From Auanema rhodensis (lineage: Eukaryota; Animalia; Nematoda), in the NCBI GenBank assembly GCA_964057225.1, contig OZ059894.1, positions 10,230,001 through 10,294,000 of the forward strand: a stretch of 64,000 nucleotides of DNA, in the 5' to 3' direction. Position 1 is the stretch's first letter; every line of letters starts with the position of its first letter. Under the pieces are notes generated by a model. That model saw only the letters and a list, made by a program, of their open reading frames with translations. It was not told the DNA's origin and did not search any database. A program made the position numbers and the translations under genes. Shown one piece after another: positions 1 through 64,000 of the stretch.

Positions 1-1282
1 TTTACATTCATTCATTGATTGCATGATCTTTCTTTTTCTTTTTTTTTTTGAAGACAACTACGTCATGAATCAAATGTTTCAATCAAAATATAAATGATCT
101 GAAGAATAGGAAAATATCTTATTTTTACTCAAAAAATAAAGAAATTTGAGATATTCTCACTGAAAATGGAATATTTCAAAGCGAATTGAGATAGATAGAC
201 GACGAGACTGACCGCGTGCTCTATGCTTGTCTTCTATTCTGAGCACATCGGAAGATATGGAGAAAAAGAGCTTTAGTAAGGGAAGTTTTTGGTAATGAAT
301 TCTGAAGAGAAATGAAGGATGAAGATGTTCGACGACCGTAGAGATTGCGATCATTAGCAATTTCAGGCGAATGAATAAGAGTTCAAAAAATTCTCTCAAA
401 CGATATGAGAAAATGTATGGGAAAATGAAACGTTGTGAGCATCATGGTTAGTGCGAAAAGATAAAGATGAAAAGAAAAATAAGAATGAAATTAGAAAGAG
501 ATAGAGAGATAGAAAGAGAGAAAGAGAAAGAGAGAGAGAGAGAGAGAGTCTTAGAGAAGATTGAAAAAGCTTATTTGGATGTTCAATCCAAAATTTCATG
601 TATTTCAGATTATGACATGATGATGTGATAGTCATCATATTCATCATCATCCGTTTTTCCACCAATGAATCCTGAATACATACATGTATAACCTACAATC
701 TCTGGTAGATGTTGATGTAGAAACTCAAGTTCTTCATGAATAATTCGAAGAAAAAAAGATTATTAGGAAGAAGAGGTTTCAATACTTCTGTATTCCAAAA
801 GGCAAGATAACTTTAAGCAGCAGCAAGTTATGATTGAAGTTTGATCATGAAAAGATGGAGATAGAGAGAGAGAGAGAGAGAGATGTGTTTTCCCTTCTAT
901 TTATATCAAATAAGATATTATAAATTATTGATGAATGATATAATATCCTAAACTATATATACATAGTATAGAATAATGTTTTCTAACTAATACTATCATT
1001 GTTTTCAATCAGTTCTTGCCCTTGTCATCATAAATCTCCATGTTATTGCACTTTCTCAATGTTTTTTTTTATTTTTTTGACCAAAAAAAAGCTGTGCATA
1101 TAGCGATGATCAAGCTATTTCTGAAGCAAGTAATGTGATCTGATGATGAAATAAGAGATTTTGTTGATTTGTATGGTAGAAAAGTGATAGAAAAAAGACT
1201 AAACTAATGAAAGAATAAATTATTATCTTTTTTGAGTTTAAAAAGATAAAACAAATGAAAAATACATATGTATATCTATCTA

Positions 1283-1320
<38 letters not shown>

Positions 1321-1687
1321 ATGAAATACTGATTGAAAGGCGGAAGTAGAAAGAGGGGGAAGTTGAATATGATATAATAAAATGAAAAATCACTCAAATC
1401 AGATTGTATGCATGTACATAAGAAGAATATTTCACATAGTTAAAGAGGATATAGAGAGATACAGAGAGAAAGAGAAAGAGAGAGAGATGTAAAGAAAGAG
1501 AGGAATATGGTATGAAAGAAGAAACATGAAAGGTAAGGAGCACCTAAGTGATGAAGCATGTATCATCATTGAACTCATGTCATGTGAACGGAAAACTTCG
1601 AATATGAACCAATGTTTCGATGTCATCATGATCTGAAGAAGATGATGAAGAATAGGTAGTTGTTCTCTTACCCTTCCGTACATAAAC

Positions 1688-1720
<33 letters not shown>

Positions 1721-2309
1721 TATTTTAAAATGGAAATTGAGATATGAAATTGATATGTAGTCATCAACTGGTTGTCACATGAATCCAAGAGGAAGACAAT
1801 AAAATTTTAAAACTGGAAGAATGAAAGTGAACAATTTAGGAAGTATGATAATGATAATGATGAGGATGATGATGATGATGATGACGATTATTGGTAGGAT
1901 TTATCAACATTTCAAAAAACTTTAAATGATTTTATTCGTTTGTTAATCTTTCTTAATTTTCTTTTAAAGAGATTGAACTTAACGGTCAGTTAATATAGAT
2001 AGAGGAAGAGCAAAGAACATCCATAAATGTTACTTGAGATTAATAATGTCAATAGAACTCTTATTACAATGCTGAATAGATGAAAGCTTATGAGGTAATA
2101 AAAGCTGAACAAGTTTTTAGAATATCTTATCTCTTAATTGAATTATCTCTTAATTGAATTGAAAAAGAAAAGTTAAAAAAGAAATTGGAATTTTGGAAGA
2201 AAAACGGAAAAATTGCAACCGTTCTTGGTCAGTTGACATGAGAAAATGAACAATCATATTCCAGCGTGTTCCCACGTATATAAAATATTTGGATTAAGAA
2301 AAGGGAAAT

Positions 2310-2352
<43 letters not shown>

Positions 2353-3587
2353 GGACAAAGAAACGTGCCGAGAGAAATACTAAAGGGGAATGTGAATTAC
2401 AAGAAAAAAAGAGGAATAATAGAAACGTATTACAGCGTAACAAGTAATGAAATAGTTATATATGTATATGAAAATAATAAAATTTATTAAGAAAGAATGA
2501 TATAGGGTGAGAGAGATCAATAGAGAGAAAGAGTCATATGCAGATCAGAGGAGATATCGAAGAAGAGCGTATCCAGGGAAACGATTGGTCTGTTTCAACA
2601 TGCATATACATACATATATGTACATAATATAAGTTACTTTGTAATTAAAAAGTCAAAAAAGGCGAAGAAAAGTGATGAAAATCTTGGTTGAAACTAACGG
2701 TTCGTCAGGCTGTTGCTGGAAGACGAAAGATGATGAAGTCAAATGTGGTAGACATGTCGTTCGAGGACAACCAATGCAACATTCATCACGGCAAACACCA
2801 AAAATCGGAGATCATTTACGTTTCAGGAAATTTACGGATGGCTTTCTCAATTCATTTCTTCATGTTTGCTTCTAACTCCTGACTGCTTTTTCTTTTCTTC
2901 TATGTCATAGTTCTGGAAGGAAATCTAGGTGCAGATTCCAATGCTCGATGAATATCCTTATTGTTCTCATAGAATATGCTGTAAGAACATTATGACCCAA
3001 GGTGAGTAAGAAGTAAACTGAAAAGGAGGCAAAGATCCTGTCGTCGATTGGAAAGCAATAGCAGCAACAGCAGTAGTAGTAGCACTAGTACTAGAATCAT
3101 CAGCACAGCAGCAGCAGCAGCCAATTGTTACCAGAGGGCTTAACTGCAGAAAAAGTAAGAACTCGAAAATGAGCAGTATCACCCGATAAAATTAAATTTT
3201 TTTTTGCATCTCTCCAATTTTTCTCAGCACAATTGAAGATTGTGAGATTAAATGTTTGTTGTTGTATAATTAAGTAAACAATGATAAAAACAAATTTTTA
3301 TTTGTCTATATATATAGTTAAATATATATATATATATATAGTTAGATATACACATATATATATAAAAATTGAAATAAATGTATGAGCAATTGAACGTTAA
3401 CAAGGATAACCATGATCTAGAATAACTGCTTTTCATAGTTTCTCTCTTTCTTCTTCCTTCCACTTACGAATAACTAAACGGAAAAGAAGGAAGAAGAAAA
3501 GAAAACAATATGTATATTAACTATATGATATATAGTTAATTTACACAAATGTTCTTAAATTTTATACACAAACGACAAGTACAATCG

Positions 3588-3600
3588 AAGGCACCCTGAG
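3588..3600 (-). promoter_or_regulatory. Overlapping lin-4/miR-125 (CTCAGGG) and miR-124 (GTGCCTT) 7mer seed matches in putative gar-3 3' UTR
   Basis: Minus strand reads CTCAGGGTGCCTT. It lies between the gar-3 stop (4437) and the first canonical AATAAA I could find (3297-3302). Confidence 0.45.
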
Positions 3601-3637
3601 CAGTGTGCATTCACCATTAAAACCGAGGCAAAAGAGA

Positions 3638-3678
<41 letters not shown>

Positions 3679-3944
3679 TAGAAAGAGGAAAAGAAGTTTA
3701 AGGAGAAATATGTAAGAGAGAGAAAGCAAGAAAGAGAGAGAGAGAGATAGAGAGAGAGAGGAGAAGTTGAAAATAAAAAAAAAACAAATATGAGAAACTA
3801 GATAATACTAAGATAAAATTTTTGTATTAATATATATATATATATATATATAAAATAAAAAATATATGTATATAATACAGTATAAAAATGAATATTTTGT
3901 ACTATATTATACATTTTTCTTACTAATTAATACTATCTATATCG

Positions 3945-3967
3945 AATACTGCTGCATAGAACCCGTA
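3945..3967 (-). promoter_or_regulatory. Adjacent miR-51/miR-100-family (TACGGGT) and miR-236/miR-8-family (CAGTATT) seed matches in putative gar-3 3' UTR
   Basis: Plus strand aatactg at 3945-3951 and acccgta at 3961-3967 equal seed nucleotides 2-8 of these families. Confidence 0.4.
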
Positions 3968-4436
3968 AAGGACAATTCTAATACATATAAAAAAATATTT
4001 TGAATAATGATTGAGCGTCAATTTAAAAAAATTTGTCAAGAGATACAGAACGAAATATAATTTTTTTCAAATTTCAAAAGACAATTGTGTAATACAAGTC
4101 ATGGTGAACTGACCGAAGGAGGAGAGTCTAAAGATAGTGAGAGTGAGAGAGAGAGAGAATGAGAGAGTGAGAGGGAGTGAGAGAGAGAGAGAGAGAAATT
4201 TATATATATTATTTACTATTTTAAGTGATTATAATACTATAAATAGATAGCGAGAGAGAGGAAAATGAATTTGTGGAAAAAAACTGAAAATGAGATGTGA
4301 TTAAAGAAAAATATTTTCCCATTTCTGTGTCAAACAGTAATGTCTACAGTAGACGAAAATAACACAGAAAAGAAATAAATTGAGAAAAAAATGACAAAGA
4401 CGATGGTGGTGATGAAGTTGGTGAAAAAGAAAGTTA

Positions 4437-7400
4437 TCAGCATTGACGCCTGATGTAAGCATTCCGACTAATGTTCGGCCTTTCAGCTCCATATTTGCAG
4501 CGTAAAATGCGCTGATATGTATGTCGAAATCTGAAAATATTAATATAGGAAGTATAATATTTATTATTTCATTTAACAGCTGATAATAAAATAAAATTTT
4601 ATATGAACTGTTAATGAGAGGAATGAGGTGTAAGGGTGGAGGTGGGTGATGAAGTGAAGGGAGGAAGAGAAACTACTTCTTACCTGGCATTACATAATGC
4701 ATAGCATAATGGATTAATTGTGGAATTAATATAGCAAAGACAGTAACTGATTTGAAATAACGTATCCGGAATAGTTTTTGGAAAAAATGCTTCCCAACAG
4801 ACGATTACTATAAATATTTTATTGTTAATTATGCTAATTATAAGTACATATATATAATAAAATAAAATATTTCTTACAATTATATGGAGTCCATGTTACT
4901 ATGAAGGCACATAAGATAGCAGATAGTGTTTTTGCTGCTTTACTTTCTTGTTTTCTTTCATTCTTCTTCCGTTCTTTCTCACTTTTACGATCATTAACTG
5001 AAGAAAACCCTTTTAAAAGACGCCCGTTTTTCGTTGGAGAGGTAGTTTCTGAAGGAAGACGAATTTCTTCTTCAAAACTCTAAAACATGGGTGCACATAC
5101 CTTTTTGGCTTACACGCTTTGTAACTTCATTAGCATGTTCTGTGATTATTTCACTTTTTGATCGAATTGGATTCTCTGTTCGACTGAAATATATATTTAT
5201 ATATTATATATATATATATAGTATATATTAATTATAAATAAATTAAAAATTAAAAATTAAACTAAATGCAGCCGTTATATGAATTTGAAATAAATGAAAT
5301 AAGGAAATGCGCGATGGGTGTGATTTAACACGTCTCATATAAGCATTATGCTAATTAATATTTTATAAATGAAATATCGATTAATTTACATTTTTATAAG
5401 AATTTTAAATAAAAAATCATGATTTATAGAAATATTTTAAATAAAAACTTAAAATATAATTTGTAAAAACATACTCTAATACTGGAGATTCACAACTGCT
5501 TAATCTAACACTTGGTCGTGCTCCTTCATCTTTTAATTCAATTAAAACCTTTGAAAGAAAATAGTTAGTTTAAAGAGGAAGAAATTCTTATTTACGGTAT
5601 AAGTATCCAAAGCTGGCCTATCAGGTCGATCTCGTGATCGAAATCTGTACGAACCATTCCTGGGGCTGTTCTCTACATGAGTTTCAGCTGATTGAGTATC
5701 CTGAATACATGAAATATTAATGAGATGCTTCTCATAACCAACGACTTACATCAGTTGGAGGCATCGGACTACATGTGGGGCTAGTATTCTTCCGTTTTGA
5801 CGTATAAAGTGATGATGACATTGATGTATCATCAACATTCACAACAGCAGCTTCAGAACTTTCTTCTGAAGACGTCTGCGAACGTCCAGTACAGTAACGC
5901 AACCAAGAAGCTCGTGTTCGACTTCCAATAGTTCTGTAAAACTCAATCAATGAGAACAACGTTGTATGAAAATGCTCTTACGGCTTGTTCTGAGACAAAG
6001 AGAAGGACCATGTATGCTTTTTCACAGAACCCGATCTCTCATTCTTGATTATGGAGTTAGCGGATGTATCTCGTCGAATTGATCGCCGTGGAAACTGAAA
6101 AGTGTTGAATAATTGTCACAAACTTATAGAAATGAATAAATTAAATGAAAAAAAGAAATTAAAGAAATTCTTAGATCGGTCAAGCAGTCAAGCAAGTGTT
6201 GGGTACTTCATTTCATACCAATAAGCTAATAACAAGAATAGAAAAATGTATAAAATGGTCTCTAAATCATGCTTAAAATTGGTGAAAAGGTTGAAATGTA
6301 TTTGAAAAAAGAGAGGGAGAGAGAGTGCTATTCTCAGATGTTTACCTTCCTAGGCTCGGATATTGCCCTTCGGGCTTTGCTATGGTTGTTAGTAGAGTAG
6401 TACTAGAGTGAAACAAAATTTTTATTTCACATAATATAATAAATTTAAATTATTTTTATCTTACTATTAATATAATTTTAGTTTTGAAGTTTTAAGTTTA
6501 AGAGATTAAAACTTGAATACAAACCTGTGAAGCTTGAAGTTTTCCAAATTCTTTTTGTCTTTTCTGTGTTTCGCGATAAACTCGAAAATACAGAATAATC
6601 ATTATAGTAACCGGCAAATAGAAAGCTGCTATAGCTGTACCAACGGTTACATAAGGATTTGTTTCTAAAAACTGTACAACACATGTACCCGGTTCCACAG
6701 TGAACTTTCCTTAAAAAATAAGTTTAGTTTAATGCTGTTTAATGCTTTAAGTTTTATTTAAAAAATTACCTTCTATATATGGCCAACTAATAATCCATGG
6801 TGGCCAAAGAATAGTTGATATAATATAAGTACAGGCTATCATAGTCAGTGCTTTTTTTGTTGTTCTTCTGTAAAAATAAAGGTATTGTTGTATCATTTTG
6901 TTATAGCTTGAGTTAAAAGCATAAGTTCAAGCGTGAGTTCCAGAATAAGCTTTAACATACCTGGGCCTATATGACAATGGCCTCGTGACAGAAAAGTATC
7001 TATCGAAAGAAATTAATAATAGATTCAATACAGAAGCATTACTCATTAGATAATCCACACATAACCTAATAACATATAAGATATACTATATCGTATAGTT
7101 AGAGCAATATTACCAAAACTGGCACATGGTATATCCAATACCCCATGACCGCATAGCTGAGTAATAAGTCATCAAAGGTATTGAAATCATACCTTCAAAA
7201 CTCAGAAATTAAAGTTAAATCGATGAAAAATTAAAAGTTACCGATAGCAACATCAGCAACAGCTAAAGAAAACAGAAAGTAATTACTAATTGTTTGAAGC
7301 TGTTTATCGATTTTGAAGCTGATCATCACCTGAAAAGGACAAATCGTATTCATGAAGCTTTTTCAAATAGCTTGAATAGCTAGCTGACCATCAAGTTTCC

Positions 7401-7829
7401 GACTGTCGTCAGAATTGAGAAAATGGCTCCAATCACGATGATAGCTGCTACCAAGGACTCCTCTCCATACCCGGCCTCTGTGGATAGTGGCATCAAGTCG
7501 GAACCGCTGTCCAATGCATCCGGAAACGCTGTCGTCGTATTTCCGGCAGTCGATTCTAACGCCTTAAATTTATTTTTTTGAGTATATATGCATGTACGTA
7601 GCTAAAGATATTATAATTTTTGATTATTCAAATATTATTAACTATATATAGTATATAGATAATGATGATAAATCATTTTGAAAATGAAATAAAGTTGTTT
7701 TAAATGCTGAAACATACAAATTTGAAAAAAAAAACATTAAATTACCTTCATTACGAGATGGAATAATTGCGTATTTCGGAAGGAAAGTGAGAGGGATGGG
7801 CCCTCAGAGGGCTGAATAGCCCCGGCCAT
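4437..7829 (-). CDS. gar-3: Muscarinic acetylcholine receptor GAR-3 (~605 aa; 586 aa without the cassette exon)
   Basis: 16 GT-AG exons joined in frame: 7746-7829, 7389-7562, 7242-7329, 7114-7192, 6961-7065, 6770-6867, 6525-6709, 6346-6402, 5982-6094, 5750-5933, 5596-5700, 5475-5548, 5101-5183, 4878-5048, 4684-4807, 4437-4530. Motifs: [109 protein letters not shown]. These are near-identical to C. elegans GAR-3. Confidence 0.96.
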
Positions 7830-10524
7830 TAAATCTGGCCTAAAAAATTCAAATAAAAATAATATAATTAACATTTAAAAAATATAATTTAAAATATCTA
7901 CAGTTGTCATTCTATCAAAATGAGCATAAAACATCGTATAAACAGGATTATATAAGCTAAGATTGATAAGATTTCACAGAAATTGGCACAACCGCTCCTT
8001 AACGACAATACGTTAAAAATGAAAGTGTGGGGGGGGAGGAGGTTAGTTTACGTAAAATTTCACGTGAAAATGGGCACGAAAGAAGTTTGAGTCATGCCTG
8101 AGAAATTTAAAAATATTTATATTTAGCGTTCAATTATAGAATAACGAAAATATTTTGTAAAACATGAAGAGAAATAGAAAAGAAGAGAAGTTAGAAAATA
8201 ATGAAGAAAGAAAGAGAGAAAGAGAGAGAAAAAGAGAGAGAGAGATTGAGAGAATATTAACTTTTCTTCTTAGTTACTCTTTCTACTTCTAACCTCTCTC
8301 TCTCTCTCTCTCTCTCTCTGTTTCTTTCTTATTTTATCCTCCATCATCTTTTCTTTTATCATCTCCAAATCCCTTTACCCTTATTATTCCATATATTTTT
8401 CTTCTTATTATACATGTTTCTATTACTTTTACACAAGATCTTTTCAATAATACAGATAAATTTTGAAAAATTAAAATATTTTTTGTTTTATAAAACGAAA
8501 AATGAACTAAATACATACTGTGATATATGAAATATGCTTCAATAAATTTCAAAATTCAGCTGTTATTTTCTTTTAAAAATTTTTGTTTCTTTTGAAAATC
8601 GGAAAAGATTTAATATTTTTATAAAATAAAAATAAATGAAATGTGAATGTACTTCACAGACCATTTTTGTCGATTTTTTTGGTCGTGAAGCTATTTCTGG
8701 TAAGCTTAATGTCCACTTAGATGCTAGTTGAAGGGCCAGTCAGTCAATCAAAACCATCTATAGCATTGAGGAACAAGAAAATTGTGGATTTCACGTAAAA
8801 AGAATAGAAAGTAAGTAAAGAAGGAGCAGTTGGATAGCCCTAGTGAGGTGGTCTCATAAATTTTCCGGATGAGAGAACAGAAAAAATCATGTTCCGGTAG
8901 ATTGTCTTCGTTTGTAGGTTCTGTTGATGTTGTCCAGCATGTGAGACACATTATAAAATGAAGTTCCCGGTTTGAAAAATCATCAAAAATCATCAAAAAT
9001 TATTAAAAATGGTCCAAATATTGAACTTTTTCTTTAAATTTTGTAAAAATATTTCAAAAAAGGTTAAACATATTCACATGTTTTAAGGTATGTTCAACTT
9101 TGCAAATATGTTCTAACGAACTTTGTCGTTCTAACAAATCAAGCTGCAGAGAGCCAGGGTTTCAAGCTGGTGTACTGCAGTTGTAAGTTCTAAGTTGGAA
9201 AAGCCAAACTCGTAAATTCATCATGATGACATAAGCACGTGTGGCATTGTAGTTGTATTCGCAAATGAATGTGTATGATAGTTAGTTTGAAAGATTTCTA
9301 TTGAATAAGCTTATATTTCATCTGACTTGTCGGAACATCAAAGTTAAAGAATAGAAGTGAAGCAAGAAAGACATGTGGTTTGAGTTGGATGATGATGACG
9401 ATGATGAGTGAATATATGATGAATGATAGGTAATAGTGAATAAGCAGATGAATAAAGATGATGGGTTCACATATCAAAGAAGATTTAAAGATATTTGAAA
9501 AGTCAAAGAAATAAAGAGAAAATCAGATGAAGAGATGAATGTGAGTCAATGTAGTATGAAAGAAGAAGAAGAAGAAGAACAAACTCATACGATTGCAAGT
9601 CATTCAAAGATAAAATTGTTCATTTTCTTGAGAAAAAATACATTTCATTGTAAATAAGTTGAAGAAAAAAAAATTTTTTTCGTGTTCTGCAAGAAAAAAA
9701 AAAGAAAAAAGCTATAAAGATCTAGAATTGGGCTTTATGCTATGACTGATGTACATGCCTAATAGAATGACCGTTAGATGACCTGAGACAAGCTTCTTGT
9801 AAGATGTGCTGCACATGTCAAAGACATGCTTGTGACACTGTTAATACCAGTTTATGAGAGTTTAAGCATTTCAAAACCTAAAATGCTTAAAGCAAACGAA
9901 GTGTGTATGATCTTAAGATTGAAAACAGATTTCAAAATAACGTAGGACTGCTTGGGGTTGAACTTCATCAGGTATGAAAAGCATGAACTATGAAGTTGGA
10001 GGGCAATTGTGCACACCGAGAAAATCAGAGAAATGATCTTGAGCATGCTCATCAAAGCTGGTTTTTCGGAAGAAAAGGTTAATTGTGCTAAGTGAAATTC
10101 AGTAGTTTTCCTGCTCAGAATAAATGAATAAGTGCTGCAACTAAATAACATTCTCCTCCGAGAAGTGCAAGCTTCCAGAAAGAGCACAAAACTGATGAAT
10201 AAGCTGGGTAGAAAGTGGGAGAAGGTGATGGCTGTGAATCGACGACGAAAGGCAGATAGAAAGGGAGAGAGAGAGAGAGAATGAGAAGGAGAAGGAGAGA
10301 AAGAGAGAGACCGATCGAGCATGACAACAAGCTCACAACGCATCTTAAGACATTTGAAGGCTTTTAAGGTCTGAAACCCAAAGTAGTAGGAGTCTCATAC
10401 TTCCTATAATACGATCTTCTTCTTCTTCAAAAAAAAAAAAGAAATTAGAATAGTATAGATTATTGATTTTTAATTATAATATATACTATCATATGTATAG
10501 TAAGCAGTTATACTGAAATAACAG

Positions 10525-10572
<48 letters not shown>

Positions 10573-12158
10573 TATTTGAAAAGGTCATATATATGCTACA
10601 AGATGATGAAGTTTCTTTGTGAAATACAAGAGAGTTACATAAAGAAGAAAAATTTTATAATTACCAGCTTTGGATCATCGTTTATCCTTTTTGATGTAAA
10701 TGAAATGAGACAATATGTGAATGAAAAAGAAAAAAAAATTGAAATTGAGAAGTAAAATTTCGTTGAAAAAGACTTTCGGAATGTGTTCTTCATTTCCTTT
10801 AAATTAAAATTATTCTATCAGTCAAATGACAAAAACCTAAGTTTAAACATTAAAATCATATAGATTATATAGAAAAAAGAAGTTCAAAATGCACAAAGTA
10901 TAAAATAGAAAATTAAAATGAAGGATAAGCTGGTGAAAAAGTTTGAGAAATTTTAGAATTTGATGTAACTACTTATCATACTAATGAACTTTTATAAATC
11001 TTTCTAGTTCTAGTTGAATACGTTAAAGCATAGCAAGATTACGAATTATTCAATTATTTATATTTGTAAAATTAATTTTTTGTATTTTTTCTCTGAAAAA
11101 TAAGAAAATAAATCTTTTTTTTTGTATGTAATGAGAAGAGGTTGTAAGCTCAACTCTCACCCAACCCCCTCTCTGTCTATAAACAGATCTCCCTCTCTCT
11201 CTCTCTCTCTCTCTCTATGTCTCTGTATTCGCTTCTGAGATCTATACATCTCCTTGTTGCTTTTTCTTACAAGGGAAACAACAGCATGCTACTCTTGTTA
11301 CTATTTCTTCCTAATATTGGACGGATTGATGTAACATGGGAGGAAATGAACAGAAGGAGATGCTGCAGAGATATGAATAGAACTACTAAGCACAAGTAGG
11401 GCCTCTCTTAGAGAACTTTTAAAACAAAGAAAAAATTGTCCGATAAATCATCTATTGAGGATTTGGAAGAAGATAAGCACCCTCAATAGCATGCAATCAC
11501 CTACTGGGCTGTTTAAAAACAAAACTAAAAATCGATGATATACAGAAATTTTTGATAAATGAAGGGAAATAGAAGATGAGCCAGCTAGCTAGTTAGCTGA
11601 ATTCAGCATAGTTTCTTGATCATTCAGAATGAAAAATAAATAAATTTCAATCAAATGAAGGTTCATTTCTTAAAGTTATGCATATTGTTTGCACAAATTA
11701 GAACATGCTGAGCATGTGACTCACGTGGGTTGCGTGAAAAAGCATCAGACATTGTTTTTTTTTTTTTTTTGAAAGAAAAACTGACATTGAGCGGTTGCAT
11801 TGAAGTCTGCTACTACTACTCCTGCTGCTGCTGCTACTGCTACTGCTTGATATGAAGCAAAAGATGCAAATGAAATACAAATACAAGTAATAATTCTTGC
11901 TTTCTTATCCATTTTTTTGTTGGAAAATAAGGAAAATATGACATTTATCTGATAAATGCGTAGGCAGAAGCGTGATGAAGGGCTGAAGATGGATGTCATA
12001 TGTGGCCGACACCAAATTCGGAAATGGTATTCGGCAAGTAAAGAGTGCTTATATAAATAGACAAAAACGGATAGCATTACATGAGTGATTAGCCACATCC
12101 TTAGGAGCCGTACTTGGCTCTCGTATGCCGTTTGTATATCTTCTCTCCCTCTATTGGG

Positions 12159-12229
<71 letters not shown>

Positions 12230-14816
12230 TTTTATCTAGATTGTTCACTCTCGATTGAGCTATGTCTAGATCTCATTCAATTCCTCTCTCTCATTCATTC
12301 TCTTACTCTCTTCATATTGTCTTAGGATATTTTGTTCTATTATGGTGTTTCATACATTTGAGATTAAGTGGCAAAGATAAAAAAAATAAATAAAAAAACA
12401 TGAACTCTGAATAACGAAGAGCAACATTGATGAGAGAAAATGGTTTGGAAGCTAAATGCTTTTTCCTTTATTTTAAAACATTTTTCTGTGAAATTGGAAT
12501 GTTCTTGAGAATCGTGAGTGAAGAATGACTAGTTGATACTCGACCTAACCATCAAAAGTGCCATTGTTTTCATTTTTTTTGCTCAAAAAATTAATTTGTT
12601 TTTACTAAAAACGTAAGAAAAAACTATTCAGCTTTGAGAGTAGAATAAACTTTTCACAATAAAAAAAACTTTTAAGAACTCAGTGTTCACTTCACCTGCG
12701 GCTGTTGACGAGAAGAAAAGACAATTCAAAAAAGTTGTGGGGATGACCACCTTTGTGTGGCGTCCAAATTCTTTTTTAAACTGAACAGAAAATCATTGTG
12801 AACTTGTGGCAGAACGATTCAGACGTTAAAATGAGATGTTGTGATGAGGGGGAGCTAGCATAAGAGGGAGGAGGCAGGGTGGCAGGAACGTCTTCTGAAT
12901 AGTTCGAAGAGGCGAAGACGTTAGGAGGCAGACTACGTGATGACGAGTCTATGTAATAGACCCTTGGGAGGGTTTCTGACGAATGGAAAGATAGATACAA
13001 GAATGAAAGCAAAGAAATGAAAAGAAAAGAAAAAAAGTTTCAGAGGGTCCGCAAGAAGCCGAAGGAGAAGCTGCTGTTATCTGTTGAGCTATGCCTAACT
13101 GCTGACATGTGAAAATGGTTGTGTGATCTAACATCTTAGTACTCTTTCTATCTCACTTTTCTCATTGTCCTCTCGTTTCTTCATCAATCCCTCAGCCCCT
13201 TCCATCTCCCAATACTTTGATCAAAAGCTTAATATGTTCAACACTTTTTTTTAATTTTTGCGAGAAAAGAAAGAGAAGAAACCAAAAAAAAAATATGATG
13301 AGCTTTAAGGCTTTTGAGGAAAATTTCGAAAGCATAATAAGATTTGTTAATTTCTTTCAAATCTTTTGTTTGGCAAAAAAAAATAAAAGAAATAAACCTG
13401 CAAAAGGTAAAATTATACGTTTTTGTGTTTAAAATTTAAATTTTTTGCCCAAAAAAAGGATTGAAAAGTAAAATTGTATATGATAGATTGATCTTTCGAT
13501 TGTATAAAAGATGATCAGAGAGCATTGAGTCTTTTCTAAGGTAAATATCATCTTAAGTACTTCATACATTCCTTGTCTTTCTGCTATTTTCAAAACTGAG
13601 AAACGGATGAAATGCTTTAATAGATCAGAAAAGATAGAGAGATACAATATAGTGAATGATGATGTCATTCAGATGATAAGATCAGCAAAAAAAATGTTTT
13701 CTGAGCTTAATGAACAGGACAACTTAAAGAAAGAAGCTGAAATCTTAATGATTCAAGCTGTAAGCTTGATTTTTCCTTTGATCTTAGGTATTGACTTTAA
13801 GATTTAAAAACAAAATTTTACGGATGGAAAACAGTGAATCACAAACTGGAAAAGTCTAATTGAGAAGCATGCTATCAGATGATAATTATACTGAGGATGA
13901 GACTAATGCTAATGATGATAATCCAAAACAGATGGATGTCTGTGTTAAGCTTGTTGGCGGCAAATCAGAAAAATGGACACTGTCAAGCATATGTTGAAAG
14001 TTGAAGAGGACAGAGGACACAACGTTGAAGAGTTTGCCAACGATTGGTCAAGCTCGATGAAGTAGTCGAACATCGATGTATGAGAGAGAGAGAGAAAGAG
14101 AGAGAGACCAGAACGGAAAAAACTTTCTTCGTAATAACACACGAATAACACGAGAAAGAGGGAGTAGTGAACAAGCGAGAAATCAAGCGAACTACCAAAT
14201 GACAGAAATGAATATTGTATTACGTTACCACCCGAGGGATATAGATTGAGCGGCTCTATTCTTGAAATCTGCTCAAGATCAGAATAAACAGAGAGCATCA
14301 GAGTCATACACTCACTATCTCACATCACTCTCCTCTTTCAGTTCTCACCGTCTGTCATTCTCTCTCATTATTCTCTGTATATCTCTATCTCTGTTGTACG
14401 TAAATTACCTTTCTCGTTCAATATATCTCTCTCTATCTCTTATATAAGAAGTCTTTCACTCCCTATTTCTTCTAGTTTCTTTCTACACACATTGAAAGAT
14501 CATATACTGTTTGGGAGACTGTGAAAATAAGCTTTTCGATGATATCTTTGAGACAAACCAATCGAAAAATCTATCTCATCATACTCGATCTTTCGTTTTC
14601 CGTTTTTGTATAGTTTTGGAAATAATTTTTGTAATTTTCTTGGCTTTTTTCTCTCAAAAAGTAGTTAAAGAGATACAGTTTTTTTGATAAAAATGATAAT
14701 TATTACTAAAAGATAATGAGAAGAAAACTAGCGGAGAAGTAAAAGAGAATAGAAGATCATGGTGGATGTACCTTGTCAAGCCTTTACGGGAGAGAGGGAG
14801 GAAGAGAGAAAAAGAA

Positions 14817-14870
<54 letters not shown>

Positions 14871-15042
14871 TTATTAATAAAGCAACAGAAGAATCTATGT
14901 GTCTGTATGTACTAAAAAGACAATGTTTATTAGTTAAAAGCTCAGAGAAAGTTGTGTTATCGAATAAATAAACAAAAAAATTCCTTTTAAGGATAACTGT
15001 TACATGCAAAATATTCTTTGAAATAGTAAGCACACATCGAAT

Positions 15043-15081
<39 letters not shown>

Positions 15082-16300
15082 AGGGAAATTGGAAAATAGG
15101 GAGGGAAATGAACGGACAAAGAGATAGATAGAGAAAGAGATAGAGGGAAAGAGATAGAGAGAGGGGGTCATTTGAAATATTGACAAGAAATGAATGAAAT
15201 GAAGACTGTTTATCTAGGTTTTCCGGCTCAAGCAAAGATAATGTTTTTTGCAATTTCATTTGAAGATCACATCGATCAGATGAAGATTCGGAAAAAAAGT
15301 CTTTTCGGAGCAAGAAATACTCAAGATACTGGCTGCGATGCCATTGAGGTTGCTTTTTTGCAACAGAAATAGAAACTTAGGTTTGTGAAGAACAAGGAAA
15401 AATCAAGATCAAGGGAAGATTTGGATTTTGCAGAAGAGATACAACACGGAGTGGAAGTAAAGGTCACGTGAAACATAGAAATATCTTGGCTTCAGGCACA
15501 TTTTCTTCAACCAAAATGAAAGAATAAAGGTAATTGAATTGCATTACGGTACCTCTCACCTTCTTAACTCATAGTGACATTGCTCAATCATTGCAAATTT
15601 GAGATCGAAATTTCAGATGAAAGACAACATTCCAAAGATGGAAGAAGCTTTTGGTCTATTTTATGATTTTCACATTAGATCACATGTGACAAGTCAATTT
15701 GCACAGCTACTCAACTCACCTCACACCTCAACTTTCATCTTAAAAATACTTTTGAAATTGAAAAAAAAGCATTTTTTTCAGAAAATACATACACATACAC
15801 ACACATACACACGGTACATAAGTATTAAACATAATTAGTTAATTTGTATATTCTAATATAAAATATTATTTCTTAGAAAAAATATAGAAAGTTCGTAATA
15901 AAAAGAAAATAAATGAAATTTTATGCATAAGTACATATAATTTGAAATAAAATATAGTTAATAAATAAGAATAACTACTGTTGTTTCGGTGAAAAGAGTA
16001 GAGAGAGCGAGATTGAGAGAGAGAGAGAGAGAGAGAAAAAAAGAGATTGACAGAGAGAGAGAGAGATAAAGGTATGCGTGTGCCTGGAAATCGTGTTCAT
16101 TCATTTCTTTTGGCAACTTCTTCACCCAAAAAAAAGATTAAAAGCGATATTCAAGAGAATAAGTACAGAACGTATGCTTACTCCTGAAATATCGTTTCAC
16201 ACAAACTACAAAAATTAAGAAAAAAATATTTGTTGGATTTTGAAAGAGGGTTTTCTGAGGTTCATGAGTTTGCAGGTGTCCCAATTTCATCGCACAGGAC

Positions 16301-16362
<62 letters not shown>

Positions 16363-17163
16363 CTAAAAAAGTAAAAAAAGGAATATCTATATAGATATCT
16401 ATCTATATACATGTATATATATATATATATATGTATATTGTATGTATACATCTCAACAGAAAAAAGAAAAGAAAATAGAACAAATATTTTGTTTTACTCT
16501 AATCTTCTACTTCTTCTTCTACTTCTTCTTTTTCTTCGTCTACTTCTTCCTTATTTTACTTTTCTGATTCTTTCTATTATGAACTGGTTAAGTCCAAGTC
16601 TCACCATGTCATGCTTATAGATGATGCTCATCATCATCATGACTTTATGCTTTGACCATAGAAAAATAACCAAATAAGTTCTTTATTTTCTAAAAAAAGA
16701 ACAAAAAGATGAAGAAAAACGATGAATAAGCTGCTAGAATCATAATACTTTCGTTTTTACTTTTCTATTTGGCTTTAAATCATTTTTTAAGTTCAATAGT
16801 GGACAACTTAAATCTTATAATCTAGTTGAAAAACTAATTATTCTCATCTTTACTATATAAGTTAAAGAAGAATAATTATATTTTTTTATAGAAAAAACTA
16901 TTTCAACATGTGGAATCGTTTTAGTGTTTTTTTGTTTTTTTTTTGTTTTTTTCACAAATAAAATAAAAAGTTAAACATCAAATATTTTAAATAAATAATG
17001 TAAAATCATGAACTAAAAGGTTTGTAAAAACTAAAGGTCTAGAATGGAAAATTAAATTTTTTTTAAAACATTGGTTAATGAATAAGAATGAGTGGGAGAG
17101 AGTAGAGAGGTAGTACAATGAAAATGAGTAATATATAAAGAGAGATAGAGAGAATAGAGAGAG

Positions 17164-17226
<63 letters not shown>

Positions 17227-17547
17227 ATATAGAGAATAGAGAAAGAAAGAGAATATAGAGATAGGATGAAGAAGCTTAAAGTGAGTGAGAATCGTAAAAT
17301 ACTTACACATATTAATAATAATTAATATTATTATTATTATTATTATGATAACTAGATGTATATGTAAATATACATACATATATTTATAAATATACTATAT
17401 ACTATTATATATATATATATATATATTTGGTATATGTAGATATACATATAAAATATATAAAATTATATTAACTTTATGTGTTTTTGTCTCAAACATTATT
17501 TATTTATTATTTTTAAAATACTTTTTCATTTTCAAAAAATGTAGATG

Positions 17548-17591
17548 AGCATCAGCAGTAGCAGCAGCATCAGCAGTAGCAGCAGCATCAT

Positions 17592-17623
<32 letters not shown>

Positions 17624-17626
17624 GCA
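17548..17626. repeat. Compound (CAG/CAT/TAG)n trinucleotide repeat, apparently non-coding
   Basis: agcatcagcagtagcagcagcatcagcagtagcagcagcatcatcatcatcatcagcagcagc...; no convincing splice-site-bounded coding exon around it. Confidence 0.85.
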
Positions 17627-18793
17627 TACATACACTGTGCTCAACCGGCTGTGCATCCACGAAAATTCAAAATAGCACTGTCTTACGTGTTCATATTCAC
17701 GTAAATTTATGCTAATTATATCATTTGAATAGAAAAGAGGTCATATAATCAATATGATTAAAAGCTTAATTATATAGGAAATATATGAATATTCTTTTTC
17801 TCCCTCATCTCTCTTTTTCAATAAAAATATATAGTATATAGTATATAATATATAAATTATATAATAATAATAATAATAATAGTTTAAACTTTGAAATGAA
17901 CTAATTGCATATTTATGTTTAAATCCCGTTTGTTCTTTACTAAGCAGGAAGTCCAGAAAATAGAGGAAAATGAAGTATAGTCTCGGTGGTGTGCCAGGTG
18001 TCCTGAACAAATCCCGCTGTGCAGTTTAGATTAAAAGGAGATTTATTACAAAAATTCAATGAAAATATACTATTTTGGATACTTATTCATATAGTTAAAT
18101 AGATAAAATTCAAGTTTTACATCGTAAAATTTAGAAATTCATGTTGCAAAGCGCGCCGAAACAAAAGGTTGCAAGTTCAAATCAAATGTTTTATTGAAGT
18201 TCATGATTAAATTTTTTATTTTAGCATAAGCTAATAAATTATTTTTAAGGATTTAATAAGAAAAAATAAAGATTTTCATTAATGTTTCTCAAAATTATTC
18301 GAGAAAATTAAAGAAAATCAAGAGTAAAGTGAAAATAACTAGAACATAGACATGCTATTTCATTTGATTTTGATAGTTTTGAGGACTTAAGTTGGAAAAT
18401 ATATATTTCATCTGAAGCGCTGACGCTTTCGTCTACATACTATTCTCCAGAGTACAAGAAAAGTAAGATTTGCTGTCACTTTGCGTCACATTTTCTGCCA
18501 TCAAGTACAAGGTTTGTTGTAATTCTTTCAGAAATCCCTTCCTTAACACATATGTATATACATGGAGTCAGCCGGAAACGACTGGCTTACTGAAGATATT
18601 TTCGTTTTTTTTTCCAATTAAGTCGTTGAGTTTGCCTCTATCTTTGAAATGTTCTTTCTCGTGTTAGGGTCGAAGGATGAGTTCAAATTTGAATGAATAA
18701 TTGAAATAGAAAGGCCACCATATCACATTCAGATAATCTTAGGAAAAGTATTCAATCTATTTCAAAGCTTAATCTATCTAAACTGCAAAGAGC

Positions 18794-18840
<47 letters not shown>

Positions 18841-19884
18841 GATGGAAGAGCAAAGTATCAGAAGTATTAGGATGGCAAATAGGGAAGAAGCATGCTGACC
18901 AATGAGATTTCTATTGACTTTTCAGATACTATATAGTATATGAATCAGATTGCTCTCTGCCCCTCACACTCCTACCATTTGAATGCTTTGGAATTTAAAA
19001 AGATTAAGCTGGTGAGGGTGGGAACGTGGTATGTAGAGAGAAGGAACAAGAGAAATCTTAGATTTCCCTCATCGTTTAGCCTTTCGCCGTTTGTGTCAAT
19101 TCCAAGAAAAGTTCCATAACTAACTTTTCCCTTCCCTTGAACAGTATTCATGATAATAACTTGTAACATGGGACAAGTTTTCTTGAACTTTCATTTCAAA
19201 TAATGCCGGCAGCGGAAATGCATAGGATTCAAAACATAATTGGTAATTAATGTAAAGCATACTCGCTCATTTTGTTCTAGAACTTGAAGTTGAAACAGGT
19301 TGTAAGCTTAACATACTTGCGAATTATCCCTTAATTAACGCTGAAAAACAACGTTAATTCTCAAATCTCCTCTTCATTACACTCCTGATAACTGTGATGA
19401 TCAATGATAGCTGCATGATGATTGGAAAATTTCAAGTGTTTTTCAGATCATTTCAGTTTGATGTCAATTTATTGATGACGATGATGACGCAGATGACGAT
19501 GATGACATTCGAAAAGCTACTCAATGTGTTTAACCCATTCCACACCCTCAGGAAGTGATAACACAGATGAAGATCGGAGCATTTTTCAAAACTTCTCAAA
19601 ACACATTTGATTTCCGTCTGGTATTTCGATTTGAAAGACAAAATTCAAAAAATCAAAAGTTGGAAGACAAAACGATTTAAGCCTGAATCAGCCTATCATA
19701 GTCAGCTGTTATATTATTTAACTCAATAACACTAATCAATAATAGTTAAATTGAAAATCAGGGAAGACAAGATTGTATGAAAACATAATATAAATTGAGG
19801 AGAGTACAGACAATTATAGATGGTCTCAGTGTCTGTGTTGTGTTTCCCTTGATTCTTACCAACGACCACCATCATACCTCTTCC

Positions 19885-19924
<40 letters not shown>

Positions 19925-20872
19925 ATGTCTACTTATTCATCTTCTTACCTATTTACTCATATTGTTGACATATCCAATATCCAATTGAAAAACCTTTAAC
20001 TAGAAAGACTGTTTTGATCTGTTTCTCATCAGATCTTTATCTTTTAACTCAAACTCATCATACATACTTCCACTATTCATGAGATCTTACTCATTTCATT
20101 CAGTTAATTTTTCAAAAATTTCATTTACAACCAATGGCTTCAACAAGAAATGAAATCATTCATATGATTTGAAATTACTCTTCTCTCTTAGAAGTCTATT
20201 GCTTTCAACTTTCCATTTTTTTTGTTTATTTTGAAGAAGATAATGGGCTTACTTTCCGCTAATAAAGTAGGTTAAAACCATTTTTAAGTATAAGTATAAG
20301 CTTCAAATGGAAGTTAATTGAACGTTGAACAGAAAAACCAAAGAAAAAAAGAAAAATAGGTCTTAATGTCGTTTAAGATGGTAATTACCAGATTTTTCCA
20401 CTTTAAATCCATTTATGTGAAGTCATATGAATTAGACAGAGAGAGAGAGGGAGAGAGAGAGAGAGATGATCGAATACAGATGAGATGAGTTGATAACAAG
20501 CTGGAAGTGACGACATCTTTGAAGTGAAATAAGATGATAAAGGGTACAATTGAGATAATTAAAAAGGTTTAAAGAGATAACAAAAAGAAAAATATTTGAA
20601 ATGAATATAACTTCCGGTTAAAGAAAAAATTTCCAATATTAATGGAAAGAGAAAGGTATAAATTTGAAATTTTGAACATCCGTTGTCACATATAGAATTT
20701 CCTGCTCATTACTATGTTAAAGTTTTTCAGATAAAGCGGATGGAACCCACAAAATGAGAGAAGAATAGATGGAATAAAGCTTCGAATCATTGAGAAGATT
20801 TGAAAAATTACAAAAATAAAATAACTTTTGGACACCTTTGAGGATAGGAGAGAGAGAGAGAAAAGTGTGAGT

Positions 20873-20904
<32 letters not shown>

Positions 20905-21595
20905 CAGAAAGAGTGTGAAAGTCCTAGCGTCAACGACGACTACAACGATGATGATGACGCGATGGCATATGGACGGCATTCGGATGTCTCAGACACCAGC
21001 AGAACGATGACAATGAAACAAAATTTGTAATAATGAACAAGAGAGCATCTAGTCGTAGATAGAAAAAGGAAAATGATCGAAGTATTATGGTTGGTGAGGG
21101 AGGCAGGAAAGGAATAAGCGATTTCTACAACGGCCATCACAGGCACACAACGACGATCATGATGCTTGAATCTGCTGCTTTTTCACTTCTTGCCCGTACT
21201 CGTTATTCACATCAGAACTCATAACGTGAATGTGATACACAACATCTCCAGATCTAGATGTTGCTGAAGCAAAAGCATACAACATCTATCCTTATCCAGC
21301 TTTTCTATCGTTTTTCCGAAGTATGAGAGTGCATTGGCTGATTTTATTTCCGTTTTTTGTTTTTTTCATTCCTATTTAAATAATCTTTTTCGTTGTCTTT
21401 TGAGTTATATCTTTCCTATCTCAATTCCTTTTGCAGAATATGTCCTATTCTTCATCATGATTTGGCCTTTATACAGCATTTTTGCTCAGATAAGTTCATT
21501 TCAGATGTGATTCCATGGATTGTTTAGCACAAGCAAGCAACCTGTCTTCTATTTCTTTTTCTCTCTTTCTCTCTTTTTCTCTTTCTATCTTACTA

Positions 21596-21632
<37 letters not shown>

Positions 21633-22657
21633 CTTCCTATGTGTTGAGTTGTTCATCTTTCGACGATGAGCAGCAGTATGCATCAACAGCGGCAGTTGGT
21701 TCAGTGATGATGGTGCTGGTAGTAGTGCTGTTTGGGGTTTAGCAAAGTCTTTTCCTTCTGATGTATGGTTGTAGACTCCCTTATAGCGTTGTATTCTAAA
21801 TTCTTCTATCTCTTTCTCTCGCTCTCGCTCTCTTTCACAGCTAGCTCGTCGTCTTGCAATGTCTTCGTTGTCACCATCATTGGCGTCATCTTCGTCGTCC
21901 TCTTCTTCTTCAGCTTTTGATGGTGTTGATGCTTCACAAAATTGGCCCTAGGGGTCGATATCTGTGCTCTACTTGGACTAAAAAGAAAGCGAACAAGAGA
22001 AACATTGACTAGAGCTTTCCCTTTATTTAAATCTCTCTCACTATCATCCTCTCTCACCCTCTTTCAATGCATATATCCATTCCATTCAAATCCTTTTTTT
22101 TGTGAAAGAGAGTAAAGATAGGCAGACAGGGCAGACATGTATACGCACGAATCAGAGTTTCCTCTTGGGGCCAATTGCTCCGAAAATGTCCCCTGTGCAC
22201 GGCACGGGACCTCCGGAGCTCAAAGAATCATTGACGGAGCAATCCTGAACAGGATAGCATTTGAGCAGCAGCCGAAGGCCAAACACTTCATAAGCTCAAT
22301 GTTTCAGGCGATCGTTTGTGACACATCTAACCGACTGATCCAGCATTAGACTGACAAATGGACATTCATAGACACAACAAAGAATCACGAACTTCCTATG
22401 TCTAATTCATTGGAATCTAATGTTAGTATGATTATATGAAAGTGTCCTCTATGATGATGGAAGATGTGTTCAGAGGGTAGATTGTTGAAGCAACTACTTA
22501 CTTAGCTCATTGGGACAGGTAATCCATCAACATCATGAGCAAGCCATAAAGAGAATGAACAGCAAATAAATGAAACAATAACTTCTTCAAGATTCTCTAT
22601 CTAAGAATATCTTGGGTAAGGTTTGATGCACAATCAAAGAAAATATAAAGAGAAAAG

Positions 22658-22715
<58 letters not shown>

Positions 22716-23238
22716 AAGACGGGTATAACACATGTGTACATGTATGTATTAGGAGTTCGGAGGATAAAAACGATAAGGAAAGTCGAGGATTATGATGAGA
22801 AAGTGATTGAAATAGAGAAAAAGATTGCTGCAACTGAAAGACGATAAGAGAAATAGTTCGAGAAGAAGAAGAAGAAGAAGAGAGACCAAGAGACGAGTCT
22901 ATAGATTTAGGGTAGTAGCTTTTAATCTTTTTTTTTGAGAAAAAAGAGAAAAGCAGAAGTAATTCTTTGGTAAGGATCAGTTTTACTAATAGATTTGTGC
23001 CAAAACTACGACAAATATGGATTATGAAGTTTAAGAAAAAGGGGAATTGATCAAGAGGTCATAAACTGTAAGCAAACAAAGTTTTGAAATTGAGTTAAAA
23101 AGAGAAAAACACAAAGAATTGGTGACAATAATATTGAAGAAAATGATTGAATGTTAGATGAAAGTAAGTAAATGAATGTTTTGAGTTTGATAATAAAGAT
23201 AAAGAGAGATAGATAGATAGAGAGAAAGATATATATAC

Positions 23239-23289
<51 letters not shown>

Positions 23290-23646
23290 AGGGGTTAGAC
23301 AGAGCTTGGAAAAGCGTGGGATATGAAGCAACTATTATGTTTTATTTTCTTTTTTTTTGCAAAAAATTGAAGTAAAATAGATGAATAGTGTGACCTTGAA
23401 TATGATAAAGCAAATGAAATTCAATGTTATTGAAGTCAAAAATATTTTAAAAAATGAGAAAATGATGCATGATGACATCTCACAACTAACTAACTATATG
23501 TACATATAACTAACTAACTAACTAACTTGTATTAGTTAATATGAATGGATAAATCATGTTTATATATGTACAATATGCTCATTTTGAAGAATAACAAGAA
23601 CAAGAAAAAAAGCAAAAAGAAAAAAAAAGTAATGAAAGAGACTTAC

Positions 23647-23746
23647 CATCATGTAATCAAAAATCTATGGATTAAATATTAAATATATAGATTATATGTA
23701 TATAGTTAAGAATAGAATATATAGTTATAGATAGATAGATTGATAC
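23647..23746 (-). other. Candidate distal 5' exon of gar-3 ending in ATG ATG
   Basis: Perfect atttcag acceptor and ATG|gtaagt donor bracket 100 nt. It lies just downstream (on -) of a GC-richer region (23850-24400) with several TGACG CRE-like sites. Confidence 0.4.
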
Positions 23747-24516
23747 CTGAAATTTAAAAAAATTTAATTGGATAGTTTCTAAATTTATAAAAATAAACAA
23801 AACGATAAAGTCAATACGATTCAGAAAACGACAGACAGACGAGGAGGAACTAGCTCACTGTGACTCGGAGCACCAAGTAATTCTGAGCAGGAGAAGGAGT
23901 ATGGGGGGAGACGTCAACTGATGACCAAGCAACGCTTCGAAGCAGTTGGCAATGAATTTTAAGATTTTTCGACTAAAAGAAAGAGATAGAGCCTTGGAGA
24001 AAAACTCAGGAAAATGCTGGATAACACTGCTGTTCATTCACTTCTTTGCTTGGTCTTTCTCTTCTTGTGCGATGAGCATTCAAAGGGGGCGGAGCTTACA
24101 GCGTTACACACAGACATCACACACACACACTCACAAATACACATATACATAGCCTCAGGCAAGTTTGACGTAACACGCATCAGACAGTTTCACGTCAAAT
24201 TTTGAAGTTTTTAGATGCGGACAAGGCAAATGTGGAAGGCTCGAGATGAGCACAATGCATCAGATAAAGCGCGTATAGATTGACCACCACAGACAAGTTC
24301 ATTGTCCTTCAAAAAGTTTGAAAGTCAAGCCCAAATCAGTTTTCAGCCAGATCCGGTCAGGCTGCTTTAGCCTGCTGTCGCTTTTTCTTCTGTTTCATTG
24401 GCTCACGCATTAAATAGAACCCAAACAACCATTTAAAGAAAGAATAAACTGAATCATTGGCTATGCACTGACCATTCAATAATCAGATAGAGAGAGGGGG
24501 AGAAAGAAAAAGAGAC

Positions 24517-24559
<43 letters not shown>

Positions 24560-26773
24560 TAGAGAGAGAGAGAGTGAGAGAGAGAGAAAGAGAGAGAGAG
24601 AAAGAGGGAAAGGATAAGAAGAAGTATTATTAAGGAAAAAACACTGAGTTAATGACCAATTAGAAATTAAATTTTCAACGTATGAATACATACATATATC
24701 TTTGTTATCTGGTTGCTTTACACATACAAAACTGTGGCTATTCTCGAGTAAAAGGATAATTGCTTTGATGGTGATTGTAGGATAGACGACAAAGAGGAAG
24801 GGAATTCTAAGTTGAAAAAGAGAGAGAATGAAAGAGAGAGAGAGAGAAAGAGCAACCGCTTAGCACCTACACGATGGGAAGAATGAAACAAATCATTGAG
24901 TGGTTGTTTGATTCGTTACGTGAACATTTCACGTAACTCCCCCCCCCCCCTTTTCCCATCAATATGCATATATGTGCATGTGTATGTCAAAATAAATTTT
25001 AAAAAAAAAGGCTGTTTGAATGCTGGAGGAATAGATGGAGGATACGAAGGTTTGGTTGTGAGATGTGAGCCATTGAGTTGGAACTGGCATTAAGAATGGT
25101 CTATTGCTAGTCATAAAGCTTTAAGTTTGTTCTCATCCAACTTTTAACTATAACTGATGACAAGTAAGCTAATAACTCGTCAAGTAGTTCTTTCCAATAC
25201 TACAGCTTGACCAAAAAAACTTGTAAAACGTTCGACTAAGTGTTTTTTGTGAATTTACTTAGCTTTGCAATGACCGGAAAATCACTCTTTGTTTTCTTTT
25301 TTTTTCGAAGAAATCATTGTCAATAATGTTAATGTTGAAAATATGTTCAGATGTTCAAGCATAGAAAACTTAGGAAAGATTTCTTGTGTCATTTGTTGTT
25401 TTTCAACATAATTTTCTTGAAAATCGTTTCATTTGTAATGGACTTATTATTTATATAAAAATCATTTAAATTCCTTAAAACGTAAGCTTCAAAATAGAGC
25501 ATAACATATATAAAACGTAAGCTACAAACTTGAGAATTAAAATCCAACATTTTTCTTAAAGTTTCTGAAAATTTGAATATTATTCTCAATTAACGAGAAA
25601 AACAGAATGAAAATAGAAAAAGAGTCAACGTCAATTTCATTTTCATAATCATGGTCATCGAAAACTGCGTTTAACTACGACTACGTCTACTCCTTTCCTA
25701 CTCTTCTACCCCTTCCTCTCTCCTACACCCTCTCATTCCATCCACCTCTCTCTCCCTCTCTATCTGGATCAAAACATAAATGAAATAAAAAGAATTCAAA
25801 TAGAAAATTATTAGACAAAATTTGTGACGTAAATGTATGTATTCGGAATAAAAGTTTTTAAAAATTTACTATTTACTATAAAATTGCTGATTGTCCTACG
25901 AATTTAAACTATGATCAGCATTAATCTATCAAAATTTAGTGAAAAATTGATCAAAATTTGAAGAATATGCTATATACATTCAAATTACTTTAAAAAAAAC
26001 ATCATAGTTAATTGATTAAAAGCTGAAAAAAAAAGAAGATGAATTAACAATTCCTAAAAAGTTTTTCTGATTAGTTGGCTTTTGCATTCAACAACTTTAG
26101 GCTGTTTACATCAACTATTTAGCTTTTAACACTTGTAATCCTAAAAATTAGAAAACTCATCATCCATTTTTCTGCTTTTCTCTCATCGAACAAATCTAAG
26201 GGAGAGGGAGAGAAAGCTTTACTTTACCTAAAAAAAACTTCCTAAACTTGAATAAATGATAGATATATGAGTTATATAAGAAATATTGTGTAAGAAAAAC
26301 ATAAAAAACAATAAATGTGATCGTGATTTATGACTAAAATATACGAAAAAAAAGTTTTTAAAACCGCCTCACCGTTCACATATACACAGACATACAAGCA
26401 GATCGTCAAACCATTTTCCTAATATCATTATAATTTAAACTTTTTAAACAAGTTCTAAAGTTTATAACATATAATAAATATTTTTCCTTTTATTTTAAAT
26501 GGAAAACAATTATTTTTTTCCCGATAAATATGTCTATTACAATGCACTAAACAACGTGAAGGACAGTATAAGAGCACTGATAAGCTCATTTTCAATTATA
26601 ATATGAAATATACTATATACTATATACAATTGTTTTATTATTTTAAAAGTTTTATTATGCTAATTATTAAATATTATAAATTTGTAACAGAAATAGGAAT
26701 AAAAAATCTTTTTTTTTAATTTTTTGAACTTTTTAATTTTTTTTTCAAAAAAAAATTTAAATTAATAAAAAGA

Positions 26774-26853
26774 GCGGGAAAGCGCGGGAAAATCAGTTGA
26801 TAATCTGATACGCAAGTAAGGAGCGACATACGACACGTCGCCACCAGGTAAGT
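26774..26853 (+). promoter_or_regulatory. Putative promoter with tandem E2F/DP-like sites followed by a consensus splice donor
   Basis: GCGGGAAA (26774-26781) and GCGCGGGAAAA (26782-26792) in 10-bp phase, T-runs just upstream, and CAG|GTAAGT at 26845-26853. The purine/pyrimidine skew switches near here. Confidence 0.45.
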
Positions 26854-27559
26854 TATTTTTTCTTTTCCTGAAACTGTTTTTTTCTCTTATTGTAAAAATG
26901 CTTAAGCAGCATAAACCACCGTCTTTTCTGCAGGTTCACGTAAAAATGAACAAAACGTGAAAAATTAGAATAATATGATGAATGTTTGGATGAATCATGA
27001 GTGATCCACTATGTTTGATCGAGATTTATCATTGAAATTATGAAAATCAAACAAAATTTTCTAGTCTACGAATTCTAATTCTCATTTTAACTTTTCCGAA
27101 TTTCCAGGTTAATCCTCCTCCTTCTCTCATTCTTTCTGTTTCGCGATTTAAACTTTTCTTTTCTTTTTATTCCTTTTTTGTATTACTAATATGAAGAATA
27201 TATATACATATAGTTAAAAAGCAAAGAATATAATTTCTTTTATAACAAATAATAATATTTAATATTCATTCGTATACTGAATAGTATTAGCATATGAAGT
27301 TTTCAAGTTTTATGAAAAAAAAAAACTTTAAGAACGCATAACTTTCTTATTAATTATCATTTACTATGATAATACTACTTATAGTTTTTCTTGTTGAAAT
27401 GTTTTTTCTCTTATTTTACTCACCTACTCATCTATATAGCATCAAGTTTTATGAAGTTTTCGTTCAACTTAATAGTAATTAAACTGGTTAAAGGAGTTAT
27501 ACTTTATAATTTTCTTTACTTAATAATACGATTAGATTATCATTAGACGTCCATATGAA

Positions 27560-28550
27560 TCGTTTGTCATGTTTTGCTAGTTATGATGCAAACAGAGAGT
27601 AATCTGTTGACATAACTACTGATATCCCTTAGCGACTTCGGCGACAACCAACGTAGCATGTAGCGAATCGCAAATTCTTTTGTCCGTTTAACAATCAGAT
27701 GACTAGCCGTCTGTCTTCTTCTTCCTCTTCTTTAACCTTTGCCAAGCCTATTGTATCTGCTACTAGCAACATGAAATCCATTCTGCGATCAAATCGAACA
27801 TACTGCATTGACTTTACCTCAAAGTATATTCAAACATCTGAATAGAATGTAGAACAAGCAAGATAATGATGGATGTTAAGACGAGCAAAATACTTCTAGT
27901 TTCTGCGATGAAACGAAACAATTCAGAATCTTACAACCAATCCCTCCTCTTCGTTTGAAACTACGACAGATGTAGCAGATCACGTTTATGGTTCTTAAAT
28001 CTGTCAGTTTCTGCCTTGACCTAGTCTTCTACTCCTTACCCGTTTTCGAAGAAAAATGGTAAAAGCTTCCACACGTTCGTATTCATCTTCCTCTTCTTCG
28101 TATTTCCATTGTTTTTTGCATTTCTTGTTCAAAATTCGTTTTTGTTTCAATGCGGTCTTTCTCATTCTCTTCCCCATTTTGCAAATCTTACTGAGAATTC
28201 AGAGACAGAGACTATTGGCATAGCTAACTATAATGAATAATTAAATGTCACTCAGTCTTTCGTCTTCTAATTCAACTTCATCATCTTCACGATTCGATTC
28301 TGATGCCGTGGTTGTCTCATCGTTTGAATAAAATTCTCATATCCCGCTGTTATTGTTTGCAAAACCATTCTTGACGACGATAGTGGAAGCCAAGGCCTTA
28401 TTGAAAAGTAATTGTGCCCTTTGGGCATCATCAGCTCCGATCAACACAGCATCTACGGATACTCCTTTTCACGTTATACTTCATCCATAATATTGCTCTT
28501 TATTTTATTTTGGCTATTTCATCCTCAAAACTTCATCTGCATTTTCTGAA
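27560..28550 (-). pseudogene. Possible decayed coding sequence or TE relic
   Basis: Microsatellite-free, higher-GC island. Minus-strand frames give protein-like fragments interrupted by stops (KGVSVDAVLIGADDAQRAQLLFNKAL...SGI*EFYSNDETT; KMGKRMRKTALKQKRILNKKCKKQWKYEEEEDEYERVEAF) with splice-like sites. Family not recognised. Confidence 0.25.
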
Positions 28551-31500
28551 AAAAACTAGCTTTCAATACTATTTCTTAAACTTATTCATCTCCTATAATT
28601 ATACATGTATATCCTTAATTCACGCTGTAAATGTTGTAGTTTTAAAGCTTTAATCTGTATTGTACAAAATCAAATAAAAAATGTCCCATCACGAATTCAA
28701 TATCAACATTAAGATCATAATGGGAGACCAAGAATAGTAAAGAATGAGAGAAAAAGAACGGGTGTAGCAAGACAACCCCAAAGAGGAAAATGATGGGTCT
28801 CCAATGACCCCGATAGATGTATTGAGGTTGACTATATTGTCTACAACTACTACTACCAATGCTAATACAATTAGTGGATTTCTGACTCCATTCTCAACAA
28901 CTCCCCAACCCTGAAATACCTACGCCATCCAACATCATTTACCTCTTTCACCATTTTTCTTCTCAAAATAATCCCTCAAACACTAAAACTTCTGCTCTCA
29001 CGTGCTGCTTCTTTGATGTTTTCATTTCTAATTTACTTGCCGTGTGGACCGGTCGCACACAATCTTCAAACTCTTTTTCATTTCAAATCTGAATTATGTT
29101 CTTTCATTTCTTCCCTCCTTCTCCAAGTTTTCTTCTATTTCCCCTTACATTTTATTTTTTTTTGTTAAAAATTTCCAGAACATTCGTTCAAAGATTTCAA
29201 TATTCTCTTTAGTCTTTTCTAGATTATATAGTCATCATCATCATTTTTGTTTCAAAATTCATAAAAAAAGGTCATTTAAGAGCAATATGAAGTACAAAAC
29301 CTAATACTTATCTGAAGATGACCAATTTCCCGCCTGAAGTAGTGGTCCGATTGAGCAAATCGTTTCCGATACCAGTTGCTAAAATGCTTTTTTCTTTTTC
29401 TTTTTTTCTTCAACTTCTCACCCATGTTTTCTTGCTCCCTCTCTCGCTCACCTTGTTTCTCCTTCCGATCTTACATCAGATTCCAAATATTTCGGTTTAA
29501 AAAAGAACAATCAAGACAAACAAATCGACTTTTAACTCTCTTTTTTGTGCCTCATTTGCCATAATAAACAATATAAAATTTCTTTTTTTTTTTCATAATA
29601 ACTCTTTTTCTCTCTCCTTCTCTCACTTTTATGAGGTAATTCATGTGGAAAAACAGTTAATGAAAGAATATTAGTAAAAGCCAAAAGATTTCCGATAAAA
29701 CTGTGAAAAAAAAACTTTACGGATGTCTTGAAAGACATGAAAAAATCCTGTTTTGCTGTAAATTTGTTTATCGGCAAATCTTTTCTGTTCATTTTATTTC
29801 TGTATATTTTCTTTTCAAATCTTCCTTTTTCTTGCTCAAACAGAAGTTTTGCAATCTCCTTCAATAGCAATCTATAAGCTACTGCTTGATCTTCAGACAC
29901 ACTTGAGATTTATCCCAAAATTTGATTATCCGTTATAATTGAAATTCATTAGCTTCTATCATCATTACATAGAAAAAATATAAATATCGCAATTCTTTTC
30001 ATCTCATTTCAGTCAAAAACGATGGAAAGAGAGAGAGAGAGGGAGAGAGAGAGAGAGATGATGATCATCACACTGAATTTTTCATTTCTTGCCTTTTTTC
30101 ATAAAAATTTCTTTATTTGTTCTGCACAGTTATATGTCTTCTGTTCTGTAAACTTTGTGAAAACTGTGTTAACCTCAGAAATCTAGCCTGGAATATGAGA
30201 AATAAGAGATGAAGAAACTATTTTCAAAAAGAGGTCAACAAGGACAACTATTTGGCCTAATGACCAACAATACCTCAAATTTTCTTCTATTTCAATCATA
30301 TGTGTATACAAAGCATCATAAATTATTCTTCTTTCTGTTTGTTTGTTTTGTTGTTTATTAGTTTTTCTTTTCATAATTTCATAAATTACCTCCAATTTCT
30401 CTTTTGTTTCTCTTTCTCTCTTACACTCTCCGATCTCTTAATCTCTCACTCAATTCTTCTTCTTCTTCTTCTTTCTTTTCTACTGTTTCCCTTTCTTTTA
30501 TCGAAATTCGCTTCAATAATCGACGACGGTAGAAGATCTTTATATCTGACCTCACTTGTGTGGCTACTTCGTCATTGAGAGTGAGAAGATCTTCTTTCTA
30601 TTCAATACTACTGTAAACAGGCTTCAAACTTACTATCTAGCTCCTTCAAACTCCTGCTGTGTTATTCAGTTTTCTTGTTTTCATATTTCAAATACTTTCA
30701 TTCATATTCAAAACTATTGAGATGTTATCTCAGAAAAGATTTTACCTTTTACCTCTTCATCTCATTTCTTTAATTTTCGACTTAACCTTTGTTTCAACAG
30801 CTCAAATTTCATAAAAAAACGGGAAGAATGAAAAGAAAACATTCATAATCTCATTATAAACCGATTAAAGTTGCAAAGTCAGCATTGTTTTTATTCTGTT
30901 TTTCTTAACGTTCTCTTATTTTCCTTCAATCTTTCTGTTTGTGAAGATAGTTGAGGCGAGATCTATTGATATAAGAGGAAAGGTATAAGGTCGTATGAAA
31001 AACAATCAGAAGAAGCCTAGTTTGTCATCTCGCCTCACCACTTCTCAACTCTCACCTGTCCGCCTGTCTACTTGCTCTTGCTCAAACCCAATCCGCCTAC
31101 TTCTATATACAGAAGCCATTCACACCCCTATCGTCGATTCACCGACACGTCGTTCACTTCACCTTATTCTCGATCTCATCATCTCTCATATCGTCGTCTC
31201 TCCTTCTTTTTTTTCTAAATTCATGACATTCCCTTCATTTTTCTCTTTTATTCCCTTTGTACACACTTATGAACTCATTTTATCCAGAATCTTCTTATAT
31301 CGAAAAAATACCGTAAATTGAGCAATTCAACAACATTTTCGTTGTACGTTCAAGTCAATTATGAATATTTACATCGATTTTTTCATATTGTCTATCAGGT
31401 TTCCGTCTATTCTATAATGACATATGTATTTCTATCATGATTCTCCCTAAGTTTTCGCAATTCTTGACAAACCTTGTGATGTTTCTTAACATCACACACG

Positions 31501-34126
31501 TCAAGCAACACCTAAACTTTTTTTCATCTCCTAGTTGGATTGGTGTCATAGAGAGAAAGAAATAAAGAGAGAGAGAGGGAGAAAGAGAGATAGAGAGAGA
31601 TCGCATCTTCTGAACACAAGCAGCAACCTGTATTGACATTTTAACTTCTATTCTTCAAGTTTCTCAAAGAACTTCAATTTCTTCCGCTATAAGTCAGCCG
31701 CTACCCCCATCTCTCCCTCTCTCTCTCTCTCTATCTTTCTTACTTACTTCTTTTTTCTCACCCACCTTACTTAGCGCATGTTCTGAAAACTAATGCCATT
31801 TTCATTCTGTAGGAACTAGAACCATCTTCTTAATCCAATTTCGATTTTCAAAAATAATTTCAATCGCACAGAACATTTTCTAACTCGACCATCTGTCCTG
31901 TCTGATTATCGCAATTTATGGTCTTCTTCTTCTTCTTCTTCTTCTATGTCTTATGATACAATCTACATCTTCTATATAGTTTCTAGACCAAGATGATGAA
32001 AACCATTTATATCAATCAATATTCATGATTTGCCATATAAAGTATTCGTTCCAATTTCTTGTTGTCTTATCCACTCTCATCACGTCATCAATATCTACCC
32101 AGCAATCTGTCCAATGCCTATGAACGAACCATTATAGCTGAATATCTCTCCGTATATCATTACCTAGTTTGTATTCAGAAATCTTAAATTTTTGTAGTTT
32201 TTCAGTATTTTATACTCTTTAAAAGGCTTCACAATACATTCTATTATTGATTTATAGATTTCAATCAAATTATCTGTATTATATCTCAATCATATCGATT
32301 CTATTTGCTTTTTTTGGTCAAACATTTCCGACTTAAAGGAGGAGAAGTAGAATGACGAAGAGGAAGTCAATTGTCTTCTCGCTTCACCCCTACGATGATG
32401 TTCTTCTATCTGTTCGTTGTATGCCATTCTCTTCTCCTATTTCCCAAGCTAAACATCAGTTCTCTAGATGTGAAATGTCTTGTTTCATCTAACATTCAAT
32501 ATCCGTAACAATTCACTCAATTGACTTGTTTTCTTGTAGTTAAAAAGGCACCACGAAAGCTATTTTCTCACTCCCTATATGTCTAAGAAGAGAAGTCATT
32601 TTGCCAGCTATCTGCAACTGTTTGATTTTCGTATTTGAATTTTTCTGTCAATAATCGAAAATCTGCGAATGCATCGAGAATCAGTTCCTTTCCTTTTCAT
32701 TTCTCTCACTAATATACATATAGTGAATATCAAATCTATGTAGAAAAAAACATGTTTTTCGTTATAATTGAGTAAATCCTTATAATATAGTTAAGCAGAC
32801 ATCTTCTGGCTTCTTTCTTTTTCCAAGCATTTTATCATTAAATCATTACATATCTTAAATTAATCTTCACCACATTGCTTTTTACTTAAGGAATAACTTT
32901 GGAATATCTTCTTCTATTTTTCATTTTTCCTCTCAAACATCTCTCCTCACATCGTTTTGTCCTCAAATTATTTACCTGAAGCATCATCAGAGTGCTTTGA
33001 TCCATGAATTTACTTCTCATCTAATTTACCAAATAATATACTCAATACTCCTCTTTCCAGTAAAATTTCTAGTTTTTATGTTTTACAAGTCATTTTTCGC
33101 CAAAATCCAAACTCTATTTATAATTTACATATTGTTTTCTTATAAAATACTCAAATGTGAGCCATTTTTCTGGTTTTTTTCACGTTAAATCTTTATTTCC
33201 CTTCTTCATATACGTTAATACGCTATTCTTATATGACGTCATTAACATACAGAATCATTTTCAATTTTTATTTCTACGAAGCGGTTGCATTTTTGTATAT
33301 TTCTTACCAAAATCAATTTTTGTTGTTTTCTTTTTCTTTTTTTTTATAGAAAGATTCATTCATTCTATCTCGATTTCTTCTTTTTCATGATCGTCAACAT
33401 GAACAACTAGATACAAAACTTCTTTTATTTTATTTTCTACAGTTATGTTATAACTTGTATCTTATTAAACTGAAACTATAATACTATATATATAATATAT
33501 ATTATATAAACTTCAAGCTATCATTCATTTTGTATTCTTAATATACAAGATCTGGTTAGAAAAGCAATCGCACAGCACAAGCTAACCGTACCTGTCTCAG
33601 TAACTATAAAACATATATCAGTATATATACATAAACAAACATAAACTTCATAAAAATCATTGTGACTATTGTTGCTCAGTTGTTGTCTATCTTTAACTAT
33701 ATTTCTCACTATAAAGCTTATATATCAAACATAATACTTGCTGAGCTCATACCAATAGCATTTTCTTTTTTCTTTTTTTTTTTGACAAGCATAAGCAATT
33801 TTCAAAATAAAACGACATGACAATGCTGAGGTAAAAACAAAATTTAAACTTATATTTGTTTTATATGAATACATTTTATAAATATATGTATATGTATATG
33901 TTTTATATAGTTAATATGACCTTCGTAAATGACCTAAACTAGATAGTAACTAGTTAACTAGCTTGCAATAGCTCTCATTTCATTTGTGTTTATAAGTAAA
34001 TCTCTATAATAACTAACAATAGTTCCACTTTTCCATATTTATTACATATATATGTTTATAAGAGAATACCAGTAAAAAAAATGATTTAGATTAACACCTT
34101 TGATGGGTGTTTCATTCAATTTCAAT

Positions 34127-34170
<44 letters not shown>

Positions 34171-34762
34171 CCAAATTGCAGAGCTGTTATCAGTTAGAGT
34201 TTGCATGCATCTGATGTATTAAGAGCACATTTAAAATAAGAAATGATGTATTTCGATCATCTAAAGAACACTTTTTACTTCCTTAAATTTAAGAATTTAT
34301 TGTAGTTTGTAAGGACAACATTCAAACATTAAAATATTTCGAATATACACATGTTGATATCATTTTTAATATTTTTTTTAAAAATTAATTATAAATATAA
34401 TAATCAGATAATGTACTATATAATTAATTGATGTCATTTGTACTTATCTTAAAAGAAAAAAAACTTAAGATTTTAAATGTTACATATGTACTCAACTATA
34501 TACATATAGTATATATTCTGATGATGTATTCATTTGGACCAGTTTTTTTTCCTTGTTTAGTCATACAAAGTGGTCAATTATTTTGTCTTCAGAACATCTA
34601 ACTATGGGGATATTTGAAGATGAAAGTTTCTTTTCCGCATATTTCCAGCTCTTATTCATATCTCCTTTGTCGATGTTTTTCATTTCATTTTCTTTTTTTC
34701 TTCATCAATTTCATAACTTTGTCATCTTCTCAAGCTTATATTTCTATAGGATTTACAAACAA

Positions 34763-35214
34763 ATGCTTTGGACATTGCTCTTTCTTCCGTTGGTTTTCAC
34801 TGCGCACTTCCCTGATCCTCCAGTTTTTGCTGCAGTACAGCATTTTCCTTCGATCTGCTATCTTCCACCAGGTAAAGTTTCAGACAAGTTTTTATTTTCG
34901 CAAAATAAAGTTGCAACTTTCAAAAAGAAATAAAGAAAGCTAGTCAAATGGTTTACAAACGCTGAGAGTGCTTTTCACAACGACAGTATTTCAGACTCCG
35001 GATTGTGTGATACAACTGCAACTGAAAAACCTGAACTACTAACCAGATATTACTTTGATTCAACAACTCAACAGTGCTATCCGTTTGGTGTTCAAGGATG
35101 TGGAGGAAATGAGAACAGGTTTGAACCATTTGCTCGAGTCTTCAAACAATTTCAACTTTCAGATTCAAAGATATGGAATCATGTGAGAAATACTGCCAAC
35201 TCGAAATCAAATGA
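34763..35214 (+). CDS. Secreted single-domain Kunitz/BPTI protein (94 aa)
   Basis: Exons 34763-34871, 34995-35118, 35163-35214. Hydrophobic signal MLWTLLFLPLVFTA; six-Cys pattern CYLPPDSGLC...RYYFDSTTQQCYPFGVQGCGGNENRFKDMESCEKYC. Confidence 0.92.
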
Positions 35215-35463
35215 TGGCAATTACTGGAATATAGTTTTTAATCATTCCATTATTATCACAAAAGCCATTTTTAACGGGTCACAACAATTGGAGATGTTTC
35301 TCAAACAAGAAACTTGCATAGTTTTGTCATAATATAATTATAAAGGGTTATTTTTGATATCACAAACTGTTATTAAACCCATAAAACAAAATAAATAGAT
35401 AAATACGATAAAACAGCTGGAATTTGTAACCATCACAAGTCAGGAAACATCCATATCAACAAC

Positions 35464-35794
35464 TTAAACGTAGATTCCAACCCAAAGAAGCAAGAACAGG
35501 GAACCAAATCCAAGAAGAAGAGAGGTGATCAGAGCCATAGAAACCTCCTTCACAAGGCTGCGAGTGTACTTGTTGGAAGTAACCTACAAGAGATATACAT
35601 ATACAGGAGCACTAGCATAAACTTCAAACCTCATAAACAAGGAACCAAGCTAAGAAGAGAAGCCCCAACCCTCCAAAAGTACAAGTGAGAAGAGGGAAAT
35701 TTCCCTGGCTAGTCTACAAACAAAAACTACATAAAATCGTTAAATTCTATAAACATACCACTCCAGCAAATCTTTCCATCTTGCTAACATCCAT
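35464..35794 (-). CDS. TMEM258: TMEM258/OST5 oligosaccharyltransferase subunit (79 aa)
   Basis: Exons 35759-35794, 35630-35713, 35464-35583 give [79 protein letters not shown]. Same length as human TMEM258, with matching AWFxVYEVTSxKYTR and [15 protein letters not shown] motifs. Confidence 0.95.
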
Positions 35795-36082
35795 AGTTAA
35801 CCTGGCGAAGTACCTGAACCAGTTTAATGAATATTCCAGAAAAAAGGATAATGAATGTGAAGTACGAATCGCAAAAACGATCATAAGTTCAAAGTAAACA
35901 GTTTTACATGCTTCTTCTTTATATTTACAACATGAAAAGTATCTATCAAACATTTTGTAGTAGAAAATGATGTACACGTTAATAACATAGCAGCCGAAAT
36001 GAAGAAAAGACCAGAATAACAGATCAGTTATGAAGTATGTCTCTTTCAATGTACAAAAAGTATTTACAGGAATGAATCTCTT

Positions 36083-38467
36083 TTAGAATTCACGGTCAGG
36101 GAAAAGAGCTGGAGCAATCATAGACCAGCCATACAAGGCTAAACAAAGCCAAGAAGAAACAATCTTAACCCAAACAGAAGCCATGTTACTGTTCAAGTGA
36201 CTGAGATCGTTATCAGGTCTGTAAAAGGCTCGATGACTAACAAACTTTATATAAAATAACTCACTTGTACCAACTTGTTAATGTCATCATGACATACAAA
36301 GACGCCAATCCGAACATGAAATGGAAGAAAGAGTATGAATAAGCTACTCCGTCAGCTTCATTATCCCAAGTCTTGGTATTGCCAGTTTCAGCATCATCTG
36401 TAAGATTAAATTGTGATCAAAAACGAGAATTTAAGACGGAATTCTCAACGTGCAACAAAACGGACAGATTTCATGCAACACAAAAGAGTAAAACGAATCC
36501 CCCATTTACAGACTATCTACTAAAGGTGAAACAAATGGGAAACTACGTCATACCCTGGATAATCGCATCTCTGGACCCACTAAGTTGAATGCTTTCATCT
36601 CCTCCGGTAATTTTTCCAAGAGAGGTGTTAGAAGAATTTCTGATTGAAGCGTAAAGCAGACAAGCAAACCACAAGATCAAAGAGATAATAGATTGAGCAG
36701 GTAGAGGTGTACCGTATCCCTGAAAAGAAACAATCAACTCGAAACTTTCAAACAGTATACTTACGTGTTCTCCCTTGTCGTCAACTTTTGAAGTATTCGT
36801 GAACAAGCTGATGAGAGATGGATTACACTCCTTGTCTGGAAAGTACATAGTTTCGAGAGCAATAATTGCAACTAATTTACCTGGGTTGTTGACAAGGGCA
36901 GACCAAGTCAAATAAACAACATACATGCAAATGAAAGAGGACTGAAGAAGTCCAGAACGGGGCATTCTACAATTAAAAAACTGTAAGTAAGTAACTGATA
37001 GAAAGGACAAGTACCTCTCTTGAACAAATGGCATTACGGAAAGTACACTGACTCCAATGCATAAAAGCATATTGAAGGTAATAAAGAACTTTGGAAGTCC
37101 GCATGAGCCACCCTGCAACTCAGTTGATACAATGATAATATTACTATAGAATCTTACAGTAGTATAGATGATGTACATAAAGATTATGGCGATGAAGGAA
37201 CAGACAAAAGCTCCAAAGGAGAAAGACAATAGACCAGCAAAACACCAACGAGACTCAGTTTCTTCGTAACTAAACAATACAAATAAACAAAGGATATGTA
37301 ATGGCTGACCAACCTTTCAACCCATTTTTCAGCCAAACCGTGAGCAAAGTCAACGATTAGGATAAGCTGAATGAGAATGAACATGAAACCACCGAGTAAG
37401 CCAATCCACATCAGAGCTAAAATTCCAAATAAGTTGTGAAAAGTTATGATAATAAGCGGGTTTTAGCACCAAAACTGTGGGAAGGATTTGACACTCTTGG
37501 AAGCATATACAGCAGACTAAGAGTAACACTAATCCCTCTCTACGTTATCGCACCCTAATATTATACGTCAGCCACATATAGTGGAAGCCGTCCCTTGAAG
37601 GTGCCACGTAGAAGATTCGAACCCCGAACTATCAATGACAGACCGGAGTTCTACCCTTACACTATATGGCTGTCGACTTACGTGTTGCTAAATGATCACT
37701 GCTGATGAAGAAGAACGCGATAACCAATCCAATAAGCAACAAATATTTGAAAAACCTAGAAATAATATATTCTTATATCATATATAGAATAGTTAAATAC
37801 CAGAATCCATTTTGCATAGCCGACCGTCCATCTTTAGAAGATTTCACTCCAAGCATCATAACCATTAAAATGAAGAAAAATGAAGCCATTCCAGCACACA
37901 ATCTAAACCAATTTTTTAAAGTTTTTTAACAGAAAGTAATTTTGATAAAGATTCTTATATTTTACCTGTAAACGGCTTGGAATCCAGTAGCTTTTTCGCA
38001 AGTTATACCAGCAATATCACTCAATCCTTTGCAGAACCATTCATGCTGGAAAAGTAAGAATTACAAAACATTATAAAGAAAATAGAAAGATGCAACCAGT
38101 TCATTTTTTTCAAACTCGAAAATGAATTAAGTTACCATTGTGAAAAATGTTGAAAATTCAGAAAAAAATGAAAATAGTGAAGCTATTGCTTCACTGTTAT
38201 AATTCACTCAACACATACCTTCGCCATATATTCCTGAATTCCAGGAGCGAGCATTATACAGGCTACAACAGTACCCAAGAAGAGCATCAAAGCATACATG
38301 ATACGAGTTGTAGTAGAATTTCTTGTTGTGGGACAAGCAGCACAACATAATGAGCATGCTGCACTTCCGAAGCAACATGCTGTCTGAAAAAATATTAAAA
38401 AATTACTTAATTTAAGAAAACTGTAGATTACCGAAGCTCCACAAGGTAGAGCTAGGAGAGCACCCAT
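36083..38467 (-). CDS. SERINC: Serine incorporator (SERINC/TMS1/TDE family)
   Basis: Multi-exon. N-terminus [26 protein letters not shown]...STTTRIMYA; [55 protein letters not shown]; C-terminus [10 protein letters not shown]. Confidence 0.96.
37471..37474 (-). terminator. Oligo-T (TTTT) Pol III terminator right after the ACA box
   Basis: Minus strand ACAGTTTT. Confidence 0.55.
37473..37604 (-). ncRNA. Box H/ACA snoRNA guiding 18S pseudouridylation at positions equivalent to human U1625 (5' hairpin) and U1248 (3' hairpin; SNORA13/snR35-like)
   Basis: In SERINC intron 37417-37681. 3' hairpin: GAGGGAUU/AAUCCUUC and ACUCUU/AAGAGU stems, ACA at 37476-37478, 14 nt from the pocket; guides match AUUUGAC-U-C-AACAC. 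5' hairpin: GCACC/GGUGC base; guides match AUUAU-U-G-CCCUUGAA. The H box is imperfect (AUAACG). Confidence 0.88.
37602..37670 (-). promoter_or_regulatory. Degenerate tRNA(Asp-GTC)-like leader with Pol III A and B boxes upstream of the snoRNA
   Basis: Acceptor-like GCCATAT/ACGTGGC+A; A box TAGTGTAAGGG (37654-37664); CTGTCAT anticodon-loop-like; B box GGTTCGAATCT (37613-37623). Anticodon and T stems are decayed, so this is not a functional tRNA. Confidence 0.75.
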
Positions 38468-39060
38468 TCTAACAAGTTATGCTGAACAAGGATTATTTTT
38501 AAAAATAACATTAGCATAAATTATAACTAACGAAAACAATATGGAGATTTAATGTTTAAATTCAGGAATATTAAAAGAATGTTAAATTTGATAACATTGG
38601 ATTTGTGCTATGTACATAATGAAATCATTTAGATAACAGTGACCATCACACTTTTTCAAAACAATAGGACAGGGTGAGAGAACCATTGTTCTCGCTTACT
38701 ATAAAAATTAAAGCTTATAATATAAAAACAATGCTATTGATTCAAAATTAAACAAGCCCAACATGCTCACTATGCTTTTGCGTGTGACTGTGTTTCATAT
38801 TGATTCGGCTGCTTGTTGGATCGTGGCGGGACTAATATTACACAAAGTCATATGAGTGCCAGCCCCACCCCTCGTTTCCCTTTCGGTGTGAATCAAAACA
38901 TGAAATTGACTATGAAATGTGATTATATCTGTCGTAATATTTTTGATGAAGAAAATCCCGCCATTATATGCAACCTATAATACTATTGGTAGACTATTGA
39001 GACCCCTACCTCGAATATTAGAAATACCCACGTTACTAAAGTCTTACGAAATCAATTCAA

Positions 39061-39083
39061 TGAGTCAGCCAAAGTATATAAAG
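39061..39083 (+). promoter_or_regulatory. AP-1/ARE-like TGAGTCAGC next to a nematode-type TATA box (GTATATAAAG) upstream of sqst-1
   Basis: TGAGTCAGC at 39061-39069 and GTATATAAAG at 39074-39083, ~120 bp before the ATG, in the ~740-bp divergent SERINC/sqst-1 intergenic region. Confidence 0.5.
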
Positions 39084-39203
39084 CGGAGTCTTTCTGTTTC
39101 TTCCCTTCCAAGTGTCTGCTGATAATTCTTTGCCAATTTTTCTATTTTCTCATTTTATGTTTAGAATATTTCTATTCTTTACTTATTAAGTAAATTATAG
39201 ATA

Positions 39204-41553
39204 ATGGCGAAATCTGTATCTGTTAAATGGCAAATTGCCAATCAAACTCGCCGATTCACAGCTAAAGTAAGCTTAATTTCAATGAAATATTAAAAGTGAA
39301 TGAAAAACTCTTAGACTGAAACTGATGGAAATCTTTATCAAAATCTCATGTCTATAGCATGTAGCCTTGTCGATCGTTCCGATTTTGAACTTTACTGGAT
39401 TGGTTGGTGATATCACTTATATCATGCATGAATTAGATCCCCATATTCAGATGAAGATCAAGAGTCTATTGTTATTAAATCTGAAGCTGAACTTCAAGAG
39501 GCTATTAAGTTTTCTGATGGAAAGCTTTTACGTTTGACTTCTGACTCCACAACTACTACTACTCCACATTCCCCAATTGGGGCTGTTGCCGCAAAAGCCC
39601 CTACTGCTCCAGTTGCCCCATGTGTGCCTACGCAAACTATGGATCCTGCGCAAGCTACTGTAACTGCTGATTTCGTAATATTTACCAAAATTGACGTTTA
39701 GTTACCAAATGGCGAGCTCTTGAATGTTCCTCATCATGGCGTCTTGTGTGACCTCTGCAATCAACAAGTCGTAGGATGCCGCTTCAAATGTCTAATCTGT
39801 TTTGATTTCGATTTATGCTCGAAATGTCATGATTCCGGTTTGTTATAATTGGAAATCAATACGTGAAGATGAGTCTTACAGGTCATCATGTCGAACATGC
39901 CATGCTCCGTATCTATCATCCTCGCATCACTGTTGTACCATGGGGCGCTCGCATCCGAAAACGTACGTTTCTGACCGCAACGTTAAAGGCATTTGAGCAT
40001 ATTCTTTACAGGTTGTGGGCCTAATATTCACCATCGCGATCGTACACGCGAAAAATGGCAAAAACATTACAGTAACATCAAAGAAGTAGGAAATGCTGTA
40101 GCATCTGCTCTTACCAGTTTAGGTAAGCAGTAACTAGGTTGTGACAAATCGATATTATCGATATTTAGGTATTTCAACAACATATGAAGTCCGAAATCCT
40201 ACTCCTAATAATGAATCCACGACTCCAGGTAATATATGGAAACATGAAGCAGGAAAACATTTGGACATTATAGAAGCTCCTCCACAATGTGATGAGCGAA
40301 TTCTGAAGAAATCGAAAGAAATGACTTCTGAAACTGAAACTCCTATTGTTGGACAGTCCACTTTGTATGATATTATGAATCCTGATCAAAACGGAGTTAC
40401 ATTTGGTGTTACTCTTCAACCTGACCACCCACCAATCATTGAGGTTTTCGAAGGCAATCATGACGAAATTGTTTGTAACCTTCTCATGATTCAATCATAA
40501 CTGTCATCCTTTTCAGGAAAATGATGCTAGAACCACACTTATGGATGATGACTCACATTCTTATCAAACTGACAGTGATATAAGGTGCTAAATCCATTAT
40601 TGATTTGTTCATACAAGAATATTTACAGTGAATGGGACTGTGTTACTGACGAATCTAATCGTGGCTCTCCTCAGGAAAGAGCGGTTGCCACGGCACCATT
40701 ACTACCTGCTACTGAAAATGTTGATGCTGATCCATCCGCAAAAGTAAATTCAGTGAACTCTAAGCTGTAGAAACTTTATTTCTTTTAGGCTCGTGAAGAA
40801 GCTAAGAAAATAATAAATCTATTGGCTGCACAAAATGGCCTAAAACTTCAAAATCATAGTCCACAATGTGTAGCAATGAGACAACATCAACTAGTTAACC
40901 TCGCCAATGATAACTCAGCGCCTGCCCAACAAGATTCTTTATCTTCTAACGATTCTCATGTTTACCCTGTTTTGTCCCCTACAACAGAGCCCCTTATACA
41001 GGTTACTAGTATCCCAACTACTTCTACTCCTGACTCTAATTCTGAACTCGGTGGTATAAGCGCTCGTGTACTTAGTGCAAGTCGAGCATTAACTTCTGCA
41101 GTTCTTCAGCACACACAAATTCCTATTGAGTTTTTGAGAAATCCTCCAAAGACTACCAGAGCTTCGGAGACATCCCAAGTTCCTTCTGAAGCTTCGCAAA
41201 TTCCAACTCAAGCTACCCAAATTCCTCCTCTATCTTCCCAAATTCCTCCTCTATCATCTCAACTCCCTCCTCTATCATCCCAAATTCCTTCCCAAACATC
41301 CCAAATTCCTCCTCAAATATCCCAAGTTGCTCCACAGAATTCTCCGGCTTTCGCCAATCTTTCTCTCGCAGAACTAAATGCAGCAATATCTGCAGCACCA
41401 CGTGCCGAAAACACCGTAATGAACGATATGAGCTGCTTCGTTATGGAAACATTGGAAAGCATGGGATTTCTGAAAGAAGACATTATCAGAGCTTTTAATG
41501 CTGGTCACGTTGATGTTGTTGATTGCATCAATTATTTGACTAGAAGTTCTTAA
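39204..41553 (+). CDS. sqst-1: Sequestosome/p62-like autophagy receptor (PB1-ZZ-LIR-UBA)
   Basis: PB1: [39 protein letters not shown]: [49 protein letters not shown]-like DSDISEWDCV (W at 40633). C-terminal [35 protein letters not shown]. Could be a sqst-family paralog rather than the strict ortholog. Confidence 0.88.
41173..41340 (+). repeat. 21-bp (7-aa, SQIPPLS-like) coding tandem repeat, ~8 units
   Basis: [56 protein letters not shown]; tcccaaattcct core repeated. Confidence 0.9.
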
Positions 41554-42325
41554 ACAACAAAAAAAAAGACTGTAAATATCAATTCTGTATTTATAAAATA
41601 CCCCAAACTTGTATAAAACTAATTAATATTTTCATGTAGTATAGTTGTACAAAGAAAACATTCGTTTTTTAATTCTGTACTGTTGATAATAAATTATTTT
41701 ATTGATTTATTGATTTATATAAATCACACGTTGAATTAGCATATAAACTTTTTTTTTCACGCCAAGCACATCATTTTGCGTTCAAATGACGATGTGCATG
41801 GTTGGCAATTTTCGAAAGCAACAGATCAACGACTTTGAAAATAAGGGATTTACTTGATAAACTAAGGTCTAGATATGTATATCTAGTGGATTTGTATTTG
41901 TTTCTTATAAGAAACAATTCATAGGAAGAAGTATATCGATGAACTAACTATTTAAAAATTATAATTCGTCTCCTTTATTCATAATGATCATTTTAAAAAA
42001 AAGTAAAAATCGTTAAAATAAAAAATATTTTCGAAACTTTTCACTAATCATTGCATAGGATTTACATTTCTCGTAAAAGAGGGTTGAGTTTTTTCTGCAT
42101 TATTGATTGCTTTTATGTTGTCAAATATTTAAGAGGTCAAACAATCAAATATGAATATTCTACAGAATTTCAATTAATTTCAAAAAATGACTGATTGATA
42201 TTATATGTTTTATATATTATTATGAATGTCATTATCTATATTATCTAAATAATTTTACAGAATTTTGAAAAGTTTGGTGACATTCCAGAAAATCCTCAAA
42301 TATGGGAATAATTTACATGTTTAAC

Positions 42326-42352
42326 TACCGTAACCCCAAGTGAGCTACCGTA
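42326..42352 (+). promoter_or_regulatory. Tandem TACCGTA motifs (germline-promoter/LSL-1-type) upstream of the orphan gene
   Basis: TACCGTA at 42326-42332 and 42346-42352 (20-bp spacing), followed by splice-site-bounded non-coding segments leading to the ATG at 43062. Confidence 0.45.
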
Positions 42353-43061
42353 TACGATGAGAACGCCCCAGCCTTCAACGTGACCTAAGTATGTTTTATC
42401 TCATTTATTTCCTCATTGAAGTTTCTTCACACTCTCTTATATGTTCTCAGATTATGAGATTTAATTTTCTGTCTTTTCACAATGCATTTTACATTATTTT
42501 CTGTTCAATCTGTTTCCATGCATTTAAGGTTTTTTAGAGATTTATAACTTTTTAATATTATTATAATAAGACTAATAGTAGAACTTAATCTCAACCTGTT
42601 AATTAATTAATATTTTTATTGAAAGAGTAACAAAATCATATCATAATCGTATTAGTACATCCTACTTACCCTACAGCGTAATTTAAGGAATCAATTAAAC
42701 ATTTTTGGATCAGATGTAGGAGATCCCAATGGGAAAAATATGACAATAAGCCTGCTTGCCGTAAGCAATCAAAGCAAACCATGTTTGATTGTTACTGTAT
42801 GACACTTCTGGTTATGTCTGAGAATTGTGTAAGATCAATCGTCGTATGCGACACAAGATTGACCTCTCTGCTCAACCAAGATCAATATCATTCGAACCTT
42901 AACTCCTCCTCCAAAAAAGTTAAGCCCTCCTATATTTTCAAATATTATACAGATAATATACTGCCCATATATAGCCTTTAGATTCACTGCCTCTCTAATC
43001 TTTTATATGTCATTATATTTCTTCTTTCTTACTTACAATATTTTTCCATTTCAGTCTAACT

Positions 43062-45264
43062 ATGGGAGATCACAAATTTATTCCCAATAGATCATATAGA
43101 AGGGTTTACAGAGATCCTCAGAGAAATTTTGTACAGAAGGTTTGTCAGATAATAGAGCCGAATCGGTCTAACCAGAGCTTTTTCAGATATATGCAATGCC
43201 TGATCCCCATCTCTTCTTCAAGACCTACATCTCAGCTAAATCTGAATTAAAATTCTTCAGCATAGGTAAGTGAATTATAGCTTAACTGTTTTAGTCATAA
43301 TAAGTTATAGATGGTTGTAATGAAGATGAAATCACTTCTAGTGAAGGGATAAAGGAATGTGCTCGAGGCATGCCTATGAAAGGCCTCGCAATTCAGTTAA
43401 CACGACGTCACCCGGGAACTCGGGAGCAATGTCGCCAATTTTTTATTTCAATTATGCGGAGATTAGAAGGCGTTCTTGATCGAATACTAGAAGATACTAC
43501 ACCAGAAAATAACACACCAGAGCCAAATAAGCAAGCATTCATTTTACCAGAAACAACCGTACTTGAATTGAATATACCAACAATTCCTGAAACACTTAAA
43601 TTGGATGTCGTATATGAAACTGCTCTGCAAGAACAGCCAGGATATCAGGAAATTAGAGGAGAAGACACTGATCCAGGCTATACTGATGAAGAAGATAATG
43701 AAAACTTGAATGAATTGCCACTTGATAATAAAACTTCAACTCAAATTAATGATGTAAGAGCGGCAAGAAAAAAACGGACAAGTGATAAAGCGGTAAGAAT
43801 CGGAGAATATTCTGGAATGTTTAACTACTTTTTCTTTCTAGATCATAGCAAATCTGAATAAAACAAAATTCAAAATAAGACGTCCAGTTATGATGACGGT
43901 ATATCAGTTCTATGATTCAACTTTTATTCAAAAAGTATATTATAGAATGGGTATAGTCTACAAAGAGATTCTGAAGTTATAGATTCTTTCACTAAAGTTA
44001 TTAAACGTGTTCATTGTGATGATTGTGCTACTCATGTGGAGTTAGCGATGCTCCATATAGGTTAGTTAGAAATAATTTTAATTTTTTCCAAAAATCCAAT
44101 GATTCTTTTCGAATAAAAAAGGTTTTCTTTCTGGTTCAATATGATATCATACTTCCCGTTTCAGATGATACTCTAAGCTGTAGTGGATGCAATGAGGATC
44201 GACTGGGGTATCTTAACCCTGCACATGTTTTTCCTCGAGGAGGTTCAAAACGGAAGGAGAGAAAAGTTCCATATCTGCAACCTCAACGTAATACAACTTC
44301 AACTATTGTGGATCCAACACCTTCAGAAGCTATGATCAAGGAGCATTTATCTAACTATGGTGTTGAAAACTATACTGTATTGATGAGCCACACAGAAAAG
44401 AATACTACGGATCAGAAACCAAAAATCGTCATTGGCGAGCCTCTTCCACTAGAATACAATGCCTTTGAGTCTATGAAGCCAAAAGCGTGTAAATTCAGTC
44501 AAACCACATTTGTGATTCCAAATGTGCCTGAAGAGGCAGCCATTGAAGACCCTGTAATTGGAGAAAAATCTGAGCCTATTTCAAAAATTGTGGAAGAACC
44601 AGCCAGGGATTGTGCTTCTGAGATATTGAAGATGATAACCGAAAAGCCACTCCCTAAACAAGATCCACGTAATGGATTATGGAGCATCCTTCCATTTCTT
44701 TACAAATTCAAGAATTCTAAAAACGAAGCTTGTGGACATATGCGTATGAGCATGCTTACTGGAGATAACGTAATGGAAATAAAGAAATCTGACAGCACTG
44801 GAAGTTCTGGAACCATCTATATGGCTATTAACTATGAGACATACCCAGGATGCGACTTTGAGCCTACTCAGATAATCAAAAATAAGATTGTTAACTGCTT
44901 CAAACACGAAATGCATGAGTTTACTCCACGTAAACCTAAACGACAACGAAGTTGGTCTGATATGGGATCAACAACTTCTGGATCAATGAGTGGATTTAGT
45001 CGTTTCTCCAGAAAGAGAGATATTCAGCGTTCGCCAGAAATAGACTACAGAAGACGTCGTCTGTCACCAAACACACCAGCTTGGGAACATGCCCCATCCA
45101 ACCTTCCATCAGGCCTTCGTGTGGAAACTTCATCTGATTCTATTGCATCAGGAAATTTCGATCACACAACACCCATCAGACCGCCAATCGAGCATGACGG
45201 AGCAAGACAACCATCCCGCACCAAGCTCCGCATATCCAAAAGGATTGCCAAGCTTTTTAAATAA
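43062..45264 (+). CDS. Uncharacterised 636-aa protein with a CxxC-x16-CxxC motif and an Arg/Ser-rich C-terminus
   Basis: Six exons join in frame (43062-43139, 43187-43265, 43311-43792, 43842-43898, 43946-44060, 44165-45264; 1911 nt). No family recognised. Confidence 0.8.
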
Positions 45265-45783
45265 ATTTTCCGAGTTTGTTAATAATTTCGAAATTTGAAT
45301 AATATTATTTCTTATTTTCTCATATTCCTATATTTCATATTTATCCCTTTTCCATAGCACCAAACTTCAATACATGTGTAAAATAGTCATTGATAACTCA
45401 GGTAAACCAGATGTCATCTTGACACTTGTCATCTCATCTCTCAAACACTAAGCTTGAGTACAACAGACTAATATATTATATAATTTAAACCTCTTCCTCA
45501 TCTTCAATTCTGAAACTCTATTATTCTCTCATGTTATCATTTAGAAAGTTGAAAAATAAAGTAAAAACAAAAAGAAATATAATATATAGTATATAGCAAC
45601 AATAGTATAATATGAGATATTTTAGAGGAGCCTTATGAAAAGAAATCTAAAACATCTTTACTTAGTGAAAATAAATAAAATTATTTATTTTAATATTGTA
45701 ATTTATTGTTTATATCAAATGCAGATATAATATTAAAGCGTTATCCTATATGAGGTTCTATATGAATTTAGCTTTAGATATAT

Positions 45784-46863
45784 TCATGAAGCTACGGTTT
45801 CAGCTTTTCTTATCCATATAACCTTATGTCTTAAATCATCTAATATGAAATCTGGAATCATGTAGTCGTTCAAGCTTCTATTCGGTCCAACTTCATTCAA
45901 TTGACTATTACTTTCATAAACATCTTGATATGACCATATTGACATATGTCTGTAATTAATATTGTATTATTTTAATAAATAAATTAATAATACCGGCTTT
46001 TTCCATGATATGCAAACATGTAAAGCTTTGAAGCTTCAACTGTTTCAGGTGGATCATTAGAAAACTCTAAACTTCTTCTATCTGGAGTCACGTAAAGATA
46101 CCCTGTCTACACACCAGATATTCAAGATCAGATCAAGAACACAAGGAAATTGAACTCACAACTAAGGCCCAATGAGCGGTATGACCATTCTTCTTACATG
46201 GACTAAAGTTTCTATCACAATCATATGGTAATAACAATGCTTCTCCATCAGAAAGCTTTTTAACTAATTCAATTGGTGAAGGGAACTTATCTACATTACA
46301 AATAATTGCATTTGACCATACGTTTTGTGCTAGTTGAGACAACCAAGTAGCTAAATATAACTTCAATTTACATATGTATTGTAAGCAATTTAAAATTATT
46401 TTTAAATATTGAACTTCACACTCCACTCATTACATTTGAAACTTTTTGTTTTGTTTGAACGCTTGAATGATATTTCACGAACAGCTAATTGATAACCACA
46501 AAGTAAAATATTATTAACTTACTAACCAGAAAACATTTCTCCTTGTTTGGTTATGCGCATGTTCTTAGCTGTACTGAAAATATCATCCACCGTAATATTA
46601 TTTAATTCTAACAGTGTGCTAGTCATTGATAACGCTACTATTCCACATCTTAAATATTATAAAGATAAGATACTATATTCAAAACGTATAATTAGCTTAG
46701 CTTACGTTGGTCCGACTTGAGGCACATGAACAACACTTTTATAACAGTATTGGGCTCCACTTAAATGTGTTTCTTCTTCATTTTCGCATATTTTTGAATG
46801 GTATTGTAATATAGCTTCTATTTTATAGAAGAGGGAAGGTGGAAACTGCTCAACATTGTGCAT
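45784..46863 (-). CDS. ACTMAP: Actin maturation protease (ACTMAP/C19orf54, UPF0692)
   Basis: Spliced motifs VPQVGPTCGIVALSM (catalytic Cys region), TKQGEMFSA, LLLPYDCDRNFSPCKKNGHTAHWALV, FAYHGKSRHMSIWSYQDVYESNSQL. Confidence 0.9.
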
Positions 46864-49439
46864 ATTAGCTAATTTCTAGGCGAGGAGCACTTCAGTTGTG
46901 TAGTAATTGTCAGTGGGGCGTAATTTAGCTATATAGCTCGTTTTCTTCAAATGTTTCATTGATACTATTCCAAATTAAATTTAGGAAAAGTGATCTAAGA
47001 TGTAGACTTGTATCTAAAATTGATAAAAATAATGATAAAATTGTTTCTCGTTACACAACTGATAAACAGTGGTTTATAATGTTTTATTTTTAATTATATT
47101 TTTTCTAAAAATGAGCCAGAATCAAGAGGACAGGTACAGTACACCTCATGATTTTATTCTACCCTGTCCTTATCAGTATTAGTCTTATTTTTTAAAGAAA
47201 GAACACAGAGAGACAATTGAAATTTGCATTTAATTTTTGTTATTTCTCAATTACTCTCTGCTCCCCCCTCTTCACACACACACACACATTCACACACACA
47301 CACCCCTCCACACCCCTCTGTTTCCATCTCTTTCAAGATCAATTTGATATATAATATATTATTATTATTATTGTAAAATAATACTACGTCTTCTATTTAA
47401 AATATCAACTGTAATTAGAAGCAGAAATTTAATTAAAATCACACATCTTCTTGATCATAATTTTTGATTTTTGAAATCTATTCAGTATGTTGTATTAATA
47501 TGCAGAGTTGCCAGAGCTAATCGAAACTCGAAGTTGAAATTGCATCAGACAGGCAGACAGATACACATACATACACACATAAACATAATATTGATGAGTG
47601 ATAATATGTATTTTTTATCAGCTGTTGATTATTTTTCATCATCAACTGGAAAAAAAAAGTAAGAGGAAGTTAAACCATTATGCTATTGTTATGCACTGAT
47701 CAAAGGTCTCCTCCTGAATTGTTGTTGCAGTCTGTGGCCCATTTATTGCTAGATCAGCTGTCATAGACTACTACATTTGTATAGGGTGAATAGTGCATAA
47801 ATGTGTGGAAAATGAAATTATTTCAAAATCGTTGCTATGAGCGAATAGAAAAATTGCAAATATTATCTATTGACAAACAAATTCTTTTTTTTTTTATTTC
47901 AAAAATCATATTATGTTGATCAATGGTTCCAATAGACTCAATAGATTGAATATTTGTTAAGTACATACATGTATTTCTATGAACAATTGTGTAAATTTAT
48001 TTGAATATTTCTTTTATGAAAGGACAGAATAATTTGAAATAATTAAATGAAAATAATGTGTACGTGAACTATGTACATAGGATTGAGAATTCATAAAAAA
48101 AATTCACTCCCGAACCATGTTTCATAGTAGTATCTCCAGCTGAGCTTCTTCGGAACCCCAAAGCTCATTTAAGCTGTTGCTTTCAAACACTCGTGTTATT
48201 TGAAGTCAAATTCTAGGATATGTATAACCACTGTGAGCCATCTGCTTATCAGCTTGAACATCAGATGAATTGCTTACACGAACATCAGTTGAACGATGTT
48301 GGAAACTCGTTAGTGTAAAATCCGGCTTGCAGTTTCAACATGCTTCTTACATTATTGTCTGAGTTATGTTATAAAGACATTATATTTTCATCAAGTAATC
48401 CGCTTAGTAGATATTAAAGTGATGTTCCACTATATACTTCGTCATTGTACGTAACATAATTCACCTCTGAAAGTGCATTGAATTTGACGGGCTCTCCATA
48501 ACATCGAATGTAGGAAAAATAATCGATTATTAAAAGTTAAATTCCTTCAAAATAATGAATGAAAAATAATAAAAAAGAGTAAGCAATAGAACATATTATT
48601 CTAGAATTAATCTTTGTTTTGCACAAAAAATACTTTGGTAAATATTATTTTTTAAAATCAATTAATCGATCATTGATGTGCATTGATATCAACTTCTGCA
48701 AAATGATGTCAGCATATGGATTGGTCCTAGTCCCATATTTGAGGACAGAGCTCACTTGGTATGATGTTAATCTTTCCGAATTGTCCAAGCCGTGAACGTA
48801 CTAATAACGAACACGGGACTACTATATCGGATGATGTTGAACTATCGTGTGTGAACTATATTCACCGCCTTCGCTTTGCGCCGTATTTCTTATGGGTTTA
48901 CACTAGTTATAGTGTTGTCATTTATTAGCTAAATGTTCGTTAAACTTTCTATTACGTACCTCTCGGTTTAATATAGTTAAGAAGCCACTTTACAATACTT
49001 CAGATTAAATGAAAGCATACTGATCATCTCTCCCTCGAGGTGATAATAACATCTACTATTATCTGTACTATCTAGTTATCTTATTTTCTAATACTCTTAC
49101 GACAAAATATTTGAAAAATGTGAAATTTGAAATAGCTGTCGTTTCAAAGCAACATTGACATTGTTCCCCCATGTTTTAACTTCTCAATGTCATTCGTACC
49201 ATCCTTGCATAGTCCTCAAGTATATTTATCTTTGGCAAATCGAAACTTTCACTTTCTGTCTTTTACAAGAGGCATTTTAAGATACCTCTACCTGCATGAA
49301 TTGTTGGCATTCATAAACCAGTTATACGAATCGGATGATTGCCATCGTCTCGTGACATCAACTATTCTCTATAATTGCCCGGACATTATCATTAGTCAGA
49401 AAAACGTCAACATTGGTTTAATGATTCAAAGAGATTGTG

Positions 49440-50964
49440 AAAATAACTAAATTTTTATTGATATATAAGTTTTGCAACATAATCACACTGAACAGAATAC
49501 AATATGTTCGAATATGGATATTGTGTATAAAGTATCTAGCATGTCTAAGTAGAAAATTCTAGCGAGGCTATCTATAGTAAATAGAATCAAAAAACGACGA
49601 CTGCTCAGCCGAGTTCATAACGTTGAATAACAAATAAATATTCTAAAATTTTCAGCTGAACAGTCATGGCTAAAGAAAATAGCATGCAAAGTAGACAAAT
49701 GTAACAAAACTATTAAATATGAAAGGTCACTTTGCACCCTATACATAAAACATCCAAAAATGTAAAAAAAAAGAACAAAAGAAAAGGAATAAATATAGGA
49801 TGCCAGAGGATCCATTTGAAAGAATGAAGGAAATCTGATAGGCTATGAAAAACACTGGTACCTTATGGAAAATGAATTAAACACATAAGAGCGGGAGCAA
49901 CCCTACATGACAGTAACCGGGTATGGGATAGTTAACCATGGTTCTCAAGGTGGAATTCACAGAGTAACTAGCCGTGAGAGGGTTCAGCTTCCCGTTTCAA
50001 CGTAACAAATCTGGCAGAATTATTACTAATTGCTCATAATATGCAGATTATTAAAATGTTACCGGTGAGGAACCGAGTACAAGGCAGATAAAACTAAAAT
50101 AAATGAACAAAAAATGAGAATTATTAAGGCATGATAAAGGATACTTAGAGGTTTGGAAGCGTAGTCGCCCATCGGAGAAGCTTTGAAAAAAGCCCAGAGA
50201 AAAAGAAGAAAATAAATTAAGAAAAGAATAATAAGTTATGGAACTGAATCGCAGCAGAACTCCTTAGAATTCGAATAAGGATCTGTATGGATAAGCCTCA
50301 TTCTGCATCATACTGTACAATATAGCAGCGAAACAGTTAGGAAAGAAAGGGTATTCATAAAAATCTACAGATTGATATATCTACAAAGAGAAGGAAATCT
50401 TCTTAGAAGTCTAGTGAGGTAATTAAACCTGGGATTAATGATTAGAAATGCAAGACAAAACTAGAATATATACTTTTCGGTATGTTTGACAATACCGAAA
50501 AGCTCTCCAAGAAGGCACAGAGAAGAGGCACAACACATATCCCAGATGTATCAAACGAGTAAAAAAAAATAAAAAGGAATAACCAATATCTACATTGTTT
50601 ACAATGTAATATACTGAGTTGGTATTAAAATAAGCTATGCTGTTAAAGGAAAGGGAAGGGGGCGTTAAAAGAAAGAAAAGAAAAGAAAATGATGGTCTAG
50701 ATCGTATCTAGGCTTAAATATAGATAAACGAAACCGGCAAACCAAAAACTGCCTTAAACAACATTCACTATCAAGAGCCATGAACTGTTTTAAACAAAAC
50801 AGGATCAAGAGAGCAGATGTTGTTCCAAAGACTACTTTGAATAAACTCAAGAATTCCTTTAATGCACAAAAAAACATCTAGGCCAGACTTGAAATGGTTG
50901 TAAACCAGGTTGAAGTCTTAAAGAAGAAATTTTACATCAGTATTATTTAAAAACACTAACCCAA
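49440..50964 (-). promoter_or_regulatory. Putative ~1.5-kb ccch-1 3' UTR with AREs, miR-124 sites and stem-loops
   Basis: U-rich on -; first AATAAA seen at 49454-49459. UAUUUAUU at 49633-49640 and 49788-49795; miR-124 matches at 50081-50086, 50125-50131 and 50512-50518. Confidence 0.5.
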
Positions 50965-53900
50965 CTATTTTGCACTTAATTGGGCAAATACTGGTAAACG
51001 ACTTGGGGCTTCTTCAGCACCCCACTTATCATCAACTTTAAAAGCCATCAAGTCCGTCAGAAGAACAGAGATAGGTTCACTGAAATTATAATGATATGAA
51101 AAGGTAAAAAACTGTTGGGAGTTCTTAGTGGTATATCACCCTCGGAGAGATGAGAATACCGTGGTACCAGCCATTAATATCCGCTCACATATGAACGCCT
51201 TCAGCCAAAGCGCTGGAGAGCGCCAACACCTAGTGGGATTGAACCACTAAGATGTGAGCGATGGACTAACGTACTGCCACTACACCATAACAGACATGTT
51301 GGGTAATGAAAATGTTTACCACATATTTTAAAAGAGCATTGTTTTTTTTATTTACTAAACAATAAACATACGTCTGTTGATCATAAGTTGCTTGGAATCG
51401 CTGGGCTTGTCTACGAGATCCTCCTTGTGGTCCCATAAAACCATTAGCAAAGGGTGCAAGACCTAATAATAAACATTTATAAAACATGATATGAGCAGAT
51501 TTTCATGCATACCACATTCATCGTTATCGAGACCCGAAGAAAAGCTTCCATTAGGCGATTCAGAACCGCTATCATTGGAGCTTCCAGAGGAAGACTCACC
51601 AGCACTTCCATAGTTTGGAAGAGAAGCCATGCGGTGAAGGAATGAACTTTGCACTGAATATAGCTCATTTATGAAATATATAATATTCATGTCTTACAGT
51701 TCTGTACACTAGGTGTCATAGAGGAACCTCCAGGTCCACTAGTGCTTTTAGAGCTACCATTAGTAAACATATTCAAGCTTGATTGAGTAGATGTCGGTTG
51801 ATTCATGAGTTCCATTTCACTGAAAAAATAAAATATTTTGAAATAATGAAATTTATAATCCTACTTGTGAATAAAATGGCATCGTGGTCCATATGGACAA
51901 TAACCTGTCTGATGAAAAGATTGGCAAGCTTCTGTTTTATACTTTGGGTGACGTGGAATCTGTCTCTTCTCACATTCCCCATGAGCATACTGACAACTGA
52001 AAAGGAAACATTAAAAAATTTCGTCATACAAGCATCTTTGAAAATAAAAATTAATGCACAGCGGAACTAACCGTTCCCCATAATTACATCGACCATGTTC
52101 CATCCAACTACGGCATAATTCTGTCTTATACAGTTTTGGATTTTTCGGTGCAGGAGTATTACCACTGCTTGCATTACTGCTAACGGACATATTGTTATTT
52201 CCTGAAAAAAAGTATTTTACAAATAATTTTCATATAGAGGGAAATGTTGGAATGACAGTGCGGTCTAAATAATATGTCTTTTCATGTGGCATAATTACTA
52301 GTCAAACTAAATTTGATCGCACACAACTGAACAACTAGTGCATAACGCGGGACGGTGCCGTCTTTCAACTTACGGGTAGCAAAAATCTGTATAATGACAC
52401 AGGCGACAAGAAAAGTGAATTTTCAAGTGAAGAATTTTAGCACATTGAAATGAAAAAATCATTGAGAAATGTCATATGCGTTTGAAACCAAAAGATTCAT
52501 TAATTGGATGAAACCCAATTTCGCAAAATTGCAGAAGTCTGTCGACCAAGCTGACTAAAAATGCAATAGAGGAGCATCTCATTTCCACAAAGCTTAATCG
52601 AATAAACAACGCAACCATCATGACGCTTGCCATATATATATTGAGAAGCATAAATTCTCTAAAGACATGCTAATGTCTCAGCGTTGCGCTAGATTGCTAA
52701 CCAACTAAAGTTTAAGAAAAGTGCATAAGCGAATAAAACAATGAAATGTTTCTTTTGTTCAAAATAGATCAACAAAAGTACATAGAAAGTGGTCGTGGAC
52801 AAAATTTCGACATGAGAAAAAAAATGAAGACCTGAATTACTTGAAATGCAAGGAAACGTGCATTTATTGAAAAATATAGATTAGTTGAATATGAATATCA
52901 AGAGTCATTGATAACTAACCATTTATCGGCATCCCTGGAGCACCAAGAGGATTTCCGTTTTCGGAAGCTGGGGAAACAACACCGCCATACGGACGTCGGC
53001 TGTTTGGAGCCCTTAAAAGGAAAACGATAAAAAAGTTAGCATTACAAGACACGCATTTGTGATAGTCTACAATCACAATAGGCAAGAATCAAATAACAAA
53101 TAGAATACATAAAGGCAAACCTATTAGTCATTTGCTTGAATGGATATCCCGTGACTTGATTCAGTGAATTATTTGAAGGTGAAGACACTGCTGAGAATGG
53201 ATCCAGAAGAGAAGACAAGGCTTCCGTTGGCGTTGACTGATTAGAGTATACAGACTGAAAACAATTATTTTTATTTGTACAGTTTTTCAACCAACAAGAA
53301 AGAAGCCAATTATAAAAGAAACGAAGGAATATGACACCACTAATATATAAACAGGGCAGGCAAAAAGAAAAACAATTTGGAGATCAACGAGGCTTCTCTA
53401 CGACGAATAATCCTCTAAAGAAGTATACGTTGGTTATGACCAAAATATCTGCCATCATATCAAATAACAAGTAGATTAATGAAATCATGGAAATAACCAA
53501 TAGTCTACTTAATAGAATAGAATGAAATGATTATTTTAAAAAAAACAAGCAACTCTCAATCTGATGTCAAAAACTATGACATTATCTAAACAAGAGAAAA
53601 ATAAAAGGACTAATAGTGATTTCTAGCTTAGTTCAAGTCTTTTTATAAAAACGCAGTATTAGTCATAACGAATTCATAAACATAAGAGATGCATGAAGCA
53701 TTTAAAATATAAGGAATGTTGAATTTAATTGGCTAAATATGTTGCATACATATAACCCACAGCTCATTGGAGCTGAAATTGGAATATCAAGAAAAAATAA
53801 GTATTGAAGCTAAGGGCCATTCAGAAACACCTGGTAGTTCAAAGTGTAACAGGGTGATGGAATTCAACTTGTAGTCGGGAGGAGAAGAAAGACCAAAGCT

Positions 53901-56900
53901 CTATTTCCCGCATAGCCAAGTAAAAGAAAAAAAGATGAGAGTTGGATAAAAATTCAATCAATAAGCAAAAAAACATCTGAAGCAAGTAGAAAGCGAAAAA
54001 TATTGATAAGAGGATAAAATAAAAAACAGCTCTTCCCTCGATCTATTCATTAAGAAAGTTGAAGGACAAAAATGATAAAAGAAAGTGACGCAAAAACAAA
54101 AAGAAATATTATTGAAGAACACGCTATAATGCAATATAAGAGATAAAAAGACTGAGTGATTGTTGATCGTAATCCAATTTTCCCAACAATGGGTGAGAAG
54201 GAAAACATGTGCCTTCAACTGCATTACGAGGTTCTTTAAACAGACACAAAATGTTTTATGATCCAGCAAATATCAACTCTTGGCACAATATCTTTTTGTA
54301 TAAAGACAGTTTGTTTCTAACTATCCTATTCAATATGCGTAAACGGTTCGCATAAAGCGAGGGACGACAAAACAGAAAGACAAGGTTGACAGATCATGAA
54401 CACGTGCTGAGCAGATTAATGGTAGATGACTTCCTGTCAATGAACAATTCTTCAGTCTATTTCATCTTTCCTTTCCTGTCACCAACCAACCGCTATTACA
54501 CAAATTCGAATAGGTTGGAGAATTTCAGACATGCCATAATGAAAGTGGAAAGAGAAACAATTTAAAAATTCACAACACAAGGATCAAAAAACAGAAAGGA
54601 TAAAGTAAGGAAAGTATTTGAAGGGCCGTGTTCTTTTTGCATACATAAACAAGAGGAACCAAGAGACTGATGCAAAATATCGATACCTCATAGTTTCACA
54701 AAAAAAAAACGAAAAACAACAAAAGTAAGGGTCTAAAAAATAAATTGCTCGTATGATTTCTCGAAAAAAAAAAACTTCCGAGTGAGTGAAAGCAAACAAC
54801 CCGTTGAAAATCAAAATTTTGTCACAGGATAAATCAACGGTGAAAAAAACTTGCAAATCCATCAAAATTCAGCCTTTTCTGCTGCGTGACCATAGACGGC
54901 AAATGAAGATCGGCAACAGCACTCAAACCGCACTTCCAATGGCGAAAAACCGGTTCTCAAACAATCACCCGCTTCTCTCCCGCGACTGGAGAAAAAGCAC
55001 ACGCGCCATGCGGTTGTTACACTTTGAGGATCAGTTCTGCTGATTTATATAAGCCGCTAGGGTAGCAACCGAAATGACTTTATTGATGATAGACGGAAGA
55101 AGCAGAGAAGAAGCAAGAATAAGAGGAGCTATCATCACGGTGTATAGGAAGAGGTGTATCAGCTGGTTAAAGGGACAGCTGGCACTCGTGATCTTCTTCC
55201 CAGGAAAGAGCCGAAGTTAAAATGAAAAAGCTCTAGCTTAGAATTCAGAAGGGAAACTTGGGAAGTAAAAAGCAAACACGATATAACAATCAACTGCATG
55301 ACAGCCGACAAAGCAGATAGGCTCTAAGGGTTCCCACCCCCTGTACTTTTACGGACGGACAGATATTTACTCTGCGTCTCTTACTGGTGAAACAGCTGAT
55401 TCCATAGAGAACATTTCATGAAAAAAAAAGTTGTGGCGTAATTCCACAATATTGAAAAACTAACCAAATCTGTTTTGAAACAGCTGAGAAAATAAAAAAA
55501 CAGGCAAGTACAAGATAAGGTTAAGAAAATACTAACAGTAACTAAATAAAATATAGGATATAGCTGTAAAATTAGATACTAATCGTGCTAATAATAACAT
55601 AATCATCTTCCAGGAAAGCAGATACGACTGGATGAGAAAGTTTCAAGGACATCTTTCAAACAAGATGAGGATCGAAAGTACAGCAGCCCTCGAATAGCAA
55701 TCAATGGAAGAACATTCTAAACCCGAACAGGAGATGCAGAAATGCGAAATGAGGAGAGACCAGAATACCGAAAGAGAAACAGAGAAGGTGTTTCCTTCAT
55801 TTTCACTCCAGGCATCGCAGACCGGACGACCGGAGGACCGGCCATTTCGATGACCGGATAGCCCTGTAACTCCTTTCGTCTTCCAACACCAGAACGGAGC
55901 TATCTAGCCCCTTCCGCAGCTAAGAGAGCAAGACAGACTATGCGACAGGGATCGTAGGACCAAGTTGTGAAAAAGAATAAATTGAAAAAGAAACAAGACA
56001 GCATTCAACAAAAAAAAGATTTGATAGAATGGGAAAAAAGACATTGCAATTATCAACAATCACTCACATGAACAAAAGTAAATGTTTTTAAAATCTAGTC
56101 ACGACCCTACTTTTCCAAACTAAAGGAGATTATAGCGATCAGCTGGTGGTAGTTCGATAATGGCCAAATTGCCATTATCAAAACACAACTGATGTAACAA
56201 CAAAAATGAAAAAAACAGAGGGAATATCACCATCTAGATAGAATAAATCAAAAATGAATGGCAAGGTGGATCGTCCTGAAGGGCATAAGTGATTAAAGAA
56301 GAAGAAATCGAAGAACAAGCCGTCGCTGTGGAGAGGCATATTTGAGAGCCAATCGGCGCTCCCCCGCACTCTCGACAAGAAACAAATATGAATCGGTCAA
56401 TATAATATGGAGAATTCCAAATAGGGGTGCAACCTGTGCCTGCTTCTAATTTTCAACAGTATGTATAACAAGGCGGTTAATTGTCTTAGCAGAAGATGAG
56501 TAAAGCATCTTTAGGACACATTCGATCGTTAGTGAAGCAACTTGACAATCTTAACGAGCTTCAAAATTCTAGAGAAAAAAATTGGAAGTTGAATGATTAC
56601 TATGAATTGTTGAAAGTATAGCGGGGAAACCGGCTATCAGCTGAAGAAGACAGCCTGTTCAGAATGATACCATCTACATCGCGCTTTTATTACAATACAT
56701 TTTCATACGAACAAGAGCGTAGGAGATGCGGTATAAGGAAAGTGCAAAAGATCTACGATGATTCTTCTGAGAATAAAGAATATAATATGAAATTCATGAA
56801 AATTTATAAAAGCCATCATGTATGAGTGGAAGGAGAAAATTGAGACAGAATATGACAAAATATCATCTGCTTGTCTAAAGCTCAAAATTCCCTAGAAAAA

Positions 56901-59380
56901 TGGTTGAGTTTCAAGTTTTTACTGAAAGCAACGGAACTGATTGCGTCATAGCACAGTTCACGTCTTCAGTGACATGTTGATAATTCAACGAGGACCGTAC
57001 TGTGCAACGGCAAAGGCAAACACAGACGGATGGCGGAAAACATCAACGCGCCAAAATCAACAAACACAGAAACGTTTTCATGCAAATAAAATTTCCAGGT
57101 TCCTGTGCCGAGAGGCATAATGTATACTCCTCCTTCATGTCAATATAAACGGACGGAAAGAAAACGAAATACGCAAGAGAGCAAGCGAGATGCTTTTCAT
57201 AAAAATCAAAAACTGAAACGGCGAGAGAAATATGACAGAATAAGGAAGGGATGGATGAGCAGTATCAAAACTTTTTCAAGCAACGTCAAAAAATTCACTA
57301 CATATTATATATTTAGAAAGCCACGGAATACAGCTGATGAAGAGCTCTAGTAGAGATTACACCGTCGATGCGATACATTACAATGACGATTTAGCGCACA
57401 TGTCATTTTCTGTTCATGCAATTGATCAGGATATAAGAGTATCTCAAGTACAAAGATAATAATGGTATATGGCCAAATAGGAAGAAATATTACTACAAGA
57501 GCCTTCATAAATAAGTTGAGCAATGGTATTCATATTCCAGCGCGTGTATAGATATTCTCATTAAAGTAGTTCCATGCATTTAACCAATTAAGTTCTTTTT
57601 AATGCAGTAAACTAAATGTAGTAAAACGGACAAAGCCATCAGTTGCCTATAGAACATAGAACTACTTTCGTATTCATTGTCGTCAAAACACAGAATAGCC
57701 TTCGCACCCTCAAATCATATGCAGACTTAGATGTAAAAAGCATGATCCTTCATTAGCCAGAAGAATGTTGTCGTTTTAACAAACATTACTGAAGGTGCTA
57801 TAAAGACCTGAAACAGAAGTAAACCTAATAGTTTTATTGGAAGTGAGAAAGTTGTATAGAACAAAAGAGATAAAGCCGTTTAAGGAGTACATATACATTA
57901 CAATGCATGACTTTATTTCCTGTCACTACTACATTTGCATGCGCAATGGACTCCATAATGGCTGCCCTCATGATCTCAATGTCGTATGCGTCCAGCATCA
58001 AAATCCCTATTGTTCCTTGTGATTTTGAAGCCAGATGTAACCATCAGAGCACAAGATTTGCGTCGTTACTGCCTTCAAATGATCTCACACAAGGAGAACA
58101 CATTTGATCGAAAGCGTTGTTTTCATTTCAATGTTAGTGTCTACCAGATTTTTTTCCGATTTCCATCTACAATATGTGGTAGGTTATGGAATCTCTTGCA
58201 TGACATTGATGTGTTTTTGTTATTTGCTCATCTGGTCTCTGTTTCTTTGCAACACTCCTCAATAGAGTCTATATGGGCTCTCTTGGGTTAATGTTGAAGA
58301 AAATGCAACAGAGTCTACAAAAACAGAACAGTCAAAATCACCCAGTCTCCACGTCAGTAACGAGCAAATCATGGAATAATATGACGCTGTATATCGGAAA
58401 AACTGAACTACTAAGAAAAACATTGCGATAAACACGAGCAGATGTTTTCAATTCAATACTATGAACGTGAAAATCAGAAATGATTCAAAATATACATCAG
58501 CATCAATCGTTTCGTTTCTTCAATTAACACTTAGAAGATAGAACGATAAAAAACATTCTCTCTTCAAAAATTCAAAAATTGAAAAATGAATACAGAGCTA
58601 GTCTAAGAATATATACAGAAACGAATTGGAACGTATCATTATCAATGTTATACAATATAACAAAAAATAGAATACAAGCCCGAATAAGATACTTTAAGGT
58701 ATCGAGAAGGTGACAAAGCAAAAACAAATGGGGCTCACGGCTGTTTAACCCACGTGGACATATCGGATCTATATAAAGCGCAAGAAAGAACAATATGGCA
58801 ACACATTAGGCTTATATTTCAAGAACGACTAAGTGCAAATGTGCGTAATAAATAAGCCTTGCCATTAAGCAAATTGTAACATAGTACTGAAAAGAATAGA
58901 GAATAAGAATTAAGAAAGAGCAGAGCTATATCATCACAGAAACTACATAAGTCTTGCGATTTGTAACTAACAAACACTAATTTGCACCCGTGGGAATAAC
59001 TATTCTTTAGCTAATCCCTAACATCAAACCAATGATGTCATGATCACAAATTATTGAAGAGGAAAACGATGCAAAAGTTTTAGCTATTCACAAGAAATGG
59101 AAAGTAGAGTATGGAATATTAGTGGTGTCCGTTGATTGAAGGCAAAAAAGACATACCTGATTATTAAACAACCAGGAAGGTCTATTGACGGGCTCCATTC
59201 CAGATAGCAACGATGCCAAGGGAGGAGAGCTCGATGGAGATATAGACGAAGTAGAATTGCTGAAATTTACAAAATATAAGATATTTGTCAATACCTGGAA
59301 TTTAATTCTCACCTATTAGAGGAACGATCTGTACTTGAGTCAAACATAAAAGAAGACGATAAAGCACTTATAGTGTCCAT
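50965..59380 (-). CDS. ccch-1: TIS11/ZFP36-family tandem CCCH zinc-finger mRNA-decay factor (~375 aa)
   Basis: Exons 59313-59380, 59157-59259, 53121-53254, 52920-53011, 52072-52201, 51865-51996, 51698-51819, 51513-51653, 51372-51462, 50965-51079 in frame. Fingers [26 protein letters not shown] and [26 protein letters not shown]; C-terminal CNOT1-binding-like RLPVFAQLS. The 5' exons are less certain. Confidence 0.92.
51106..51111 (-). terminator. Oligo-T (T6) Pol III terminator right after the ACA box
   Basis: Minus strand ACAGTTTTTT. Confidence 0.65.
51110..51222 (-). ncRNA. Box H/ACA snoRNA; 3' hairpin guides the 18S position equivalent to human U1347 / yeast U1290
   Basis: In ccch-1 intron 51080-51371. 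5' hairpin CGCUC/GAGCG plus GCGCUUU/AAGGCGU, with canonical H box AUAUUA (51175-51180) 14 nt from the pocket. 3' hairpin GGUAU/AUACC, ACA at 51113-51115, 14 nt from the pocket; guides match GUUCUUAGU-U-G-GUGG. Confidence 0.88.
51223..51302 (-). promoter_or_regulatory. tRNA-like leader with Pol III A and B boxes abutting the snoRNA 5' end
   Basis: Acceptor-like CCAACAT/GTGTTGG; A box TGGTGTAGTGG (51277-51287); perfect T arm AGTGG-TTCAATC-CCACT with B box GGTTCAATCCC (51235-51245). No anticodon arm. Confidence 0.8.
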
Positions 59381-62300
59381 CGTTAGTCTGGAAGAATATT
59401 TTCTAAATTGTATTTAGCTTTTTCAAACCTCTGTTAGTAATCACCAGTCAAAGAACTTTTTCTTCAATAAGCGTTTCAAGGATTGAATTGACGTACTCTT
59501 TTCGATAGAAATTTGTGAGCACGTAAGCTCTATAATATCAGAAACAATGTGAGTTGAATAGTCTGAAATAACTAAATTATTATCAGGTATACTTGCTCAA
59601 CAATACGACATAGCAGCTGAGGACGAAATATCGAGAAAATCTTAAAACCCTCAACGAGAACTCTAGCACAAACAAACGATTGTGTCTACTGACTTTCAGC
59701 TAAGACAAACAATAACTTATTCCTTATGACACGAAAAAAATGAATAAGAACTGATTTTGTAAAGAGTTGGTACAAAGGACAGCGCAACTTTAACTAGAAG
59801 AAGTGAAATAAAGGTGAGAATGGTGCAGATGGCAAGAAAGCATTCAGAGACACATAAGTTGGTAGATTAATATGAAATGAAAGAATCACGCGAGAGCGTT
59901 ATGAAAAGAAGTAACATGACTAGCGATTAATAAATTATGAAAAAATGACCAACAATTTTACAAAAAAAAGTTATGCATTGTGTATTCTTTTCCTAGAACG
60001 AAGAACTGCCGACGAGCAGCTGTGCGGGGTAAATACTCACATGAGATAGCGGAGGAGCGTGGAGTGAATTGTTGGCAAATAGCTTTTTCGTCGTCGTCTC
60101 CAGTCTCCAGACATTTTACTAGATAGATCTTTCACGTAATGAAGAAAACTAACACTACAAGAAGTTTCGTCAACCACAAGAAAAGTTTATATACATATAT
60201 AATTTTTTTGGCAAAAAATGATCTTGAAATCAGTTAATAGGCTCTCACTTGATAATACACTTTTTGTAAATGTTTTCTATGACAGGACCAGCTTTCCCGA
60301 AGAAAGTGAGACGGTGATGTCGTAACTCGTCAGCCACTGCGAGTTTTTGCGCGCTTTCTCCGGCCTTAGCCTTTTAGCCGGAACGAGTTCTAATGTCAAA
60401 AGCGAATATACGTGAAGAAAATGAGCGTAAATACTAAAAAGTGAAATAATGCAGATTTTTTAAAAAATCCAATAGAAAATGATGGTATATGCAACGCACC
60501 TAGCAGAAGATAAAGTTTTAGGGAGATACTTAGCAATGAATGTGTTAAATTTTCTTGGAATACGTTCTTTACCAGAATATATTTTTAAACAAAATGAGCC
60601 TTGTACTTCAGACATCATGAAAATTGAGAAAGCCCAGTCAGCTGTTGCAAAAACTCCGACATGCGTCAATTTCTATGTTCAAAATGGATGAACTACGAAT
60701 AAAGTAGGAACGAAACATTGTATGATATTTCGGTTTTTATGAATTCTTAAGAACTGTTCAATGGTAAATAGGTAAATCAAAAACTAGCTAGAGGTTTCAG
60801 AAACCAAACCAAAAGTTCTGAATGAAAGGATAAATAAAAGCATGGGCTATATTATACATATTGAAGACAAGTCTGAAGAGATTCATTGAAAAAGAGATAT
60901 TACATGCTAATCGAAAGCAGAAGCAGGTTGAGAAGAAGAAGAAAAAGATAAAGAGAAAATGGCAAAAAATTTTTTTCAAATTAATAACCTTTGATTGTGA
61001 CGAGAAAACATTAGCAGACTAAAGACTTGTGGTTAAGAAGTCTTTAAAATACCCGGAGGCGACGATGCGTAGAGAAATGTAAGCCTAATAGCTTGGCATA
61101 GGAAAGTCGTGCGAAATCACTGGAGTGCAAAATCAGATCTATAGGATATGTAATACAGAATTAATAAATGCATAGTAAGTGCTAATATTTTAGATGGCAA
61201 AGCCATTGCAACATAAGGCGGATGCAATAGTTTAAAACTGAATGACTTAAAATTAAAGTCCAATGAAAAATGACGGCATCGAAGTGCTTGAGTGAGCAGA
61301 TAGATCGTGCTGAGGACATGCACCAAATTTATCAGAGCCAACAGCTGACTAGAGGAAGATGTGTGAAAAAGAAAGCGCGGGGGAGGCACAGAGAAATACA
61401 AAGGAGGCGGGGTCCACATAAGAGAAAGCTATACTGCTGAAGACAGTAAGAGGCGGGCTTGGAATGATGCAGCGTTTTCTCTCACGTTTACACGTACCTG
61501 TTCAATGGTATTGAAAACTATTGAACATTAGAAACATTCTACGAGCTAATACTTCTAAAAAATATAAGAAACTGAAAACGGGAGTGAGGTGTACGACCAA
61601 TAATTGTGTAGATACGTACGTCCCCGTGCATTAGCTAGGCAACATTCGACGTTACAAGGAATCAGGTTCTTAAAAATTATATGATAAGAATCCAAACACC
61701 ATTATATATACTTAGATGTAATATTAACGAAATAGAAAGAGATACGAAGAAAAGAGAGAAACCAGGTTTCACGTGTTGCAGTCAAGGGTAGGAAGTGAGA
61801 CCGGTTCTTACATAATGTACACAGTGTTGCACCACCGCACAGAAAAGCGATCTATTGGATCGATAAGAGATCTTGGCATAATCGGAAAACGTCTTGTTGC
61901 GTTACGTAATGGAGAAGCATTAGGAAACATGCATGCTAGAATATTTCCTAAATCGATTTCTAATCTGAAAGTTCATGAGGGATGCAGAAACCGAAAGACT
62001 TTGAAGAGAGACAAACGAAATCAAAGGTGAATTGAAAAAAAAACGAAAGTAATTCATAGCGACGCGTTTATCCAGAACATGGAAGATGAGTTATGTTAGA
62101 GGGGCTATAACAAGTAACAATAAACAGGATGGCGCAAGATGAGAAGCGCGACGAACACGTAGAAACAACCTAGACAGCGGAAAACTACGCCAACTCCGCT
62201 CTATTGGAGAACACACTTTATTCAACGAGGGTAGTGAAAGTGAAAAATCATGGAAACAAGTCCCTCGCGGGAGAAAAGCAGAACAGATAATACACTGAAG

Positions 62301-64000
62301 AAAATTACATGAAAGTGGCATCAGAACATTAGCGACATACTGTTGTTTCATGAATGAAATCAGATACGACAGCAGTGAAACTTTAATAAAACACTGCCAC
62401 TAGAACAGACAAACCAACGTGAAGTGAGTGATTAGCAATCTGAGGCTGTAGGATGATAACATAGAAAACTGCTCCTTCCCACGGAGGCGTCCAAGACCGG
62501 ACCTCTGAGGAACCAACCGGAACAGAACCGGACTTCACGGACACACGGATACCGGCATAAGTAAACATCCACACATGACGCAACGTTGATTGTCATAGGA
62601 AAAAAATGATGAGGTATTTTTCTTCGTTTTGAAGTTGTCTTTCATCGTTGGCTCTTCCAATATCTATACGAAGAAATAGGATTCTGATTTTGTCCGGGTT
62701 TGAAGCACAAAGAAATTGTAAAAACCATATCATATGGCATTTCTGCGGACATGCTGGAAAGACACATAGATGAGTTGATGAAAGCTAAGCACCGTCTAAT
62801 ATGTCACATATTATCCATATGCTACGATCTCTTTCTTTATACTGGCAGAGAGACGTAAACAATTGTCGCATAGATCCTAAAATTTGAGAGAAAGGAGGAA
62901 AGGCAATACATTCCATTTCTAACAGTTTATTTTGGAAACAGTTCTTACTGTCGAAAAGAAATGATATAAAGCATAGCTTGAGAATTTAGAATATTGCCGC
63001 TGATGCAATGAAAAGAAGAGAAAGTGCTTTGAGAAAGAATTATAGAAACAGGAAGACTTAGCCCATACATCTGTCTGCGCGAAAATTTTTCAAAAGAAAG
63101 CGAGGGAAGGTGTCAGACGACGGAAAGAGGAGAAGAACAAACCGAAAAATGGCAAACTTACAGAAACACGGCCGAGTCGTATAGATGTAGACGAAAAATG
63201 GAAATGTACTTAAATAACGCTGAGAAAGCTAATTAGCATTTCAGATATTCAAATCAATATAGATCAAAAAACGCTTCGCAACCGCACGCGAGATTTTTAA
63301 CAGAGCATGATTTTTCAATTAGTCCAAATTTATATTAGAATTTTAAGTGCTTTTACGGTATATGGAAATGATTAGTCATTTCTATATAGTAGCATCAAAT
63401 GTTACTTGTTGTGTGAAATCTAGTTACGTCTTGTCAGACCATGTTGTGTAGAAGCTGGGTGTCAGCAGACAGAGTAACATAGCTATGACCAGAAATGGCA
63501 TTTAAGTCAGACATAGTCTAGAGAAGCCAAAGAAAAAGACAAAATGAAAGTTATGTATATATTAAGATGTAATGAAATTGAGAAGCTTATAAGTAAAAAA
63601 AAAAGTGAATGATCATCCTGGTCTAAGTGGCAATTTGGTGCTTCTGTACCTAATCGCCCCCGAAGCCGGTCCCGGCAACTTGGCTACTCCTCGGCCGGTT
63701 TCAAGAGAACACATTTGAAAAAGCTGTTCGGAAGTGCGTAAAAACAAACAACCGAAAGAGGTAATGTTCTGAGTGAAAAATTGGAATTAAATAAAAGAAA
63801 CTTGGAAGATGCCATCACATACAAACAAAACAAGTGGAAATGTTTCCAATCAAGTTAGCAGAAGGCACAAAACACATGAGTCGGTTGGCCCCCTACCGTT
63901 TATTGCTGGTCCTTTGTATGGCAAATGCTAACTATATAAGGAAAATACAAATTTCCAGATGTGGGTGGTCCGGGACGACTGGTCCTATAGGTGAATGGTC

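Follow-up and report, generated by a model that had tools for sequence, protein, structure and literature searches.

An arrangement with box A and box B upstream of a snoRNA gene was described in C. elegans in 2006-2008, and its interpretation as an UM2-type unit was already published (He et al. 2006; Li et al. 2008, PMC2527325). Such units depend on both boxes. Their transcripts begin 9-13 bp 5' of box A and ~70 nt ahead of the mature 5' end, contain the leader and end at TTTT (PMC2527325). Examples are CeN37 and CeN55 in the D1046.1 intron (Deng et al. 2006; Li et al. 2008, PMC2527325). The expression of these loci is independent of the host genes (PMC1474057), and 52 Pol III-bound TFIIIC sites were recorded at C. 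elegans snoRNA starts (PMC6950938; PMC5364375); the same genome also contains hundreds of box A/box B sites that lack Pol III, the so-called extra-TFIIIC sites (PMC6950938). UM2 leaders were proposed to be remnants of tRNA-snoRNA dicistrons (Li et al. 2008, PMC2527325). Dicistron descent and the presence of the leader within the primary transcript are not new, having been proposed and partly shown in that study.

Parts of this organization are encountered elsewhere. Plant dicistronic tRNA-snoRNA genes are processed by RNase Z (Kruszka et al. 2003, as cited in PMC2527325 and PMC1474057), a yeast Pol III snoRNA has an A+B-box leader (mentioned in PMC2527325), members of the C. elegans mir-1829 family are intronic Pol III units (Sakhawala et al. 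2025, PMC12487709), and mammalian snoRNA retrogenes are copies in new introns with target-site duplications (Weber 2006, PMC1687206; PMC1802619).

Here we describe two cassettes nested in introns of Auanema rhodensis, within a 64-kb stretch of DNA that was analysed as a whole (the window; positions are counted from its first letter). Both are new examples of the known C. elegans UM2-type layout, with which they share boxes ~30 bp apart, a ~70-nt leader, an often intronic snoRNA, an oligo-T run and a proposed tRNA origin. They differ from it in that they belong to another species (a clade V rhabditid) and in that polymerase, start and precursor are predicted here; moreover, cassette 1 starts just 5-9 nt past the host 5' splice site.

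Results

The two introns and all cassette parts are on the minus strand, the cassettes being in host sense. Cassette 1 is located in an intron of a SERINC-like gene (intron 1, 37417..37681, 265 nt, phase 1, GTAAGT...TTTTAG). Its borders were set by homology: the upstream exon ends with ...SSDHLAT, followed by junction codon C/CT (Pro) and LMWIGLLGG, which matches Ancylostoma ...ENLSTPLMWFGM. The junction codon and flanking exons agree with SERINC proteins of both Ancylostoma and Mesorhabditis. Cassette 2 is located in the last coding intron of a tandem CCCH zinc-finger gene (intron 2, 51080..51371, 292 nt, GTATGT...TTTCAG), the splicing of which was observed in RNA contigs from four runs joining 51079 to 51372. 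These mRNA-type contigs show spliced mRNA and low-level unspliced pre-mRNA only, with contig depths at the CCCH locus of 5-8 for unspliced versus 65-230 for mRNA. This intron is long, yet not the longest of its gene, the remaining ones measuring 44, 50, 44, 45, 75, 109 and 718 nt. The original prediction of two over-long introns, each holding in host sense a box A, a box B, an H/ACA-type RNA and an ACAG-T4/T6 end, was borne out at the positions given here and below.

A regular expression combining box A, a gap of 24-42 nt and box B was run over the 64 kb and returned exactly two pairs, one per cassette; block shuffles contained a mean of 0.3 such sites and reached two in 4.5% of cases. In cassette 1, box A (TAGTGTAAGGG, 37654..37664) and box B (GGTTCGAATC, 37614..37623) are separated by 30 nt. 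In cassette 2 the gap between box A (TGGTGTAGTGG, 51277..51287) and box B (GGTTCAATCC, 51236..51245) is 31 nt, and box B lies within a T arm in which all 5 bp are formed and which can be prolonged to 8 bp. Both gaps agree with the ~30-33 bp that separate the UM2 boxes upstream of the snoRNA. Cassette 3' ends consist of ACAG+T4 (37478..37471) and ACAG+T6 (51115..51106), the predicted Pol III terminators being a T4 run beginning 1 nt past ACA (37471..37474) and a T6 run directly after ACAG (51106..51111). The first TTTT is encountered 190 nt (cassette 1) and 176 nt (cassette 2) past box A. As in UM2 units, a run of at least T4 follows the RNA immediately and internal T4 is absent; TTTT is missing from just 17-20% of windows as long as these box A-to-terminator spans.

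According to the Rfam alignments, the distance from the start of box A to the RNA 5' end is 58 nt in cassette 1 and 62 nt in cassette 2. Adding the 9-13 nt of the C. elegans rule would place the start 67-75 nt before the RNA, in line with the ~70 nt of UM2 loci. The predicted Pol III start of cassette 1 corresponds to 37673-37677 (intron positions +5 to +9) and that of cassette 2 to 51296-51300, defining leader 1 (37607..37677) and leader 2 (51226..51300). Cassette 1 has a GC content of 45% against 31% in the rest of its intron, and cassette 2 forms a 200-bp island of 47.5% GC in an intron of 21%.

Both RNAs were compared with generic box H/ACA features (hairpin-hinge-hairpin-tail, H box ANANNA, ACA 3 nt from the 3' end) and with Rfam models. 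RNA 1 (37473..37606, ACA at 37478..37476) displays ACA+3 and a minimum-energy fold of two-hairpin shape; its hinge, AUAACG, departs from the H box. The covariance-model check proposed together with the original prediction recovered in intron 1 an RNA aligned with the complete RF01653 (ceN80) model (positions 1-131/131, 63.1 bits, E 2.7e-12) with conserved pocket strands, at a score below the gathering score of 80 bits. For the distance from pocket top to box (14-16 nt), RNA 1 follows the ceN80 consensus structure. It is a ceN80 relative, not a member by the Rfam cut-off.

RNA 2 (51110..51225) has an H box ATATTA at 51180..51175 and an ACA at 51115..51113. It gave a weak full-length match to RF01627 (ceN36-1) when 125 nt were searched (17.7 bits, E 0.28, gathering score 48 bits) and none in a search over 551 nt. 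A hand-built H/ACA model, made independently, includes a P1 stem CGCUC/GAGCG and places the pocket top 15 nt from H and 14 nt from ACA, within 14-16 nt on both hairpins; model and alignment agree in borders and 5' pocket. Like RNA 1 with ceN80, RNA 2 matches this Caenorhabditis/nematode H/ACA snoRNA in full length, on the same strand and with conserved pocket strands, yet both scores are below the curated cut-offs. RNA 2 further differs from ceN36-1 by a 5' hairpin apex that is 15 nt shorter and by a barely similar 3' hairpin.

Cassette 2 might encode another Pol III RNA, or be a decaying copy, instead of a working H/ACA guide. A significant Rfam match is absent, the fold is no better than that of shuffles (z +0.25), the H/ACA shape lies ~3 kcal above the minimum-energy fold in spite of the AUAUUA hinge and ACA+3, and the 5' hairpin has just ~42 nt. 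Against this stand the H box and ACA+3, the 14-15 nt spacing on both hairpins, a full-length ceN36-1 alignment sharing P1, the pocket strands of the 5' hairpin and the borders, and an intact box A, box B and terminator; we consider a non-guide rather unlikely.

The leaders were claimed to keep much of a tRNA fold, which our results do not support. ARAGORN at default settings detected no tRNA in either leader; at 70% thresholds it reported tRNAs, but also false ones inside the snoRNAs themselves. The Rfam tRNA model, searched on the ~100-nt leaders alone, gave no match even at E<=10. In canonical register, paired positions in leader 1 amount to 6/7 (acceptor), 3/4 (D), 0/5 (anticodon) and 4/5 (T), and in leader 2 to 4/7, 4/4, 2/5 and 5/5, respectively. 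The 'acceptor-like stem' of the original prediction is only partly borne out; in leader 2, complete pairing (7/7) requires a 5' strand displaced by 8 nt in the upstream direction, part of which then precedes the predicted start. Folded alone, leader 1 adopts one long hairpin (z -2.65), not a cloverleaf. The putative 'Asp-GTC-like' identity given to one of the leaders depends on seven loop nucleotides (CTGTCAT) that lack the accompanying stem; no genuine nematode tRNA occurred in the loci used for comparison. Neither leader displays a detector-accepted cloverleaf or the four canonical stems of a tRNA gene. The surviving parts are the D and T modules only, i.e. the promoter boxes themselves, and the 42 identical columns between both leaders are mostly found in and around the two boxes. 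Complementarities of 9-13 nt between leader and snoRNA were also observed in both cassettes.

The orthologous SERINC intron was without cassette in seven relatives, namely four compact ones, in which it is empty and measures 39-48 nt, and three others. From this comparison, cassette 1 is clearly an insertion specific to the lineage, in a SERINC intron that is otherwise short and conserved. Cassette 2 is flanked by 10-nt direct repeats identical at 9/10 positions, the upstream copy (ACATTTTCAT, 51306..51315) being located 18 nt upstream of box A and the downstream copy (ACCTTTTCAT, 51096..51105) abutting the T6 run. This pair resembles a target-site duplication and may point to en bloc movement of the cassette. 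No further copy of either cassette was found in the 64-kb window.

Discussion

Motifs, spacing and terminators fit the original prediction of box A/box B-led, T-run-terminated snoRNA genes of C. elegans UM2 type. The explanation that we regard as probable, taken as a whole, is that each cassette is an independent Pol III type-2 unit nested in sense within a Pol II intron; that RNA 1 corresponds to Caenorhabditis ceN80, while RNA 2 is a divergent and shorter H/ACA RNA whose 5' pocket resembles that of ceN36-1; and that the leaders are decayed tRNA-gene relics kept as promoters, not as tRNAs. From the C. elegans work we infer the polymerase, start site, precursor and processing. TFIIIC would bind box A and box B of a transcribed ~70-nt leader, and Pol III would initiate ~10 nt upstream of box A, copy leader and box H/ACA guide RNA as one transcript and stop in the T run starting one base past ACA-G. 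Since this run follows ACA-G directly, little 3' trimming would be needed to leave ACA+3. H/ACA proteins would assemble on both hairpins, and cleavage, 5'-to-3' trimming as far as the RNP, or both would eliminate the leader. The Rfam scores below the gathering level, the fold of RNA 2 and the hinge of RNA 1 (AUAACG) count against this explanation, as do the C. elegans box A/box B sites devoid of Pol III and the RNA contigs, in which spliced mRNA and low-level unspliced pre-mRNA alone are seen.

As suggested in the original prediction, the same RNA might be supplied both by its Pol III unit and by the spliced host intron, sense orientation and real splicing making this physically possible, and exonucleolytic trimming would strip the leader from either precursor. 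Yet signals of C. elegans UM2 RNAs exceed those of host mRNA ~55-fold and are uncorrelated with them (PMC1474057), so that the hosts would contribute little; such a dual supply is unlikely in our view. More improbable still are intronic snoRNAs made by Pol II, dependent on splicing and trimmed from lariats, with adjacent leaders that represent defunct tRNA pseudogenes or TFIIIC sites unconnected with transcription. Both RNAs are indeed in host sense in truly spliced introns, unspliced pre-mRNA carrying a cassette exists, and box A+B sites without Pol III number in the hundreds in C. elegans. Two independent loci nevertheless share the spacing from box A to RNA, the ACAG-T-run end and the lack of internal T4, the identical C. 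elegans layout is promoter-active and host-independent, and a dead pseudogene is unlikely to retain both boxes yet lose the anticodon stem.

Plant-type dicistronic genes, with a tRNA-like leader and a snoRNA freed by RNase Z (with RNase P), are highly improbable here: the acceptor (6/7) and T arm (4/5) of leader 1 could stack into a minihelix and the T arm of leader 2 is perfect, but tRNA detectors accept neither leader, the anticodon stems are lost, the acceptor 3' strand of cassette 1 (37609..37603) covers the initial 4 nt of the ceN80-aligned RNA (from 37606), such that cleavage past the discriminator (37602) would take part of the snoRNA basal stem, the only good acceptor pairing of cassette 2 is partly upstream of the predicted start, and a free leader fragment was never recovered by Li et al. 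(PMC2527325).

The independent Pol III units favoured here share with the plant genes, as these are described in the papers citing them, a tRNA-type internal promoter, a downstream snoRNA and one (here predicted) Pol III transcript. According to the same descriptions, the plant tRNA is functional and released, in contrast to cassettes devoid of a cloverleaf and in which an RNase Z site would lie inside snoRNA 1. As predicted for the cassettes, the leader of the yeast A+B-box snoRNA holds the promoter and is removed in maturation; this RNA is however of box C/D type, from a single, non-intronic locus. The yeast RNA in question is snR52. The mir-1829 family is likewise intronic, with box A/B preceding the product by ~35-87 bp and T5 directly behind it, yet its product is a Dicer-dependent miRNA hairpin and not a snoRNA.

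Conclusions

The novel elements of this study are the cassette-free SERINC introns of relatives and the 9/10 direct repeat of cassette 2. The latter recalls mammalian snoRNA retrogenes, which differ by their L1 machinery, their poly(A) tails and an expression dependent on the new host, whereas the copies considered here would take their promoter with them. Because the promoter sits inside the transcript, we tentatively raise the possibility, itself rather doubtful, that leader, snoRNA and T run act together like SINEs and that snoRNA genes colonise short introns in this way. Under such SINE-like behaviour, the leader-snoRNA complementarities might play a part in precursor folding or reflect the origin of the unit. 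If true, a whole Pol III unit, copied via RNA or DNA, would work wherever it lands.

Layout of the two cassettes

Both cassettes lie on the minus strand and displayed an identical order of parts: 5' splice site, leader, RNA, a single G, T run and remaining intron. Cassette 1 occupies an intron of a SERINC-like gene (intron 1 here, 37681..37417) and cassette 2 occupies an intron of a tandem-CCCH zinc-finger gene (intron 2 here, 51371..51080), where 66 nt of AT-rich intron separate the 5' splice site from the leader. At both loci the leader is about 70 nt long and carries a box A (TAGTGTAAGGG from 37664 in cassette 1, TGGTGTAGTGG from 51287 in cassette 2, minus strand), followed 30 and 31 nt later, respectively, by a box B on the same strand (GGTTCGAATC from 37623 and GGTTCAATCC from 51245). 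The RNAs measure 134 nt in cassette 1 and about 115 nt in cassette 2; each has an ACA at its 3' end, followed by G and then by T4 (cassette 1) or T6 (cassette 2).

When the 64 kb were scanned on both strands for a box A and a box B separated by 24-42 nt, exactly two sites were recovered, namely those of the cassettes, while block shuffles gave a mean of 0.3 sites and at least two sites in 4.5% of cases. The first TTTT occurs 190 nt (cassette 1) and 176 nt (cassette 2) past box A and none is found inside either unit, a property shared by 17-20% of windows of equal length in this AT-rich sequence. The cassettes were further distinguished by GC contents of 45% and 47.5%, against 31% and 21% in the remainder of each intron and 33.5% in the whole window. 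The original observation of two intronic units of the same layout is confirmed.

The two RNAs

At gathering thresholds, Rfam returned no matches over the whole window; at an E-value threshold, the nematode H/ACA family ceN80 was the only real match. Sub-threshold matches to plant miRNAs at 8196-8339 and 31550-31756 (both strands) corresponded to (GA)n/(TC)n simple-repeat hairpins and not to miRNA genes. RNA 1 (37606..37473) aligned to the whole ceN80 model with 63.1 bits (E 2.7e-12), the gathering score of 80 not being reached. Both pocket regions hardly deviate from the ceN80 consensus, differences in the stems are paired changes, and the minimum-energy fold has the two-hairpin shape; the hinge reads AUAACG, not ANANNA. 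An exact-pattern scan of metagenome contigs for the ceN80 3' pocket gave 43 matches, all attributable to chance.

RNA 2 found no match within a 551-nt Rfam search. A model drawn by hand comprises a P1 stem (CGCUC/GAGCG), a pocket, an upper stem of 8 bp, an H box AUAUUA (51180..51175), a second hairpin and an ACA at 51115, with 15 and 14 nt from pocket top to box. Searched alone, RNA 2 gave a full-length match on the same strand (51225..51110) to ceN36-1, another nematode H/ACA family, with 17.7 bits (E 0.28); there is agreement in P1, the hinge and both strands of the 5' pocket, but the apex falls 15 nt short and the 3' hairpin shows little similarity. This match is weak evidence, yet it agrees with the hand model, which had been made beforehand. 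Counted against a guide function are an H/ACA shape about 3 kcal less stable than the minimum and a fold no better than that of shuffles. RNA 2 probably functions as an H/ACA guide.

The leaders are not tRNAs

ARAGORN detected no tRNA in the window. Lowering its thresholds to 70% produced a cloverleaf on each leader, and these calls are meaningless because cloverleafs were also drawn inside both snoRNAs. Rfam tRNA models matched neither leader, even at E<=10 with about 100 nt searched. Stem pairs were counted with box A and box B as anchors: leader 1 retains 6/7 acceptor, 3/4 D, 0/5 anticodon and 4/5 T pairs, and leader 2 retains 4/7, 4/4, 2/5 and 5/5, respectively. An 'acceptor' of 7/7 is obtained in leader 2 only with a 5' strand placed 8 nt further upstream (51302..51296), partly before the predicted start. 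Folded alone, leader 1 forms a single long hairpin (z -2.65) that combines the D 3' strand, the anticodon region and the T 5' strand. In leader 2, the T arm lengthens to 8 bp by taking the would-be acceptor 3' strand as partner, and 22 nt lie between D arm and T arm.

The leaders are thus no tRNAs, and the earlier statement that they keep much of a tRNA fold was overstated, given the ARAGORN and Rfam results and anticodon stems of 0/5 and 2/5. From these folds and stem losses it follows that the remaining tRNA likeness is what TFIIIC reads, plus overall length. The 'Asp-GTC' label had the loop CTGTCAT as its sole basis, and the retrieved loci contained no nematode tRNAs for isotype comparison. 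Between leaders 1 and 2, 42 columns are identical, most of them in or near the two boxes, and neither leader has further copies in the window; by sequence comparison, they do not appear to be copies of one repeat.

Complementarity between leader and snoRNA was also recorded. In cassette 1, 12 of 13 nt in the leader (37668..37656) are complementary to the apex of the snoRNA 1 5' hairpin (37587..37575). In cassette 2, the leader (51260..51243) contains two adjacent exact runs, of 10 nt and 9 nt, that are complementary to the 3' strands of both hairpins (51123-51132 and 51182-51190). The pairing geometry is unlike between cassettes. The longest exact run was matched in 1.8% (cassette 1) and 0.15% (cassette 2) of shuffles, and this statistic is the only one of the pairing measures that stands out. 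Duplex energy was discarded as a specific signal, leader 2 scoring -51.3 kcal/mol on snoRNA 1 vs -49.4 kcal/mol on its own snoRNA.

Host introns

Intron 2, in the CCCH gene, is spliced out in RNA contigs from four runs of one study, and the same contigs support seven further GT..AG introns of 44, 50, 44, 45, 75, 718 and 109 nt. Contigs retaining intron 2 reach into both neighbouring exons and have a depth of 5-8, compared with 65-230 for the mRNA and 3.3-4.6 for contigs within the 718-nt intron. They represent pre-mRNA and no separate small RNA, and these libraries are uninformative on Pol III products. The 718-nt intron (52201-52918), by far the longest of the gene, contains neither a box A/B pair nor an Rfam match.

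Borders of the SERINC intron were set by homology: the upstream exon ends in ...SSDHLAT, C|CT (Pro) forms the junction codon and LMWIGLLGG opens the following exon, the Ancylostoma protein reading ...ENLSTPLMWFGM across the junction. Homology searches were run exon by exon, joined protein models being left out. With the 43-aa zinc-finger exon as query, one irrelevant protein was returned among 1.84 billion, and the retrieved nematode loci held no copy of the CCCH exon; no orthologue of intron 2 was recovered. Elsewhere in the window, its longest ORF (413 aa, 44023-45264, plus strand) gave no Pfam match and, at E<=1e-10, no relative among 5.8 billion proteins; it may evolve fast or may not be a gene.

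Empty introns and flanking repeats

The SERINC relatives point to rhabditids of clade V. Seven relatives have the SERINC intron at an identical position and phase, and none of them holds the cassette (0/7). Intron lengths were 39 nt in Mesorhabditis spiculigera (L005), 41 nt in a Logan contig (L002), 42 nt in a JGI contig (L050), 48 nt in Caenorhabditis sp. 36 (L004), 101 nt in Ancylostoma ceylanicum (L001), 339 nt in A. duodenale (L003, with a palindromic insert) and 524 nt, AT-rich, in a second Logan contig (L049). Rfam, nhmmer, blastn and box-B scans of the SERINC loci (A. ceylanicum, A. duodenale, Caenorhabditis sp. 36, M. spiculigera and four Logan/JGI contigs) revealed no ceN80-like or cassette-2-like RNA. 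Since the ceN80 family is shared with Caenorhabditis, the cassette 1 gene entered the SERINC intron in the lineage of the window, about 6-11 nt past the splice donor.

Two other features were seen in these loci. In A. duodenale, the insert in the SERINC intron (intron at L003, 11374-11709) is a GC-rich sequence of about 300 nt with long terminal inverted repeats, MITE-like, and is missing in A. ceylanicum. The A. ceylanicum locus displayed, at about 3350-3670 (minus strand), a box B-like GGTTCAATTC with a T6 run some 190 nt later, possibly a further Pol III small-RNA unit.

Cassette 2 is flanked by a 10-nt direct repeat (9/10), ACATTTTCAT (51315..51306) and ACCTTTTCAT (51105..51096), the downstream copy directly adjoining the T6 run. 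This repeat resembles a target-site duplication. Its chance estimate is about 1e-3 with the 3' copy fixed, and any 9/10 match in 30-nt flanks occurred in 8% of shuffles. Subtraction of the 210 bp between the direct repeats would leave an intron 2 of 82 nt. No target-site duplication was found at cassette 1, which is surrounded by a 10-nt inverted repeat (90%; 37683-37692 and 37462-37471) with one arm formed by the final bases of the preceding exon and the second lying directly past the T4 run; pairing of the arms might loop out the cassette from the pre-mRNA, or the repeat may be due to chance. Together, the empty SERINC introns and the cassette 2 repeat suggest, without proving it, that whole units move.

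Proposed expression and relation to UM2

Each cassette probably constitutes a Pol III type-2 unit. Transcription of cassette 1 would start near 37673-37677, i.e. at intron +5 to +9, so that TFIIIB would sit on the upstream exon; that of cassette 2 would start near 51296-51300. Pol III would stop in the T run, and the 3' end would then be trimmed to ACA+3. At the 5' side, the acceptor 3' strand of cassette 1 (37609..37603) overlaps the first four bases of RNA 1, whose 5' end in the ceN80 alignment is 37606. If RNase Z cut canonically, after 37602, the RNA 1 basal stem would consequently be clipped, which favours a cut internal to the leader with exonucleolytic trimming onward to the RNP edge.

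This scheme follows the UM2 upstream motif of C. elegans snoRNA loci, where both boxes are required, primary transcripts begin 9-13 bp upstream of box A, some 70 bp ahead of the mature 5' end, and at four loci include the leader, termination occurs at TTTT and a free leader fragment was never recovered (Li et al. 2008, PMC2527325). The same authors suggested that UM2 is what is left of tRNA-snoRNA dicistrons. RNAs of intronic UM2 loci exceed their host mRNAs about 55-fold and are uncorrelated with them (He et al. 2006, PMC1474057), and about 50 C. elegans snoRNA genes show Pol III, TFIIIC and TBP occupancy (Stutzman et al. 2020, PMC6950938), as is also reported by Sin et al. 2017 (PMC5364375), citing Ikegami and Lieb 2013. 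The mir-1829 miRNAs of C. elegans are driven by the same layout as the cassettes (PMC12487709). Of the original interpretation, the reading as UM2-like units stands, largely as a rediscovery of the C. elegans work, and the tRNA fold does not. The mechanism is already published and the two cassettes add no change to it.

Significance

What is new is the SERINC intron lacking the cassette in relatives, together with the cassette 2 repeat; the UM2-type layout itself was already known. The UM2 way of producing snoRNAs, by Pol III from a transcribed, tRNA-derived promoter leader, would be extended from C. elegans to another rhabditid lineage by two sharply bounded examples, one of them with a filled-versus-empty comparison over seven relatives. 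This comparison makes it testable whether snoRNA genes with an internal promoter move between introns as units. Such movement would bear on the poor conservation of snoRNA positions among distant nematodes.

Follow-up and report, generated by a model that had tools for sequence, protein, structure and literature searches.

A snoRNA gene in the last coding intron of ccch-1

The locus is a UM2-type H/ACA snoRNA gene of Auanema, a clade V nematode, and it is a real gene that had been unannotated till now. It lies on the minus strand of the window (the whole stretch of DNA analysed, 64,000 nt), within an intron of a tandem CCCH zinc-finger gene, the ortholog of ccch-1/TIS11. The initial annotation had described the unit as a leader with A and B boxes followed by an H/ACA snoRNA, and this is borne out by the boxes, their spacing, the ACA and a run of six Ts. 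The features of the locus are the following.

51080-51371, minus strand: host intron of the cassette, 292 nt long and the last within the coding sequence of the ccch-1/TIS11-family gene, placed by RNA splicing and the flanking exons
51224-51296, minus strand: tRNA-like Pol III leader of the UM2 type, 73 nt at tRNA spacing, with a putative 5' end
51277-51287, minus strand: A box
51252-51260, minus strand: leader segment 1, antisense to the 3' strand of hairpin 1 by exact match; their helix (helix 1) is predicted by folding
51243-51252, minus strand: leader segment 2, antisense to the 3' guide of hairpin 2 by exact match; folding does not predict their helix (helix 2)
51229-51251, minus strand: extended T arm of 8 bp, P ~0.9-1.0 in the precursor ensemble
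51235-51245, minus strand: B box and T loop
51181-51223, minus strand: snoRNA hairpin 1, with a 5-bp lower stem, pocket and 7-8-bp upper stem; folded on its own, it has the native structure as its minimum
51182-51190, minus strand: pocket and lower stem on the 3' side of hairpin 1, which leader segment 1 matches exactly
51175-51180, minus strand: H box (ANANNA)
51161-51164, minus strand: hairpin-2 5' guide (4 nt), from rRNA pairing
51130-51160, minus strand: hairpin-2 upper stem-loop, P ~0.97
51121-51129, minus strand: hairpin-2 3' guide (9 nt) for 18S U1290 (yeast numbering), from rRNA pairing
51113-51115, minus strand: ACA box, 14 nt from the pocket top
51106-51111, minus strand: T6 Pol III terminator

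The A, B, H and ACA boxes and the terminator were recognized in the sequence. The H box is at the hinge and the ACA is three bases before the 3' end. The A box and B box are 31 nt apart, and both are 5' of the snoRNA. In the UM2 loci of C. elegans, as described in the available text of Li et al. 2008 (PMC2527325), the two boxes are 33 nt apart, and leader and snoRNA are made as one short-lived transcript whose start lies 9-13 nt before box A; cutting or digestion then removes the leader, and the mature ends lie ~70 nt past the transcript start. The start of the Auanema leader was placed by that distance of 9-13 nt upstream of box A. The Auanema cassette resembles these loci in its internal A and B boxes, its tRNA-like leader of ~70 nt, the snoRNA directly after the leader and the oligo-T end, and it shares an intronic position with the C. 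elegans H/ACA locus CeN55 (PMC2527325). Pol III transcribes as many as 59 snoRNA genes in C. elegans (PMC7277114). Unlike the leaders in that UM2 account, the Auanema leader lacks acceptor and anticodon stems, as neither of these shows any pairing. The features of the sequence, the pairing with the rRNA target, the splicing of the host and the lack of the cassette in orthologous introns are direct observations; we infer Pol III transcription, processing, the RNA ends and all of the folds discussed here.

The snoRNAs of plant dicistronic tRNA-snoRNA genes and of yeast SNR52 belong to the box C/D type. These genes are like the Auanema cassette in that a Pol III promoter element is transcribed before the snoRNA and then removed, which in the plant genes involves cutting by RNase Z (Kruszka 2003, as cited in the available text of PMC2527325). 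In contrast to the plant type, the Auanema leader is not a real tRNA: ARAGORN found no tRNA in it, and the two stems mentioned above are unpaired.

The host gene is well supported by RNA and by comparison with a related species. Intron 51080-51371 is removed by splicing in two RNA runs, at a depth of 90-230. An unspliced RNA contig that crosses both splice sites has a depth of 3-8 (7.8 vs ~230 for spliced RNA); it is host pre-mRNA or DNA and shows no separate leader-snoRNA precursor. Gene models were searched per exon or as unspliced genomic ORFs. When all of the ccch-1 exons were searched one by one, the closest sequences were those of Auanema sp. JU1783 (A. melissensis), at 62-100% identity, and the exons flanking the cassette intron are 62-87% identical to ccch-1 of that species. 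The syntenic DNA of A. melissensis is just 70-82% identical to the window, so that the window belongs to a different species of Auanema. The long ccch-1 3' region (window 49440-50568; 11170-12289 in A. melissensis) is 82% identical, above the 70% of the coding region and introns, and it includes a 94% block at 50499-50567 that holds a hairpin-like inverted repeat. A 44-nt intron (window 50917-50960, minus strand) is spliced from the ccch-1 3' UTR, a few bases past the stop codon.

The cassette in this ccch-1 intron is restricted to this Auanema lineage among the species compared. The orthologous intron of A. melissensis JU1783 is 51 nt long and empty of the cassette, and the cassette is not in the ccch-1 loci of Diploscapter, C. 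elegans or Necator. Since it is absent from these orthologous introns, parsimony suggests that it arrived in this Auanema lineage. No second copy at 80% or greater likeness and no copy from a related species was seen in DNA contigs or in the reads of four runs, and those reads held no variant letters at the cassette. The pattern of B box, guide and ACA gave 21 matches in metagenome contigs, about the chance estimate, with no cassettes among them. Among genomic ORF fragments, one unrelated nematode fragment was all that a search for further Auanema species returned.

The surroundings of the intron have features of their own. A 7-nt T-rich word is found on both flanks of the cassette (~51307-51313 and 51097-51103, minus strand), and the same word terminates the empty A. 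melissensis intron; it is a weak candidate for a target-site duplication in AT-rich DNA. Necator has three related tRNA-headed SINE-like copies in or near ccch-1, at 33415 (plus strand), 17389 (minus) and 38538 (plus). One of the Necator copies is between the last ccch-1 exons, and the SINE-like copies are unrelated to the snoRNA.

The guide target and a second cassette in the window

Hairpin 2 of the snoRNA is a guide for a conserved position in 18S rRNA. It forms 13 Watson-Crick pairs (9+4) with 18S rRNA, 14 nt from the ACA, and the target uridine is position 1290 of yeast-type 18S. The target site is also present in a nematode-like 18S piece. Pseudouridine 1290 is the site of yeast snR83 (PMC5699541). 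The target originally claimed for hairpin 2 is correct. The Auanema guide is like snR83 in its target uridine and in its canonical pocket geometry (PMC5699541). A scan of non-Auanema rRNA gave no convincing target for hairpin 1, and the second snR83 site (1415) is not among the hairpin-1 matches. This rRNA comparison left out 31 eukaryotic rDNA contigs that have vertebrate- or plant-type letters after the motif or that are missing the tested letters, and among which human DNA might be present. Eukaryotic rDNA contigs contaminate many bacterial genome records, and one of them is the nematode-like 18S piece.

Human SNORA4/ACA4 has the same target uridine as the Auanema guide. The cassette snoRNA has no match in Rfam, either at the gathering score or at E values up to 10. 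Unlike snR83 and SNORA4, with whose Rfam covariance models it has no match, it is snR83-like by target alone, and its Pol III leader differs from the yeast or human expression mode. The whole mature RNA folds no better than shuffled sequences (z -0.15). The gene looks functional, since its guide is intact and the DNA contigs showed no duplicate at 80% likeness or above.

Another cassette in the window, built on the same plan, served as a control.

37471-37673, minus strand: second UM2-type H/ACA cassette, in an intron of Serinc, with its A box at 37664

Its 3' hairpin forms 12 Watson-Crick pairs with 18S rRNA, at 14 nt, and targets U1191, the site of snR35 (PMC5699541). The leaders of both cassettes have the same 73-nt spacing. 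The second cassette has an ortholog in A. melissensis (10640-10835 there), and it is not in the Serinc loci of Ancylostoma, C. auriculariae, C. elegans or another rhabditid. In the ortholog the snoRNA is conserved and the leader is heavily diverged, keeping the boxes, T stem and spacing alone.

Leader-snoRNA matches and predicted folding of the precursor

Two segments of the ccch-1 leader are complementary to the snoRNA that follows it. Both matches reported in the initial annotation are exact on the minus strand: 51260-51252 is the reverse complement of 51190-51182 (9 bp), and 51252-51243 is the reverse complement of 51132-51123 (10 bp). The segments had been described as adjacent; they are perfect matches and they overlap at U51252, and their total is 18 nt rather than 19. 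The longer match was said to cover most of the 3' guide; it takes in seven of the nine guide nucleotides, and the rest is three nucleotides of the hairpin-2 upper stem. Helix 1 can be extended to 10 bp with one G-U pair and ends directly before the H box. The two helices cross (order L1 L2 S1 S2, for leader and snoRNA strands), and therefore both together would make a pseudoknot. Leader-snoRNA pairing is not described for C. elegans UM2 in the available text of that report (PMC2527325), and a literature search found no report of snoRNA self-inhibition by a leader, which is weak evidence of novelty.

The matches were also claimed to be unlikely by chance, and this holds per locus. The probability of two matches of at least 9 nt is 4.3e-4 with dinucleotide shuffles, 5.5e-4 with the boxes fixed, 3.8e-4 with the T arm kept, and 5e-5 with foreign leaders (real nematode 73-mers). 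Among 60-300 such loci, 0.02-0.11 double matches are expected. The double match is unusual but, being noticed after the fact, it is not decisive. Some of the complementarity is shared with promoter elements. The last three leader bases of the 10-bp match are the fixed GGU of the B box, and the core hexamer of segment 2 recurs in the A box and pairs with the same snoRNA bases, so the target of the guide is promoter-like by nature. The 18-mer is also the 5' arm of a hairpin within the leader, in which the T arm extends locally to 15 bp by pairing with 51236-51221 and is closed by the T loop (span 51260-51221, -17.6 kcal/mol). Of this hairpin the initial annotation had named the T arm alone.

The precursor was folded as an ensemble at 37 and 20 C from six start sites. 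The proposal had been that the precursor adopts a fold blocking both guides and competing with the T arm of the leader. In the partition function the first helix is predicted (P 0.67-1.0 per pair) and the second is not: its P is ~0 at both temperatures and from every start site used, and a fold made to contain it is 12-13 kcal/mol less stable. The T arm is kept with P ~1, so that no competition with it is predicted. At the predicted minimum the molecule is a rod, where leader bases are paired with three parts of the snoRNA: the 3' strand of hairpin 1, some of the H box and the 5' side of hairpin 2. The 5' guide of hairpin 2 is just 13-27% unpaired. The fold competent for snoRNP assembly is 15 kcal/mol above the minimum in the precursor vs 3 for the mature form. 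Masking is therefore predicted for the naked precursor, by a route other than that first proposed.

These results make the full two-helix model, in which both pockets are blocked and segment 2 mimics rRNA and opens the T arm, extremely unlikely. Both matches are perfect, and as isolated duplexes helix 2 (-13.5) is stronger than the pairing of rRNA with the 3' guide (-9.5). With no loop penalty at all, the pseudoknot comes to -63.4 vs -64.3 for the minimum. However, the helices cross and have one base in common, a realistic pseudoknot penalty would probably raise the fold by several kcal/mol, helix 2 is absent from the ensemble, and the T hairpin is formed long before hairpin 2 is transcribed.

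On another reading the 5' domain has helix 1 as its true basal stem, with a mature RNA starting at ~51261 and the B-box arm kept in a three-way junction. The 10-bp helix ends right before the H box, as basal stems of H/ACA RNAs do. This arrangement is very improbable: no pseudouridylation pocket would remain at 14-16 nt, the 73-nt leader spacing equals that of the control cassette, and mature C. elegans UM2 RNAs have their ends ~70 nt past the start according to the available account (PMC2527325).

Origin of the leader-snoRNA matches

The predicted masking is largely generic and close to the level seen with shuffled leaders. In the shuffled-leader comparison at this locus the exact matches are rare (P ~4e-4), but masking is only marginally above the shuffles (P 0.04-0.10). 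The masking gap is 15.0 vs 10.2+-3.6 with shuffled leaders (P=0.097), the gain from cross-pairing (ddG) is -16.3 vs -9.4+-3.6 (P=0.044), and the number of cross-pairs is 35 vs a mean of 26 (P=0.17).

The second cassette gives a further view of such matches. Its leader has a 9-bp Watson-Crick match to its own snoRNA (shuffle P=0.017; 10 bp with G-U), and the 9-bp helix is poorly populated, with P at most 0.14. Conservation in orthologs had been suggested as a check on the pairing, and here it went against it: the 9-bp and 10-bp matches are missing in A. melissensis, with no compensatory change. Cognate leader and snoRNA pair over 9-10 bp in both cassettes of the window, and swapped pairs reach 5-7 bp. 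This contrast, at two loci, is only a lead for a general pattern. No result shows selection on leader-snoRNA pairing.

The locus is probably an ordinary UM2-type gene in which the complementarity is incidental, in a drifting leader. TFIIIC would bind at the two internal boxes (A and B), and Pol III would transcribe a ~190-nt leader-snoRNA precursor ending at T6, as the C. elegans UM2 loci suggest. A cut near tRNA position 73, or a 5' exonuclease, may then take off the leader, giving a mature H/ACA RNA of ~113 nt that pairs with 18S rRNA at U1290 and would direct its pseudouridylation. The leader itself may be a fast-drifting promoter remnant in which nothing but the boxes and T arm is kept. 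An incidental match is favoured because the 18-mer is the 5' arm of the T hairpin of the leader, because the rRNA target resembles A-box and T-stem words (the same hexamer is in both, matching the snoRNA), and because the snoRNA is so weakly folded that in silico it is invaded by any leader. During transcription in cells, the local hairpin would form first, and loading of H/ACA proteins and quick removal of the leader probably make helix 1 irrelevant. Against an incidental origin, the double match is rare both per locus and genome-wide, both cassettes in the window have a cognate match of at least 9 bp with non-cognate pairs below this, and helix 1, which abuts the H box, is strongly predicted.

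The matches may instead be mutational scars without function, left when part of the snoRNA or T arm was copied inverted into the leader by template switching or quasi-palindrome correction, either during replication or at the move of the cassette into the intron. The cassette resembles a lineage-specific insertion, the acceptor and anticodon stems are lost exactly where the matches lie, and cognate matches are found in both cassettes of the species, all of which fits such an origin. It is unlikely nonetheless, as two switches with templates 60 and 110 nt away must land side by side, and the four runs without variant letters offer no intermediate alleles.

A selected checkpoint based on helix 1 is another reading. 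The leader would displace the lower stem of hairpin 1, the rod would spread to the flank of the H box and to the 5' guide of hairpin 2, and helix 2 would be uninvolved; the precursor would become active only on degradation of the leader or when protein binding outpaces the pairing. Several predictions agree with this, including a helix 1 with P ~1 at 20 and 37 C, the occluded 5' guide and the 15 vs 3 kcal/mol cost of the assembly-competent fold. Prefix folding also agrees: for a transcript ending at 51220 the predicted structure is the local hairpin, which holds the 18-mer, and the 18-mer switches to helix 1 once 51190-51182 is made and hairpin 1 is complete. The delay before helix 1 would leave a window for protein loading. 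However, roughly 5-10% of shuffled leaders mask as strongly, no ortholog of the cassette was found in the loci compared that might show conservation, and no need for a checkpoint is obvious, given that UM2 precursors are short-lived in the available account (PMC2527325). The leader, once cleaved, could also remain bound and inhibit the product. On balance it is quite unlikely that a checkpoint of this kind was selected. It is just as unlikely that the tRNA-like Pol III leaders of this lineage in general were selected to pair with their own snoRNA, through helix 1 and the rod that it nucleates at this locus and through the 9-10-bp match in the second cassette, making the precursor assembly-incompetent until leader removal. 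Such a leader would be a checkpoint in RNA comparable to a pro-peptide, of which the literature search found none for snoRNAs.

The favoured reading, an ordinary gene with incidental complementarity, adds to what is known of nematode snoRNAs. It provides an Auanema guide for the conserved 18S pseudouridine 1290 that was overlooked by Rfam, and UM2 cassettes differ in their host intron even inside Rhabditina. If the pairing proved to be selected, the UM2 leader would gain a role at the RNA level besides that of promoter, and there would be a new coupling of snoRNA processing to activation.
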